From positions 1 through 35,111 of the forward strand of contig JAUIBM010000001.1 of assembly GCA_030428345.1 (NCBI GenBank): 35,111 bases of DNA, in the 5' to 3' direction. The stretch comes from Alphaproteobacteria bacterium. GTDB lineage: Bacteria; Pseudomonadota; Alphaproteobacteria; Rhizobiales; Rhizobiaceae. How positions within the stretch are numbered: position 1 is the stretch's first letter; each line of letters begins with the position of its first letter. The notes under the pieces are model-generated. The model made no database searches, was not told the origin of the DNA, and saw nothing but the letters and a program-made list of their open reading frames with translations. Positions 1 through 35,111 of the stretch are shown here, one piece after another. The translations under genes and the position numbers were made by a program.

Positions 1-188
1 AGGAAGAAGTCCTCGTACCATTGCAGCGAATAGCCCGGCACCGGCAGCGTCAGGATGTTGCCGGAGGAGAACGACAGCGGAAAGATCACCAGAAGCGGCG
101 CGACAAGGAATGCCAGCACGATCCAGGCGAATATGGCGACGAGAATGCGGGTCAATTTGCCCTCACGCCTGAATCGAATTGCCGGCAT
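1..188 (-). CDS. ABC transporter permease, PotC-like (N-terminal part only; the gene runs off the left edge)
   Basis: Hand translation of the minus strand from the ATG at 188..186 gives MPAIRFRREGKLTRILVAIFAWIVLAFLVAPLLVIFPLSFSSGNILTLPVPGYSLQWYEDFF. This is a typical N-terminus for the second permease of spermidine/putrescine-type importers. It overlaps the 3' end of the upstream permease by 26 nt. It is absent from the ORF track because it is truncated. Confidence 0.7.
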   Translation of the reverse strand, partial: MPAIRFRREGKLTRILVAIFAWIVLAFLVAPLLVIFPLSFSSGNILTLPVPGYSLQWYEDFF

Positions 189-1341
189 TGGGGATAAGGC
201 GCCGCGCGATGACGATGATCGTTCCGGTCATCGCCAGCAGCAGCAGCGACAGCGCCGCCACCATGCCGAAATTGATCGACTGGTTGGTGAAGAAGGCGAT
301 GTAGTAGCTGACCATCTGGTCCTGCAGGCCGCCCACCAGCGCCGGCGTCACATAGAAGCCGACCGACAGCATGAAGACCATCGCCGCCCCCGCCGCCACG
401 CCGGGAAAGGTCAGCGGCAGATAGACCGACAGGAATTGCCGCCAGGGCGGCGCGCCGAGCGAGGCGGCGGCGCGCAGATATTGCGGCCCCTGGCGTTTCA
501 TCACGCTGTAGAGCGGCAGGATCTGGAAGGGCAGCAGCACATGCACCATCGCCACATAGACGGCGAAGCGGGTGAAGATCAGCTGCGCCGGCTCTTGCAG
601 GATGCCGACGCCCACCAACGCGTTGTTGATGGGGCCCTCGGTCTGCAGAAGGATGAACCATGCCGTTGTGCGCACCAGGATCGAGGTCCAGAAAGGCACG
701 AGCACCAGAAGCATCGCATAGCTCGCCGCCCGGTCGGAAAGGGTGGAGATGTAATAGGCGGTCGGATAGGCCAGCACCGCGCAGATCAGCGTCACCCAGA
801 TGCTGATCCAGAAGGTGCGGGTGAAGAGGTCGATGAAGATCGCCCGGTCGGCGGGGACGCGTTCCAGCGTCCCTTCCGGGCTCACCTCGATGTCGAGGGC
901 GCGCAGCAGATAGCTGGCGGTGACCGGGCTCGAATTGGTCTTGATCAGTTTCCACAGCTCCGGATTGCCCCATTCGGGGATCGCGGCGGGAAGGCTGGCG
1001 GAATAGGGCGCCTCCAGGCTGGCCGCCTTGCGGCGCGTCTGCAGCAGGATGGTGCGCGTTCCATTCAGTTCGAAGTTCAGGCGGCGCGTCATGGCGCCGA
1101 AGGTCATGCCGTTGCTTTCGCCGGCAATGTCCTCGACCAGCGCGCGGAACGCGGCTTCCGGCGGCAGGTCCTTCCCGTCCCATTGGTCGAGCACCATGGC
1201 CGTTCGCGGCAGCGCCGCCGTGACTTCAGGGTTCTCCACCGCCTTGATCATGGTGTAGCCGATCGGCAGGATGAACCCCGCGACCACCAGCAGGAGCAGC
1301 GGGGCGATCAACAGCCAGGAAGTGCGGGTTTTCGGGGACAT
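163..1341 (-). CDS. ABC transporter permease, PotB-like, with a long periplasmic loop after TM1
   Basis: 392-aa ORF with an ATG start. The N-terminal TM segment is SWLLIAPLLLLVVAGFILPI. A block of about 150 aa that looks soluble follows, then five hydrophobic segments and an EAA-like loop (LRAAASLGAPPWRQFLSVYLPLT). It lies in an operon with a family-1 binding protein. Confidence 0.9.
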   Translation of the reverse strand: MSPKTRTSWLLIAPLLLLVVAGFILPIGYTMIKAVENPEVTAALPRTAMVLDQWDGKDLPPEAAFRALVEDIAGESNGMTFGAMTRRLNFELNGTRTILLQTRRKAASLEAPYSASLPAAIPEWGNPELWKLIKTNSSPVTASYLLRALDIEVSPEGTLERVPADRAIFIDLFTRTFWISIWVTLICAVLAYPTAYYISTLSDRAASYAMLLVLVPFWTSILVRTTAWFILLQTEGPINNALVGVGILQEPAQLIFTRFAVYVAMVHVLLPFQILPLYSVMKRQGPQYLRAAASLGAPPWRQFLSVYLPLTFPGVAAGAAMVFMLSVGFYVTPALVGGLQDQMVSYYIAFFTNQSINFGMVAALSLLLLAMTGTIIVIARRLIPNAGNSIQA

Positions 1342-1359
1342 TGTGTTCCGGGTCGAAAT

Positions 1360-1391
1360 GCCGGCATCCGGAAGCTTCCCCGGATGCCGGC
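1360..1391 (-). repeat. Intercistronic perfect 12-bp stem-loop between the binding-protein gene and the permease gene
   Basis: GCCGGCATCCGG (1360..1371), an 8-nt loop, then CCGGATGCCGGC (1380..1391). The arms are exact reverse complements. The structure sits in the 59-nt gap between the stop at 1401 and the start at 1341. Confidence 0.7.
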
Positions 1392-1400
1392 TTCTTCAGG

Positions 1401-2432
1401 TTACTGGGCGGCCCAGGCCGTGAACTTGGCTTCGAGTTCGTCGCCGTGCTCGATCCAGAATTCGGTGTTGATGAACAGGCCCTCGGCGCTGTGGTTGAGC
1501 ACCATTCCGGGGTTGGCCTTCTGGATTTCCGGATCCTCGTTCACCGCCTTGTTGGCCGGCGAGATCGGCCAGATCGCGGCCTGCTTGCGCAGCGGGCCTT
1601 CGTCCGTGATCCAGTTGATCAGCTTCATCGCCTCGTCCTTCATCGGCGAGCCTTCAACCACGGCCCAGTAGTCGATGGAGTAGAACAGCGTGTCCCAGTC
1701 GAGCTGGTACTTGCTGCCTTCCGAATTCGCCTTGATCACGCGGCCGGTATAGCCGAATGCGTAGTCGACCTCGCCGCTGCCGACCAGCTGCAGCGGCTGT
1801 GCGCCAGACTTCCACCAGACGATCTGGTCCTTGATGGTGTCGAGCTTGACGAATGCGCGCGCCACGCCCTCGTCGGTCGCCAGGACCTTGTAGACGTCTT
1901 CCTTGGCGACGCCGTCTGCCAACAGCGCGGCTTCAAGCGTCATCTTCGGTCCGGTGCGCATGGAGCGCTTGCCGGGGAACTTTTCGACGTCGAAGAAATC
2001 GGCCACCGTCTTGGGGCCTTCGGGATGGCGAACGGTGTCGTAGAATACCGCCGCGCCCCAGCCGGTGCCGCCGATGCCGCATTCGCTGGTCGCGCCTTCG
2101 ATGAACTTGTCGCGGTTGATCACCGAATAGTCGATCTTGGCGAAGATGCCGTCCTCGCAGCCGCGCACCAGTTCGGGCGCTTCCACCATGATGGCGTCAT
2201 AGGTCACGTTGCCGGTCTGGACCATGCCGTAGATCTTGGCCATTTCGCCATTGTAGACGTCGTCGGCGACCGGCGTGCCAGTGGCCTCCTGATAGCCCTT
2301 GAAAAGCGCTTCGCGGGCGCTGTCCTGATAGCCTCCCCCGAAGCCGACGATCGTCAGATCGCGCGCCATCGAGGCGGACGCCATCGCAACCGCCTTTGCG
2401 GCCGTTGCGGTCAGTACCGAGAGTATTCTCAT
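1401..2432 (-). CDS. ABC transporter periplasmic substrate-binding protein (family 1, PotD/PotF-like)
   Basis: The ORF is 1401..2465. GAGGGG lies 9 nt upstream of the ATG at 2432 (MRILSVLTATAAKAVAMASASMA, a signal-peptide-like N-terminus). Alternative starts are 2438 and 2465. The mature part (DLTIVGFGGGYQDSAREALFKGYQEATG...) resembles polyamine/opine-type binding proteins. Confidence 0.88.
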   Translation of the reverse strand: MRILSVLTATAAKAVAMASASMARDLTIVGFGGGYQDSAREALFKGYQEATGTPVADDVYNGEMAKIYGMVQTGNVTYDAIMVEAPELVRGCEDGIFAKIDYSVINRDKFIEGATSECGIGGTGWGAAVFYDTVRHPEGPKTVADFFDVEKFPGKRSMRTGPKMTLEAALLADGVAKEDVYKVLATDEGVARAFVKLDTIKDQIVWWKSGAQPLQLVGSGEVDYAFGYTGRVIKANSEGSKYQLDWDTLFYSIDYWAVVEGSPMKDEAMKLINWITDEGPLRKQAAIWPISPANKAVNEDPEIQKANPGMVLNHSAEGLFINTEFWIEHGDELEAKFTAWAAQ

Positions 2433-2477
2433 CGTCATATTCCCCTCTTTGCTGGGTCGTTTCATGGTTGGGTCTTC

Positions 2478-3308
2478 TCAGGCGGACACGGTGTTGGCGA
2501 CACCGTCTTTCCCCCCGGTCCGGCTGTCGGCAACGCCCGTGAGTTCTCGCGTTGCCGAACCGATTGACTGGAGCAGGCCTTCAAGCCGGCCTTCCCATTG
2601 CGGCAGCGCTGCGCGCAGATCCGGCGATGCGGGAAGGTCGCTAAGCGCGGTCATGACCAGCGCCGAACACAGATTGGATGGCAGGAAGCTCGCCGCCGAG
2701 CCCGCATTCAGCGCAGCGAGCGCGGCCAGCGTGTTGGCGCCCGTGCCGCTGATGACGACGGCCTCGACCGCGGATGCGTCGATCTTGCGGGCCGCCGCGC
2801 CGACATCGTCCGGCGTCAGTTCATAGGCGCGGAATTCGTCAGAGATCGAATGGGTCTGCACGACTTCCAGCCCGGCGTCGGCCCAATAGGCCTGCGCATG
2901 CGCGGTGAGTTCCTTGGGATAGGGCGAGACGAGCGCGATCCGCCGGGCGCCCATCGCGGTAAGCACGGCCAGGATCGCCAGGCTCGCGGTCACGACCGGC
3001 GCCTGCGCCTGCGCCGACAAGTCCCGGCACATGCGCGTGTCGCCGGATGCAAGCAGCTTGTAGGAGGAGCCGGTCATGGCGATCGACAGGGCGTCGAGCT
3101 TCAGCGAGCCGAAGGCCTTGATCGTCTCGCCATAGGCCTTCAGGTAGAGATCGTTGCGCTCATACAGCGTCGTGTTGGGAAACACGGGAAGGCGGGCATA
3201 GTGGCACGCGGCCGCGACCGGCAGCAGCAGGCGCATTTCCGGTTCGACGGCTGGGTTGGCCGGCGGGACGATCGTGCCGATGCGGCAGGCGGTGTGGATG
3301 TCAGCCAT
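2478..3308 (-). CDS. Asp/Glu racemase superfamily protein, arylmalonate-decarboxylase / maleate cis-trans isomerase-like
   Basis: The N-terminal motif RIGTIVPPANPAVEPE and the overall length of about 276 aa fit the AMDase/maleate-isomerase family. The chosen start is ATGGCTGAC at 3308, preceded by GGAGGG. The track start at 3377 would overlap the upstream gene by 77 nt. Confidence 0.75.
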   Translation of the reverse strand: MADIHTACRIGTIVPPANPAVEPEMRLLLPVAAACHYARLPVFPNTTLYERNDLYLKAYGETIKAFGSLKLDALSIAMTGSSYKLLASGDTRMCRDLSAQAQAPVVTASLAILAVLTAMGARRIALVSPYPKELTAHAQAYWADAGLEVVQTHSISDEFRAYELTPDDVGAAARKIDASAVEAVVISGTGANTLAALAALNAGSAASFLPSNLCSALVMTALSDLPASPDLRAALPQWEGRLEGLLQSIGSATRELTGVADSRTGGKDGVANTVSA

Positions 3309-4494
3309 TGCGCCCTCCATTGCCCACCATCGCCTCCGGCACGCCGGCCAGCATGTCGAGCATCGCCTGCTTGGCAAGGAATTCGCTCGCCGTCTCGGGC
3401 GACGCGCTGATGGCGGCGATGCGCTTCACGCGTTCGCTGCCCGTGCCGATATTCTCGTCGGTGCGCGGCAGGAGCTGCAGGCGCGTCACGCGCTCGCGCT
3501 CCCATGCGGCGCGGTCCAGATGCGTGATGTCGCCGCTCCGGGAAAAGGCGATCGCCGCCGCGGCATAGGCGAATGCGTCGTGCAGCCCGGCATTGAGGTT
3601 CATTCCGCCCTTGGTGTTGGTCAGGTGCAAGGCGTCTCCGGCGAGATAGACCCGCCCGACGCTTGCCGCCAGCGCCCGCCGCCGGCGGGCGGAGTAGACG
3701 TCGCGCGCCGCGACCTCCGGCAGGATCTGTTCGATCGCGAGAAGATTGGAAAGCCGCGAGACGATCCAGGCGTCGCTCATCGCCTCGCTCTCCGGAATGC
3801 CGGCGGGAACCCGCACGACGATACGCCAGCAATCATGCATTTCCAGCAGGCTGCAGGTATCCTCGCCCGCATGCAGATAGGCGATGCCCGAAAGGCCGGG
3901 CAGGTACTGGCGCATGTCGGCATCCGCATAGAGCCGCAGCGCCATCCCGGGATAGGGCTTCTCGACATAGCCGATCCGCACGGCTTCCCTGGCGGCCGAT
4001 TGCGCGCCGTCGCAGCCGAACAGCACCGCGCCGCGGTGCTCCTGGCCGTCCGCCGTCCTGGCGGTGACACCGGATTCGTCCTGGGTCAGCGAAGCCAGTT
4101 CCGCGCCGAACTCGAGCCGGCCGCCTTCCTGAACGAAAAGATCGCGCATCAGCGTCGTCAGTTCGCCCTGTTCGTAGTGCATGCGGTACGGATTGCGCAC
4201 GCGATCCTTGAGGAGCGAGAAGTCGAGCTGCGACAGCAATTCGCCATCGGGCGCGCGGTATTGCACGCAATCGATCCGCGTGCCCTTCGTCTGCATGGAC
4301 TCCAGCACGCCGCATGTTTCCAGCAGGTCCAGCGTCGAGGCGTGGAAGGTCGACGCCTTGGATTGCAGGTTCACCGTGTCGCGCTTTTCCAGCACCGTAA
4401 CCGCAATTCCGGCGCGCAGCAGCATCAGGGCCAGCGTCAGGCCAACCGGCCCCGCGCCTGTCACGATCATCTGCTGATTGTCTGTCTGGCTCAT
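3301..4494 (-). CDS. FAD-dependent aromatic-ring/heterocycle monooxygenase (PHBH fold, UbiH/MhpA-like)
   Basis: It has a GxGxxG motif (MIVTGAGPVGLTLAL), a GD motif (RVYLAGDALHLTNTKGGMNLNAGLHDA) and a DG-type motif (FGCDGAQSAAR). The start is placed at the ATG at 4494 (MSQTDNQQ), with AGGA 5 nt upstream. The track start at 4509 is a TTG. Confidence 0.85.
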   Translation of the reverse strand: MSQTDNQQMIVTGAGPVGLTLALMLLRAGIAVTVLEKRDTVNLQSKASTFHASTLDLLETCGVLESMQTKGTRIDCVQYRAPDGELLSQLDFSLLKDRVRNPYRMHYEQGELTTLMRDLFVQEGGRLEFGAELASLTQDESGVTARTADGQEHRGAVLFGCDGAQSAAREAVRIGYVEKPYPGMALRLYADADMRQYLPGLSGIAYLHAGEDTCSLLEMHDCWRIVVRVPAGIPESEAMSDAWIVSRLSNLLAIEQILPEVAARDVYSARRRRALAASVGRVYLAGDALHLTNTKGGMNLNAGLHDAFAYAAAAIAFSRSGDITHLDRAAWERERVTRLQLLPRTDENIGTGSERVKRIAAISASPETASEFLAKQAMLDMLAGVPEAMVGNGGRNG

Positions 4495-4521
4495 GCCTGT
4501 CCTGCTCAAAACGATGGCCTC

Positions 4522-4549
4522 ATGCTAGCGGCCGACATAAAAGTGTCAA
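4522..4549 (-). promoter_or_regulatory. Candidate sigma70-type promoter of the monooxygenase-isomerase-ABC operon
   Basis: On the minus strand the -35 is TTGACA (rc of 4544..4549). A 16-nt spacer follows, then the -10 TAGCAT (rc of 4522..4527). The -10 lies about 28 nt upstream of the ATG at 4494. The -35 is embedded in the palindrome AAGTGTCAACACTT. Confidence 0.4.
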
Positions 4550-4554
4550 CACTT
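4541..4554. promoter_or_regulatory. Candidate GntR-type operator, site 1 (6-2-6 perfect palindrome AAGTGT-CA-ACACTT)
   Basis: AAGTGTCAACACTT. The arms AAGTGT and ACACTT are exact reverse complements. It shares the TGTCAAC core with three other sites in the island's promoter regions. Confidence 0.5.
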
Positions 4555-4634
4555 GATTTGATCTGACTCGAAGAATCTCGCAAAAAGTCGGAATTTTCAG
4601 GCATCTTGGTACGGTATGGCTCGTGCTTTGGGCA

Positions 4635-4648
4635 TAGTGTCAACATTG
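4635..4648. promoter_or_regulatory. Candidate GntR-type operator, site 2
   Basis: TAGTGTCAACATTG, in the same orientation as site 1 with centres 94 bp apart. It lies in the non-coding gap between the isochorismatase-family gene and the monooxygenase gene. Confidence 0.4.
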
Positions 4649-4666
4649 TGTGCAATGTCCGGGCAG

Positions 4667-4698
4667 GGGCGGGGCTAGGCCCGCCCATCCGGGGCGGG
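4667..4698 (-). terminator. GC-rich alternative hairpins spanning the stop codon of the isochorismatase-family gene (possible terminator or processing structure)
   Basis: GGGCGGG (4667..4673), CCCGCCC (4680..4686) and GGGCGGG (4692..4698). The central arm can pair with either flank. There is no clear U-tract. Confidence 0.25.
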
Positions 4699-5400
4699 CA
4701 TTTGCAGGTTTTCCAGATAGGCCGCCACCTCGTCGGTCGGGATCACGTCGGCATATTTGCAGTTGAGATCGAAGAGGTTCATCGCATGGCTCGCCTCGAA
4801 GCGGTCGAAGGCGGTTTCCTCGGGGATGACGGTCTTGAAGTTGAAGGAATAGGCGTCGACCGCCGTCGCCCTCAGGCAGCCTGACGTGGTGCATCCGGTA
4901 AGGATCAGCGTGTCGACGTCGAGGAAGTTCAACTGGCTCATGAACAAGGTGCCGAAGAACGCCGAGGGCTTGCGCTTGCCGATCAGAGCGTCCTGGGGGC
5001 GCGGCGCCAGGGGAGAAACGGTCTGCGTGGCGTGGCTGCCCTCGATCGAGGTCTTCTCCGTGCCGCGGTGGTTCTTGCCGACCTGCACGCCGCTGTCGAT
5101 CATGTCGGGCCTGCGTTCCGACTGGGTGTAGAAGATCGGAATGTCCCTGGCCCTGGCGATGTGCATCAGCCGCTCGATGTGGGGGACGGCCTTCCAGCCC
5201 ACCTCGCCGCAATGGGTGCGGTACTGCTTCAGCCCTTCCTCATGGCTCTGGCCCGGCTCGTCGCCGCAGAAATTGTACTGCACGTCGATGATGAACAGGG
5301 CAGGGCGCTTTCCGAACCCGCCCCGCTTGCCGTAGCCGGCGAGCCGATAGATTTCCTTGTCCTTGTCGGTCAGGAACTTGTCCCAGATGCGTTCGCTCAT
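4675..5400 (-). CDS. Isochorismatase-family cysteine hydrolase (maleamate amidohydrolase / N-carbamoylsarcosine amidase-like half-amidase)
   Basis: The internal ATG at 5400 (MSERIWDKF) is preceded by AGGA. The product is 241 aa. Family triad candidates are D in LFIIDVQ, K in IGKRKPSAF and C in LTGCTTSGCLRAT. The upstream part of the track ORF (4675..5874) is Arg/Gly-rich junk that overlaps the next gene. Confidence 0.85.
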   Translation of the reverse strand: MSERIWDKFLTDKDKEIYRLAGYGKRGGFGKRPALFIIDVQYNFCGDEPGQSHEEGLKQYRTHCGEVGWKAVPHIERLMHIARARDIPIFYTQSERRPDMIDSGVQVGKNHRGTEKTSIEGSHATQTVSPLAPRPQDALIGKRKPSAFFGTLFMSQLNFLDVDTLILTGCTTSGCLRATAVDAYSFNFKTVIPEETAFDRFEASHAMNLFDLNCKYADVIPTDEVAAYLENLQMPAPDGRA

Positions 5401-5411
5401 GTGTGGTCCTT

Positions 5412-6770
5412 TCAGGCTGCGCGGTGCAGGTAGCGGCCGCTGGCGCCGATCCCGGGCGCGAGCGCGCCGTCCTCGACGAGCACCTCGCCGCGCAGGATCG
5501 TGTGGGTTATCGCGCCGCGAAAGCTCATGCCGTCGTAGGGCGAGTAGTCGGAATGGGAAGGATAGGCGGCGGCGTCGATCCGGGTCGTGCCGTCCGGGTC
5601 GACAATGGCGAAATCCGCGTCGAAGCCGGGCGCGATGCGGCCCTTGCCGCGCACCGAATAGAGATCGGCGACATTGCTCGACGTCGCGGCGGCGAGCGTT
5701 TCCAGCGGAATTCCGCGCTTGCGCCAGCCCTCTTCCAGCAGCACCGGCAGGATCTGGGCGATGCCCGGAAAGCCGGCCGTGGCCTGCCAGATATCGGGGC
5801 CCTTGGTCGAGCGCTTGCGCGGCACGTGGTCCGAGCCGATCGTGGAGATTTCGCCCGTGCGAACGCCTTCCCACAATCCGTCGATGTCGGACTGGCTGCG
5901 CAGCGGCGGGTTCACCTTGCCCAGATTACCGATCGCGCTGTCTCGGCTGAGCGACAGATAGTGGATGCAGGTCTCGACATGGATCGGCGCGCGGCCCGGA
6001 TGGCGCAGCTTGCGCACCAGATCGAGGCTTTCCACCGCCGACATGTGGACGATGTTGACCGGGCAGTTGGTCTTCTCGCCGAAATAGCACACCCGAAAGA
6101 CGTTCTCGGTCTCCAGGAAGCCGGGCGACTGTTCGTCCCAGACCCTGAGATCGTCGCGGCCGGCGGCCTTCAGCGGCTCGCGCAGCACCGGGATCACCTC
6201 GGTGTTCTCGCAATGCACGCCGACAACGCCATTGCGTATCTTCGCGCCGGCCTGCAGGGCGGCGAACAGCAGGCCGTCATCCACCTCGCCAAAACCTTTC
6301 GCCGCGCCCGTCGCGCCCTTGTACATCAGATAGACCTTGACGGAGGTGACGCCGAAGCGCTGCGACAGCTCGGCCAGTTCCTGCACGTGGCGGCGCGAGG
6401 TGACGCCGAAATGGAAGCCGAAATCGATCGCCGAACGAGCGAGCGCGGCGTCGCGCCAGGGGCCGGTCGCCGCGCCCAGATCGTCGCTGCGCCAGAAGCT
6501 GAACAGCCCGGTAACCCCGCCCAGAAGCGCGGTGCGGCTCTCCGTGTCCCAGTCGTTTTCCTTGTCGCCGAAGCCGATATGCGTATGCGGGTCGATCACC
6601 CCCGGCATGACCAGCCTGTCGGTGCAATCGATGATGCGCCGCGCCTCGGCCCGCTCTTCGGGCGCAAGGATGGCGGCGATGCGGCCGTTGCGGATGGCGA
6701 GCGAGCCGCGTCGCATGCCCTCGCCCGGAAAGACGATTTCGCCATTGTGGAGAACCAGATCGTAACTCAT
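5412..6770 (-). CDS. Cyclic amidohydrolase of the dihydropyrimidinase / hydantoinase / imidase family
   Basis: All metal-centre motifs can be seen: DPHTH, the carboxylated-Lys context VKVYLMYK, VHCEN, IVHMS and GSDH. The product is 452 aa. The start ATG overlaps the stop of the aconitase-like gene (ATGA at 6767..6770). Confidence 0.9.
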   Translation of the reverse strand: MSYDLVLHNGEIVFPGEGMRRGSLAIRNGRIAAILAPEERAEARRIIDCTDRLVMPGVIDPHTHIGFGDKENDWDTESRTALLGGVTGLFSFWRSDDLGAATGPWRDAALARSAIDFGFHFGVTSRRHVQELAELSQRFGVTSVKVYLMYKGATGAAKGFGEVDDGLLFAALQAGAKIRNGVVGVHCENTEVIPVLREPLKAAGRDDLRVWDEQSPGFLETENVFRVCYFGEKTNCPVNIVHMSAVESLDLVRKLRHPGRAPIHVETCIHYLSLSRDSAIGNLGKVNPPLRSQSDIDGLWEGVRTGEISTIGSDHVPRKRSTKGPDIWQATAGFPGIAQILPVLLEEGWRKRGIPLETLAAATSSNVADLYSVRGKGRIAPGFDADFAIVDPDGTTRIDAAAYPSHSDYSPYDGMSFRGAITHTILRGEVLVEDGALAPGIGASGRYLHRAA

Positions 6771-9463
6771 GCAGCAGCATCCAGCTTGTTCAACAGGGCG
6801 GCGAACATGCCGCCGGAAAGAAGAAGATCGCGCTCGGCCTCGCTCGCGATGTCGACACGGGCGCTGAAGCGGCGCGGCTCGCCCGCTTCGTCATGCGCCT
6901 CCACGCTTACGGCCTCTCCCGCCATGACGGCGGCGTGAAGGTTGCCAAATCGGAAGCGCTCGAAGCCGGTAAGGCCGAGCGTGGCGGCCGACTCGTCCTT
7001 GGCGAAGACCAGCGGCAGAATGCCGACGCCGATCAGGTTGGAGCGATGGATCCGCTCGAAGCTTTCCGCCAGTGCGGCGCGAACGCCGAGCAGCTTCGGC
7101 CCCTTCGCCGCCCAGTCGCGGCTGGAGCCCATGCCGTAATCGCGCCCGCCGAGCACGATCGCGGGCGCGCCCTGCCGCCTGAACGCCATCGCCGCCTCGT
7201 AGATCGCTACAGGCGGGGCATCGGGTGACAGGCGGGTGAAGCCGCCTTCGGTTCCCGGCGCGAGAAGGTTTTTCAGCCGCTGATTGGCGAAGGTGATCCG
7301 GGCCATGAATTCATGATTGCCGCGCCGCTGGGTCACGGCGTTGAAATCCTTCGGCTTGACGCCCTGTGCGACGAGATATTGCCCGGCCAGCGTGTCCGGC
7401 GAGATTTCCCCGCTGGGTGTGATGTGGTCGGTCGTCAGCGAGTCGCCGACCATCAGCAGGGTGCGGGCGTCCTCCAGACTGTCCGGCAGGGCGGGGCTGT
7501 CGAGGTCGAAGAACGGCGGCGGGCAGACATAGGTCGAGGCGGGATCCCATTGGAAGCGCCGGCCTGTCGGGGCCTCGAGCCGCCGCCACAATTCGGCGCC
7601 GTCGAACAGCCTTGCATAGCTTTTCTGGAACTGTTCGGGCTGCAGGCTCTCGCGCACAAGCTGTTCGAGCTCGGCCGGGTCGGGCCAGATGTCGCGCAGA
7701 TGAACCGGCTGGCCATCGCTGCCCGTCCCCAGCGGCTCTGCCTCGACATCGATGTCGATCCGCCCGGCAAGCGCGAAGGCTACCACCAGCGGCGGGGAAG
7801 CCAGAAAATTGGCGCGGCAGCTGCGATGGATCCGGCCCTCGAAATTGCGATTGCCCGAAAGGACCGCCGCCGCGACCAGATCGTGCTTGGAGATCGCCTC
7901 GGCCAGCTCCGGGCGGATCGGACCTGACTTGCCCGAGCAGGTCGTGCAGCCGAAGCCGACGATATGAAAGCCGAGCTGCTCCAGCGGGGCCAGAAGCCCG
8001 GCCTTCGCCAGGTAGTCCTCCACGAGGCGCGAACCCGGCGCCAGCGACGTCTTGACCCAGCCCGGCGTCCTGAGCCCGAGGCGGACCGCGTTGCGCGCCA
8101 GCAGGCCGGCGCCGAGCATCACGGCCGGGTTGGACGTGTTGGTGCAGGAGGTGATCGCCGCGACCATGATCGAGCCGTGGCGCAGGGGCTGCTCGAAGCC
8201 TTCGACCGCAACCGCCTTGTCGCTCTCGCCCTGCGGCACGCCGAAGCCGCCTTGCGCCACCGGGGTGCTCAGGCTTTCGCAGAAGACCGACTTGATGTCC
8301 GTCAGCGGAACACGGTCCTGTGGCCGGCGCGGACCCGCCAGGCACGGGGCGATGGCGCCGAGATCGATGGAGACGATCTCGGAATAGTCCGCCTCGACGC
8401 CATGGTCCTCGACATAGAGCCCCGCCGCGCGGGCATGGGCTTCCACCAGGGCTACATGCCCTGCGGGCCGGCCGGACTGGTGCAGATAGTCGATGGTGCG
8501 CGCATCGATTGCGAAATAGCCGATGGTGGCGCCATATTCCGGCGCCATGTTTGCGATCGTCGCCCGCTCGGGAACCGACAACCCGGCGACGCCCTCGCCG
8601 AAGAACTCCACGAAGTCGCCGACCACGCCGACCTTGCGTAGCCGCTCGGTAATGGTGAGGACCATGTCGGTGGTCGTCGATCCGGCCGGCAGCCTGCCGG
8701 TCAGGCGAACGCCGACGACGCGCGGAATGCGCACGACATGGCGCTGCCCGAGCGCCACCGCCTCGCCCTCTATGCCGCCCACCCCCCAGGCCAGCAGGCC
8801 AATGCCGTTCACCATCGGGGTGTGGCTGTCGCAGCCGATCACGAATTCGGGCGCGGCGATCGCGCCATGGCCGGGCAGGGTGATCCGCTCCACCAGCATG
8901 GCCAGCTTTTCCAGATGCACCTGGTGGATGATTCCCGCGCCGGGCGGCACGACCTGCAGCTTGGCGAAGGCCTGCTGCGCCCATTTGAAGAAGCTGTAGC
9001 GCTCGCCATTGCGCCGGTATTCTTCCGCGATGTTGCGTTCGCGCGCATCGGCGCGCCCGGCGACATCGACAATCAGCGAATGATCCACCACCAGCGCGAT
9101 CGGCACCCGCGGCTCGACGCTGTCGGCGCCTGCGCCCGAAGCATGCGCCGCGTCGCGCGCCGCCGCCAGATCCATCAGCACCGGCAATCCGCTGGAATCG
9201 GGCAGGATCAGGCGCGATACCATGAGCGGCGCGGAGAGCGGCGGCGTCTCGCCGGTCCATCCGGCGATCTGCGCGGCGATGTCTGCGGTGTCATGGCCGA
9301 GCAGGTCCTGCCGGCTGAGATTTTCCAGCACCACCTTTAGGCAGGACGGCAGGGGCCTGCTGCGTGCTGCGGTGAGGGCGTCCAGATCGATGCACGACAT
9401 GGCCGAGCCGTCCGGCAGCGTGAAGCCGCGAAGTGGGGATAGGGCTGGTCGGGTTGCGCGCAC
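6767..9463 (-). CDS. AcnA/IRP-type aconitase-family hydratase (paralog; substrate unknown)
   Basis: Motifs seen are LPSCLKVVLENL, VVDHSLIVD, GCDSHTPMVNGIGLLAWGVGGIEGEA, ITSCTNTSNP, GCTTCSGKSG, SGNRNFEGRIH and GMGSSRDWAAKG. The start is uncertain. The GTG at 9463 gives the same N-terminal spacing to the LPxS motif as the E. coli AcnA sequence I recall from memory. Alternatives are the ATG at 9400 and the TTG at 9523 (track start, but it coincides with a TTGACA -35-like hexamer). Confidence 0.88.
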   Translation of the reverse strand: MRATRPALSPLRGFTLPDGSAMSCIDLDALTAARSRPLPSCLKVVLENLSRQDLLGHDTADIAAQIAGWTGETPPLSAPLMVSRLILPDSSGLPVLMDLAAARDAAHASGAGADSVEPRVPIALVVDHSLIVDVAGRADARERNIAEEYRRNGERYSFFKWAQQAFAKLQVVPPGAGIIHQVHLEKLAMLVERITLPGHGAIAAPEFVIGCDSHTPMVNGIGLLAWGVGGIEGEAVALGQRHVVRIPRVVGVRLTGRLPAGSTTTDMVLTITERLRKVGVVGDFVEFFGEGVAGLSVPERATIANMAPEYGATIGYFAIDARTIDYLHQSGRPAGHVALVEAHARAAGLYVEDHGVEADYSEIVSIDLGAIAPCLAGPRRPQDRVPLTDIKSVFCESLSTPVAQGGFGVPQGESDKAVAVEGFEQPLRHGSIMVAAITSCTNTSNPAVMLGAGLLARNAVRLGLRTPGWVKTSLAPGSRLVEDYLAKAGLLAPLEQLGFHIVGFGCTTCSGKSGPIRPELAEAISKHDLVAAAVLSGNRNFEGRIHRSCRANFLASPPLVVAFALAGRIDIDVEAEPLGTGSDGQPVHLRDIWPDPAELEQLVRESLQPEQFQKSYARLFDGAELWRRLEAPTGRRFQWDPASTYVCPPPFFDLDSPALPDSLEDARTLLMVGDSLTTDHITPSGEISPDTLAGQYLVAQGVKPKDFNAVTQRRGNHEFMARITFANQRLKNLLAPGTEGGFTRLSPDAPPVAIYEAAMAFRRQGAPAIVLGGRDYGMGSSRDWAAKGPKLLGVRAALAESFERIHRSNLIGVGILPLVFAKDESAATLGLTGFERFRFGNLHAAVMAGEAVSVEAHDEAGEPRRFSARVDIASEAERDLLLSGGMFAALLNKLDAAA

Positions 9464-9495
9464 GTGCCTTCGGTCGCCTCCATTTTGCGGGGCGG

Positions 9496-9523
9496 AGATT
9501 ACATCGAAGCGCCAAACTGTCAA
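9496..9523 (-). promoter_or_regulatory. Candidate promoter of the aconitase-amidohydrolase-amidase operon
   Basis: On the minus strand: TTGACA (rc of 9518..9523), a 16-nt spacer, then TAATCT (rc of 9496..9501). The -35 again lies inside a TGTCAAC-core motif. Confidence 0.35.
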
Positions 9524-9528
9524 CTCTT
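9515..9528. promoter_or_regulatory. Candidate GntR-type operator, site 3
   Basis: AACTGTCAACTCTT in the gntR/aconitase divergent region. It shares the TGTCAAC(A/T)(C/T)T core with sites 1, 2 and 4. Confidence 0.45.
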
Positions 9529-9542
9529 TGGGTGGTTCGCGC

Positions 9543-9571
9543 TTGCCTCAGGCTGTGAACTCGGGTATTTA
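9543..9571 (+). promoter_or_regulatory. Candidate gntR promoter
   Basis: TTGCCT (9543..9548), a 17-nt spacer, then TATTTA (9566..9571). This would place operator site 4 downstream of the transcription start. Confidence 0.3.
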
Positions 9572-9597
9572 GCTGAAAATCGGACGCAGCCTGATCA

Positions 9598-9609
9598 AAG
9601 TGTTGACAG
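9598..9609. promoter_or_regulatory. Candidate GntR-type operator, site 4 (inverted relative to site 3)
   Basis: AAGTGTTGACAG. With its flanks, its reverse complement reads CTGTCAACACTTTG, against CTGTCAACTCTTTG at site 3 (13 of 14 identical). It ends 5 nt before the gntR ATG. Confidence 0.45.
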
Positions 9610-9613
9610 GAAG

Positions 9614-10291
9614 ATGGATTTGCAAGCACACGATCAAGCCCCTCTGGTGAACCAGATCTTCGACAGGATATTCGAATTGTTGCTCTCGGGCGAGATACCG
9701 CTCGGCGGCACCTTGAACGAGGCGACGCTGGCTGCGCGCTTCTCGGTGAGCCGCGGTCCTGTGCGCGAAGCGATCAAGATGTTCCAGGGGCGCGGCCTCG
9801 TCGTCAAGGAGCCCTATCTCAAGGCGCATGTGGTGGAATTGTCGGTTTCCGACATGATCCAGATCTTCCAGCTGCGCGAGGCCGTGGAATGCATGTCCAT
9901 CCGCCTCGCCACCCGGAACATGAGCGACGCGGAAATCGACCATCTGCTGTCCGAATTCACGATCGCCCGCACGGGCGAGAACATCGACGTCCTGGACGTT
10001 CACGTCCGCATCGCCGAAGGCTGCGGCAATGAGCGCATCCGCGCCTTGCTCTGCGACGAGCTTTACCATCTGCTGCGGCTCTACAGGGCCCGCTCCGGCG
10101 GCAAGCCGGGCCGGCGCAAGGACGCTTATTCCGAACACTGGCAGATCTTGCGGGCGATGAAGGCGCGCGACGCCGATCTGGCTGAATCATTGATGCGCGC
10201 ACACATCATGCGCGCCACCCGGTCCCTGGAAGAGGTCCTGGCCAACACGACGGCGGACCAGCAGGGCAGCGCAAACAGGGAGGCGGGATGA
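9614..10291 (+). CDS. GntR-family (FadR/FCD-type) transcriptional regulator
   Basis: The wHTH region reads LNEATLAARFSVSRGPVREAIKMFQGRGLVV, followed by an all-helical C-terminal domain of about 150 aa. The ATG at 9614 is preceded by AGGAAG. The stop overlaps the next start (ATGA). Confidence 0.9.
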   Translation: MDLQAHDQAPLVNQIFDRIFELLLSGEIPLGGTLNEATLAARFSVSRGPVREAIKMFQGRGLVVKEPYLKAHVVELSVSDMIQIFQLREAVECMSIRLATRNMSDAEIDHLLSEFTIARTGENIDVLDVHVRIAEGCGNERIRALLCDELYHLLRLYRARSGGKPGRRKDAYSEHWQILRAMKARDADLAESLMRAHIMRATRSLEEVLANTTADQQGSANREAG

Positions 10292-11214
10292 CCATACAGA
10301 CCCAGATTGCCATACGGCCGACGCAACGCATGCGGGAACTCATCGCGGGCGCCGATCTCATCGTCTCTCCCGGAGTCTATGACGGCTACAGCGTGCGCCT
10401 TGTCGAGAAGATGGGCTTCAAGACGGCCTGCACCACCGGGGCGGGGCTTTCCAACTCGCGCCTGGGCGTGCCCGATATCGGCGTCATGGGCCTCAGCGAC
10501 AATGTCGAAGCCTGCCGCGTGATGGCGCGATCGGTGTCGATCCCGGTCATGGCCGACGCCGATACCGGCTATGGCAATCCGGCGAACATGCTGCACACCG
10601 TTCGCATGTTCGAGGATGCGGGCGTTGCCGGGATCAACATCGAGGATCAGGTCAGCCCCAAGCGCTGCGGCCACATGCAGGGCAAGGACGTGGTCGACAT
10701 GCGGGAAATGGCCCGCAAGATCGAGGCGGCCTGCGACGCGCGCAAGGACGACGACTTCGTCATTCTGGCGCGCACCGACGCGATCGCGATCGAGGGTCTT
10801 GAGGGCGCGATACGCCGCGCGCAGCTCTACGCCAAGGCCGGCGCCGACCTCATTTTCGCCGACGCCATCGGCGGCGAGGACCAGATCAAGGCGCTGGTGG
10901 ACGCCGTGCCGGTTCCCGTGTCGGTCAACATGGGCTTCGGCATCCGCAACCGCCCGACCACGCCGCTCATTCCCCTGACGCGGCTCGCCGAAATCGGCGT
11001 CCGGCGCGTCACCTTGCCCAGATTGCTGCCGGCCGCCGCGATCCTGGCGATGGAAAACGCCCTGTCCATCCTCAAGCAGTCGATCCTGACCGGCGAGATC
11101 GTCCACCGGCCCGACCTTCTGGCCGGCATCGACGACATCTGGGAATTGATGGGACAGCCCGAATTCCGCCTGCAGGAAGCCCGCTACAACAATCTGGAAG
11201 ACCTCGACCTGTAA
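10288..11214 (+). CDS. Isocitrate lyase / PEP mutase superfamily lyase (2-methylisocitrate lyase / 2,3-dimethylmalate lyase-like)
   Basis: Motifs seen are SPGVYDGYS, DADTGYG, GINIEDQ and the diagnostic KRCGH loop (VSPKRCGHMQGK), plus ILARTDA. The product is 308 aa. Confidence 0.88.
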   Translation: MTIQTQIAIRPTQRMRELIAGADLIVSPGVYDGYSVRLVEKMGFKTACTTGAGLSNSRLGVPDIGVMGLSDNVEACRVMARSVSIPVMADADTGYGNPANMLHTVRMFEDAGVAGINIEDQVSPKRCGHMQGKDVVDMREMARKIEAACDARKDDDFVILARTDAIAIEGLEGAIRRAQLYAKAGADLIFADAIGGEDQIKALVDAVPVPVSVNMGFGIRNRPTTPLIPLTRLAEIGVRRVTLPRLLPAAAILAMENALSILKQSILTGEIVHRPDLLAGIDDIWELMGQPEFRLQEARYNNLEDLDL

Positions 11215-11366
11215 CCGCCCTTGCGGCGGGTTCGGCGTGCTGTCCCAGCCATTTCCGGGATCGCGGTGGATAATCCCGATGCGGCGTGCGTTCGGTGCTG
11301 TAACGGCCGCGCGCGCCGTCGTATCGTCCCCGCGGTCCGGCATGGCCGGCGAAAACGGACAGGGAC

Positions 11367-12584
11367 ATGAGCCAGAGCGCACCCAGGATGATCGTTGCCC
11401 GGCGCGAGGTCGACACGACGCCGCGCCGGCTCGCCGGATTTCTCAGCCTGGCGGATTTCGAGCGCGCGGCGAAGCGCCGGCTGCCGCGACAGATCTACGG
11501 CTATTACGCCAACGCCGCCGAAACCGGGCAATCGCTGACCGGCAATCTGGCCGCCTTCCGCAATTACGATCTGGTGCCGCGCGTCCTGGCGGATGTTTCG
11601 ACGCGCTCGGCGAGCGCCAGCCTGTTCGGCAAGCGCTATTCCGCGCCCTTCGGCATTGCGCCGATGGGCCTTTCCGGGCTTGCGACCTTCGACGGCGAGA
11701 TTGTGCTGGCGCGCGCGGCGAAGGCGGCGAACATTCCCTCCATCGTCAGCGCCACATCGCTGACCCCGCTTGAGCGCGTTGCCTCGCAGGGCGGCGCGCG
11801 CTGGTTCCAGGCCTATCTTCCGGGCGAGGACGACCGCATCGAGGCCATGGTCGATCGCGTCGCGGCGGCCGGCTACGACACCTTCGTGCTGACGGCCGAC
11901 GTGCCGGTAGCCGCCAATGCCGAGAACCATGTCCGCGTCGGTTTCAGTTCACCGCTGCGCCCGTCGCTGCGGCTGGCCTGGGACGGGCTGATGCGGCCGC
12001 GCTGGCTGGCCGACACCTGGTTCAGGACCCTGCTCAAGAAGGGTGTTCCGCATTTCGAGAACATGGACGCCTTTCGCGGGCCGCCGATCCTGGCGCGCAA
12101 TGTCGTGCGGGCGCTGGGCGCGCGCGACCAGCTTGCCTGGCGTCATCTGGCGCTGATCCGCAAGCGCTGGTCCGGCCGGCTGGTGGTCAAGGGCGTCCTG
12201 TCGGCGGCGGACGCGCTTCTGGCGCGCGAGCATGGCGCGGACGGGGTCATCGTCTCCAACCACGGCGGGCGGCAGCTGGACGGCGCGCCGCCCTCGCTTT
12301 CCGCGCTGCCCGCGATCGCCGAGGTCGCGGGCGACATGACGGTGATGCTGGATGGCGGGGTCCGGCGCGGCTCCGACGTGTTCAAGGCGCTGGCGCTCGG
12401 CGCGGACTTCGTCTTCGTCGGCCGGCCGTTCCTCTATGCCGCCGCCATCGGCGGGGAAGCGGGCGTCGCGCGCGCGATCGCCCTTCTTTCCTCCGAGATC
12501 AACCGCAACATGGCGCTGCTGGGCGTCACCCGCATCGAGGACATTGGCGGCGAGCACATCGAGCGCTCGCAGTTTCCGCGGTGA
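11367..12584 (+). CDS. FMN-dependent alpha-hydroxy-acid dehydrogenase/oxidase (LldD / glycolate oxidase / mandelate dehydrogenase family)
   Basis: Family motifs are present: PFGIAPMG, VVKGV, IVSNHGGRQLDG, DGGVRRGSDVFKALALGA. The product is 405 aa. Confidence 0.9.
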   Translation: MSQSAPRMIVARREVDTTPRRLAGFLSLADFERAAKRRLPRQIYGYYANAAETGQSLTGNLAAFRNYDLVPRVLADVSTRSASASLFGKRYSAPFGIAPMGLSGLATFDGEIVLARAAKAANIPSIVSATSLTPLERVASQGGARWFQAYLPGEDDRIEAMVDRVAAAGYDTFVLTADVPVAANAENHVRVGFSSPLRPSLRLAWDGLMRPRWLADTWFRTLLKKGVPHFENMDAFRGPPILARNVVRALGARDQLAWRHLALIRKRWSGRLVVKGVLSAADALLAREHGADGVIVSNHGGRQLDGAPPSLSALPAIAEVAGDMTVMLDGGVRRGSDVFKALALGADFVFVGRPFLYAAAIGGEAGVARAIALLSSEINRNMALLGVTRIEDIGGEHIERSQFPR

Positions 12585-12617
12585 CGGCTTGCCGGCCGCG
12601 CCCGCTCGAGCGCCTGA

Positions 12618-13811
12618 TCAGGTGACGGCGGAGCGGGCCATGTATCGCGCGTCGTCCCACAATCTTTCACGCATGATCCGCTCCAGGATGTGCGCGGCCT
12701 CCAGCACGTCGCTCTCGCGCAGATAGAGCGGCGTGAAGCCGAACCGCATGATGTCGGGCGCGCGGAAATCGCCGATCACGCCATGCGCGATCAGCGCCTG
12801 CATCGCGGCATAGCCATGCTCGAACCGGAACGAGACCTGGCTGCCGCGCCGGGCCGGATCGCGCGGGCTGGCGAGCGCCAGTGCGGGGCATCTCCTTTCC
12901 ACCTGCTCGATGAAAAGCTGCGACAATTCGATCGACTTGCGCCGCACATCGGCCAGATCGACCTCGTCCCACACCTCGAGCGCCGCTTCCAGCGCGATCA
13001 TGCCCAGGATCGGCGGGGTGCCGACCCGCATGCGCTCTATGCCGGGAGCCGGGCGGTACTGCGTCTCGAAGCTGAACGGCGCCTCGTGGCCGAACCAGCC
13101 GGCGAGCGAGGGCTCTGCATGTTCGGCATGCTCCGGGGAGACATGGATGAATGCCGGCGCGCCGGGACCGCCATTGAGATATTTATAGGTGCAGCCGACG
13201 GCGAAATCGGCCTTCGCGCCGGCAAGGTCGACCGGCAGCGCTCCTGCCGAATGGGCGAGGTCCCAGATCGTCAGCGTCCCGGCGCGGTGCGCCTTTTCGG
13301 TGATCGCCGCCATGTCATGCAGGCGTCCGGTGCGGTAGTCGACTTCGGTCAGCATCACGACCGCGGCCGCCTCGTCGATCGCCGCCTCCACCGCTTCGGG
13401 CTCGACGATGCGCAGTTCCAGTCCCTTGCCCAGCAGCCCGACCAGGCCCTGCGCCATGTAGAGATCGGTCGGGAAATTGCCGTTGTCGGAAAGGATGACC
13501 TTGCGGTCCGGGCGCAGCGCCAGCGCGGCGGAAAGGGCTTGGAACACCTTGATCGACAGCGTGTCGCCCATGACCACCGATCCGGCCGGCGCGCCGATCA
13601 GGCGGGCGATCCTGTCGCCCAGCTGGCGCGGCTTGTCGACCCAGCCGGCGCTGTTCCACGCGCGGATGAGTTGCTGGCCCCAATCCTTCTGCATGGTCTG
13701 CGCCACGGCCTGCACCGCCGATTTCGGCAGCGGCCCGAGGGAATTGCCGTCGAGATAGATCACGTCCGCCGGCAGGTCGAAAAAGGCGCGTGTCCTTGCG
13801 AAATCGGTCAT
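12618..13811 (-). CDS. kynU: Kynureninase (PLP-dependent)
   Basis: IYLDGNSLGP is present at the N-terminus. The PLP-lysine context is FAVGCTYKYLNGGPGAPAF, and DLAHSAG is also present. The product is 397 aa. GGGGAA precedes the ATG at 13811. Confidence 0.92.
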   Translation of the reverse strand: MTDFARTRAFFDLPADVIYLDGNSLGPLPKSAVQAVAQTMQKDWGQQLIRAWNSAGWVDKPRQLGDRIARLIGAPAGSVVMGDTLSIKVFQALSAALALRPDRKVILSDNGNFPTDLYMAQGLVGLLGKGLELRIVEPEAVEAAIDEAAAVVMLTEVDYRTGRLHDMAAITEKAHRAGTLTIWDLAHSAGALPVDLAGAKADFAVGCTYKYLNGGPGAPAFIHVSPEHAEHAEPSLAGWFGHEAPFSFETQYRPAPGIERMRVGTPPILGMIALEAALEVWDEVDLADVRRKSIELSQLFIEQVERRCPALALASPRDPARRGSQVSFRFEHGYAAMQALIAHGVIGDFRAPDIMRFGFTPLYLRESDVLEAAHILERIMRERLWDDARYMARSAVT

Positions 13812-13910
13812 CTGATTCCCCGTGTCGGCCGGCCCGGCAATGTTGACCGGCGTGCGATTGAATAATATGTATTCGTATTAAATCAAGTCGGCGAACAGGA
13901 GTACGCGACC

Positions 13911-14879
13911 ATGCAGCATGCAAGACTCCCCAATCTCATCCTTGCCGCAACCCTGTTGGCGATGAGCGGCGGCATCGCCCACGCCCAGTCCGGCAAGGTC
14001 GCCATCGCCTTGTTCGGCCCGCACCCCTCGCTGCAGCAGGCCGTCGACGGCTTCAAGGAGGAACTGGCGTCGGAAGGGGTCGAGGCGACCTATGACGAGG
14101 GCAATGTGAATTTCGACCGTTCGCTGGTCCCCCAGCTGCTCAACAAGCTGAATGCCGGCGACCCCGACCTCATGCTGACGATCACCACGCCCATGACCCA
14201 GTCGGCCAAGCAGATCCTCGCCTCGCGCGACTATCCGATCGTGTTTGCGCCGGTCACCGATCCGGTCAAGGCCGGCTTGGTCCCCTCCTGGGATCACGGC
14301 GCGCCGCTGATGGTCGGCGCATCGAACATCCCCGATTTCGAGGCGACGGTCGACTTCATCGAGAAACTGCTCCCGGACTCCACGCGGCTCGGCATTCTCT
14401 ACAATCCGGGCGACGACAGCGACACCTCCTTCGTCGAAAGGCTGGAGCCGGTCGCCAAGGCCAAGGGCATGGAGCTGGTCAAGATCGGCGTTGACAATGT
14501 CAACGACATCGCGACGCGGGTGCGCTCGGCCAAGGGCCGCGTCGATGCGCTGTTCGTCCCGGCGTCGAGCCTGCTGCAGCCGGCCAGCGCCGCGATCGCC
14601 TCGGCGGCGAACCCGATCGGCCTCCCCGTCTTCGGCAGCAACACCCAGACGGTCGACAATCACCAGATGCTGGGCGCGCTGTCGGTCGACTTCCACCGTG
14701 TCGGCGTCAATGCCGGCAAGATCGCCGCGCGTCTGCTGAAGGGCGAAAAGGCCGAGGACATCGCCATCTCCGTGCCGTCCCCCGAAGACCATGTCGCCCG
14801 CATCAGCGCGCAGCGGCTCAAGGCGCTGGGCCTCACTCTGCCAGACAGCCTGAAAGACTGCGATTGTGTCGCCGAATGA
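13911..14879 (+). CDS. ABC transporter substrate-binding protein, ABC_sub_bind family (putative tryptophan/tyrosine-type uptake system)
   Basis: The signal peptide is LILAATLLAMSGGIAHA. The mature part (KVAIALFGPHPSLQQAVDGFKEEL...ILYNPGDDSDTS...) looks like the binding component of the three-gene systems annotated as putative Trp/Tyr transport. AGGAG lies 9 nt upstream of the ATG. Confidence 0.8.
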   Translation: MQHARLPNLILAATLLAMSGGIAHAQSGKVAIALFGPHPSLQQAVDGFKEELASEGVEATYDEGNVNFDRSLVPQLLNKLNAGDPDLMLTITTPMTQSAKQILASRDYPIVFAPVTDPVKAGLVPSWDHGAPLMVGASNIPDFEATVDFIEKLLPDSTRLGILYNPGDDSDTSFVERLEPVAKAKGMELVKIGVDNVNDIATRVRSAKGRVDALFVPASSLLQPASAAIASAANPIGLPVFGSNTQTVDNHQMLGALSVDFHRVGVNAGKIAARLLKGEKAEDIAISVPSPEDHVARISAQRLKALGLTLPDSLKDCDCVAE

Positions 14880-15720
14880 CGGCGATGCGCCGGCTGTCGA
14901 ACTGGATGGCCTGAAACTCGCTTTTCATGCCGGTACGCCCGATCAACGCATTGCGCTCGACAATCTGAGCCTTGCGTTGAACCGGGGCGATTTCGCGGTC
15001 GTCATCGGCTCGAACGGCGCTGGCAAGAGCACCCTGCTCAATGTCATTTCCGGCGCGCTGCGCCCGGATGCCGGGTCGATCGCCGTGGATGGGGTGGATG
15101 TCACGCGGGCTCCGGTCCACAGGCGGGCGGCCATGATCGGGCGGGTCTTCCAGGACCCGATGCTCGGCACCGCTCCCGCACTCTCGATCGAGGAAAACCT
15201 CGCCCTCGCCTCGATGCGGGGCCGGCGCAGGGGTCTGGGACTGGCGCTCGACCATGCCGCGCGCAGCCGCTTCGCGGCGCTGCTGGAGCCGTTTGGCCTT
15301 GGTCTGGAAAAGCGCATGGCCGCGCCGGCCAGCCTGCTCTCGGGCGGGCAGCGCCAGGTTCTCGCCCTGGTGATGGCCTCGCTGGTGCGACCCAGGGTGC
15401 TGTTGCTCGACGAGCACACCGCCGCGCTCGATCCCGGCACCGCCGCGCTGGTGATGCAGGCGACGCAGCGCATCGTCGCCGAGGGCGGCCTGACGACCCT
15501 TATGATCACGCACAACATGGCCCAGGCGGTCGAATACGGGAACCGGCTGCTCGCCATGGATGCCGGCCGCATCAAGCTCGACATTGCCGGCGCCGAAAAG
15601 ACTTCTCTCTCCATTGACGATCTGGTGCGCCGCTTCGCGGGCGACGCCGATCATGTCCTGCTGCGGTCCCGCGCCAACATGGCGGCAGGCCCGGCGGATG
15701 CAACCGGCGCGAAAGGGTGA
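14866..15720 (+). CDS. ABC transporter ATP-binding protein
   Basis: Walker A is GSNGAGKST, the signature is LSGGQRQ and Walker B is LLLDEHTAALD. The GTG start overlaps the end of the binding-protein gene by 14 nt. Confidence 0.9.
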   Translation: MSPNDGDAPAVELDGLKLAFHAGTPDQRIALDNLSLALNRGDFAVVIGSNGAGKSTLLNVISGALRPDAGSIAVDGVDVTRAPVHRRAAMIGRVFQDPMLGTAPALSIEENLALASMRGRRRGLGLALDHAARSRFAALLEPFGLGLEKRMAAPASLLSGGQRQVLALVMASLVRPRVLLLDEHTAALDPGTAALVMQATQRIVAEGGLTTLMITHNMAQAVEYGNRLLAMDAGRIKLDIAGAEKTSLSIDDLVRRFAGDADHVLLRSRANMAAGPADATGAKG

Positions 15721-15726
15721 GGCGGG

Positions 15727-16629
15727 ATGATGGACGCGCTTGTCCTTTATTGGAACCTTGTGCCCGTTACCCTGGTGCAGGGGCTGGCCTATGCGCTGGT
15801 CGCGCTGGCGGTGATGATACCCTTTCGCATCCTGTCGGTTCCTGATCTCTCCAGCGAGGGGGTCTTCCCGCTTGGCGCTTGCGTCGCCGCGGCGCTGATC
15901 GCCGCCGGCGTCTCGCCCATCGCCGCGACGCTGGCCGCCATCGTCGCCGGATTTTTCGCGGGCGTGACCACCGCGCTCATCCATTTGAAGTTCCGCGTGC
16001 ACTCCCTGCTCGCTGGCATTCTCACCATCACCATGCTGTGGAGCGTCAATCTGCGCGTTCTCGGCAAGCCGAACCAGCCGATCTTCGGCCAGCCGAACCT
16101 GTTCGACTGGATCAGCCCGGCAATCCTGATGAACCTCAATTTGCAGATCCTCGTCTTCGCCGTCCTGCTGGCGGTGCTGGTCGGCGCCTTGTGGTGGGGA
16201 CTGCAGACTCATGCCGGCCTGGCGCTGAGGGGCGTTGGCGCCAATCCGAGCCTTGCGCCCGCGCTCGGCGTCAATGTCGTGCTCTACACCTCCGCCGGCC
16301 TGGGACTGGCCAGTTGCTTCAGCGCGCTGGCTGGCGCCTTGCTGGCGCAGCAGCAGGGCTATGGCGATGTCGGCATGGGCGTCGGCATGCTGGTCAACGG
16401 TCTTGCGTCGGTCATCATCGGCGAGTCGATCACCGGCCGGCGCACCCTGCTGCGGCAGGTCCTCGCCCCGGTCGTCGGCTCGATCGCCTATTACCAACTC
16501 GCCTCGCTGGCGCTCTCGATCGGCCTGGAGCCTTCCGATCTGAAGATCGCCACCGGGGGCTTCGTCCTCCTCACCATTGGCTGGCCCGTCCTTCTGGGAC
16601 GCAAGACGCCGGCCTCGCGCGCATTTTGA
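15727..16629 (+). CDS. ABC transporter permease (branched-chain/BMP-like fold, partner of the two preceding genes)
   Basis: 300 aa, hydrophobic throughout with about 8 predicted TM segments. It starts 7 nt after the ATPase stop. Confidence 0.88.
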   Translation: MMDALVLYWNLVPVTLVQGLAYALVALAVMIPFRILSVPDLSSEGVFPLGACVAAALIAAGVSPIAATLAAIVAGFFAGVTTALIHLKFRVHSLLAGILTITMLWSVNLRVLGKPNQPIFGQPNLFDWISPAILMNLNLQILVFAVLLAVLVGALWWGLQTHAGLALRGVGANPSLAPALGVNVVLYTSAGLGLASCFSALAGALLAQQQGYGDVGMGVGMLVNGLASVIIGESITGRRTLLRQVLAPVVGSIAYYQLASLALSIGLEPSDLKIATGGFVLLTIGWPVLLGRKTPASRAF

Positions 16630-16653
16630 CCCCATCGCCAGGAATCCCGCACC

Positions 16654-17463
16654 ATGCAACAAACTGACCGCAAGACCCGGATCGGCGTCGCCGGCTACGG
16701 CTATATCGGCCGCTATCTCTGCCGGGCGATTGCCGGCAATCCGCAATGGGGCCTGGAACTGGCGTTCGTGTGGAACCGCAATTCCGAACGCCTGTTCGAC
16801 CTGCCGGAGGCGATCCGGCTGGCTGACCTCGCCGGGGCCCGCGATCGCGCGCCGGACCTGATCGTGGAATGCGCTCACCCCGACATCTCCACCAGGCACG
16901 GCGAGGGCTTCCTGGAATTCGCCGATTATCTGCCGCTCTCGGTCAACGCCCTCGCGGACCGGGGAACCGAGACGCGCATGCTCGCCTCGGCCGCCCGTTC
17001 CGGCCGCCGGCTGCTGATCCCGCACGGCGCGCTGATCGGCCTCGACAACCTCGTGGAGGTTGGCGACATGTGGAAGGACGTAACCATCACCTTTCGCAAG
17101 CATCCCGACAACATCGACTTCTCCGACAGCGGCATCGACCCGGCGGTCATTGTCGAGGAAACCCTGCTCTATGACGGGCCGGTGCGCGGCATCGCCAAAC
17201 TGTTCCCGCGCAACGTCAACACCATGACGACCTGCGCGCTGGCGACGACCGGGCTTGACCATTGCCGCGGCGTGCTGATCGCCGATCCCTCGCTGGATGT
17301 CGCCATCGCGGAAGTGCGCGCCGAAGGCAGTGACGGATCCGTCCATCGCTCCCGGAAGGTGCAGCCGGTGGTCGGCGTTTCCGGAACCGAGATGCTGGCG
17401 GCGCAGCTGGCATCGGTCAAGCGCGCCGCCGGCGTGTTCACGCCGGGATTGAATTTCGTTTGA
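16654..17463 (+). CDS. L-aspartate dehydrogenase (NadX/DUF108) family protein, possibly non-canonical
   Basis: The Rossmann N-terminus is RIGVAGYGYIGRYL. DLIVECAHPD, IPHGALIGLD and AKLFPRNVNT align by eye with T. maritima NadX (VVECASPEAV, PSGAIGGLD, KLFPRNINV). Confidence 0.8.
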   Translation: MQQTDRKTRIGVAGYGYIGRYLCRAIAGNPQWGLELAFVWNRNSERLFDLPEAIRLADLAGARDRAPDLIVECAHPDISTRHGEGFLEFADYLPLSVNALADRGTETRMLASAARSGRRLLIPHGALIGLDNLVEVGDMWKDVTITFRKHPDNIDFSDSGIDPAVIVEETLLYDGPVRGIAKLFPRNVNTMTTCALATTGLDHCRGVLIADPSLDVAIAEVRAEGSDGSVHRSRKVQPVVGVSGTEMLAAQLASVKRAAGVFTPGLNFV

Positions 17464-17486
17464 ACGAGCGGGGGCAGGGCGCGGCC

Positions 17487-18422
17487 ATGCGGGAAGACAG
17501 CCAGCAACAAGGCAGCCAGAAGCAAGGCGGGGAAGGGGCTGGCCGGCTCGGTCTCGACGCCGATCTCGACGAGGCGGCGCTGCTTGCCGCCTACAATCCG
17601 AAGCTCACGGTTTCGGACGCGGAATTCGAGGCGGTGATCGATCGCTATCTTTCCGCCTCGCAGCATGCCGCGCGGACCTGCCGGCATCGCGCGGACATCG
17701 TCTTCGATGCGCAGAGCGGGCAGACCTTTGACCTCTTCGCTGCGGGCGAAGGGGTCCGCGCGCCGGCATTCATGTTCATCCATGGCGGCTATTGGCGCGG
17801 ACTGTCCAAGCACCATTCCGCCTTCATGGCGCCGATGCTGGCGGCGAGGGGCATCGCCACCGTTGCGGTCGACCATCAATTGTCGCCCAGCGCGACGCTC
17901 CCCGAAATCGTGCGCCAGATCAGGGCCGCCTGCGCCCATCTGTGGAAGAACGCCGAGGATCTGGGAATCGACCGCAACCGGATATTCGTCGGCGGCAGTT
18001 CGGCCGGCGGCCATCTTGCCGCCATGCTGGTCGCCGGCGGCTGGCAATCCGCCTTCGACCTGCCCGAAGCCCCGGTCGCCGGACTGTTTGCGATCAGCGG
18101 CCTGTTCGACCTGACGCCGATCGCCCGCACATTCCCGCAGCAATGGCTCAATCTCTCCCCCGCCGATGTGGTGGCGATGAGCCCGCTCGCGCATCTGCCG
18201 AGGCAGGGCCCGCCTTCGGTCGTCGCACATGCCAGGCACGAACCGGCCGGCTTCCTCCGCCAGTCCGCCGCATGGCGCCGCGCCTGGCGCGAGGCGGGCT
18301 TTGACGCACGCCTGCTAGAGATCGACGACCGCAATCACTTCGACATCATTCTCGATCTGATGGACGAAGGCAGCGAAATGACTCGCGCCTTGCTGTCGCT
18401 GATTGAGAATGGTGGCGTTTGA
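17487..18422 (+). CDS. Alpha/beta-hydrolase (fold-3), arylformamidase / kynurenine formamidase-like
   Basis: The HGGYW oxyanion motif (FIHGGYWRG) and the nucleophile elbow GGSSAGGHL are present, with a C-terminal NHFD. The start could also be the TTG at 17460. Confidence 0.75.
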   Translation: MREDSQQQGSQKQGGEGAGRLGLDADLDEAALLAAYNPKLTVSDAEFEAVIDRYLSASQHAARTCRHRADIVFDAQSGQTFDLFAAGEGVRAPAFMFIHGGYWRGLSKHHSAFMAPMLAARGIATVAVDHQLSPSATLPEIVRQIRAACAHLWKNAEDLGIDRNRIFVGGSSAGGHLAAMLVAGGWQSAFDLPEAPVAGLFAISGLFDLTPIARTFPQQWLNLSPADVVAMSPLAHLPRQGPPSVVAHARHEPAGFLRQSAAWRRAWREAGFDARLLEIDDRNHFDIILDLMDEGSEMTRALLSLIENGGV

Positions 18423-18428
18423 GCGGCG

Positions 18429-18935
18429 ATGTCCGGCCATCCCGACGATCGCGATGACGAGACCGGCGAAGATGCCGGGCCGGCCCCGGCGTCGGAAGGC
18501 TTCGCGCTGGCAGATCTGTTGTCGCATCTTCTCAGGCGCGCCCATTTCGATGCGGAGGCCGCCTTCGCCGAGCATTATGCCGGCCTTGATGTCACCTCGC
18601 GCCAGTTGGCGCTGCTTTATGCGATCCACCGCGACCCGGGCGCCCAGCAGGCCGTGCTCGCCGCGTCGATCGGCCTCGACGTCAATACCTGCAGCGATCT
18701 CGCCAAGCGCATCGAGCGCAAGGGCCTGATCCGCCGCGAGCGATCCACCGCCGACCGCCGCGCCTTCGGCCTCTTCCTCACCCCCGCCGGCGAGGCGATG
18801 ATCGCGCACACCGCGCCGCTGACGATGCCGTACCAGCGGGCGATCGCCTCGCGGCTGACCGATCGCGAACGGGGCCATATGCTGCAATTGCTGCGGCGGA
18901 TGCTGGGCCTGGAAGAAACATCGGCAAAATCCTGA
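18429..18935 (+). CDS. MarR-family transcriptional regulator
   Basis: The wHTH region is LDVTSRQLALLYAIHRDPGAQQAVLAASIGLDVNTCSDLAKRIERKGLIRRERSTADRRAFGLFLTPAGEAM. The product is 168 aa. Confidence 0.9.
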   Translation: MSGHPDDRDDETGEDAGPAPASEGFALADLLSHLLRRAHFDAEAAFAEHYAGLDVTSRQLALLYAIHRDPGAQQAVLAASIGLDVNTCSDLAKRIERKGLIRRERSTADRRAFGLFLTPAGEAMIAHTAPLTMPYQRAIASRLTDRERGHMLQLLRRMLGLEETSAKS

Positions 18936-19002
18936 TCTCCCGCTTGAATTTCGCGCGATCGACTTCAGGTTCTCATGCAAGCGCTTGTCTGGCGCGGCGC
19001 AA

Positions 19003-19018
19003 TGTGATGGATTTCACA
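19003..19018. promoter_or_regulatory. Perfect CRP/FNR-class palindrome TGTGA-N6-TCACA
   Basis: TGTGATGGATTTCACA. It is centred about 60 nt upstream of the ATG at 19071. Confidence 0.5.
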
Positions 19019-19070
19019 CTCAAACATCTGCCGCCGCGCTACGATAGGCTCGAACAGGGGAGATTTTGAC

Positions 19071-19475
19071 ATGATTTCGACTGCAACGAGACTGCTTGCC
19101 GCAACTGCCATCTTCAGCCAGATCGCCGCTTTCGCCCTGCCGGCCCATGCCCAGCCGGGCTTCGTCCAGGTGGCCAGCGGCAAGTCCAAGCGGGTGGACG
19201 CCTATCTCGGCTGGAAAAACGATTGCTCGCAAATGCCGATCAACATCGATGTCGTGAGAAAGCCCAGGCATGGCACGCTGTCGCACCGCTTCGTGACCGA
19301 GACCATTCGCAAGGCGAGCATCGGCGGGGTCAGGAATTGCTACGGCAAGAAGGTTCGTGCATTGGCGATCTACTACAAGTCGGATCGCGGCTATCGCGGC
19401 AGCGACAGCCTCAGCGTCCGCATTTCCATCGGGGGGAAGCCGGCAAACTATAATTACAACATCGCCATTCGTTGA
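19071..19475 (+). CDS. Small secreted protein with a single Ig-like/cadherin-like repeat (hypothetical)
   Basis: The signal peptide is LLAATAIFSQIAAFALPAHA. The mature part contains the pattern PRHGTL...YYKSDRGYRGSDSLSVRI, which is typical of bacterial Ig-like repeats. GGGGAG precedes the ATG. Confidence 0.7.
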   Translation: MISTATRLLAATAIFSQIAAFALPAHAQPGFVQVASGKSKRVDAYLGWKNDCSQMPINIDVVRKPRHGTLSHRFVTETIRKASIGGVRNCYGKKVRALAIYYKSDRGYRGSDSLSVRISIGGKPANYNYNIAIR

Positions 19476-19498
19476 GGGAAATATCGGCCGAGGGGAAA

Positions 19499-20989
19499 AT
19501 GGCAAGACTCATCCTGCTGATGGTTCTACTTCTGGGCGCCGGTCTTCCGGCGGCGGCGGAACGGCGTGTTGCGCTGGTGATCGGCAATTCCGACTATCGG
19601 CGCGCGGGCGAGCTTCGGAACCCGGCCAATGACGCGACCGACGTGACGAAAGCGCTGCGCGCCCTCGGATTTGAAGTCGTCAGCGGCGTCAATCTCGACG
19701 GCAACGCCATGCGCCGCGCCGTCCGGGATTTCTCCGACAAGCTGGAGGGTGCCGAAACCGCGCTTTTCTTCTATGCGGGCCATGCCGTGCAGGTGGATGG
19801 CAAGAACTATCTCGCGCCGATCGACACCGATCTCCGCAAGGAATCGGATCTGGATTTCGAGACCATCTCGCTCGATCTGGTGCGCAGGCAGATGGAGCGC
19901 AATGCGCAGACCCAGATCGTGTTTCTCGACGCCTGCCGCGACAATCCGCTGACGCGCAGTCTTTCGGGGCGTTCGCGCTCCGTCGGGCAGGGCAAGGGTC
20001 TGGCGCGCTTCGATACCAGCGCCGAAGGCGCGTTCATCGCTTTCGCAACCCAGCCGGACAATGTTGCGCTCGATGGGGAGGGACGCAACAGCCCCTTCAC
20101 CAAGGCGCTCCTGCGCCACATCGCCACGCCGAATGTCGAGATCTCGGCGATGATGACCGACGTGCGTCGCGAAGTGTTCGAGGCGACGCAGGAGCGCCAG
20201 CTGCCCTGGACCAATTCCTCGCTTCTGGGCTCGTTCTTCTTCAACCCGACGCCGGTCGAGCCCAGCCCGGAAGAGAAGGCGCGCGCCGAGCGTCTGGCGA
20301 AGCTGGCGGCCGAGGCCGACGCTTATGAGGCGGTAAAGAACAGCAAGGACATCGCCGCGTTCGAGGCATTTCTGCGCGAGCATGGCGACAGCAATTACGC
20401 CCCGCTCGCCCGCCTGGCGATTCAGCGCCTCACCCCGGCGCCCGAGCCCGAACCCGCGCCGGCAGCCCCGGTCCCTGCGGCGCAGGCGCAGAAATCCGAA
20501 CCGGAAAAGCCGGCGGTGGTCGCCAGCCTCGAGCCGCAATCGGAAGCGGGCGCAAGGCAGGGCGTCGCCGCGAGCAAGGAGCCATTGCCGGGAGACGCCG
20601 TGGCCGATGCGCCGGTGCCGGCCGACGATGAATTGTCTAAAGAGGCCGTGCGCCAGATTCAGAGCGAACTCGACCGCATAGGCTGCGATCCGGGCAGGCC
20701 CGATGGCGTCTGGGGAAACCGAAGCCGCAGCGCCCTGGGCGATTATGCCCGCCACGCAAAGGTTGATCTTGCCTCGCTGGAGCCAAGCGCGGAATTGCTC
20801 GATCAGCTGCAGGCGCGCAAGCAGACCGTCTGCCCGAAAGCCGAGCCGCCGCAGCGCGCTTCCAGGCCAGCCGCCAAGACCGCCGAGACGGCTGTCCGGC
20901 CCAAGCCGGTCCGCAAGACCTCGCGTCCGTCGTCCCGGCCATCTTCGCGTAGCTGTTTCCGGTTCAACGGCCAACTCGTCTGCGAGTAA
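19499..20989 (+). CDS. Secreted caspase-family (peptidase C14, orthocaspase) protein with a Pro/Ala-rich linker and a C-terminal peptidoglycan-binding-like domain
   Basis: The signal peptide is MARLILLMVLLLGAGLPAAA. The catalytic dyad contexts are FFYAGHAVQ (His) and IVFLDACRDNP (Cys). The PG_binding_1-like segment is VRQIQSELDRIGCDPGRPDGVWGNRSRSALGDY. The ATG at 19499 is preceded by GAGGGG. The track start at 19472 is a TTG. Confidence 0.85.
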   Translation: MARLILLMVLLLGAGLPAAAERRVALVIGNSDYRRAGELRNPANDATDVTKALRALGFEVVSGVNLDGNAMRRAVRDFSDKLEGAETALFFYAGHAVQVDGKNYLAPIDTDLRKESDLDFETISLDLVRRQMERNAQTQIVFLDACRDNPLTRSLSGRSRSVGQGKGLARFDTSAEGAFIAFATQPDNVALDGEGRNSPFTKALLRHIATPNVEISAMMTDVRREVFEATQERQLPWTNSSLLGSFFFNPTPVEPSPEEKARAERLAKLAAEADAYEAVKNSKDIAAFEAFLREHGDSNYAPLARLAIQRLTPAPEPEPAPAAPVPAAQAQKSEPEKPAVVASLEPQSEAGARQGVAASKEPLPGDAVADAPVPADDELSKEAVRQIQSELDRIGCDPGRPDGVWGNRSRSALGDYARHAKVDLASLEPSAELLDQLQARKQTVCPKAEPPQRASRPAAKTAETAVRPKPVRKTSRPSSRPSSRSCFRFNGQLVCE

Positions 20990-21120
20990 CAAACGCCTGA
21001 GCCAGGGCCGATAGTCCGCGCCCCCGCGGAGCCGGGATAGGTCGCGAAGGCCTTTCCGTTTCTCGGCCAAGGCAATCCTCCAACACACCCTCGCACAGCC
21101 CTCCGAATTTTTGGTCTTGC

Positions 21121-21151
21121 AATTAATCAGTCGTTTGATTAATTCAAACGA
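21121..21151. promoter_or_regulatory. AT-rich overlapping double palindrome, candidate TetR operator
   Basis: The first palindrome is AATTAATCA-N6-TGATTAATT (21121..21144). The second is TCGTTTGA-N5-TCAAACGA (21131..21151). Both have perfect arms. They lie about 130 nt upstream of the tetR ATG. Confidence 0.55.
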
Positions 21152-21281
21152 ACGATCATTGCCTGGAGCGGGCTCGAAGGCGGCAAGCGCGGCAAGCTCG
21201 ACAAACGCGAAATTTGCCGCAAGGGCGGCAAGCCGCCGCGAGCACCGGCGGGCCTCGTTCCGGGATGAAGCGCAGGGAGTC

Positions 21282-22028
21282 ATGACGACGATGGCGAACA
21301 TGGAAGACCATCCGGCCCCGCCGGGCGCCCCGGCAGAACGCGCCGGGCCGGCGGAGAGCGGCGTGGAGGCGACACGCCTCTCCTTGATCGAAGCGGGACT
21401 GAAGCTGTTCGGCTCAAAGGGGTTCGAGGCGTCCTCCACGCGGGAAATCGCCCGCACGGCCGACGCCAACATCGCCTCCATCGGCTATCATTTCGGCGGC
21501 AAGGAAGGCCTCAGGCTGGCCTGCGCCCAGCATGTGGCGAGCCACATCTGGAAGATCGCCTCCGCAGCCGCCGCCCTTGCCCGCTTCCCGCAGGACGACA
21601 ATTCGCCTTCGCCAGATCAGGCGCGCGCCGCCGTTCTGACCTTTGCCGGCGCGATGGTGCGCGGCATTCTGGGTGACGAGCGCACCTTGCCGATGATCGA
21701 TTTCGTGATCCGCGAGATCGCCAATCCCTCGCCGACGCTCGACATGGTCTACCGCTCCGTCATCGACCCGATGCATCGCCGCGTCTGCGGGCTCTGGGGG
21801 CTGGCGACCGGGCGCGACGGCGAGAGCGAGGCGGTTCGCCTGGCGGTCTTCGCCGCGATCGGCCAGATCATGTATTTCCGCATCGCGCGCGAGATCATTC
21901 TGCGGCGCATGGACTGGAGCGGCTATGACGAGGCCGCCATTGCCGCGATCGCCGGCGAGGTGGTCGCCTGCGTGGAAGCCTCGCTCGACCGGCTTTCGCC
22001 CGGCGGCCGGACGGGAGAAGCATCATGA
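21282..22028 (+). CDS. TetR-family transcriptional regulator (CecR/YbiH-like)
   Basis: The HTH region is RLSLIEAGLKLFGSKGFEASSTREIARTADANIASIGYHFGGKEGL. The ATG at 21282 is preceded by AGGGAG. The stop overlaps the HlyD start (ATGA). Confidence 0.88.
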   Translation: MTTMANMEDHPAPPGAPAERAGPAESGVEATRLSLIEAGLKLFGSKGFEASSTREIARTADANIASIGYHFGGKEGLRLACAQHVASHIWKIASAAAALARFPQDDNSPSPDQARAAVLTFAGAMVRGILGDERTLPMIDFVIREIANPSPTLDMVYRSVIDPMHRRVCGLWGLATGRDGESEAVRLAVFAAIGQIMYFRIAREIILRRMDWSGYDEAAIAAIAGEVVACVEASLDRLSPGGRTGEAS

Positions 22029-22981
22029 TGGAATGGCTCTGTGTCCTGCCCGTCTTGGCCGGGCTGTTTTCCGGCTGCGGCCAGTCGACGCCATTGGCGG
22101 TCGGCTATGTCGAGGGCGAATACGCCCTGCTCGCGCCCACCGCCACCGCGCGTCTGATCGACATCACCGTGCGTCGGGGCGAGCGCCTTGACGCCGGCGC
22201 GGTCGTCGCCGTGCAGGAAACCCGCGACGCCGAACTGGCCGTCAGCGAGGCGCGGGCGGCGGCCCATCGCGCCGAGGCTCAACTCGGCAATCTCAAGGAG
22301 GGAAAGCGGCCGGAGGAAATCGCCGTCATCGAGGCTTCGCTTCGCTCCGCCGTCGCCCAGGCGAGCGACGCGGAACGCCAATTGCAGCGCCAGAAGAATC
22401 TTTCCGAGCGCGGCTTCGCCTCGCAGTCCGACTTCGACACGGCCGAGACCACGCTGGAGATGGCGCAGGCCAAGGTCGCCGAACTGCGCGCCAATCTGGA
22501 GGTCGCGCGCCTGCCGGCCCGCGAAGCGGAGATTGCCGCCGCCTCCGATCAGGCGCAGCAATCGCGTTCCGCGCTGCAAAGCGCCGAGTGGCGGCTGTCC
22601 GAGCGAACGATCCGCGCGCCCGCCAATGGCGAGGTCGCCGATGTCATCCTGCGCAAGGGCGAGGTCGCCGGCCCCTCCGCTCCGGTGATCTCGTTCCTGC
22701 CGGACGGCGCCACCAAGCTCAAGCTTTATGTTCCCGAGCCAGAACTGGCGGCCATCGCGCCGGGAACGCGCCTGACGGTGCGCTGCGACGGCTGCGGCGA
22801 GGGTCAGCACGCCGTCGTCAGCTATGTCGCCGACGCGCCGGAATTCACCCCGCCGGTGATCTACTCGCTCAACCGCCGCCAGAAGCTGGTCTATCTGGTC
22901 GAGGCGCGGCCCGAAGGCGCGGCAAGGCTGCTCAAGCCAGGACAGATTGTCGACGTGGTATTGGCGGAATCCGCGAAATGA
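22025..22981 (+). CDS. HlyD-family periplasmic adaptor lipoprotein (YbhG-like)
   Basis: The lipobox is LAGLFSGC. A coiled-coil middle part (AELAVSEARAAAHRAEAQLGNLKEGKRPEEIAVIEASL...) is followed by a beta-barrel C-terminus. Confidence 0.88.
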   Translation: MMEWLCVLPVLAGLFSGCGQSTPLAVGYVEGEYALLAPTATARLIDITVRRGERLDAGAVVAVQETRDAELAVSEARAAAHRAEAQLGNLKEGKRPEEIAVIEASLRSAVAQASDAERQLQRQKNLSERGFASQSDFDTAETTLEMAQAKVAELRANLEVARLPAREAEIAAASDQAQQSRSALQSAEWRLSERTIRAPANGEVADVILRKGEVAGPSAPVISFLPDGATKLKLYVPEPELAAIAPGTRLTVRCDGCGEGQHAVVSYVADAPEFTPPVIYSLNRRQKLVYLVEARPEGAARLLKPGQIVDVVLAESAK

Positions 22982-23904
22982 ACGTCATCGAGGTCTCAGG
23001 GCTTACCAAGAGCTTTGGCGGGCGCAAGGTCGTCGACGATGTGACGCTGCAGGTCGCCGCCGGAGAGATCGTCGGGTTTCTGGGGCCGAACGGTTCGGGC
23101 AAGACCACCACCATCCGCATGATCTGCGGGCTGCTGTCTCCCGACGAAGGCAGCGGCGAGGTGCTCGGTTTCGACGTCATCTCCGACAGCCTGCGCATCA
23201 AGAACCAGGTCGGCTACATGACGCAGAAATTCTCGTTCTACGAGGATCTCACCATTGCCGAAAACCTCACCTTCGTGGCGCGGCTCTACCGGTTGAGGCC
23301 GGTGCGCGACTATGTGGACAAGACGCTTGACGATCTGGGCCTGACCAGCCGTCGCAACCAGCTTGCGGGCACGCTGTCCGGCGGCTGGAAGCAGCGCCTG
23401 GCGCTGGCCGCCTGCATCATGCACGAGCCCAGATTGCTGCTGCTGGACGAGCCAACGGCCGGCGTCGACCCCAAGGCGCGCCGCGAGTTCTGGGACGAGA
23501 TCCATCGCCTGGCCGCGAACGGCCTCACCGTCCTGGTCTCCACCCACTACATGGACGAGGCCGAACGCTGCCACCGCATCAGCTACATTTCCTACGGCCG
23601 GATGATCGCGACGGGCACCGTCGACGAAGTGGTCAAGGGCTCCGGCCTGGTGACATTCGTGGTGCGCGGCGCCGGGCTGGAGCGGGTGGCGGCCGAACTG
23701 CACGGCGTACCCGGCGTCGAGCAGGTCGCTCCCTTCGGCAGTTCGCTGCATGTGGTCGGCAGCGACGCGCACGCCCTGGAAAAGGCGCTGCAGCCCTTCG
23801 CGCAACGGCCGGGATATTCGGTCGGGCGCGGCGAGACCAGCCTCGAGGACGTGTTCATCAAGTTCATGAGCGACAGTTCCGACAACATGGCCGGGGCGGC
23901 GTGA
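22978..23904 (+). CDS. ABC-2-type exporter ATP-binding protein (single NBD)
   Basis: Walker A is GPNGSGKTT, the signature is LSGGWKQRL and Walker B is LLLLDEPT. The start has an ATGA overlap with the HlyD stop. Confidence 0.92.
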   Translation: MNVIEVSGLTKSFGGRKVVDDVTLQVAAGEIVGFLGPNGSGKTTTIRMICGLLSPDEGSGEVLGFDVISDSLRIKNQVGYMTQKFSFYEDLTIAENLTFVARLYRLRPVRDYVDKTLDDLGLTSRRNQLAGTLSGGWKQRLALAACIMHEPRLLLLDEPTAGVDPKARREFWDEIHRLAANGLTVLVSTHYMDEAERCHRISYISYGRMIATGTVDEVVKGSGLVTFVVRGAGLERVAAELHGVPGVEQVAPFGSSLHVVGSDAHALEKALQPFAQRPGYSVGRGETSLEDVFIKFMSDSSDNMAGAA

Positions 23905-25043
23905 TGGGATTCTTCAGCTTTTCCACCGGCCGGTTGTTCGCCGTTCTGGCCAAGGAATTCGTCCAGATGCGGCGCGACCGCATCACCTTCGCCATGATGC
24001 TGGGCGTGCCGCTGATGCAGCTCGTCATCTTCGGCTATGCGATCAACAACGATCCCAAGGGATTGCCGGCGGCGCTGGTGGCGCCGACATCGGACCACTA
24101 TTCGCGCGCCATCGTCAGCGCGCTGGAACTCACCGGCTATTATCGCTTCATCGCGATCACCCAGAGCGCGGAGGAGGCCGAGCGCCTCATTTCCAATGGC
24201 TCGGTCGCCTTCGTCGTCACCATTCCTTCCGATTTCGGCACGCGCGTCGACCGGGGCGACCACCCGCGGATCCTGGTGGAGGCGGATGCGACCGATCCGG
24301 CCTCGTCGAGCGGCGCGATCAGCACGCTCGGCACCGTCGCCGCGCAGGCGCTCCAGCACGAAAAGGGGCTGGACGGCCTGCCCGCGCGCCTCCAGCCCGG
24401 CGCGCTCGATGTCGTGGTGCACCGGCGCTACAATCCGGAGGGCATCTCCCAGTACAATGTCGTGCCCGGGCTTCTCGGCGTCATCCTGCAGCTGACCATG
24501 GTGATGATGACCTCCATGGCGCTGACGCGCGAGGTGGAGCGCGGCACCATGGAGAACCTGCTGGCCATGCCCGCCCGCCCGGCCGAGATCATGATCGGCA
24601 AGATCCTGCCCTATCTCGGCGTCGCCCTCGTCCAGCTCGTGGTGGTGCTCGCCGCCTCCAGGCTGCTGTTCGCCGTCCCCTTTGTCGGCAGCATGGGCCT
24701 GCTTCTGTCGGGGGTATTCCTGTTCGTGCTGGCGCTGGTGCTGCTCGGCTACGCGATTTCCACCTTCGCGCGCACCCAGATGCAGGCCATGCAGCTAACC
24801 TTTTTCTTCTTCCTGCCCTCGCTGCTGCTGTCGGGCTTCATGTTCCCCTTCCGCGGGATGCCGGCCTGGGCCCGCTTCATCGGCGAATTGTTCCCGCTCA
24901 CCCATTTCCTGCGGGTGATCCGCGCCGTCATGCTCAAGGGCGCGCAGTGGGGCGCGATCCATGTCGAGTTTTGGGCGCTGATCGCCTTCGTATTCTTCTT
25001 CGCATTCCTCGCGCTCATGCGGTTCCGCACCACGCTCGACTGA
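23901..25043 (+). CDS. ABC-2-type exporter permease (YbhS/YbhR-like)
   Basis: 380 aa with an N-terminal TM segment, a large periplasmic loop and then 5 TM segments. The start is the GTG at 23901 or the ATG at 23904, overlapping the ATPase stop. Confidence 0.9.
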   Translation: MMGFFSFSTGRLFAVLAKEFVQMRRDRITFAMMLGVPLMQLVIFGYAINNDPKGLPAALVAPTSDHYSRAIVSALELTGYYRFIAITQSAEEAERLISNGSVAFVVTIPSDFGTRVDRGDHPRILVEADATDPASSSGAISTLGTVAAQALQHEKGLDGLPARLQPGALDVVVHRRYNPEGISQYNVVPGLLGVILQLTMVMMTSMALTREVERGTMENLLAMPARPAEIMIGKILPYLGVALVQLVVVLAASRLLFAVPFVGSMGLLLSGVFLFVLALVLLGYAISTFARTQMQAMQLTFFFFLPSLLLSGFMFPFRGMPAWARFIGELFPLTHFLRVIRAVMLKGAQWGAIHVEFWALIAFVFFFAFLALMRFRTTLD

Positions 25044-25094
25044 GACGCGGTGCGGTCCGCAAGGGCAGGGACTTTGGCTTCGCAGCGACCGGGC

Positions 25095-25934
25095 TCAGTG
25101 AGACATGAGAACCGGCGTCGCCATCGACTTCAGCGTGCTGCGGGTCGCCCCGCCGAACAGCAATTCGCGGATCGGCGAACGGCTGTAGCCTCCCATGACC
25201 AGCAGGTCGGCGCCCGAATCGGACATGTAGTTGGCGATCACGTCGCCCACCGGCAGCCCGGCCGAGGTCTCGTTGCGCACTTCGACATTGATGCCGTGCC
25301 GCGCCAGGCTGTTGGCGATGTCGGCCGCAGCCATGGTCGCGCTGTGGTCCTCGTTCTCGCGCGGGTCGACGACGACGACCGTCACCTTCTGCGCGCGCTT
25401 CAGCAGCGGCAGGGAGTCGAACACGGCGCGCGCCGCCTCCTTGCCGTCCTTCCATGCGATCACGACGTGTTTGGGGTCGATCGGCTTGCACTCGATATAG
25501 GGAACGAAGAGCACCGGCCGCCCGCCCTCGAACAGCAGCGTTTCGAAATCCGCATAGGTGTCGTCCGGCTGGTCCGGATCGGGCTGCTGCGCGATCACCA
25601 GATCGGCCGCATGGGCGGTGGTGCGCGCCGCCGCCGCGCTGTCGCCGGCATAGGTCTCCAGTCCGCGCCATTCGTGCGAAATGCCCTCGCGCCGGCATTC
25701 TTCCTCGAAAAGCTCGCGCACATGCTGCATGCGCTGGCGGCCGGCCTCGATCGCCGCTTCATCCATGCTGACCATCTCGCCGCCGACTACCGACACATAG
25801 GCCGCAGCGGAAGGCTCGGCGTGGACCGCCGTCACATGCGCGTCATCCGCGCGAATCAGCGGCATCGCCGCCTCCAGTACATGCTTGACGTCAGCGCTGC
25901 CGCGCACGATCGCAACGATTGTCTTGTAGGACAT
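25095..25934 (-). CDS. Universal stress protein with tandem UspA domains
   Basis: There are two Usp halves. The C-terminal ATP-binding-type motif is LLVMGGYSRSPIRELLFGGATRSTL. The product is 279 aa. Confidence 0.88.
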   Translation of the reverse strand: MSYKTIVAIVRGSADVKHVLEAAMPLIRADDAHVTAVHAEPSAAAYVSVVGGEMVSMDEAAIEAGRQRMQHVRELFEEECRREGISHEWRGLETYAGDSAAAARTTAHAADLVIAQQPDPDQPDDTYADFETLLFEGGRPVLFVPYIECKPIDPKHVVIAWKDGKEAARAVFDSLPLLKRAQKVTVVVVDPRENEDHSATMAAADIANSLARHGINVEVRNETSAGLPVGDVIANYMSDSGADLLVMGGYSRSPIRELLFGGATRSTLKSMATPVLMSH

Positions 25935-26012
25935 GACTTCCTCCTTGTTTGCCTTCCGGCTTTCGGTTGAAGATCATCCTAGATCGACAATTTGTCTCCG
26001 CCTTGATCGCGG

Positions 26013-27611
26013 TCAATCCTCGCCTGCGTCAAAGAGACTCGCCTGGGTCGGCGCCCTGGCCTGCTTGCGGCGCCTGGCGGGCGCGGGATCGGCGCCGCCA
26101 TGCGCCAGGGCATGGACCGTGCCGTCATACATCTGCAGCTGGATCGGCTGGCCGGGCGAGATCGCGGCCGCCCGCGTGATCGTTGCGCCGGCCTCGTCCC
26201 GGATCAGCGCGAAGCCGCGCTCCAGCACGCGCTCATGCGACAGCGAGGCGATCAGCCGCCAGCCCTGGTCGAGCCGGGTGCGGGCGCGTTCCAGATGCAG
26301 CCGGAAGCCGTTCTGCAGCCGGCGCTCCGCCGTAGCCAGCCGCTCGCCCGCCGATGAAGTCACCCGCTCGATCGTGCGGGGCGAAAGACGCGCCGTCAGC
26401 CGCGACAGATCCTTGCGCTTGTTCCTGGCGCTCGCCTCGAAGCCGAGCGCGAGCCGCCGGTCCAATTGCTTCAGCGTGCGGCGCGTCGCGTCCAGATGCA
26501 GTTCGATCGCGCGCCGGCTCAGCCTGCCTTCGACGCCGGCGAAGGACCGCCGTTTCCGGGTGACCGCCAGTTCCAGCCCGCGCATCAGCCTTGCGGCGGC
26601 CGCGTCGAAGCGCTGGCGAGGCTGCGCCAGGATCGCCTCGGGCGTTCCAAGCCCACGCCGTGCCGCCCGCAAGCCGCTGCGCGCGTCGTCCAGCGAGCGG
26701 CGAATGCCCGCGCCGAGGCGCGCGGCGAGGGTCGCCACCCGCGCCTCCAGCTCGGCCTTCACCGGCACCGCGATTTCCGCCGCCCCGGTCGGCGTCGGCG
26801 CGCGCCGGTCGGCGGCCAGGTCGATCAGCGTCCAGTCGGTTTCGTGGCCGACCGCCGAGATCAGCGGGATCATCGAGCCCGCCGCCGCGCGCACCACCGC
26901 CTCCTCGTTGAACCCCCACAGATCCTCGATCGAGCCGCCGCCCCGCGCCACGATGATGAGGTCCGGCCGCGCCACCGACCCGCCCGGCGCCAGCGCGTTG
27001 AAGCCGGCGATGGCGGCCGCCACTTCATTGCCGCTGGTCTCGCCCTGGACGCGTACCGGCCACACGATCACATGCAGCGGAAAGCGCTCGGAAATGCGGT
27101 GCAGCACGTCTCGGATCACCGCGCCGGTGGGCGAGGTGACGACGCCGATCGTCATCGGCAGGAAGGGCAGCAATTGCTTGCGCTCCTCGGCGAACAGGCC
27201 CTCCGCCGCCAGCTTGCGCTTGCGCTCCTCCAGCAGCGCCATCAGCGCGCCGGCGCCGGCGGGCTCCACATTCTCCACCACGATCTGGTATTTCGACGAT
27301 CCGGGAAAGGTGGTGAGCTTTCCTGTCGCCACCAACTCCAGGCCTTCCTGCAGCTTGCCGGCGAGGCGGCCGAAATTGCCTTTCCAGACCACCGCCTCCA
27401 GCCTGGCGCGGTCGTCCTTGATCGAGAAATAGCAATGGCCGGAGCTGTGCGGCCCGCGAAAGCCGGATATCTCGCCGCGCACGCGCACCAGGCCAAACCG
27501 GTCCTCCACCGTGCGCTTCAGCGCGGCGGAAAGCTCGGTAACCGTCATTTCGGGCATGTTGCCCCTGGCCTCGTCCGTCACGCTCGCCCTCCTTGCCGCG
27601 GCAGGCGTCAT
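26013..27611 (-). CDS. xseA: Exodeoxyribonuclease VII large subunit
   Basis: The OB-fold N-terminus is [44 protein letters not shown]. The catalytic core reads [24 protein letters not shown]...VRVQGE...[14 protein letters not shown]. The start is uncertain: the ATG at 27611 is chosen, and the track start at 27647 is a TTG. Confidence 0.9.
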
Positions 27612-27665
27612 CGCCTGCGGCAGGGACGCCACAATAGCAGATTCCAAGGCGCGGTCCGCAAGGCC

Positions 27666-29222
27666 TCAGAAGGCGAATTCGCGCGCCGTCTGCGGGCGGA
27701 AGGCGCGGGCGGTCGCCAGGACCGCGATGGCTCCCGCCAGCGGCAGCGCGGTCCAGAGCGAGCCGGCCGCGAGCAGCCCCGCCGCACCGGCCCAGAAGAT
27801 CGAGGAGAAGGCCTCCGCGAAGGTCGCCATCCGCGAGGAGGTCTGCCGCCGGCGGAAATTGCTGCGCCGCGCCTGGCTGCGGAACCACAACTGGATCGCC
27901 GTCGCCGAAGCCGCGGCCGCAGCGATGCCCGCCAGCGCCGCCAATGCGCCCATAGGATCGAGCAGCGCCACGGCGATCAGGATCGGCGAGACCACCAGGC
28001 CGATCACGCAGAGCACCGCCTCTATCTTGGCGCGGATCACCGCCCCTTCCGGCACCGGGGCGGTGGCGACCAGTTGCGGCGCGTCCTCGCCCGAAATCGC
28101 CAGCCAGGCCAGCCCGCCGGCCAGTTGGCCCGCCGCCATCACCAGCACGGGGATCACCACCACTGGCGCGCCGCCGGCCGCGCCGAAGCCGCGCCACAGC
28201 ATGAAGGCCGGCGGCACCAGATACAGCACCTGCATCAGCGTCTGCGACAGCAGCCAGTGGTCGCGCGCCAGCAGTTTCCATTCCTTGTGGCGCAGCGCCG
28301 AGGCCACATTGTGCCGGCGAAAGCTGCGGGCGCCGCGCGTGGAGCCCCGCCTCTGCTGCGAGATCCCGGCCGCCGCCAGCACCCTTTCCCCGAAGACGCC
28401 GGAAAAGCCGATGATCGACCCGGCGAACAACATCCCGGCAAACGCCAGCACCGCGAAGAGCGCCGCCGGATCGCCCATCGCCGCGCGCGCCGGCAGCCAG
28501 AAGAGGCTGTCGGGCGCGGGAGCATGGGCGCGCACCGCATCGGATTGCAGGAATTGCAGGCGCGACATCGTGCCCATGGAGGCGATGGCGGCAAGCTGGA
28601 TGCCGATGACGAAGGTCGCGCCAACCAGCGCCGCCACGATCTGCGCCGCCGTGCGGGTGCGCCGCGCCCCGATCAGCCTGAACAGCGCCATCGTCAGGGC
28701 CAGCGCGATGACGGTCGCCACCACTCCCAGGGCCAGCAGCGTCGGGTAGGCGGCGAGCCAGCCGGGATGGTCGAGCAGCGCCAGCACATTGATCGCGGGC
28801 GCGGCCAGCAACAGGGAAAGCAGCGAGGTCGAAAGCGCGATCGCGCCGATGCGCACCGCGAAGATCCGCCGCGTCGAGGCGGGGGAGGCGAGTACCAGAT
28901 CGAGATCGGAGCGCGAATAGAACACCCGCGTGACCGATTCCATCGCCTGCGAGGCCATCAGCGAGAACGGCAGGACCATCATCGCCGTCACCAGCACCAG
29001 CAGATGCGAGGGATCGCCCGGCCCGTCCTGCAGCGCCGGTCCCAGCACGCTCCATGCGATGAGATGCAGCACGGCAGCGGCGCCGATCAGGAAGATCGCC
29101 ACCCGGCCCTCGCGCTGGCGCTTTCTCGCCGTCATCATCGCCAGGAAATCGCGCAAGGACAGGCGCAGTTCGTGCTGCGCAAACCAGAGGATGCTGCCCG
29201 GCCGTGCCACGATGGCGCTCAT
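27666..29222 (-). CDS. Large polytopic membrane protein, putative ABC exporter permease partner
   Basis: The ATG at 29222 overlaps the ATPase stop (ATGA). The product is 518 aa with about 10-12 hydrophobic segments and a central basic loop (QQRRGSTRGARSFRRHNVASALRHKEWKLLARD). The upstream 140 aa of the track ORF is antisense junk over the ATPase gene. Confidence 0.75.
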   Translation of the reverse strand: MSAIVARPGSILWFAQHELRLSLRDFLAMMTARKRQREGRVAIFLIGAAAVLHLIAWSVLGPALQDGPGDPSHLLVLVTAMMVLPFSLMASQAMESVTRVFYSRSDLDLVLASPASTRRIFAVRIGAIALSTSLLSLLLAAPAINVLALLDHPGWLAAYPTLLALGVVATVIALALTMALFRLIGARRTRTAAQIVAALVGATFVIGIQLAAIASMGTMSRLQFLQSDAVRAHAPAPDSLFWLPARAAMGDPAALFAVLAFAGMLFAGSIIGFSGVFGERVLAAAGISQQRRGSTRGARSFRRHNVASALRHKEWKLLARDHWLLSQTLMQVLYLVPPAFMLWRGFGAAGGAPVVVIPVLVMAAGQLAGGLAWLAISGEDAPQLVATAPVPEGAVIRAKIEAVLCVIGLVVSPILIAVALLDPMGALAALAGIAAAAASATAIQLWFRSQARRSNFRRRQTSSRMATFAEAFSSIFWAGAAGLLAAGSLWTALPLAGAIAVLATARAFRPQTAREFAF

Positions 29223-29998
29223 GCGGCCGCGATCCCCGCCTGCGGCCCCGGGGCCGCCTCTTCCGCAGGCGCCTGCCGCGCGACGATGTCGAGGAAGACT
29301 TCCTCCAGGCTGGCGTCGCCCCGGCCGGCGCGGTGGCGCAACTCGCCCAGCGTGCCCTCGGCGACCAGCCGGCCTTCGGCGATGACGCCGATGCGTTCGG
29401 CCATGCGCTCGGCGACTTCCAGGATATGGGTGGTCATGATGACGGTTGCCCCGCCGCGAACGCGGTCGAGCAGAACGTCCTTCACCAACCGGGCCGAGGC
29501 GGCGTCGAGCCCGGTGAGCGGTTCGTCGAGAATGATCAGCCTGGGATCGTGCACGAGGGCGCCCGCCAGGGCCACCTTCTGGCGCATGCCCTTGGAAAAG
29601 CCTTCGCAGCGTTCGTCGGCATGCGGGGCGAGCTTGAGCCAATCCAGCAATTCGCCGGAGCGCCGCGCGGCCTCCGCCGGCGCCACTTCCCAGAGCCCGG
29701 CGACGAATTCCAGATATTCCAGCGGCGTCAGCCGGTCATAGATCATGGGCTCGTCCGGCACCCATGCGGTGACGCGCTTGGCTTCCACCGGAGAGGACAG
29801 CGCATCGCGTCCGAAGATCGAGATCGTGCCGGCGTCGGGCCGCAGCAACCCCGCCACCATGCGCAGCGAAGTGGTCTTGCCCGCGCCGTTCGGGCCGAGC
29901 AGCGCATAGAACTCGCCGCCGCGCACGGTCAGGTCGAGGCCGGCGACCGCGGGCCTTTCGAACCGCTTGTAAAGGCCATGGATTTCAAGCGCGTTCAT
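29219..29998 (-). CDS. ABC transporter ATP-binding protein (ABC-2/CcmA-like)
   Basis: Walker A is GPNGAGKTT, Walker B is LIILDEPL and the signature is degenerate (FSKGMRQKV). The product is 259 aa. Confidence 0.9.
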   Translation of the reverse strand: MNALEIHGLYKRFERPAVAGLDLTVRGGEFYALLGPNGAGKTTSLRMVAGLLRPDAGTISIFGRDALSSPVEAKRVTAWVPDEPMIYDRLTPLEYLEFVAGLWEVAPAEAARRSGELLDWLKLAPHADERCEGFSKGMRQKVALAGALVHDPRLIILDEPLTGLDAASARLVKDVLLDRVRGGATVIMTTHILEVAERMAERIGVIAEGRLVAEGTLGELRHRAGRGDASLEEVFLDIVARQAPAEEAAPGPQAGIAAA

Positions 29999-30075
29999 CT
30001 TCGCCGACCCTCTCGGTTTTTCCCAACCCTAGCCGCTTCGGGTTTAGGTTGCGTAAACCGGAGGTGGAGGGCGGG

Positions 30076-30993
30076 TCAGTCGGTCTTCTTGCCGCTCAGG
30101 AACTGCTCGAAGATCTGCTCCACGCCCTTCTGGTATTCGCGCTGCGCGCCCAGCCCCGCGTCGAACATCTCGCCGAAGAGGTCGCCCAGTCCCCCGCTGG
30201 TGCGCGGATGCGGAGAGCCGTCCTCGGGGCTGCGATAGGGAGCCTCCTCTTCCGGCGGGGCCTCCTCGGGCGGCCGCGCCGCGCCGCCCATGCCACCGCG
30301 CAGCATGTCCTGGAAGATCTGCCCCAGCGGATTGTCGCTGCCCGGAACCGGCTGGGCACGACCGCCCGCCGAATTGCCTCCCTGCGCGCCGCGCATCATG
30401 TCCTCGAACATCTTGCCCCACGGATTGGCGCCCGCCTGCGGCGCGGATCCCGGCGTCTGGCCGCGCATGCCGCCGCCCGGGTTGGAGCCGCCCTGCGCGC
30501 CGCCGCCGGTCATCTGCTCAAGGATGCGTCCCAGCGGATTCGCGCCGGCGCCCGCTTGCGACGCGCCCGGCATCGCGCCCATCATCTGCTTGAAAAGTCC
30601 GCCCATCAGGATCGGCGCGAGCGCCGCGAGCATCTGTTTCATGATGACCTGGGAAAGCCCGGTGGCGGTCGCCGCATGCGCCGCCACGGCGCGGCTCACC
30701 TCGGGCGAGCCGAACAGATGGTTGAGGATCGCCTCGCCCTCGGCCATGCCCCCGCGCGAAACGGCCGCCATCGGATCCTCGAAATAGCGCGCATGCCCGC
30801 CGCCGGACAGCGCCGACATGAAGGACATGAACCCGGCCGGATCGGCGACATTGCGCTTCAGCCCTTGCGAGAATGCCGGCATCAGCGCCTCGACCGCGCG
30901 TTCCGTCTGCTCCCTGCTGAGCTGAAACTGCCGCGCGAAGGTGTCCATCGCCGCTGCGTTTCCCTGTGTGAGCATCTCCATGAGTGGGAGCAT
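30076..30993 (-). CDS. DUF937-like protein with a Gly/Met-rich repetitive C-terminal half
   Basis: The N-terminus is MLPLMEMLTQGNAAAMDTFARQFQLSREQTERAVEALMPAFSQGLKRN. The start is at the second ATG (30993), with GGAG 8 nt upstream. The track start is at 31020. Confidence 0.7.
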   Translation of the reverse strand: MLPLMEMLTQGNAAAMDTFARQFQLSREQTERAVEALMPAFSQGLKRNVADPAGFMSFMSALSGGGHARYFEDPMAAVSRGGMAEGEAILNHLFGSPEVSRAVAAHAATATGLSQVIMKQMLAALAPILMGGLFKQMMGAMPGASQAGAGANPLGRILEQMTGGGAQGGSNPGGGMRGQTPGSAPQAGANPWGKMFEDMMRGAQGGNSAGGRAQPVPGSDNPLGQIFQDMLRGGMGGAARPPEEAPPEEEAPYRSPEDGSPHPRTSGGLGDLFGEMFDAGLGAQREYQKGVEQIFEQFLSGKKTD

Positions 30994-31153
30994 TTCGCCG
31001 TCTCCATCTTTCTTCCGCATCCAGGATCTGCGGCTGGCGCAAGCCCGTTCAGTCGGCGTTAACCGTGTCGTGCATAACCTGTCGACGTCGAATCATACCG
31101 CCGAGTGGGGATTGTTGCCATTGCAATCGGGGAATAGCGGAAATCCGTCAGCT

Positions 31154-31438
31154 TTGACGAAGGGCGCGAGCGGCGCCGAACGAAAGTCGAGCCGGCTCAG
31201 GCGGCCGGGCAGGTTGCACTTCGAGGGCCAGAGAAGCGGCGTTCCGTGCACGGTCTCCGATCTGACCGACAGCGGGGCGGTGCTCTCCAGCCCGGGCTGG
31301 CTGGGCATGCCCGACAGCTTCACCCTGCTCCTGCGGCACGACGGTCTGTGCTTCGATTGCCAGGTGGTCTCGCGCGCCGCCAACGCGCTGAGGGTGCGGT
31401 TCGAGGGCCCGGCGGAAATGCCGGTAACGAACAGTTAA
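31154..31438 (+). CDS. Small PilZ-domain protein
   Basis: The RxxxR-like motif is RKSSR. The DxSxxG-like motif is DLTDSG, with Thr at the Ser position. The C-terminal beta-barrel segment is FTLLLRHDGLCFDCQVVSRAANALRVRFEG. The start codon is uncertain: a TTG at 31154 was chosen, and the frame stays open upstream to 30941. Confidence 0.6.
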   Translation: MTKGASGAERKSSRLRRPGRLHFEGQRSGVPCTVSDLTDSGAVLSSPGWLGMPDSFTLLLRHDGLCFDCQVVSRAANALRVRFEGPAEMPVTNS

Positions 31439-31585
31439 GCTTTCCGGCCGAAAATCATGCTGCGTGCGGAAAACCGGATTTGCGAGGCGGACCGGTGGTT
31501 GGATAATTTCCATCGCGCCCTGACGCTCGCATGACGGCGCCGCGTTTGCGACGCACCGTATCGATGCGATGAAGGCTTGAAGGAA

Positions 31586-32044
31586 ATGTCCCAGTCGGCC
31601 CCTTTACCGGAAGGCGAGGAAAACCGCAGATCCAGGCGGCAGCGCGTGCTGATCAGCGGCTATATCTCGTTCGAGGGACATTTCGCTTCCATTCCCTGCA
31701 TGATCCGCAATCTTTCCGAAACCGGAGCGCTGATCTTGCTGAACCACCCCGGCCCGGTGCCGCAGCAGTTCACGCTGTATCTCGAACTTCAGGGCTATCG
31801 GGTGGAGTGCGAGCGGGCCTGGATGAAGGGGCTGAAGGTGGGCGCGCATTTCATCGGCGAGAAGATCAAGACGCGGATTAGTCGCGACCAGCATGTCGAG
31901 ACCTCGGAGAATGCGCTTTCGGAAGCCATGCGCCAGTCCATGGCGGCGCGCGAGCATTCCCATGAGCCGAAGCCGGCGCCTCCGCCCGAGCCGGCGAAAA
32001 AATCCCTTGGGCCCGCCGCGCCCGCCTTCGGCAAGCGCCGGTAG
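31586..32044 (+). CDS. PilZ-domain protein with a Pro/Lys-rich tail
   Basis: Canonical RxxxR (RRSRRQR) and NxSxxG (RNLSETGA) motifs are present. The beta-barrel segment is FTLYLELQGYRVECERAWMKGLKVGAHF. The ATG at 31586 is chosen; the TTG at 31577 is an alternative. Confidence 0.8.
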   Translation: MSQSAPLPEGEENRRSRRQRVLISGYISFEGHFASIPCMIRNLSETGALILLNHPGPVPQQFTLYLELQGYRVECERAWMKGLKVGAHFIGEKIKTRISRDQHVETSENALSEAMRQSMAAREHSHEPKPAPPPEPAKKSLGPAAPAFGKRR

Positions 32045-32063
32045 TTCCAGGCTTGCGCCGCTA

Positions 32064-33437
32064 TCAGTAGGCGTATTCGTCGAACAGGCGGGTGATGTCG
32101 CCGTGCCAGGGACCGTGGAACTTGTTCAGCAGCCGCTCGGCGGGCGTCAGCCCGCTGGCCACGGTTTCCTCCAGCGGGGCGAGGAAGACGCGCTCGTCAT
32201 TGCCTGAAGAGTTGAGGTTCTGGCGGTCGGCAAGTCCGGAAGCGGCGATCTCGACGACCGCACGCGCATGCTCCAGAAGCTTCTTGCCGGCGATGGTCGC
32301 TTCGAGGCCGGCTGTCGGGACGGCGTCGCGCAGTTCGGCGACCATTTGCGCGCTCCAGCCGGAAACCAGCTCTTCCGCGGCGTCCAGCGCGCTGGCGCTA
32401 TAGAGCAGGCCTGTCCAGAAGGCGGGCAGCGCGCAGATGTCGCGCCAGGGGCCGCCGTCCGCGCCGCGCATCTCCAGATAGCGCTTCAGGCGCACATCGG
32501 GGAACAGCGTCGTCAGGTGGTTGCTCCAGTCGCCGACATTGGCCGTGCCGTCCGGCACGCTGTCGCGCAAAGCGCCGTCCATGAACTGGCGGAAGGTGAC
32601 ATGCGTGCAATCGTAATATCGGCCTTCCCGGATGACGAAATACATCGGGATGTCGAGCGCCCAGTCGACATAGGCGTCGAAGCCGAAGCCCGGCTCCAGC
32701 ATGAACGCATGGAAGCCGCCGCGCTGGTTGTCGGTGTCCCGCCAGATGTCGGAGCGCCAGGAAAGCAGGCCGTTCGGCTTGCCCTCGGTGAAGGGCGAGC
32801 GCGCGAAGAGGGCGGAGGCCATCGGCTGCAGCTTCAGCGAGACCTGCAGCTTGCGGCGCATGTCGGCTTCGTCGGAAAAGTCGAGATTGGTCTGGATCGT
32901 CGCGGTGCGGAACATCATGTCGAGGCCTTGCGAGCCGACCTTCGGCATGTAGTTCGACATGATCGCATAGCGGCTCTTGGGCATGACCGGCGTTTCGGCC
33001 AGGGTCCACAGCGGGCTGCCGCCGACGCCCAGGAACGCGATGCCCAGATCGCCGGCAATGGTCTTCACCATCGAAAGATGCGCGTTCGATTCGCGGCAGG
33101 TCTCGTGCAGGGTCTCGAGCGGCGCTCCCGATAGCTCGAACTGTCCGCCCGGCTCCAGGGAGATCGCGCCCTTTCCGGAGGGCTCGGCCAGGCCGATGAT
33201 GTTGCCGGCGTCGGTAATCGGCTCCCAGCCCAGCCCTGCCTGCATGCCGTCGAGAAGCGCCTTGATTCCGTTCGCGCCCTCATAAGGCACGGGCGAATAG
33301 TCGCTGACGTAATAGCCGAACTTTTCGTGCTCGGTGCCGATGCGCCATTCCTCGCGCGGCTTGCAGCCCGCCTCCAGCCATTCGGCCAGCTGGTTCCGGT
33401 TTTCGACCGGGTTCAGGTCCGTGGTGTCGCGCGCCAT
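32064..33437 (-). CDS. gshA: Glutamate-cysteine ligase, plant/alphaproteobacterial type (GCS2 family)
   Basis: 457 aa. RIGTEHEKFGY, ISLEPGGQFELSGAP, MMFRTATIQTNLDF and FPDVRLKRYLEMRGADGGP are characteristic of GSH1-type ligases. Confidence 0.92.
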   Translation of the reverse strand: MARDTTDLNPVENRNQLAEWLEAGCKPREEWRIGTEHEKFGYYVSDYSPVPYEGANGIKALLDGMQAGLGWEPITDAGNIIGLAEPSGKGAISLEPGGQFELSGAPLETLHETCRESNAHLSMVKTIAGDLGIAFLGVGGSPLWTLAETPVMPKSRYAIMSNYMPKVGSQGLDMMFRTATIQTNLDFSDEADMRRKLQVSLKLQPMASALFARSPFTEGKPNGLLSWRSDIWRDTDNQRGGFHAFMLEPGFGFDAYVDWALDIPMYFVIREGRYYDCTHVTFRQFMDGALRDSVPDGTANVGDWSNHLTTLFPDVRLKRYLEMRGADGGPWRDICALPAFWTGLLYSASALDAAEELVSGWSAQMVAELRDAVPTAGLEATIAGKKLLEHARAVVEIAASGLADRQNLNSSGNDERVFLAPLEETVASGLTPAERLLNKFHGPWHGDITRLFDEYAY

Positions 33438-33597
33438 TCAATACCCGCCAATACTCGCTTGAGCATGTTTTGCCGCCGCTGTCCGCGCAGGTTCCGGCGC
33501 TTCCATCGAAGGATCGCGAGACAGATATTGCCCACCCCCAAGGCGTGCAAGCAAAACTTTCTTCAGCCGGGGTTCAGCAAAGGTGATCGCCGCGGGC

Positions 33598-34335
33598 CTA
33601 CCAGTCGCCCGCCACGGCCTGCACCACGGCAAGTGCGGCAACGGCGGCGGTGTCGGCGCGCAGGATGCGCGGGCCGAGTGGAATCGCCGTGACAAATGGC
33701 AGCGCCCGCAGGGTCGCGCGCTCATCGGCGGAAAATCCGCCCTCCGGGCCGATCAGCACCGCCAGCGGCTTGCCCCTGAGGGGGTGCAGCAGCCTGACCG
33801 GGTCGTCGTCGCCGGCCGATTCGTCGCAGAAGATCAGGGTTCGCGCAGGGTCCCATTGCGCCAGCATCTGCTCCAGCGCCTGCGGCTCGCCGATTTTCGG
33901 AATGGCGAGGATGCCGCATTGCTCCGCCGCCTCGGCGGCATTGGCGCGCATGCGGTCCAGGTTGAGCCGCGTCACCTGGGTGTGCCGGGTCAGCACCGGC
34001 TGCAGCACGCCCGCGCCCATCTCGACTGCCTTTTGCACCATGTAGTCGAGGCGCGCCTGTTTGAGCGGGGCGAAGCAATAGACCAGATCGGCCGGCTGAG
34101 GCTGCGGCCGCGTCGCCTTCTCGATGCGCAGCACGCATGCCTTGCGCCCCTGCGGCTCGATGCGCGCCAGCCATTCCCCGTCGCGCCCGTTGAACAGCAG
34201 CACCGCCTCGCCCGCCTTCATGCGAAGCACATTCAGCAGGTAATTGGCCTGACTGCGGTCGGGCTCGATCGCGCCGCCCTCGGCCAGCGCGCCTTCGACA
34301 TAGAGGCGTTGGGTGCGAAAATCATAGCGTTCCAT
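33598..34335 (-). CDS. rsmE: 16S rRNA (uracil1498-N3)-methyltransferase
   Basis: The ATG at 34335 gives [13 protein letters not shown] and a 245-aa product. It has a PUA-like N-terminus and a SPOUT C-terminus with LIGPEGGFS and [11 protein letters not shown]. Confidence 0.88.
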
Positions 34336-34376
34336 CGGCGCAGATAAATCGCCATCGCGCCCGGTATCAAGTGCCC

Positions 34377-35015
34377 TCACGCGCCCGCGCTGCAATGCCA
34401 GACCGGCGCGAAGCCTTCGCGAAGCGCGCCAAGCGTCGGTCCGGGCGTCACCAGCGCGGCCTTGTCTGGCAGCGGGGCGGCCGGCCCATAGCCCGAAAAG
34501 CGCCAGGGCAGGGCGCGCCCGCCTCGAATGGCGAGGAATTGGCCGCCGCTCTCGATCATCGCGCCGTCGGGCAGGTCTTTCAGCGCCGGCCGGTCGAGCA
34601 GCGTTTGCGGCGCATCGCCCGAGAGCCGCCTGGCGCGGTGCAGGATCGCGTCCCTTTGCAAGGCGTTCAATCCGGGCAGGGCGTTGCCGGCGTCGAATGC
34701 CGCGGCGAATGCCCGCGCCGCCGCCCTGCGGCAGTAGTGGCAGGGGCGGTGGCCGGCCGCCAGCGCCGTGACCTCGTCGAGGAAGAACAATTCGCTCCAC
34801 CCCGCCCCGCCGCCGGGGGCGTTGCGGCCCCATACATCGCGCCGCACGTCCTTCCATTGGCAGGCGCAGACGATCCAGCTCTTCGTGGTCCAGCGCCTGC
34901 CGCGCAAGGTTCGCGTTTGCGGATCGTGGATGACGCCGCGATTGCCGGTGAACATCCCCCGGGCGGCGACGGCGTGCAGGCTCCCGTCCGGAGCGACGCG
35001 GTTCGCCAGGCTCAC
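34377..35015 (-). CDS. Hypothetical protein with an Ada-like Zn-binding motif
   Basis: 212 aa with a GTG start that overlaps the upstream stop (GTGA). The segment WIVCACQW...[23 protein letters not shown] resembles the Cys4 pattern of the N-Ada metal-binding domain (FF...A..AGFRPCKRC). Confidence 0.55.
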
Positions 35016-35111
35016 CCCGCCGTTTCCTGGTCCTCGACCACCAGGATATGCAGCCTTACCGGCCCGTGCGCGCCCAGGATCAGCGTCTGCTCGATATCGG
35101 CCGAGCGCGAG
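35012..35111 (-). CDS. LUD-domain (LutC/YkgG-like) protein, C-terminal end only
   Basis: Hand translation of the minus strand gives ...[32 protein letters not shown], followed by a stop at 35012..35014. The SRTADIE..L..G.HGP pattern is typical of lactate-utilisation LUD-domain proteins. Confidence 0.55.

Follow-up and report, generated by a model that had tools for sequence, protein, structure and literature searches.

A widespread alphaproteobacterial gene cluster joining a cyclic amidohydrolase and an amidase to a divergent aconitase and lyase, a candidate catabolic regulon for carboxylated nitrogen heterocycles

The window analysed here is a stretch of 35,111 nucleotides from a genome of the Rhizobiaceae (GenBank assembly GCA_030428345.1, contig JAUIBM010000001.1, positions 1 to 35,111), and all the catabolic genes that an earlier note had listed in it were found to be present by third-position GC bias and family models. 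Five of them form a core, in which the genes of an ICL-family lyase (10288-11214, plus strand) and a GntR-family regulator (9614-10291, plus strand; matches to GntR and FCD domains, start fixed by orthologue alignment) are divergent from those of an AcnA-type aconitase paralogue (6767-9463, minus strand), a cyclic amidohydrolase (5412-6770, minus strand) and an isochorismatase-type amidase (4675-5400, minus strand). The start of the amidohydrolase gene overlaps the aconitase stop by 4 nt, and that of the lyase gene overlaps the GntR stop to the same extent. The core is syntenic in about 50 alphaproteobacterial genomes, Yersinia intermedia and two plasmids. In a set of 56 loci, each encoding a protein closely related to the amidohydrolase, the amidase occurs in 55, the aconitase in 53 and the lyase in 49, a co-occurrence far beyond chance; the synteny that the earlier note had left to be checked is thus kept by the core in 49-55 of 56 loci. 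These loci are spread over many genera of the Rhodobacterales and Hyphomicrobiales, and the arrangement is also found on an Antarctobacter plasmid, on a Shinella plasmid, in Y. intermedia and in Falsochrobactrum. Shinella, Yersinia and Falsochrobactrum carry one same-strand array of aconitase, amidohydrolase, amidase, aldehyde dehydrogenase, monooxygenase, AMDase-like gene, ABC transporter and aminotransferase. The GntR gene, divergent from the aconitase gene in most loci, lies inside the cluster and does not flank it as had been stated.

An FAD monooxygenase gene, an AMDase-like gene and an ABC importer make up one of two alternative accessory modules. The monooxygenase (3301-4509, minus strand; FAD_binding_3 at 1.6e-44) is of Group A, the aromatic/heteroaromatic hydroxylase type; it reaches no NCBIfam equivalog cut-off, and its nearest solved structures are PnpA, rifampin monooxygenase and HspB. 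Always paired with it is a protein of the AMDase/Asp-Glu-racemase superfamily (2478-3308, minus strand; Pfam Amdase at 5e-9), whose likely start is the ATG at 3308 of an ORF reaching to 3377. The importer includes a PotD-like periplasmic solute-binding protein (1401-2465, minus strand; SBP_bac_8 at 1.4e-37), which shares the locus with the cluster in 16 loci and is replaced by an NMT1/SsuA-type protein in Yersinia, Shinella and Falsochrobactrum, and an ABC transporter permease (163-1341, minus strand; BPD_transp_1), whose orthologues (57-82% identity) come after the solute-binding protein in 16 loci. The transporter operon is cut by the left window edge; in relatives it also holds a second permease, an ATPase and an aldehyde dehydrogenase, and this upper module sometimes a class-III aminotransferase as well. 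The monooxygenase and AMDase-like genes are present in only about 40% of loci, the remaining ones having instead an NTF2-like protein, a fumarate-reductase-like flavoprotein, an SDR and TctABC; the AMDase-like protein was found in 21 loci, the NTF2-like protein in 27 and both together in none. An FMN 2-hydroxyacid dehydrogenase (11367-12584, plus strand; family models), previously counted as a member, is in none of the related loci and has no operator motif; a kynureninase gene is likewise not conserved alongside the cluster and lacks the motif. Of the proposed unit of eight genes, therefore, the co-conserved five-gene core with its shared motif stands, whereas the monooxygenase and AMDase-like genes are accessory and the FMN dehydrogenase falls outside.

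The AMDase-like protein shows distant kinship to maleate isomerases (E = 2e-7), and its family invariants include AxTGxSY, GTG and SNLC. Leu and Thr stand at the two positions of the catalytic cysteines, which excludes the canonical activity of a maleate isomerase or arylmalonate decarboxylase. This bears on a variant of the nicotinate/picolinate maleamate pathways (NicC, NicX, NicD, NicF, NicE) with its dioxygenase encoded elsewhere, which would share with the cluster an FAD hydroxylase (NicC-like), an isochorismatase-family amidase (NicF-like) and a protein of the maleate isomerase superfamily (NicE-like). We consider such a variant very improbable, in agreement with the earlier note. Cupin or extradiol ring-cleavage dioxygenases were found neither in the window region nor among the recurrent neighbours of related loci, as had been claimed, and a linked deformylase or molybdenum hydroxylase was found in no related locus. 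The hydroxylase/AMDase-like pair occurs in fewer than half of the loci, in contrast to the aconitase and the lyase, which would be superfluous on a route to fumarate.

Core and accessory modules have a common operator-like motif, AAAGTGTTGACA. The divergent control region between the GntR and aconitase genes (9518-9608) contains two inverted copies, AAGAGTTGACA at 9518-9528 on the minus strand and AAGTGTTGACA at 9598-9608 on the plus strand, each holding a TTGACA -35 hexamer, and the pair is kept in this gap across genera at a spacing of about 78 bp. A further copy revealed by motif search, AAGTGTTGACA at 4544-4554 (minus strand), overlaps a promoter-like site before the monooxygenase operon (4522-4554, minus strand), where a promoter scan located TTGACA, a 16-nt spacer and TAGCAT. 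Over 1.15 Mb, AAGTGTTGACA was observed 152 times compared with 2-8 times in shuffles, although part of this enrichment may reflect promoters rather than regulator binding since the motif includes the -35 hexamer. It is concentrated in the GntR-aconitase, amidase-monooxygenase (9 loci) and flavoprotein-SDR (17 loci) gaps. The GntR protein is presumed to be the repressor of the regulon. On balance, and with modest confidence, we regard the region as representing a widespread catabolic regulon under GntR control whose substrate is a carboxyl- or carboxyalkyl-substituted nitrogen heterocycle.

The cyclic amidohydrolase is assigned by family models to the binuclear-metal allantoinase/hydantoinase/dihydropyrimidinase/dihydroorotase group, and stays under every specific NCBIfam cut-off (best, allantoinase, 265 bits versus 358). 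Its metal ligands were correctly described as intact: H62, H64, K145, H186, H242 and D314 are invariant in 18 homologues. Beta-proteobacterial homologues share the basic motif that comes after the catalytic Asp, SDHxPRKRxTK. The amidase (Isochorismatase at 2.5e-25) contains the Asp, Lys and Cys motifs of a cysteine amidohydrolase (IIDVQ, GKRKPSAF and TSGCLRAT); it is the best-conserved protein of the cluster (74-89% identity), and among solved structures N-carbamoylsarcosine amidases come nearest to it, ahead of other hydrolases of the isochorismatase family. We propose the former as a ring-opening imidase and the latter as a half-amide (or N-carbamoyl) hydrolase releasing ammonia.

Judged by their best structural relatives, the two enzymes would be equally compatible with opening of a cyclic ureide and N-carbamoyl hydrolysis. 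On such a route, a carboxylated cyclic ureide would be opened in the manner of hydantoinase or dihydropyrimidinase, the amidase would release CO2, ammonia and an amino- or enamino-polycarboxylate, the AMDase-like protein would be a hydantoin-racemase-like epimerase, and the aconitase and lyase would act after deamination. That the amidohydrolase matches allantoinase, L-hydantoinase and dihydropyrimidinase best, in family as in structure, is consistent with it, as are the kinship of the amidase with N-carbamoylsarcosine amidase and the place of the AMDase-like protein in the Asp/Glu/hydantoin racemase superfamily. In nine Bosea-type loci, moreover, a RidA-family gene directly follows the amidase gene, which hints at an enamine or imine product. 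Nevertheless, RidA is limited to this one genus, the AMDase-like protein has no racemase-type cysteines, neither a deaminase nor an ammonia-lyase is part of the invariant five-gene core, and aconitase does not take an amino-polycarboxylate; we thus hold the ureide route to be unlikely, if worth keeping in mind.

The pairing of amidohydrolase and amidase is found again next to tricarboxylate enzymes in beta-proteobacteria and Oscillospiraceae. In the latter, its neighbours are a YbhJ-type aconitase-family hydratase, a PrpF-like isomerase, CitD/E/F and PyrD/PyrK-like genes, the last of which would also suit a ureide. In Hydrogenophaga the pair is followed by canonical PrpB, with TctC also there, and in Variovorax it is accompanied by two proteins of the PrpD family and by a flavoprotein that shares 50% identity with its alphaproteobacterial counterpart. 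This recurrence in other phyla lends independent support to the proposed logic of ring opening followed by tricarboxylate chemistry; the homologues concerned are only 36-44% identical and may have other substrates.

The aconitase passes the AcnA models (TIGR01341, 1058.8 bits versus a cut-off of 945) and retains the Fe-S cysteines and the DSHT, NRNFEGR, RRGN and SSRDW motifs. With housekeeping AcnA it shares only about 46% identity, against 62.5% between the E. coli and Paracoccus enzymes. QDFTGVP, the form common to four reference sequences (E. coli AcnA, Paracoccus AcnA, a plasmid-borne AcnA of Rhodococcus and human IRP1), is changed to PDSSGLP. The substitutions Q89P, F91S, T92S and N507K (E. 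coli AcnA numbering), in motifs that do not vary among the four references, occur without exception in the 54 family members aligned, and likewise in the proteins of Yersinia, Shinella and Falsochrobactrum. We propose a specialised paralogue with a remodelled substrate pocket, probably a hydratase for a substituted aconitate-like polycarboxylate. The lyase (PEP_mutase at 2e-53) retains the KRCGH motif of the ICL/PEP-mutase superfamily and scores 244 bits with the PrpB model, whose cut-off is 354. Its family has T.GA for SGGG and F.DA for F.EA, and gains a loop, NMGFGxRxRPTTP, containing two invariant Arg; by these sequence features it is PrpB-like yet a distinct subfamily.

That these two genes are a fragment of the 2-methylcitrate cycle of propionate catabolism (PrpB, AcnA/AcnB, PrpD, PrpF), lying beside unrelated amidases by chance of position, is extremely improbable. 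The nearest relatives of the lyase are indeed 2-methylisocitrate lyases, AcnA enzymes are able to hydrate 2-methyl-cis-aconitate, and the partners of the hydrolase pair in other phyla are PrpD-family, PrpF-like and PrpB proteins, canonical in Hydrogenophaga. However, prpC (methylcitrate synthase), prpD, prpF and acnD are absent from the window and from the recurrent genes of 58 genome loci scanned, which settles against the cycle the point that the earlier note had raised about prpC and prpF. The lyase and aconitase belong to separate subfamilies with changed conserved residues, and the aconitase gene is both overlapped by and co-conserved with the amidohydrolase gene. The tricarboxylate is here proposed to come from ring hydrolysis and not from propionyl-CoA condensation.

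The most likely reading is that the cluster opens a carboxylated nitrogen ring by hydrolysis and passes the product to the specialised aconitase and lyase. The observations concern gene content, synteny, a common operator-like motif and active-site changes specific to the families; from these we infer every chemical step and the identity of the substrate. In the upper module, the ABC system would import the substrate and the FAD monooxygenase would oxygenate the ring to make it hydrolysable, after which the AMDase-like protein might catalyse an isomerisation, tautomerisation or decarboxylation, the NTF2-like protein apparently substituting in other genomes; the roles of these three proteins are guesses. 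In the core, the amidohydrolase would convert a cyclic imide or close -CO-NH-CO- ring to a half-amide, from which the amidase would form ammonia and an unsaturated acid with three or four carboxyl groups, of the aconitate or 2-methylaconitate type. The aconitase paralogue would hydrate this to a 2-hydroxy acid, and the PrpB-like lyase would cleave the latter into a 2-oxo acid and a di-acid, e.g. pyruvate or 2-oxoglutarate plus succinate or glutarate. This sequence of hydrolysis, hydration and cleavage, already suggested in the earlier note, is the most economical account of the five-gene core.

As the earlier note had supposed, the set matches no described pathway in the literature searched. 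In the nicotinate fermentation of Eubacterium barkeri (enamidase, DmdAB, Dml), dimethylmaleate hydratase of the aconitase family feeds 2,3-dimethylmalate lyase of the ICL family, and there too an amidohydrolase-superfamily ring opener precedes an aconitase-family hydratase acting on a substituted maleate and an ICL/PEP-mutase lyase with a catalytic Cys loop. By contrast, the hydratase here is monomeric and of full-length AcnA type, DmdAB being a LeuCD-like heterodimer; a cysteine amidase is added, B12 mutase, methylitaconate isomerase and molybdenum hydroxylase are missing, and it is aerobic alphaproteobacteria that harbour the cluster. Histamine catabolism in Pseudomonas putida employs an aminotransferase, an aldehyde dehydrogenase, an FAD imidazoleacetate monooxygenase and ring hydrolases. 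Fuller versions of the cluster resemble it in having a class-III aminotransferase, an aldehyde dehydrogenase, an FAD monooxygenase for heteroaromatic rings and hydrolytic opening, but the proteins are not orthologous, and formiminoaspartate and aspartate there contrast with aconitase and lyase here. Cyclic-imide metabolism by an imidase and a half-amidase, e.g. in Blastobacter sp., likewise leads from imide via half-amide to acid and ammonia. The Blastobacter and Aspergillus imidases come from different protein families, and the end products of the fungal pathway are of the 2-hydroxyglutarate type, whereas here a binuclear allantoinase/hydantoinase-type imidase candidate and an isochorismatase-type amidase would deliver their product to an aconitase and a lyase. 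The nicotinate route of Aspergillus nidulans, with the imidase HxnM and the amidase HxnN (PMC9304392), is similar in its two successive hydrolyses, preceded in the fungus by flavin monooxygenases.

A six-membered ring, citrazinate (2,6-dihydroxyisonicotinate) or 2,6-dioxopiperidine-4-carboxylate derived from isonicotinate-type pyridines, could give a trans-aconitate or tricarballylate half-amide, which an isomerase (AMDase-like, NTF2-like or PrpF-like) and/or a TcuA-like flavoprotein would bring to cis-aconitate. The chemistry is workable, and opening of glutaconimide-4-carboxylate would yield the E (trans) isomer, which would account for the need of an isomerase. Consistent with this are the mutual exclusion of the AMDase-like and NTF2-like proteins, the PrpF-like isomerase of Oscillospiraceae, the cluster-linked TctABC tricarboxylate-type transporters and a weak TcuA match of the fumarate-reductase-like flavoprotein (154 bits versus a cut-off of 369). 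As a precedent, Mycobacterium sp. INA1 reportedly degrades isonicotinate via citrazinate and propane-1,2,3-tricarboxylate. Yet for plain aconitate an aconitase of its own with a remodelled pocket would be unnecessary, as would a non-canonical lyase; the cluster has no linked molybdenum hydroxylase, compounds of the isonicotinate type are not known to be common among marine metabolites, and the linked aminotransferase and aldehyde dehydrogenase would stay unexplained, so that we rate this six-membered version as distinctly unlikely. For the substituted ring favoured above, a carboxyalkyl-maleimide or a porphobilinogen-type pyrrole is our leading guess. A maleimide from tetrapyrroles, as put forward in the earlier note, remains speculation, with some circumstantial support from HemC and HemL-like genes, which are found within two versions of the cluster.

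Pfam and NCBIfam models recovered every gene named in the earlier note, real genes being told apart from overlapping open reading frames (ORFs) by third-position GC bias and the starts of the cluster genes being set by alignment with orthologues. On the reverse strand lie the genes for an ABC permease (163-1341), a PotD-like solute-binding protein (1401-2465), an AMDase-family protein (2478-3308), a FAD_binding_3 monooxygenase (3301-4509), an isochorismatase-family hydrolase (the amidase, 4675-5400), a binuclear-metal cyclic amidohydrolase (5412-6770) and an AcnA-type aconitase (6767-9463). They are followed on the forward strand by a GntR/FCD regulator (9614-10291), an ICL/PEP-mutase-family lyase with a KRCGH motif (10288-11214) and an FMN-dependent 2-hydroxyacid dehydrogenase (11367-12584). 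Among the cluster enzymes the aconitase alone reached a curated equivalog cut-off, and the others scored below all specific models. The FMN dehydrogenase, counted as part of the island in the earlier note, was removed from it, as it occurs in none of the related loci and no operator-like motif was found before it in the window. A kynureninase gene (12618-13811, reverse strand; TIGR01814, 292 bits versus a cut-off of 246), absent from all related loci and also without the motif, was likewise rejected as a member. Beyond it are an ABC_sub_bind-type transporter (13911-16629), an aspartate-dehydrogenase-like gene (16654-17463), a BD-FAE/alpha-beta hydrolase (17460-18422) and a MarR regulator (18429-18935), a stretch that, with the kynureninase, may make up a unit related to tryptophan, kynurenine or NAD. 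Further along, a 134-aa ORF without family match precedes an ORF fusing a caspase (Peptidase_C14) domain to a peptidoglycan-binding domain (19472-20989). A candidate 658-aa ORF with coding-type GC3 bias and no Pfam match (27666-29642) lies where the GC content of the window peaks (~0.70-0.74) and is overlapped by other long ORFs.

A genome-collection scan with alignment of amidohydrolase homologues yielded 58 loci, which were scored by tblastn and ORF clustering. The core proved to be conserved together, as expected of the island proposed in the earlier note: among the 56 loci with a close amidohydrolase homologue, the amidase is present in 55, the aconitase in 53 and the lyase in 49, and the divergent layout with GntR is common to most loci. 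Numerous genera of Rhodobacterales and Hyphomicrobiales are among the hosts; of the named organisms, Oricola and Ahrensia come closest to the window (~84% protein identity). The same layout was also found on an Antarctobacter and a Shinella plasmid, in Yersinia intermedia and in Falsochrobactrum. Two alternative accessory modules accompany the core. In about 21 loci the monooxygenase gene is paired with the AMDase-like gene, and there the two are linked to an ABC importer and an aldehyde dehydrogenase and often also to either a class-III aminotransferase or a UTRA-type GntR regulator. A further 27 loci have an NTF2/SnoaL-like gene between aconitase and amidohydrolase, along with a fumarate-reductase-like flavoprotein, an SDR and TctABC. 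No locus combines the NTF2-like with the AMDase-like gene (hypergeometric p = 3e-9, uncorrected for phylogeny). In the compared loci L020, L027 and L037-L039 two genes for PLP-dependent Orn/DAP/Arg-type decarboxylases and one for a methyltransferase come after the lyase, on its left, with an alpha/beta hydrolase as well in L037-L039; this third type of neighbourhood appears to be biosynthetic.

Two inverted copies of an operator-like motif, AAAGTGTTGACACTTT (AAAG(T/A)GTTGACA), lie in the aconitase-GntR gap at 9518 and 9598, and their ~78 bp spacing is kept across genera, Yersinia included. The window holds another copy at 4544, in the amidase-monooxygenase gap, a location shared by nine loci in all, and the three window copies overlap -35 hexamers. 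In 17 loci the motif stands in the flavoprotein-SDR gap, and it is also found upstream of Tct genes and luciferase-like monooxygenase genes. Altogether 152 matches were counted in 1.15 Mb versus 2-8 in shuffles, for a motif that itself contains a -35 hexamer. The copy before the monooxygenase overlaps a promoter-like site; a promoter and terminator scan of the window gave a single such site and no informative terminator. Shared in this way by the core and either accessory module, the motif argues for a single predicted regulon; as this putative operator contains a -35 hexamer, part of its enrichment may instead reflect promoters. The luciferase-family monooxygenase is SfnG/SsuD-like (L061 666-2350 and L001 3867-4907, in each locus's own coordinates); in Bosea it has the motif upstream and is accompanied by an FMN reductase, a hint that a sulfonate-type or some other extra substrate may feed in. 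The enzyme is present in Antarctobacter too. A Rut-type pyrimidine pathway was rejected on the SfnG/SsuD-like character of this enzyme, which scored 90 bits for RutA versus a cut-off of 498.

The aconitase passes the AcnA model TIGR01341 (1058.8 bits, cut-off 945), and alignment to IRP1 showed that it keeps the three Fe-S cysteines and the DH, DSHT, NRNFEGR and SSRDW motifs, which bears out its earlier assignment to the AcnA type; the AcnD model gave 718 bits versus a cut-off of 1420. It is nevertheless diverged, with ~46% identity to the AcnA proteins of E. coli and Paracoccus, which are mutually 62.5% identical. In all 54 aligned family members QDFTGVP is changed to PDSSGLP, and the Asn of C-x-x-C-I-G-N-S-G is replaced by Lys (C..C.GKSG); the Yersinia, Shinella and Falsochrobactrum copies have both changes. 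E. coli and Paracoccus AcnA have both motifs in canonical form, and QDFTGVP is identical in these two, a Rhodococcus plasmid AcnA and human IRP1. The Gln of this motif is, we presume, Gln72 of mitochondrial aconitase, a substrate-binding residue. If the assignment is right, PDSSGLP and C..C.GKSG would mark a new functional subfamily of AcnA-type aconitases, and the automatic annotations "aconitate hydratase AcnA", with its TCA-cycle GO term, and "dihydroorotase" would have to be corrected. Other acnA genes were encountered: one with canonical motifs in a separate module on a Rhodococcus opacus plasmid (L064 498-7080), together with a citrate/H+ symporter, an ICL/PEP-mutase lyase, a GntR regulator and a PrpD-family protein, and one beside the main cluster of the Shinella plasmid (L066 20648-24604), with a PrpD-family gene and pcaC.

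The lyase keeps the KRCGH motif seen earlier and scored below the cut-offs of the PrpB models (244 bits versus 354 for TIGR02317, 209 versus 353 for NF008455). Compared with PrpB, for which N-x-T-E-F-G also served as a test motif, SGGG is replaced by T.GA and F.EA by F.DA, and an inserted GFGxRxRP loop contributes two invariant arginines. The enzyme would represent, if the reading is correct, a new branch of ICL/PEP-mutase lyases. The earlier note had recognised that aconitase and lyase might instead belong to a methylcitrate cycle with prpC or prpF close by. No citrate-synthase-like gene (PrpC) was found among the window ORFs or the recurrent gene families of the 58 loci, and neither PrpD nor AcnD with PrpF in the window or the alphaproteobacterial loci. 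The cluster borrows enzyme families of the 2-methylcitrate cycle but lacks its defining prp genes and falls short of PrpB, and the cycle was rejected.

The amidohydrolase has the intact metal centre described earlier (HxH, carbamylated Lys, His, His and Asp), its ligands H62, H64, K145, H186, H242 and D314 being invariant in 18 sequences. It stayed below the cut-off of every named class (allantoinase 265 bits versus 358, dihydropyrimidinase 252 versus 393, ErtD 227 versus 650, dihydroorotase 226 versus 482) and is nearest to allantoinase and L-hydantoinase. The amidase carries the motifs of the Asp-Lys-Cys triad (IIDVQ, GKRKPSAF and TSGCLRAT), and its best structural relatives are 26st and 1nba, N-carbamoylsarcosine amidase. 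A ureide route, in which the two would act as hydantoinase and N-carbamoyl amidase, is the main rival to imide opening: it fits these closest structural relatives of the pair as well as the RidA gene in Bosea, but leaves the aconitase without a substrate. A histamine or hydantoin-acetate route accommodates six of the enzymes, but was rejected as it gives the aconitase and lyase no role.

At 36-44% identity the amidohydrolase/amidase pair recurs in three other settings. In Oscillospiraceae (L059 7111-20384, also L054) a nickel-pincer LarA-type isomerase and a GntP transporter lie on one side of the pair, and a YbhJ-type aconitase-family hydratase, CitF, a PrpF-like isomerase, CitD, a CitE-like protein and PyrK/PyrD-like genes on the other. 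On a Hydrogenophaga plasmid the pair is found with a CobW-type GTPase, a canonical PrpB and TctC proteins. On a Variovorax plasmid the neighbours of the pair are two proteins of the PrpD family and a flavoprotein that shares 50% identity with its alphaproteobacterial counterpart. The alpha- and betaproteobacterial amidohydrolases have in common a basic motif, SDHxPRKRxTK, after the catalytic Asp. By analogy across these settings, the product of the pair would be passed to enzymes from the aconitate, citrate and methylcitrate families; further homologues stand in unrelated contexts, and the link to tricarboxylate enzymes is therefore not universal. Upstream of the Oscillospiraceae cluster, the opposite strand also encodes another allantoinase-like protein and an M20 amidohydrolase, and a GTPase of the CobW/COG0523 metallochaperone family, not seen in the window, adjoins the pair in Yersinia (L067 12115-13188), Hydrogenophaga (L072 8973-10004) and Variovorax (L073 8938-9987).

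Assignment of the AMDase-like protein to the AMDase/maleate-isomerase family holds as a distant relationship, the protein aligning weakly with maleate isomerases. Maleate cis-trans isomerase uses Cys76 and Cys194 (Nocardia farcinica numbering), and arylmalonate decarboxylase has its catalytic Cys188 opposite a dioxyanion hole. Leu and Thr occupy the two isomerase positions here, the decarboxylase Cys position is a Thr in an invariant GTG motif, and the sole Cys invariant across the family belongs to an SNLC motif at another place; a Thr/Ser-rich segment, AxTGxSY, has been retained and resembles the oxyanion-hole side, and NF052327 gave 39 bits versus a cut-off of 225. Because the catalytic cysteines are replaced, the protein is, judged by its residues, neither a canonical maleate isomerase nor a canonical arylmalonate decarboxylase. 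As previously noted for the island, no cupin/extradiol ring-cleavage dioxygenase was detected in the window or among recurrent neighbours, and no deformylase either. Unlike nic/pic clusters, this one is missing the defining 2,5-dihydroxypyridine dioxygenase and N-formylmaleamate deformylase; a nic/pic pathway was rejected on the absent dioxygenase and the missing isomerase cysteines. The monooxygenase has its nearest relatives in PnpA, rifampin monooxygenase and HspB. MHPCO, whose structure has been solved, was not among its structural relatives found, which speaks against degradation of vitamin B6 (pyridoxamine or 4-pyridoxate), a route rejected on the ground that the C2 methyl group blocks imide formation.

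For the invariant core, the most economical reading is essentially the scheme put forward earlier, each step of which we infer. A cyclic imide with carboxy(alkyl) substituents would be opened to a half-amide, and the amide nitrogen released as ammonia; the specialised aconitase would add water to the unsaturated tri- or tetracarboxylate so formed, and the specialised lyase would cleave the hydrated product. Uptake of related precursors and their conversion to the imide would fall to the accessory modules, one with an aminotransferase, aldehyde dehydrogenase, FAD hydroxylase and AMDase-like protein, the other with an SDR, flavoprotein and NTF2-like protein. In its working the cluster resembles the end of Eubacterium barkeri nicotinate fermentation and cyclic-imide metabolism. 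A full-text literature search found no account of the gene set, in agreement with the earlier impression that it matches no named pathway, and we rate it as a new pathway made from known enzyme families, plus two new enzyme subfamilies. If so, it would be an undescribed catabolic pathway widespread in marine and soil alphaproteobacteria and present also on plasmids and in Yersinia intermedia.

Five-membered carboxyalkyl-maleimides or succinimides, or six-membered citrazinate-type rings, would fit the chemistry. Succinimide and maleimide could be interconverted by the fumarate-reductase-like flavoprotein or a PyrDK-like enzyme. Candidate substrates include porphobilinogen-type aminomethyl-pyrroles and carboxyalkyl-maleimides or succinimides (e.g. 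hematinic acid) from oxidised heme, chlorophyll, bilins and coproporphyrin. It is conceivable, though we consider it unlikely, that monopyrroles from tetrapyrrole metabolism are mineralised completely by the regulon, for instance by way of a porphobilinogen-derived maleimide. In such a route the aminotransferase and aldehyde dehydrogenase would turn the aminomethyl group into a carboxyl, the FAD monooxygenase with the AMDase-like protein would oxidise the pyrrole to the maleimide, and amidohydrolase and amidase would release ammonia. The new aconitase subfamily would then hydrate the substituted maleate, and the new lyase might yield, for example, 2-oxoglutarate and succinate or pyruvate and glutarate. 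A porphobilinogen-derived maleimide would pass through a tetracarboxylate, which after hydration could be cleaved to 2-oxoglutarate and succinate; such an intermediate would fit the extra basic residues of both enzymes. The change to smaller residues in PDSSGLP and the gained Lys of the aconitase, with the two gained Arg of the lyase, may be taken as circumstantial support at the level of sequence. For the monopyrroles left as end-products of heme and chlorophyll we know of no described bacterial pathway, and a tetrapyrrole-derived pyrrole or imide as substrate would make the cluster a testable route for them. Two unrelated versions of the cluster give a circumstantial pointer to pyrroles: on the Shinella plasmid (L066 3318-5598) and in a metagenome-assembled Phreatobacteraceae genome (L047 5825-7695), a bona fide hemC, encoding hydroxymethylbilane synthase, lies directly beside a HemL-like class-III aminotransferase gene, the two HemC proteins scoring 333 and 298 bits on TIGR00212 (cut-off 164).

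Follow-up and report, generated by a model that had tools for sequence, protein, structure and literature searches.

An aconitase paralog encoded in a 35,111-nucleotide stretch of Rhizobiaceae DNA (assembly GCA_030428345.1, contig JAUIBM010000001.1, positions 1 to 35,111; hereafter the window) is probably a functional [4Fe-4S] hydro-lyase that forms a distinct subfamily of the AcnA/IRP clade and acts as an accessory catabolic enzyme, not as the housekeeping (TCA-cycle) aconitase. We name this clade AcnP. Together with two amide-cleaving hydrolases and a C-C lyase, AcnP points to an undescribed pathway for the breakdown of a carboxylated nitrogen-ring compound, and we found no paper describing the acnP cluster in the literature. 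The features of the cluster are as follows.

163..2465, minus strand: SBP_bac_8-family binding protein (1401..2465) and ABC permease (163..1341)
2478..3308, minus strand: AMDase/maleate-isomerase-superfamily protein of accessory set A, its only invariant Cys lying in SN[LI]CSA
3301..4509, minus strand: PHBH-fold FAD monooxygenase of accessory set A, with PnpA and HspB as nearest solved structures
4510..4674: second promoter-like gap, preceding the FAD monooxygenase unit; TGTCAAC occurs at 4544-4550 and 4638-4644
4675..5400, minus strand: isochorismatase-family cysteine amidase, 241 aa (Pfam PF00857)
5412..6770, minus strand: cyclic amidohydrolase of the allantoinase/hydantoinase/dihydroorotase type, 452 aa, its start overlapping the AcnP stop
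6767..9463, minus strand: AcnP, AcnA/IRP-type [4Fe-4S] hydro-lyase paralog, 898 aa
9464..9631: divergent acnP/gntR promoter region, with TGTCAAC at 9518-9524 (plus) and 9602-9608 (minus)
9632..10291, plus strand: GntR/FCD-family regulator, divergent from acnP, its stop overlapping the lyase start by 4 nt
10288..11214, plus strand: C-C lyase of the PEP-mutase/ICL superfamily, 308 aa, whose catalytic loop reads KRCGH

acnP is a real, full-length gene with all catalytic and Fe-S residues intact. The open reading frame at 6767..9523 (minus strand), originally predicted to be a full-length AcnA/IRP-type gene, was confirmed as such by Pfam (Aconitase, E 1.8e-138; Aconitase_C, E 2.6e-33) and by the NCBIfam AcnA equivalog TIGR01341, whose cutoff of 945 bits it passed with 1058.8. 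The TTG start at 9523 was not retained, being merely that of the longest open reading frame; the N-termini of homologs favor GTG 9463, which is the likely start, and the database gene call begins at ATG 9400 (877 aa). The translational coupling of acnP to the amidohydrolase gene was seen as described (ATGA, 6770..6767), and the operon does run on into the amidase gene, 11 nt after the amidohydrolase.

All the aconitase active-site blocks named in the original prediction (DH, DSH, SCTNTSNP, GCTTCSG, NRNFEGR, and SSRDW) are present in AcnP and invariant in the 23 members of its clade. The same invariance was found for the three cluster cysteines and the catalytic Ser, His, Asp, and Glu residues (C440, C506, C509, S780, D127, H128, H180, D212, H214, and E309) and for all four arginine positions; housekeeping AcnA shares the cysteine ligands, the catalytic residues, and the four substrate arginines. 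Pfam domains and a predicted model (pLDDT 89.2) assign AcnP to the four-domain monomeric AcnA/IRP fold, as in E. coli AcnA and human IRP1/c-aconitase, which are also monomers of about 900 aa. This model, which had been proposed as a check, adopted the closed form, with TM scores of 0.95 to closed AcnA (9A4J) and 0.92 to c-aconitase (2B3X). The clade-wide conservation of the catalytic residues and the confident closed-form model support an active Fe-S dehydratase over a relic.

The substrate pocket departs from that of housekeeping AcnA, to which AcnP is 44-48% identical. Signatures of the clade are Pro88 (PDSSG), Ser510 and Lys512 (CSGKSG), and Cys211 (GCDSHT). Pro replaces the contact Gln of QDFTG, and Lys replaces the Asn of CIGNSG, giving C[S/A/G]GKSG, each in 23/23 clade members, whereas other AcnA/IRP sequences keep the Gln in 58 of 67 cases and the Asn in 57 of 67; both PDSSG and C[SAG]GKSG are carried by all 119 top matches to AcnP. 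In the classical structural literature, the substrate contacts of mitochondrial aconitase are Gln72, Ser166, Ile425, Arg447, Arg452, Arg580, Ser643, and Arg644, and the roles that we assign to the changed residues follow that literature. On this list, AcnP keeps the Arg and Ser positions but has Pro88 for Gln72 (Gln86 of IRP1) and Ser510 for Ile425 (Gly or Ala in relatives), the Asn that follows being Lys512. The replacement of QDFTG by PDSSG, the strongest pocket change, was absent from the earlier account, which had singled out two other differences; of these, CSGKSG is real and diagnostic, but LPSCLKVVLEN varies inside the clade and is not. That account had also suggested a changed substrate, as in AcnD. 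In support of this, AcnD departs from AcnA in the very segments that contain the two clade-defining substitutions, one following the conserved Arg and the other following the third Cys (RLILPDSSG and GCTTCSGKSG in AcnP, RVVCHDILG and ACTTCNGMSG in AcnD), so the pocket changes may well alter the specificity of AcnP.

Consistent with an accessory role, the same genome holds a second, canonical AcnA (QDFTG, CIGNSG) on contig C489, 48% identical to AcnP. In the phylogeny, this protein groups with E. coli AcnA, and the window protein lies outside, in a monophyletic AcnP clade (SH-aLRT 100) that is also separate from AcnD. In a 50% library, the clade collapses to one representative, and scores fall from 1282 to 878 bits. 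acnP is rare, being found in 1 of 400 sampled genomes of the class and in none of 18 congeners, and in each of the five carrier genomes that we searched, a further AcnA-type gene (about 900 aa) scores higher. Among the named carriers are Bosea sp. Root483D1, Roseovarius, Stappia, and Sulfitobacter, plant-root or marine organisms to judge by strain name. A EukProt entry labeled Tetstr1, presumably Tetraselmis, contains one clade member. Methylobacterium has a 66%-identical amidohydrolase.

As anticipated, the genome neighborhood is conserved, with synteny among 15 alpha- and betaproteobacterial loci. The lyase gene is linked to acnP in 14 of these 15 loci, with none nearby in Roseospira. The lyase is closest to 2-methylisocitrate lyase, petal death protein, and 2,3-dimethylmalate lyase, with 3FA3, a 2,3-dimethylmalate lyase (DML) structure, among its nearest solved structures. 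PrpB (TIGR02317) is its best family match, at 244.1 bits, below the cutoff of 354.4. Of the PrpB substrate residues, it keeps KRCGH, F186, N210, L234, and P236, has Gly for T212, and is variable at R241; it also carries two Arg-bearing insertions of its own.

As an alternative, AcnP might be an aconitase isozyme of the ordinary kind. The substrate of the cluster, for example citrazinate, isonicotinate, or a tricarballylate-type acid, would then yield aconitate, citrate, or tricarballylate, with AcnP adding citrate/isocitrate isomerase capacity and the lyase being isocitrate lyase. In favor of this, the catalytic and Arg residues are all conserved, and some loci (set B) encode TctABC tricarboxylate-type transporters along with a flavocytochrome-c/TcuA-like dehydrogenase; since AcnP passes the AcnA equivalog cutoff, ordinary aconitase activity may persist. 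We nevertheless consider an isozyme unlikely: a canonical AcnA is already present in each searched carrier, the Gln-to-Pro and Asn-to-Lys changes are fixed at near-universal positions at both of which AcnD differs too, and the lyase, with its own insertions, resembles methylisocitrate and dimethylmalate lyases over isocitrate lyase (ICL). Moreover, reasoning from ring geometry, the opening of citrazinate would give the trans and not the cis isomer.

The genes for the two hydrolases are linked to acnP in 14/14 loci, while other partners vary, and in most loci a 4-nt overlap joins the acnP stop to the amidohydrolase gene start (or to that of a SnoaL gene). The amidohydrolase, nearest to allantoinase and L-hydantoinase, keeps the metal ligands HxH, Lys, His, His, and Asp on inspection by eye. 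The amidase is 73-88% identical across loci, and the stretches with its assigned Asp, Lys, and Cys triad are conserved in 8/8 aligned orthologs. Its nearest solved structures are N-carbamoylsarcosine amidase, 4L07, and 3UAO, the latter two being maleamate amidases. Its best structural match is a ureide amidase, an activity that would yield an amine and not an enoate, which counts against the pathway that we favor. The two hydrolases might form a hydantoin or ureide pathway to an amino acid, joined where present by a racemase-like protein and an aminotransferase, with AcnP and the lyase on another branch and the genes merely co-regulated as a supercluster. The superfamily of the AMDase-like protein also contains hydantoin and allantoin racemases, and three loci carry an Aminotran_3 gene and one a RidA gene. 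Against such a division stand the 4-nt overlap and the invariable linkage of the three genes amid changing partners; in addition, a dehydrogenase joining amino acid to hydroxy acid is not conserved among the loci. We regard separate halves as improbable.

AcnD, an Fe/S-dependent 2-methylcitrate dehydratase working with PrpF, provides a precedent for an AcnA-like enzyme encoded beside prpB (PMC5690661). AcnD is a recruit to a tricarboxylate other than citrate, as AcnP may be, and both have a PrpB-type lyase gene adjoining, PrpB being the best family match of the lyase in the window (244 bits). An AcnD-type 2-methylcitrate dehydratase in a variant methylcitrate cycle is nonetheless very unlikely: AcnP scores 717.8 bits against TIGR02333, half the AcnD cutoff of 1419.85, and ordinary AcnAs listed in the same search reach at least 754; the clades are separate, and the signature residues differ (CHDILG and CNGMSG in AcnD, LPDSSG and CSGKSG in AcnP). 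AcnD pairs with PrpF and PrpC, whereas the partners of AcnP are amide hydrolases. Neither prpC (citrate-synthase type), prpD, nor prpF occurs in any of the 15 loci, and PrpD was not found in the genome. The absence of a PrpF-type isomerase, noted in the original prediction, thus holds for the window and every related locus but not for the whole genome, where a sole PrpF-family gene lies on contig C321. That AcnP is a relic, nonenzymatic or regulatory, such as an RNA binder of the IRP kind, is scarcely credible: AcnA/IRP proteins may moonlight as RNA-binding regulators, but the catalytic residues stayed invariant although the clade diverged down to 53% identity, and the model fits the closed enzyme (TM 0.92) but does not fit the RNA-bound one (TM 0.58).

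Two known systems resemble the catabolic route that we favor. Alhapel et al. reportedly described, in 2006, a nicotinate fermentation in Eubacterium barkeri that includes dimethylmaleate hydratase and 2,3-dimethylmalate lyase. There, as in the acnP cluster, an aconitase-superfamily hydratase and a PEP-mutase/ICL-superfamily lyase lie downstream of an amidohydrolase-type opening of an N-heterocycle. However, the E. barkeri hydratase is a two-subunit, IPMI-type enzyme for a dicarboxylate, whereas AcnP is monomeric, of the AcnA type, with all tricarboxylate-binding Arg residues kept, and neither the B12 mutase nor the other E. barkeri pathway genes are present with acnP. In the cyclic-imide pathway (imidase and half-amidase, Blastobacter sp.) and with the maleamate amidases NicF and Ami, ring hydrolysis is followed by deamidation of the half-amide to a cis-enedioate, a sequence shared with the acnP cluster, whose amidase matches 4L07 and 3UAO. 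The maleate or succinate so formed enters central metabolism through isomerases or hydratases of other families, and neither an AcnA-type enzyme nor a lyase of the ICL type is known from these pathways.

The following order of steps and the identity of the AcnP substrate are inferred. After import of a carboxylated cyclic amide or imide, the binuclear-metal amidohydrolase would open its ring, and the cysteine amidase would deamidate the half-amide to a substituted cis-enoate tri- or tetracarboxylate, an aconitate analogue. AcnP most likely hydrates this substituted analogue, or would isomerize it, to the matching 2-hydroxy-3-carboxy acid, which the PrpB/dimethylmalate-lyase-like lyase would split into a 2-oxoacid and a carboxylic acid. 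The GntR/FCD regulator would control both transcription units. Because accessory genes differ from locus to locus, the entry substrate may differ among organisms.

A more specific and quite unlikely proposal is that AcnP and the lyase end an unknown pathway mineralizing tetrapyrrole-derived carboxylated maleimides or pyrrolinones. If so, candidates would be hematinic acid (3-carboxyethyl-4-methylmaleimide), related oxidation products of chlorophyll, heme, or bilins, and porphobilinogen-type pyrroles. A cis-homoaconitate with a methyl or carboxymethyl substituent would result from imide hydrolysis and deamidation, already in the cis geometry required by an aconitase; room for the extra substituent would come from the smaller pocket residues and the new Lys, and hydration and cleavage would release pyruvate and glutarate, or 2-oxoglutarate and propionate or succinate. 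A tetrapyrrole origin fits with leaf hematinic acid, the plant-root and marine carriers, the Tetstr1 member, the Methylobacterium amidohydrolase, and the Aminotran_3 protein, which is HemL-like in both loci scanned against NCBIfam. In leaves, hematinic acid reaches levels similar to those of other chlorophyll catabolites (PMC7318184).

Among the accessory genes, that of the AMDase-like protein had been suggested to encode an enoate isomerase, an idea that the data did not support. Leu74 and the Gly/Thr of VISGTG align to the two Cys of solved maleate isomerases, in the window protein as in five orthologs, and the gene occurs in just some of the loci. Cys76 and Cys194 of the Nocardia maleate isomerase are the catalytic pair, and with both replaced, a role as maleate cis-trans isomerase finds no support. 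The arrangement of binding protein and ABC permease genes recurs in R. pelagicus and Bosea.

The reading frame at 6767..9523 (-) exists as the original prediction had it, matches Pfam Aconitase (E 1.8e-138) and Aconitase_C, and contains every aconitase motif that had been listed. Its extent was real as an ORF, but the TTG start at 9523 merely gives the longest frame: homologs align with GTG 9463, which yields a protein of 898 aa, and the database gene call begins at ATG 9400. We name this protein and its clade AcnP. The predicted translational coupling was also borne out, as the acnP TGA overlaps the start ATG of the gene for a cyclic amidohydrolase of 452 aa (ATGA at 6770..6767), and a 241-aa isochorismatase-family gene starts at 5400, 11 nt past the amidohydrolase stop. 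The genes considered here are as follows.

2478..3308 (-), AMDase-like protein
3301..4509 (-), PHBH-fold FAD monooxygenase
4675..5400 (-), isochorismatase-family amidase
5412..6770 (-), cyclic amidohydrolase
6767..9463 (-), acnP
9632..10291 (+), GntR/FCD regulator
10288..11214 (+), PEP-mutase/ICL-family lyase

AcnP passed the NCBIfam AcnA equivalog cutoff (1058.8 bits versus 945). It reached 718 bits against the AcnD model, half of the cutoff of 1420, and membership of AcnD was rejected on this score, on its different signature residues, and on the lack of a PrpF or citrate-synthase-type gene in the 15 loci. The 119 best database matches, from Alpha- and Betaproteobacteria and reaching down to 53% identity, all carried the motifs R..[LM]PDSSG, GC[TM]TC[SAG]GKSG, and G[CG]DSHT; canonical sequences began only at rank 120. 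Clustering of a library at 50% identity left a single representative of the clade, at 1282 bits, and the next match scored 878 bits. A maximum-likelihood tree of 95 sequences recovered AcnP as monophyletic (SH-aLRT 100), apart from AcnD (SH-aLRT 100) and from a group containing E. coli AcnA and the window genome's own canonical AcnA (SH-aLRT 99), so that the phylogeny placed AcnP outside both the AcnD and the housekeeping clades. Every listed AcnP member bearing a name is called "aconitate hydratase" or "aconitate hydratase AcnA" in databases. AcnP's sister group in the tree (library representatives P0151, P0157, and P0208; SH-aLRT 96) carries MHDTT[AS] instead of MQDFTG but retains CIGNSG or CIGNTG, and it may represent a further uncharacterized AcnA-like subfamily. 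A genome of the same order, G184, encodes a different extra AcnA-type copy (locus L022, contig C4, 8888-11776) with QDYAG and ACATCVGNGG, from yet another AcnA-like clade. One member of the AcnP clade, P0053 (61% identical, with PDSSG and CSGKSG), comes from the EukProt entry jgi/Tetstr1, presumably Tetraselmis striata, and probably reflects bacterial contamination or transfer from an associated bacterium.

The window assembly is a metagenome-assembled genome (MAG) of 665 contigs that is 83.8% complete. When it was searched for another, canonical acnA, one was found on contig C489, with the LPFSLKVLLENLL, QDFTG, and CIGNSG motifs and 48% identity to AcnP. Among 40 relatives, 18 of them of the same genus, the paralog occurred only in the window genome and in G030, and nearly all the others had a single AcnA at about 48 to 50% identity. 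Of 400 genomes sampled evenly across the class, one, G283, had acnP; three borderline matches at 51 to 52% identity were rejected as canonical AcnAs. A peptide-pattern genome scan used patterns common to ordinary AcnA and returned almost only canonical AcnAs, the Stappia locus being its sole useful match. Each of the four other searchable carriers (G030, G283, Roseovarius pelagicus, and Pararhizobium sp. IMCC21322) had a higher-scoring AcnA-type gene of ∼900 aa. The rarity of acnP in the sampled genomes and the presence of a normal AcnA in all searched carriers thus indicate a rare accessory gene added to the normal aconitase.

We compared 15 acnP loci, from the window, R. pelagicus, two Stappia stellulata strains, Sulfitobacter sp. 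D7, Limibacillus, Salinarimonas, Roseospira, Terricaulis, Pararhizobium sp. IMCC21322, Bosea sp. Root483D1, G283, G030, one MAG labelled Betaproteobacteria, and one closely similar metagenome contig. The amidohydrolase and isochorismatase-family genes were linked to acnP in all 14 loci with enough flank, the lyase gene in 14 of the 15, and the GntR/FCD regulator gene in most. Since the Bosea locus was reached from the amidohydrolase, the linkage holds both ways. In most loci, acnP again overlapped the gene after it by 4 nt, and the amidase remained 73 to 88% identical even where AcnP fell to 54%. Around this core, we distinguished two accessory gene sets. Set A, that of the window, comprises the PHBH-type FAD monooxygenase and the AMDase-like protein; genes for an SBP_bac_8-type ABC importer and an aldehyde dehydrogenase often accompany them, and an Aminotran_3 gene was present in three loci and was HemL-like in both that were scanned. 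Set B comprises a SnoaL/NTF2-like protein, accompanied in most cases by a flavocytochrome-c/TcuA-like flavoprotein, an SDR, and TctABC. Genes of both sets are mixed in the Bosea locus, and four loci contain a CobW metallochaperone gene. The SnoaL/NTF2-like protein (L005 12799-13197 and orthologs) matched residues 69 to 179 of the 186-aa "Tautomerase" of PDB entries 9MUA/9MUP (E 1.6e-27); a literature search found no paper on entry 9MUA, and the match gave no functional lead. In the Bosea locus (L114 12280-12678), the amidase gene is followed by a RidA-family gene. RidA proteins are enamine/imine deaminases, and this gene may therefore hint at an enamine or imine intermediate in the pathway.

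The three Cys ligands, the Asp-His pair, His180, and the Asp-Ser-His triad were invariant in 23/23 AcnP members, as were Asn305, Glu309, Asn538, Arg539, Arg544, Asp679, Arg713, Arg714, and Ser780-Ser781-Arg782. An AlphaFold model (mean pLDDT 89.2, pTM 0.90) superposed on bacterial AcnA with a TM score of 0.95, on the closed cytosolic aconitase 2B3X with 0.92, and poorly, with 0.58, on RNA-bound IRP1. The invariant residues and the fit to a closed aconitase argue for an active-type enzyme rather than a relic, as had been proposed, and alignment and model together indicate that AcnP is under purifying selection.

A column-by-column comparison identified exactly two strict clade-defining positions.

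Residue 88 (IRP1 Gln86, mitochondrial Gln72): Pro in 23/23 AcnP, Gln in 58/67 other AcnA/IRP, His in AcnD
Residue 512 (E. coli Asn507): Lys in 23/23 AcnP, Asn in 57/67 other AcnA/IRP, Met in AcnD

Second-tier changes (F80L, F/Y90S, T91S, T211C/G, T/S207F, I/V510S/G/A, I/V676L, and A684S) mostly put a smaller residue in place of a larger one, and position 510 is equivalent to Ile425. We take mitochondrial Gln72 and Ile425 to belong to the classical list of active-site residues. Across the superfamily, the 20 assigned active-site positions are largely identical, according to a study that also names the Ser base and Cys ligands (PMC8184944). AcnD, an AcnA-type enzyme acting on another substrate (PMC5690661), departs from AcnA in the two segments that are also altered in AcnP, reading RVVCHDILG and ACTTCNGMSG, which supports these segments as specificity determinants. 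The distinct clade, the fixed pocket substitutions, and the AcnD parallel lend sequence-based support to the central proposal of an active-type aconitase paralog with a changed substrate. As the fixed substitutions lie at near-universal positions, the AcnA name is probably misleading for the whole family, which has at least 119 clusters at the 90% identity level, and AcnP is probably a subfamily of AcnA-type Fe-S hydro-lyases misnamed as AcnA. To our knowledge, AcnD is the only AcnA-type enzyme with a proven noncitrate substrate; AcnP, if this reading is true, would be the second.

The partner enzymes suggest the type of pathway. The amidohydrolase is nearest to allantoinase and hydantoinases, with all binuclear-metal ligands kept as judged by eye. 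The amidase is nearest to N-carbamoylsarcosine amidase and then to 4L07 and 3UAO, presumably the maleamate amidases Ami and NicF. The lyase has the KRCGH loop, as in C-C lyases, and most closely resembles 2-methylisocitrate lyases, petal death protein, and 2,3-dimethylmalate lyase; compared to E. coli PrpB, it kept F186, N210, L234, and P236 but lost T212 and R241 and gained two conserved Arg-bearing insertions. The simplest chain would be ring opening by the amidohydrolase, deamidation to a cis-enoate polycarboxylate, hydration of the latter by AcnP, and cleavage of the product by the lyase. The first two enzymes would mirror the imidase and half-amidase that form a pair in cyclic-imide metabolism, and AcnP and the lyase would mirror the dimethylmaleate hydratase and dimethylmalate lyase paired in nicotinate fermentation. 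An enoate-isomerase role, which had been suggested for the AMDase-like protein, was not supported, since Leu and Gly/Thr occupy the positions of the two cysteines of solved maleate isomerases; its membership of the maleate isomerases was rejected for the same reason.

Candidate substrates are tetrapyrrole-derived carboxylated maleimides, e.g., hematinic acid, which occurs naturally (PMC7318184), citrazinate-type dihydroxypyridines, hydantoin or ureide rings, and citrate-amide or citrate-imide conjugates. The accessory genes scanned against NCBIfam (aldehyde dehydrogenase, HemL-like aminotransferase, binding protein, RidA, and FAD_binding_2) indicated no substrate. In literature searches on aconitases, cyclic imides, and citrazinate/isonicotinate, we found no description of the cluster or the clade, and AcnP apparently sits at the core of an undescribed catabolic module. 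Its four-gene core (amidohydrolase, Cys amidase, AcnP, and lyase) would constitute a complete proposed route by which a nitrogen heterocycle is converted to central metabolites, with no oxygenase needed in the core. If the substrate is an abundant natural compound such as a tetrapyrrole-derived imide, the route would close a gap in the cycling of carbon and nitrogen around phototrophs. The hypothesis is directly testable, since the carriers include several named isolates (Roseovarius pelagicus, Stappia stellulata, Sulfitobacter sp. D7, Pararhizobium sp. IMCC21322, and Bosea sp. Root483D1).

Immediately after the lyase gene, the window encodes an FMN-dependent alpha-hydroxyacid dehydrogenase (11367-12584), LldD-like but below the cutoff, and then a module (12618-18935) with a kynureninase gene divergent from genes for an ABC importer, an aspartate-dehydrogenase-like protein, an alpha/beta hydrolase, and a MarR regulator. 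The dehydrogenase was absent from all other acnP loci examined, and the kynureninase module adjoins the island in the window genome only; both were rejected as pathway members. Farther on, a 134-aa ORF without a Pfam match precedes a gene (19472-20989) whose product belongs to the caspase family (Peptidase_C14) and has peptidoglycan-binding domains.

The heptamer TGTCAAC occurs 6 times in the window versus 1.45 expected, including these sites.

4544-4550 and 4638-4644, promoter gap 4510..4674
9518-9524 and 9602-9608, promoter gap 9464..9631
14490-14504, outside the two gaps

The four promoter-gap copies sit inside a longer (A/G)TGTTGACA(C/G)T-like repeat and may form the GntR/FCD operator, which would overlap -35 elements. 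A perfect inverted repeat, GCCCGCCC-CGGAT-GGGCGGGC (4679-4699), lies over the last codons of the isochorismatase-family gene, just before its TAG stop, and could form a 3' stabilizer or terminator stem between both transcription units.
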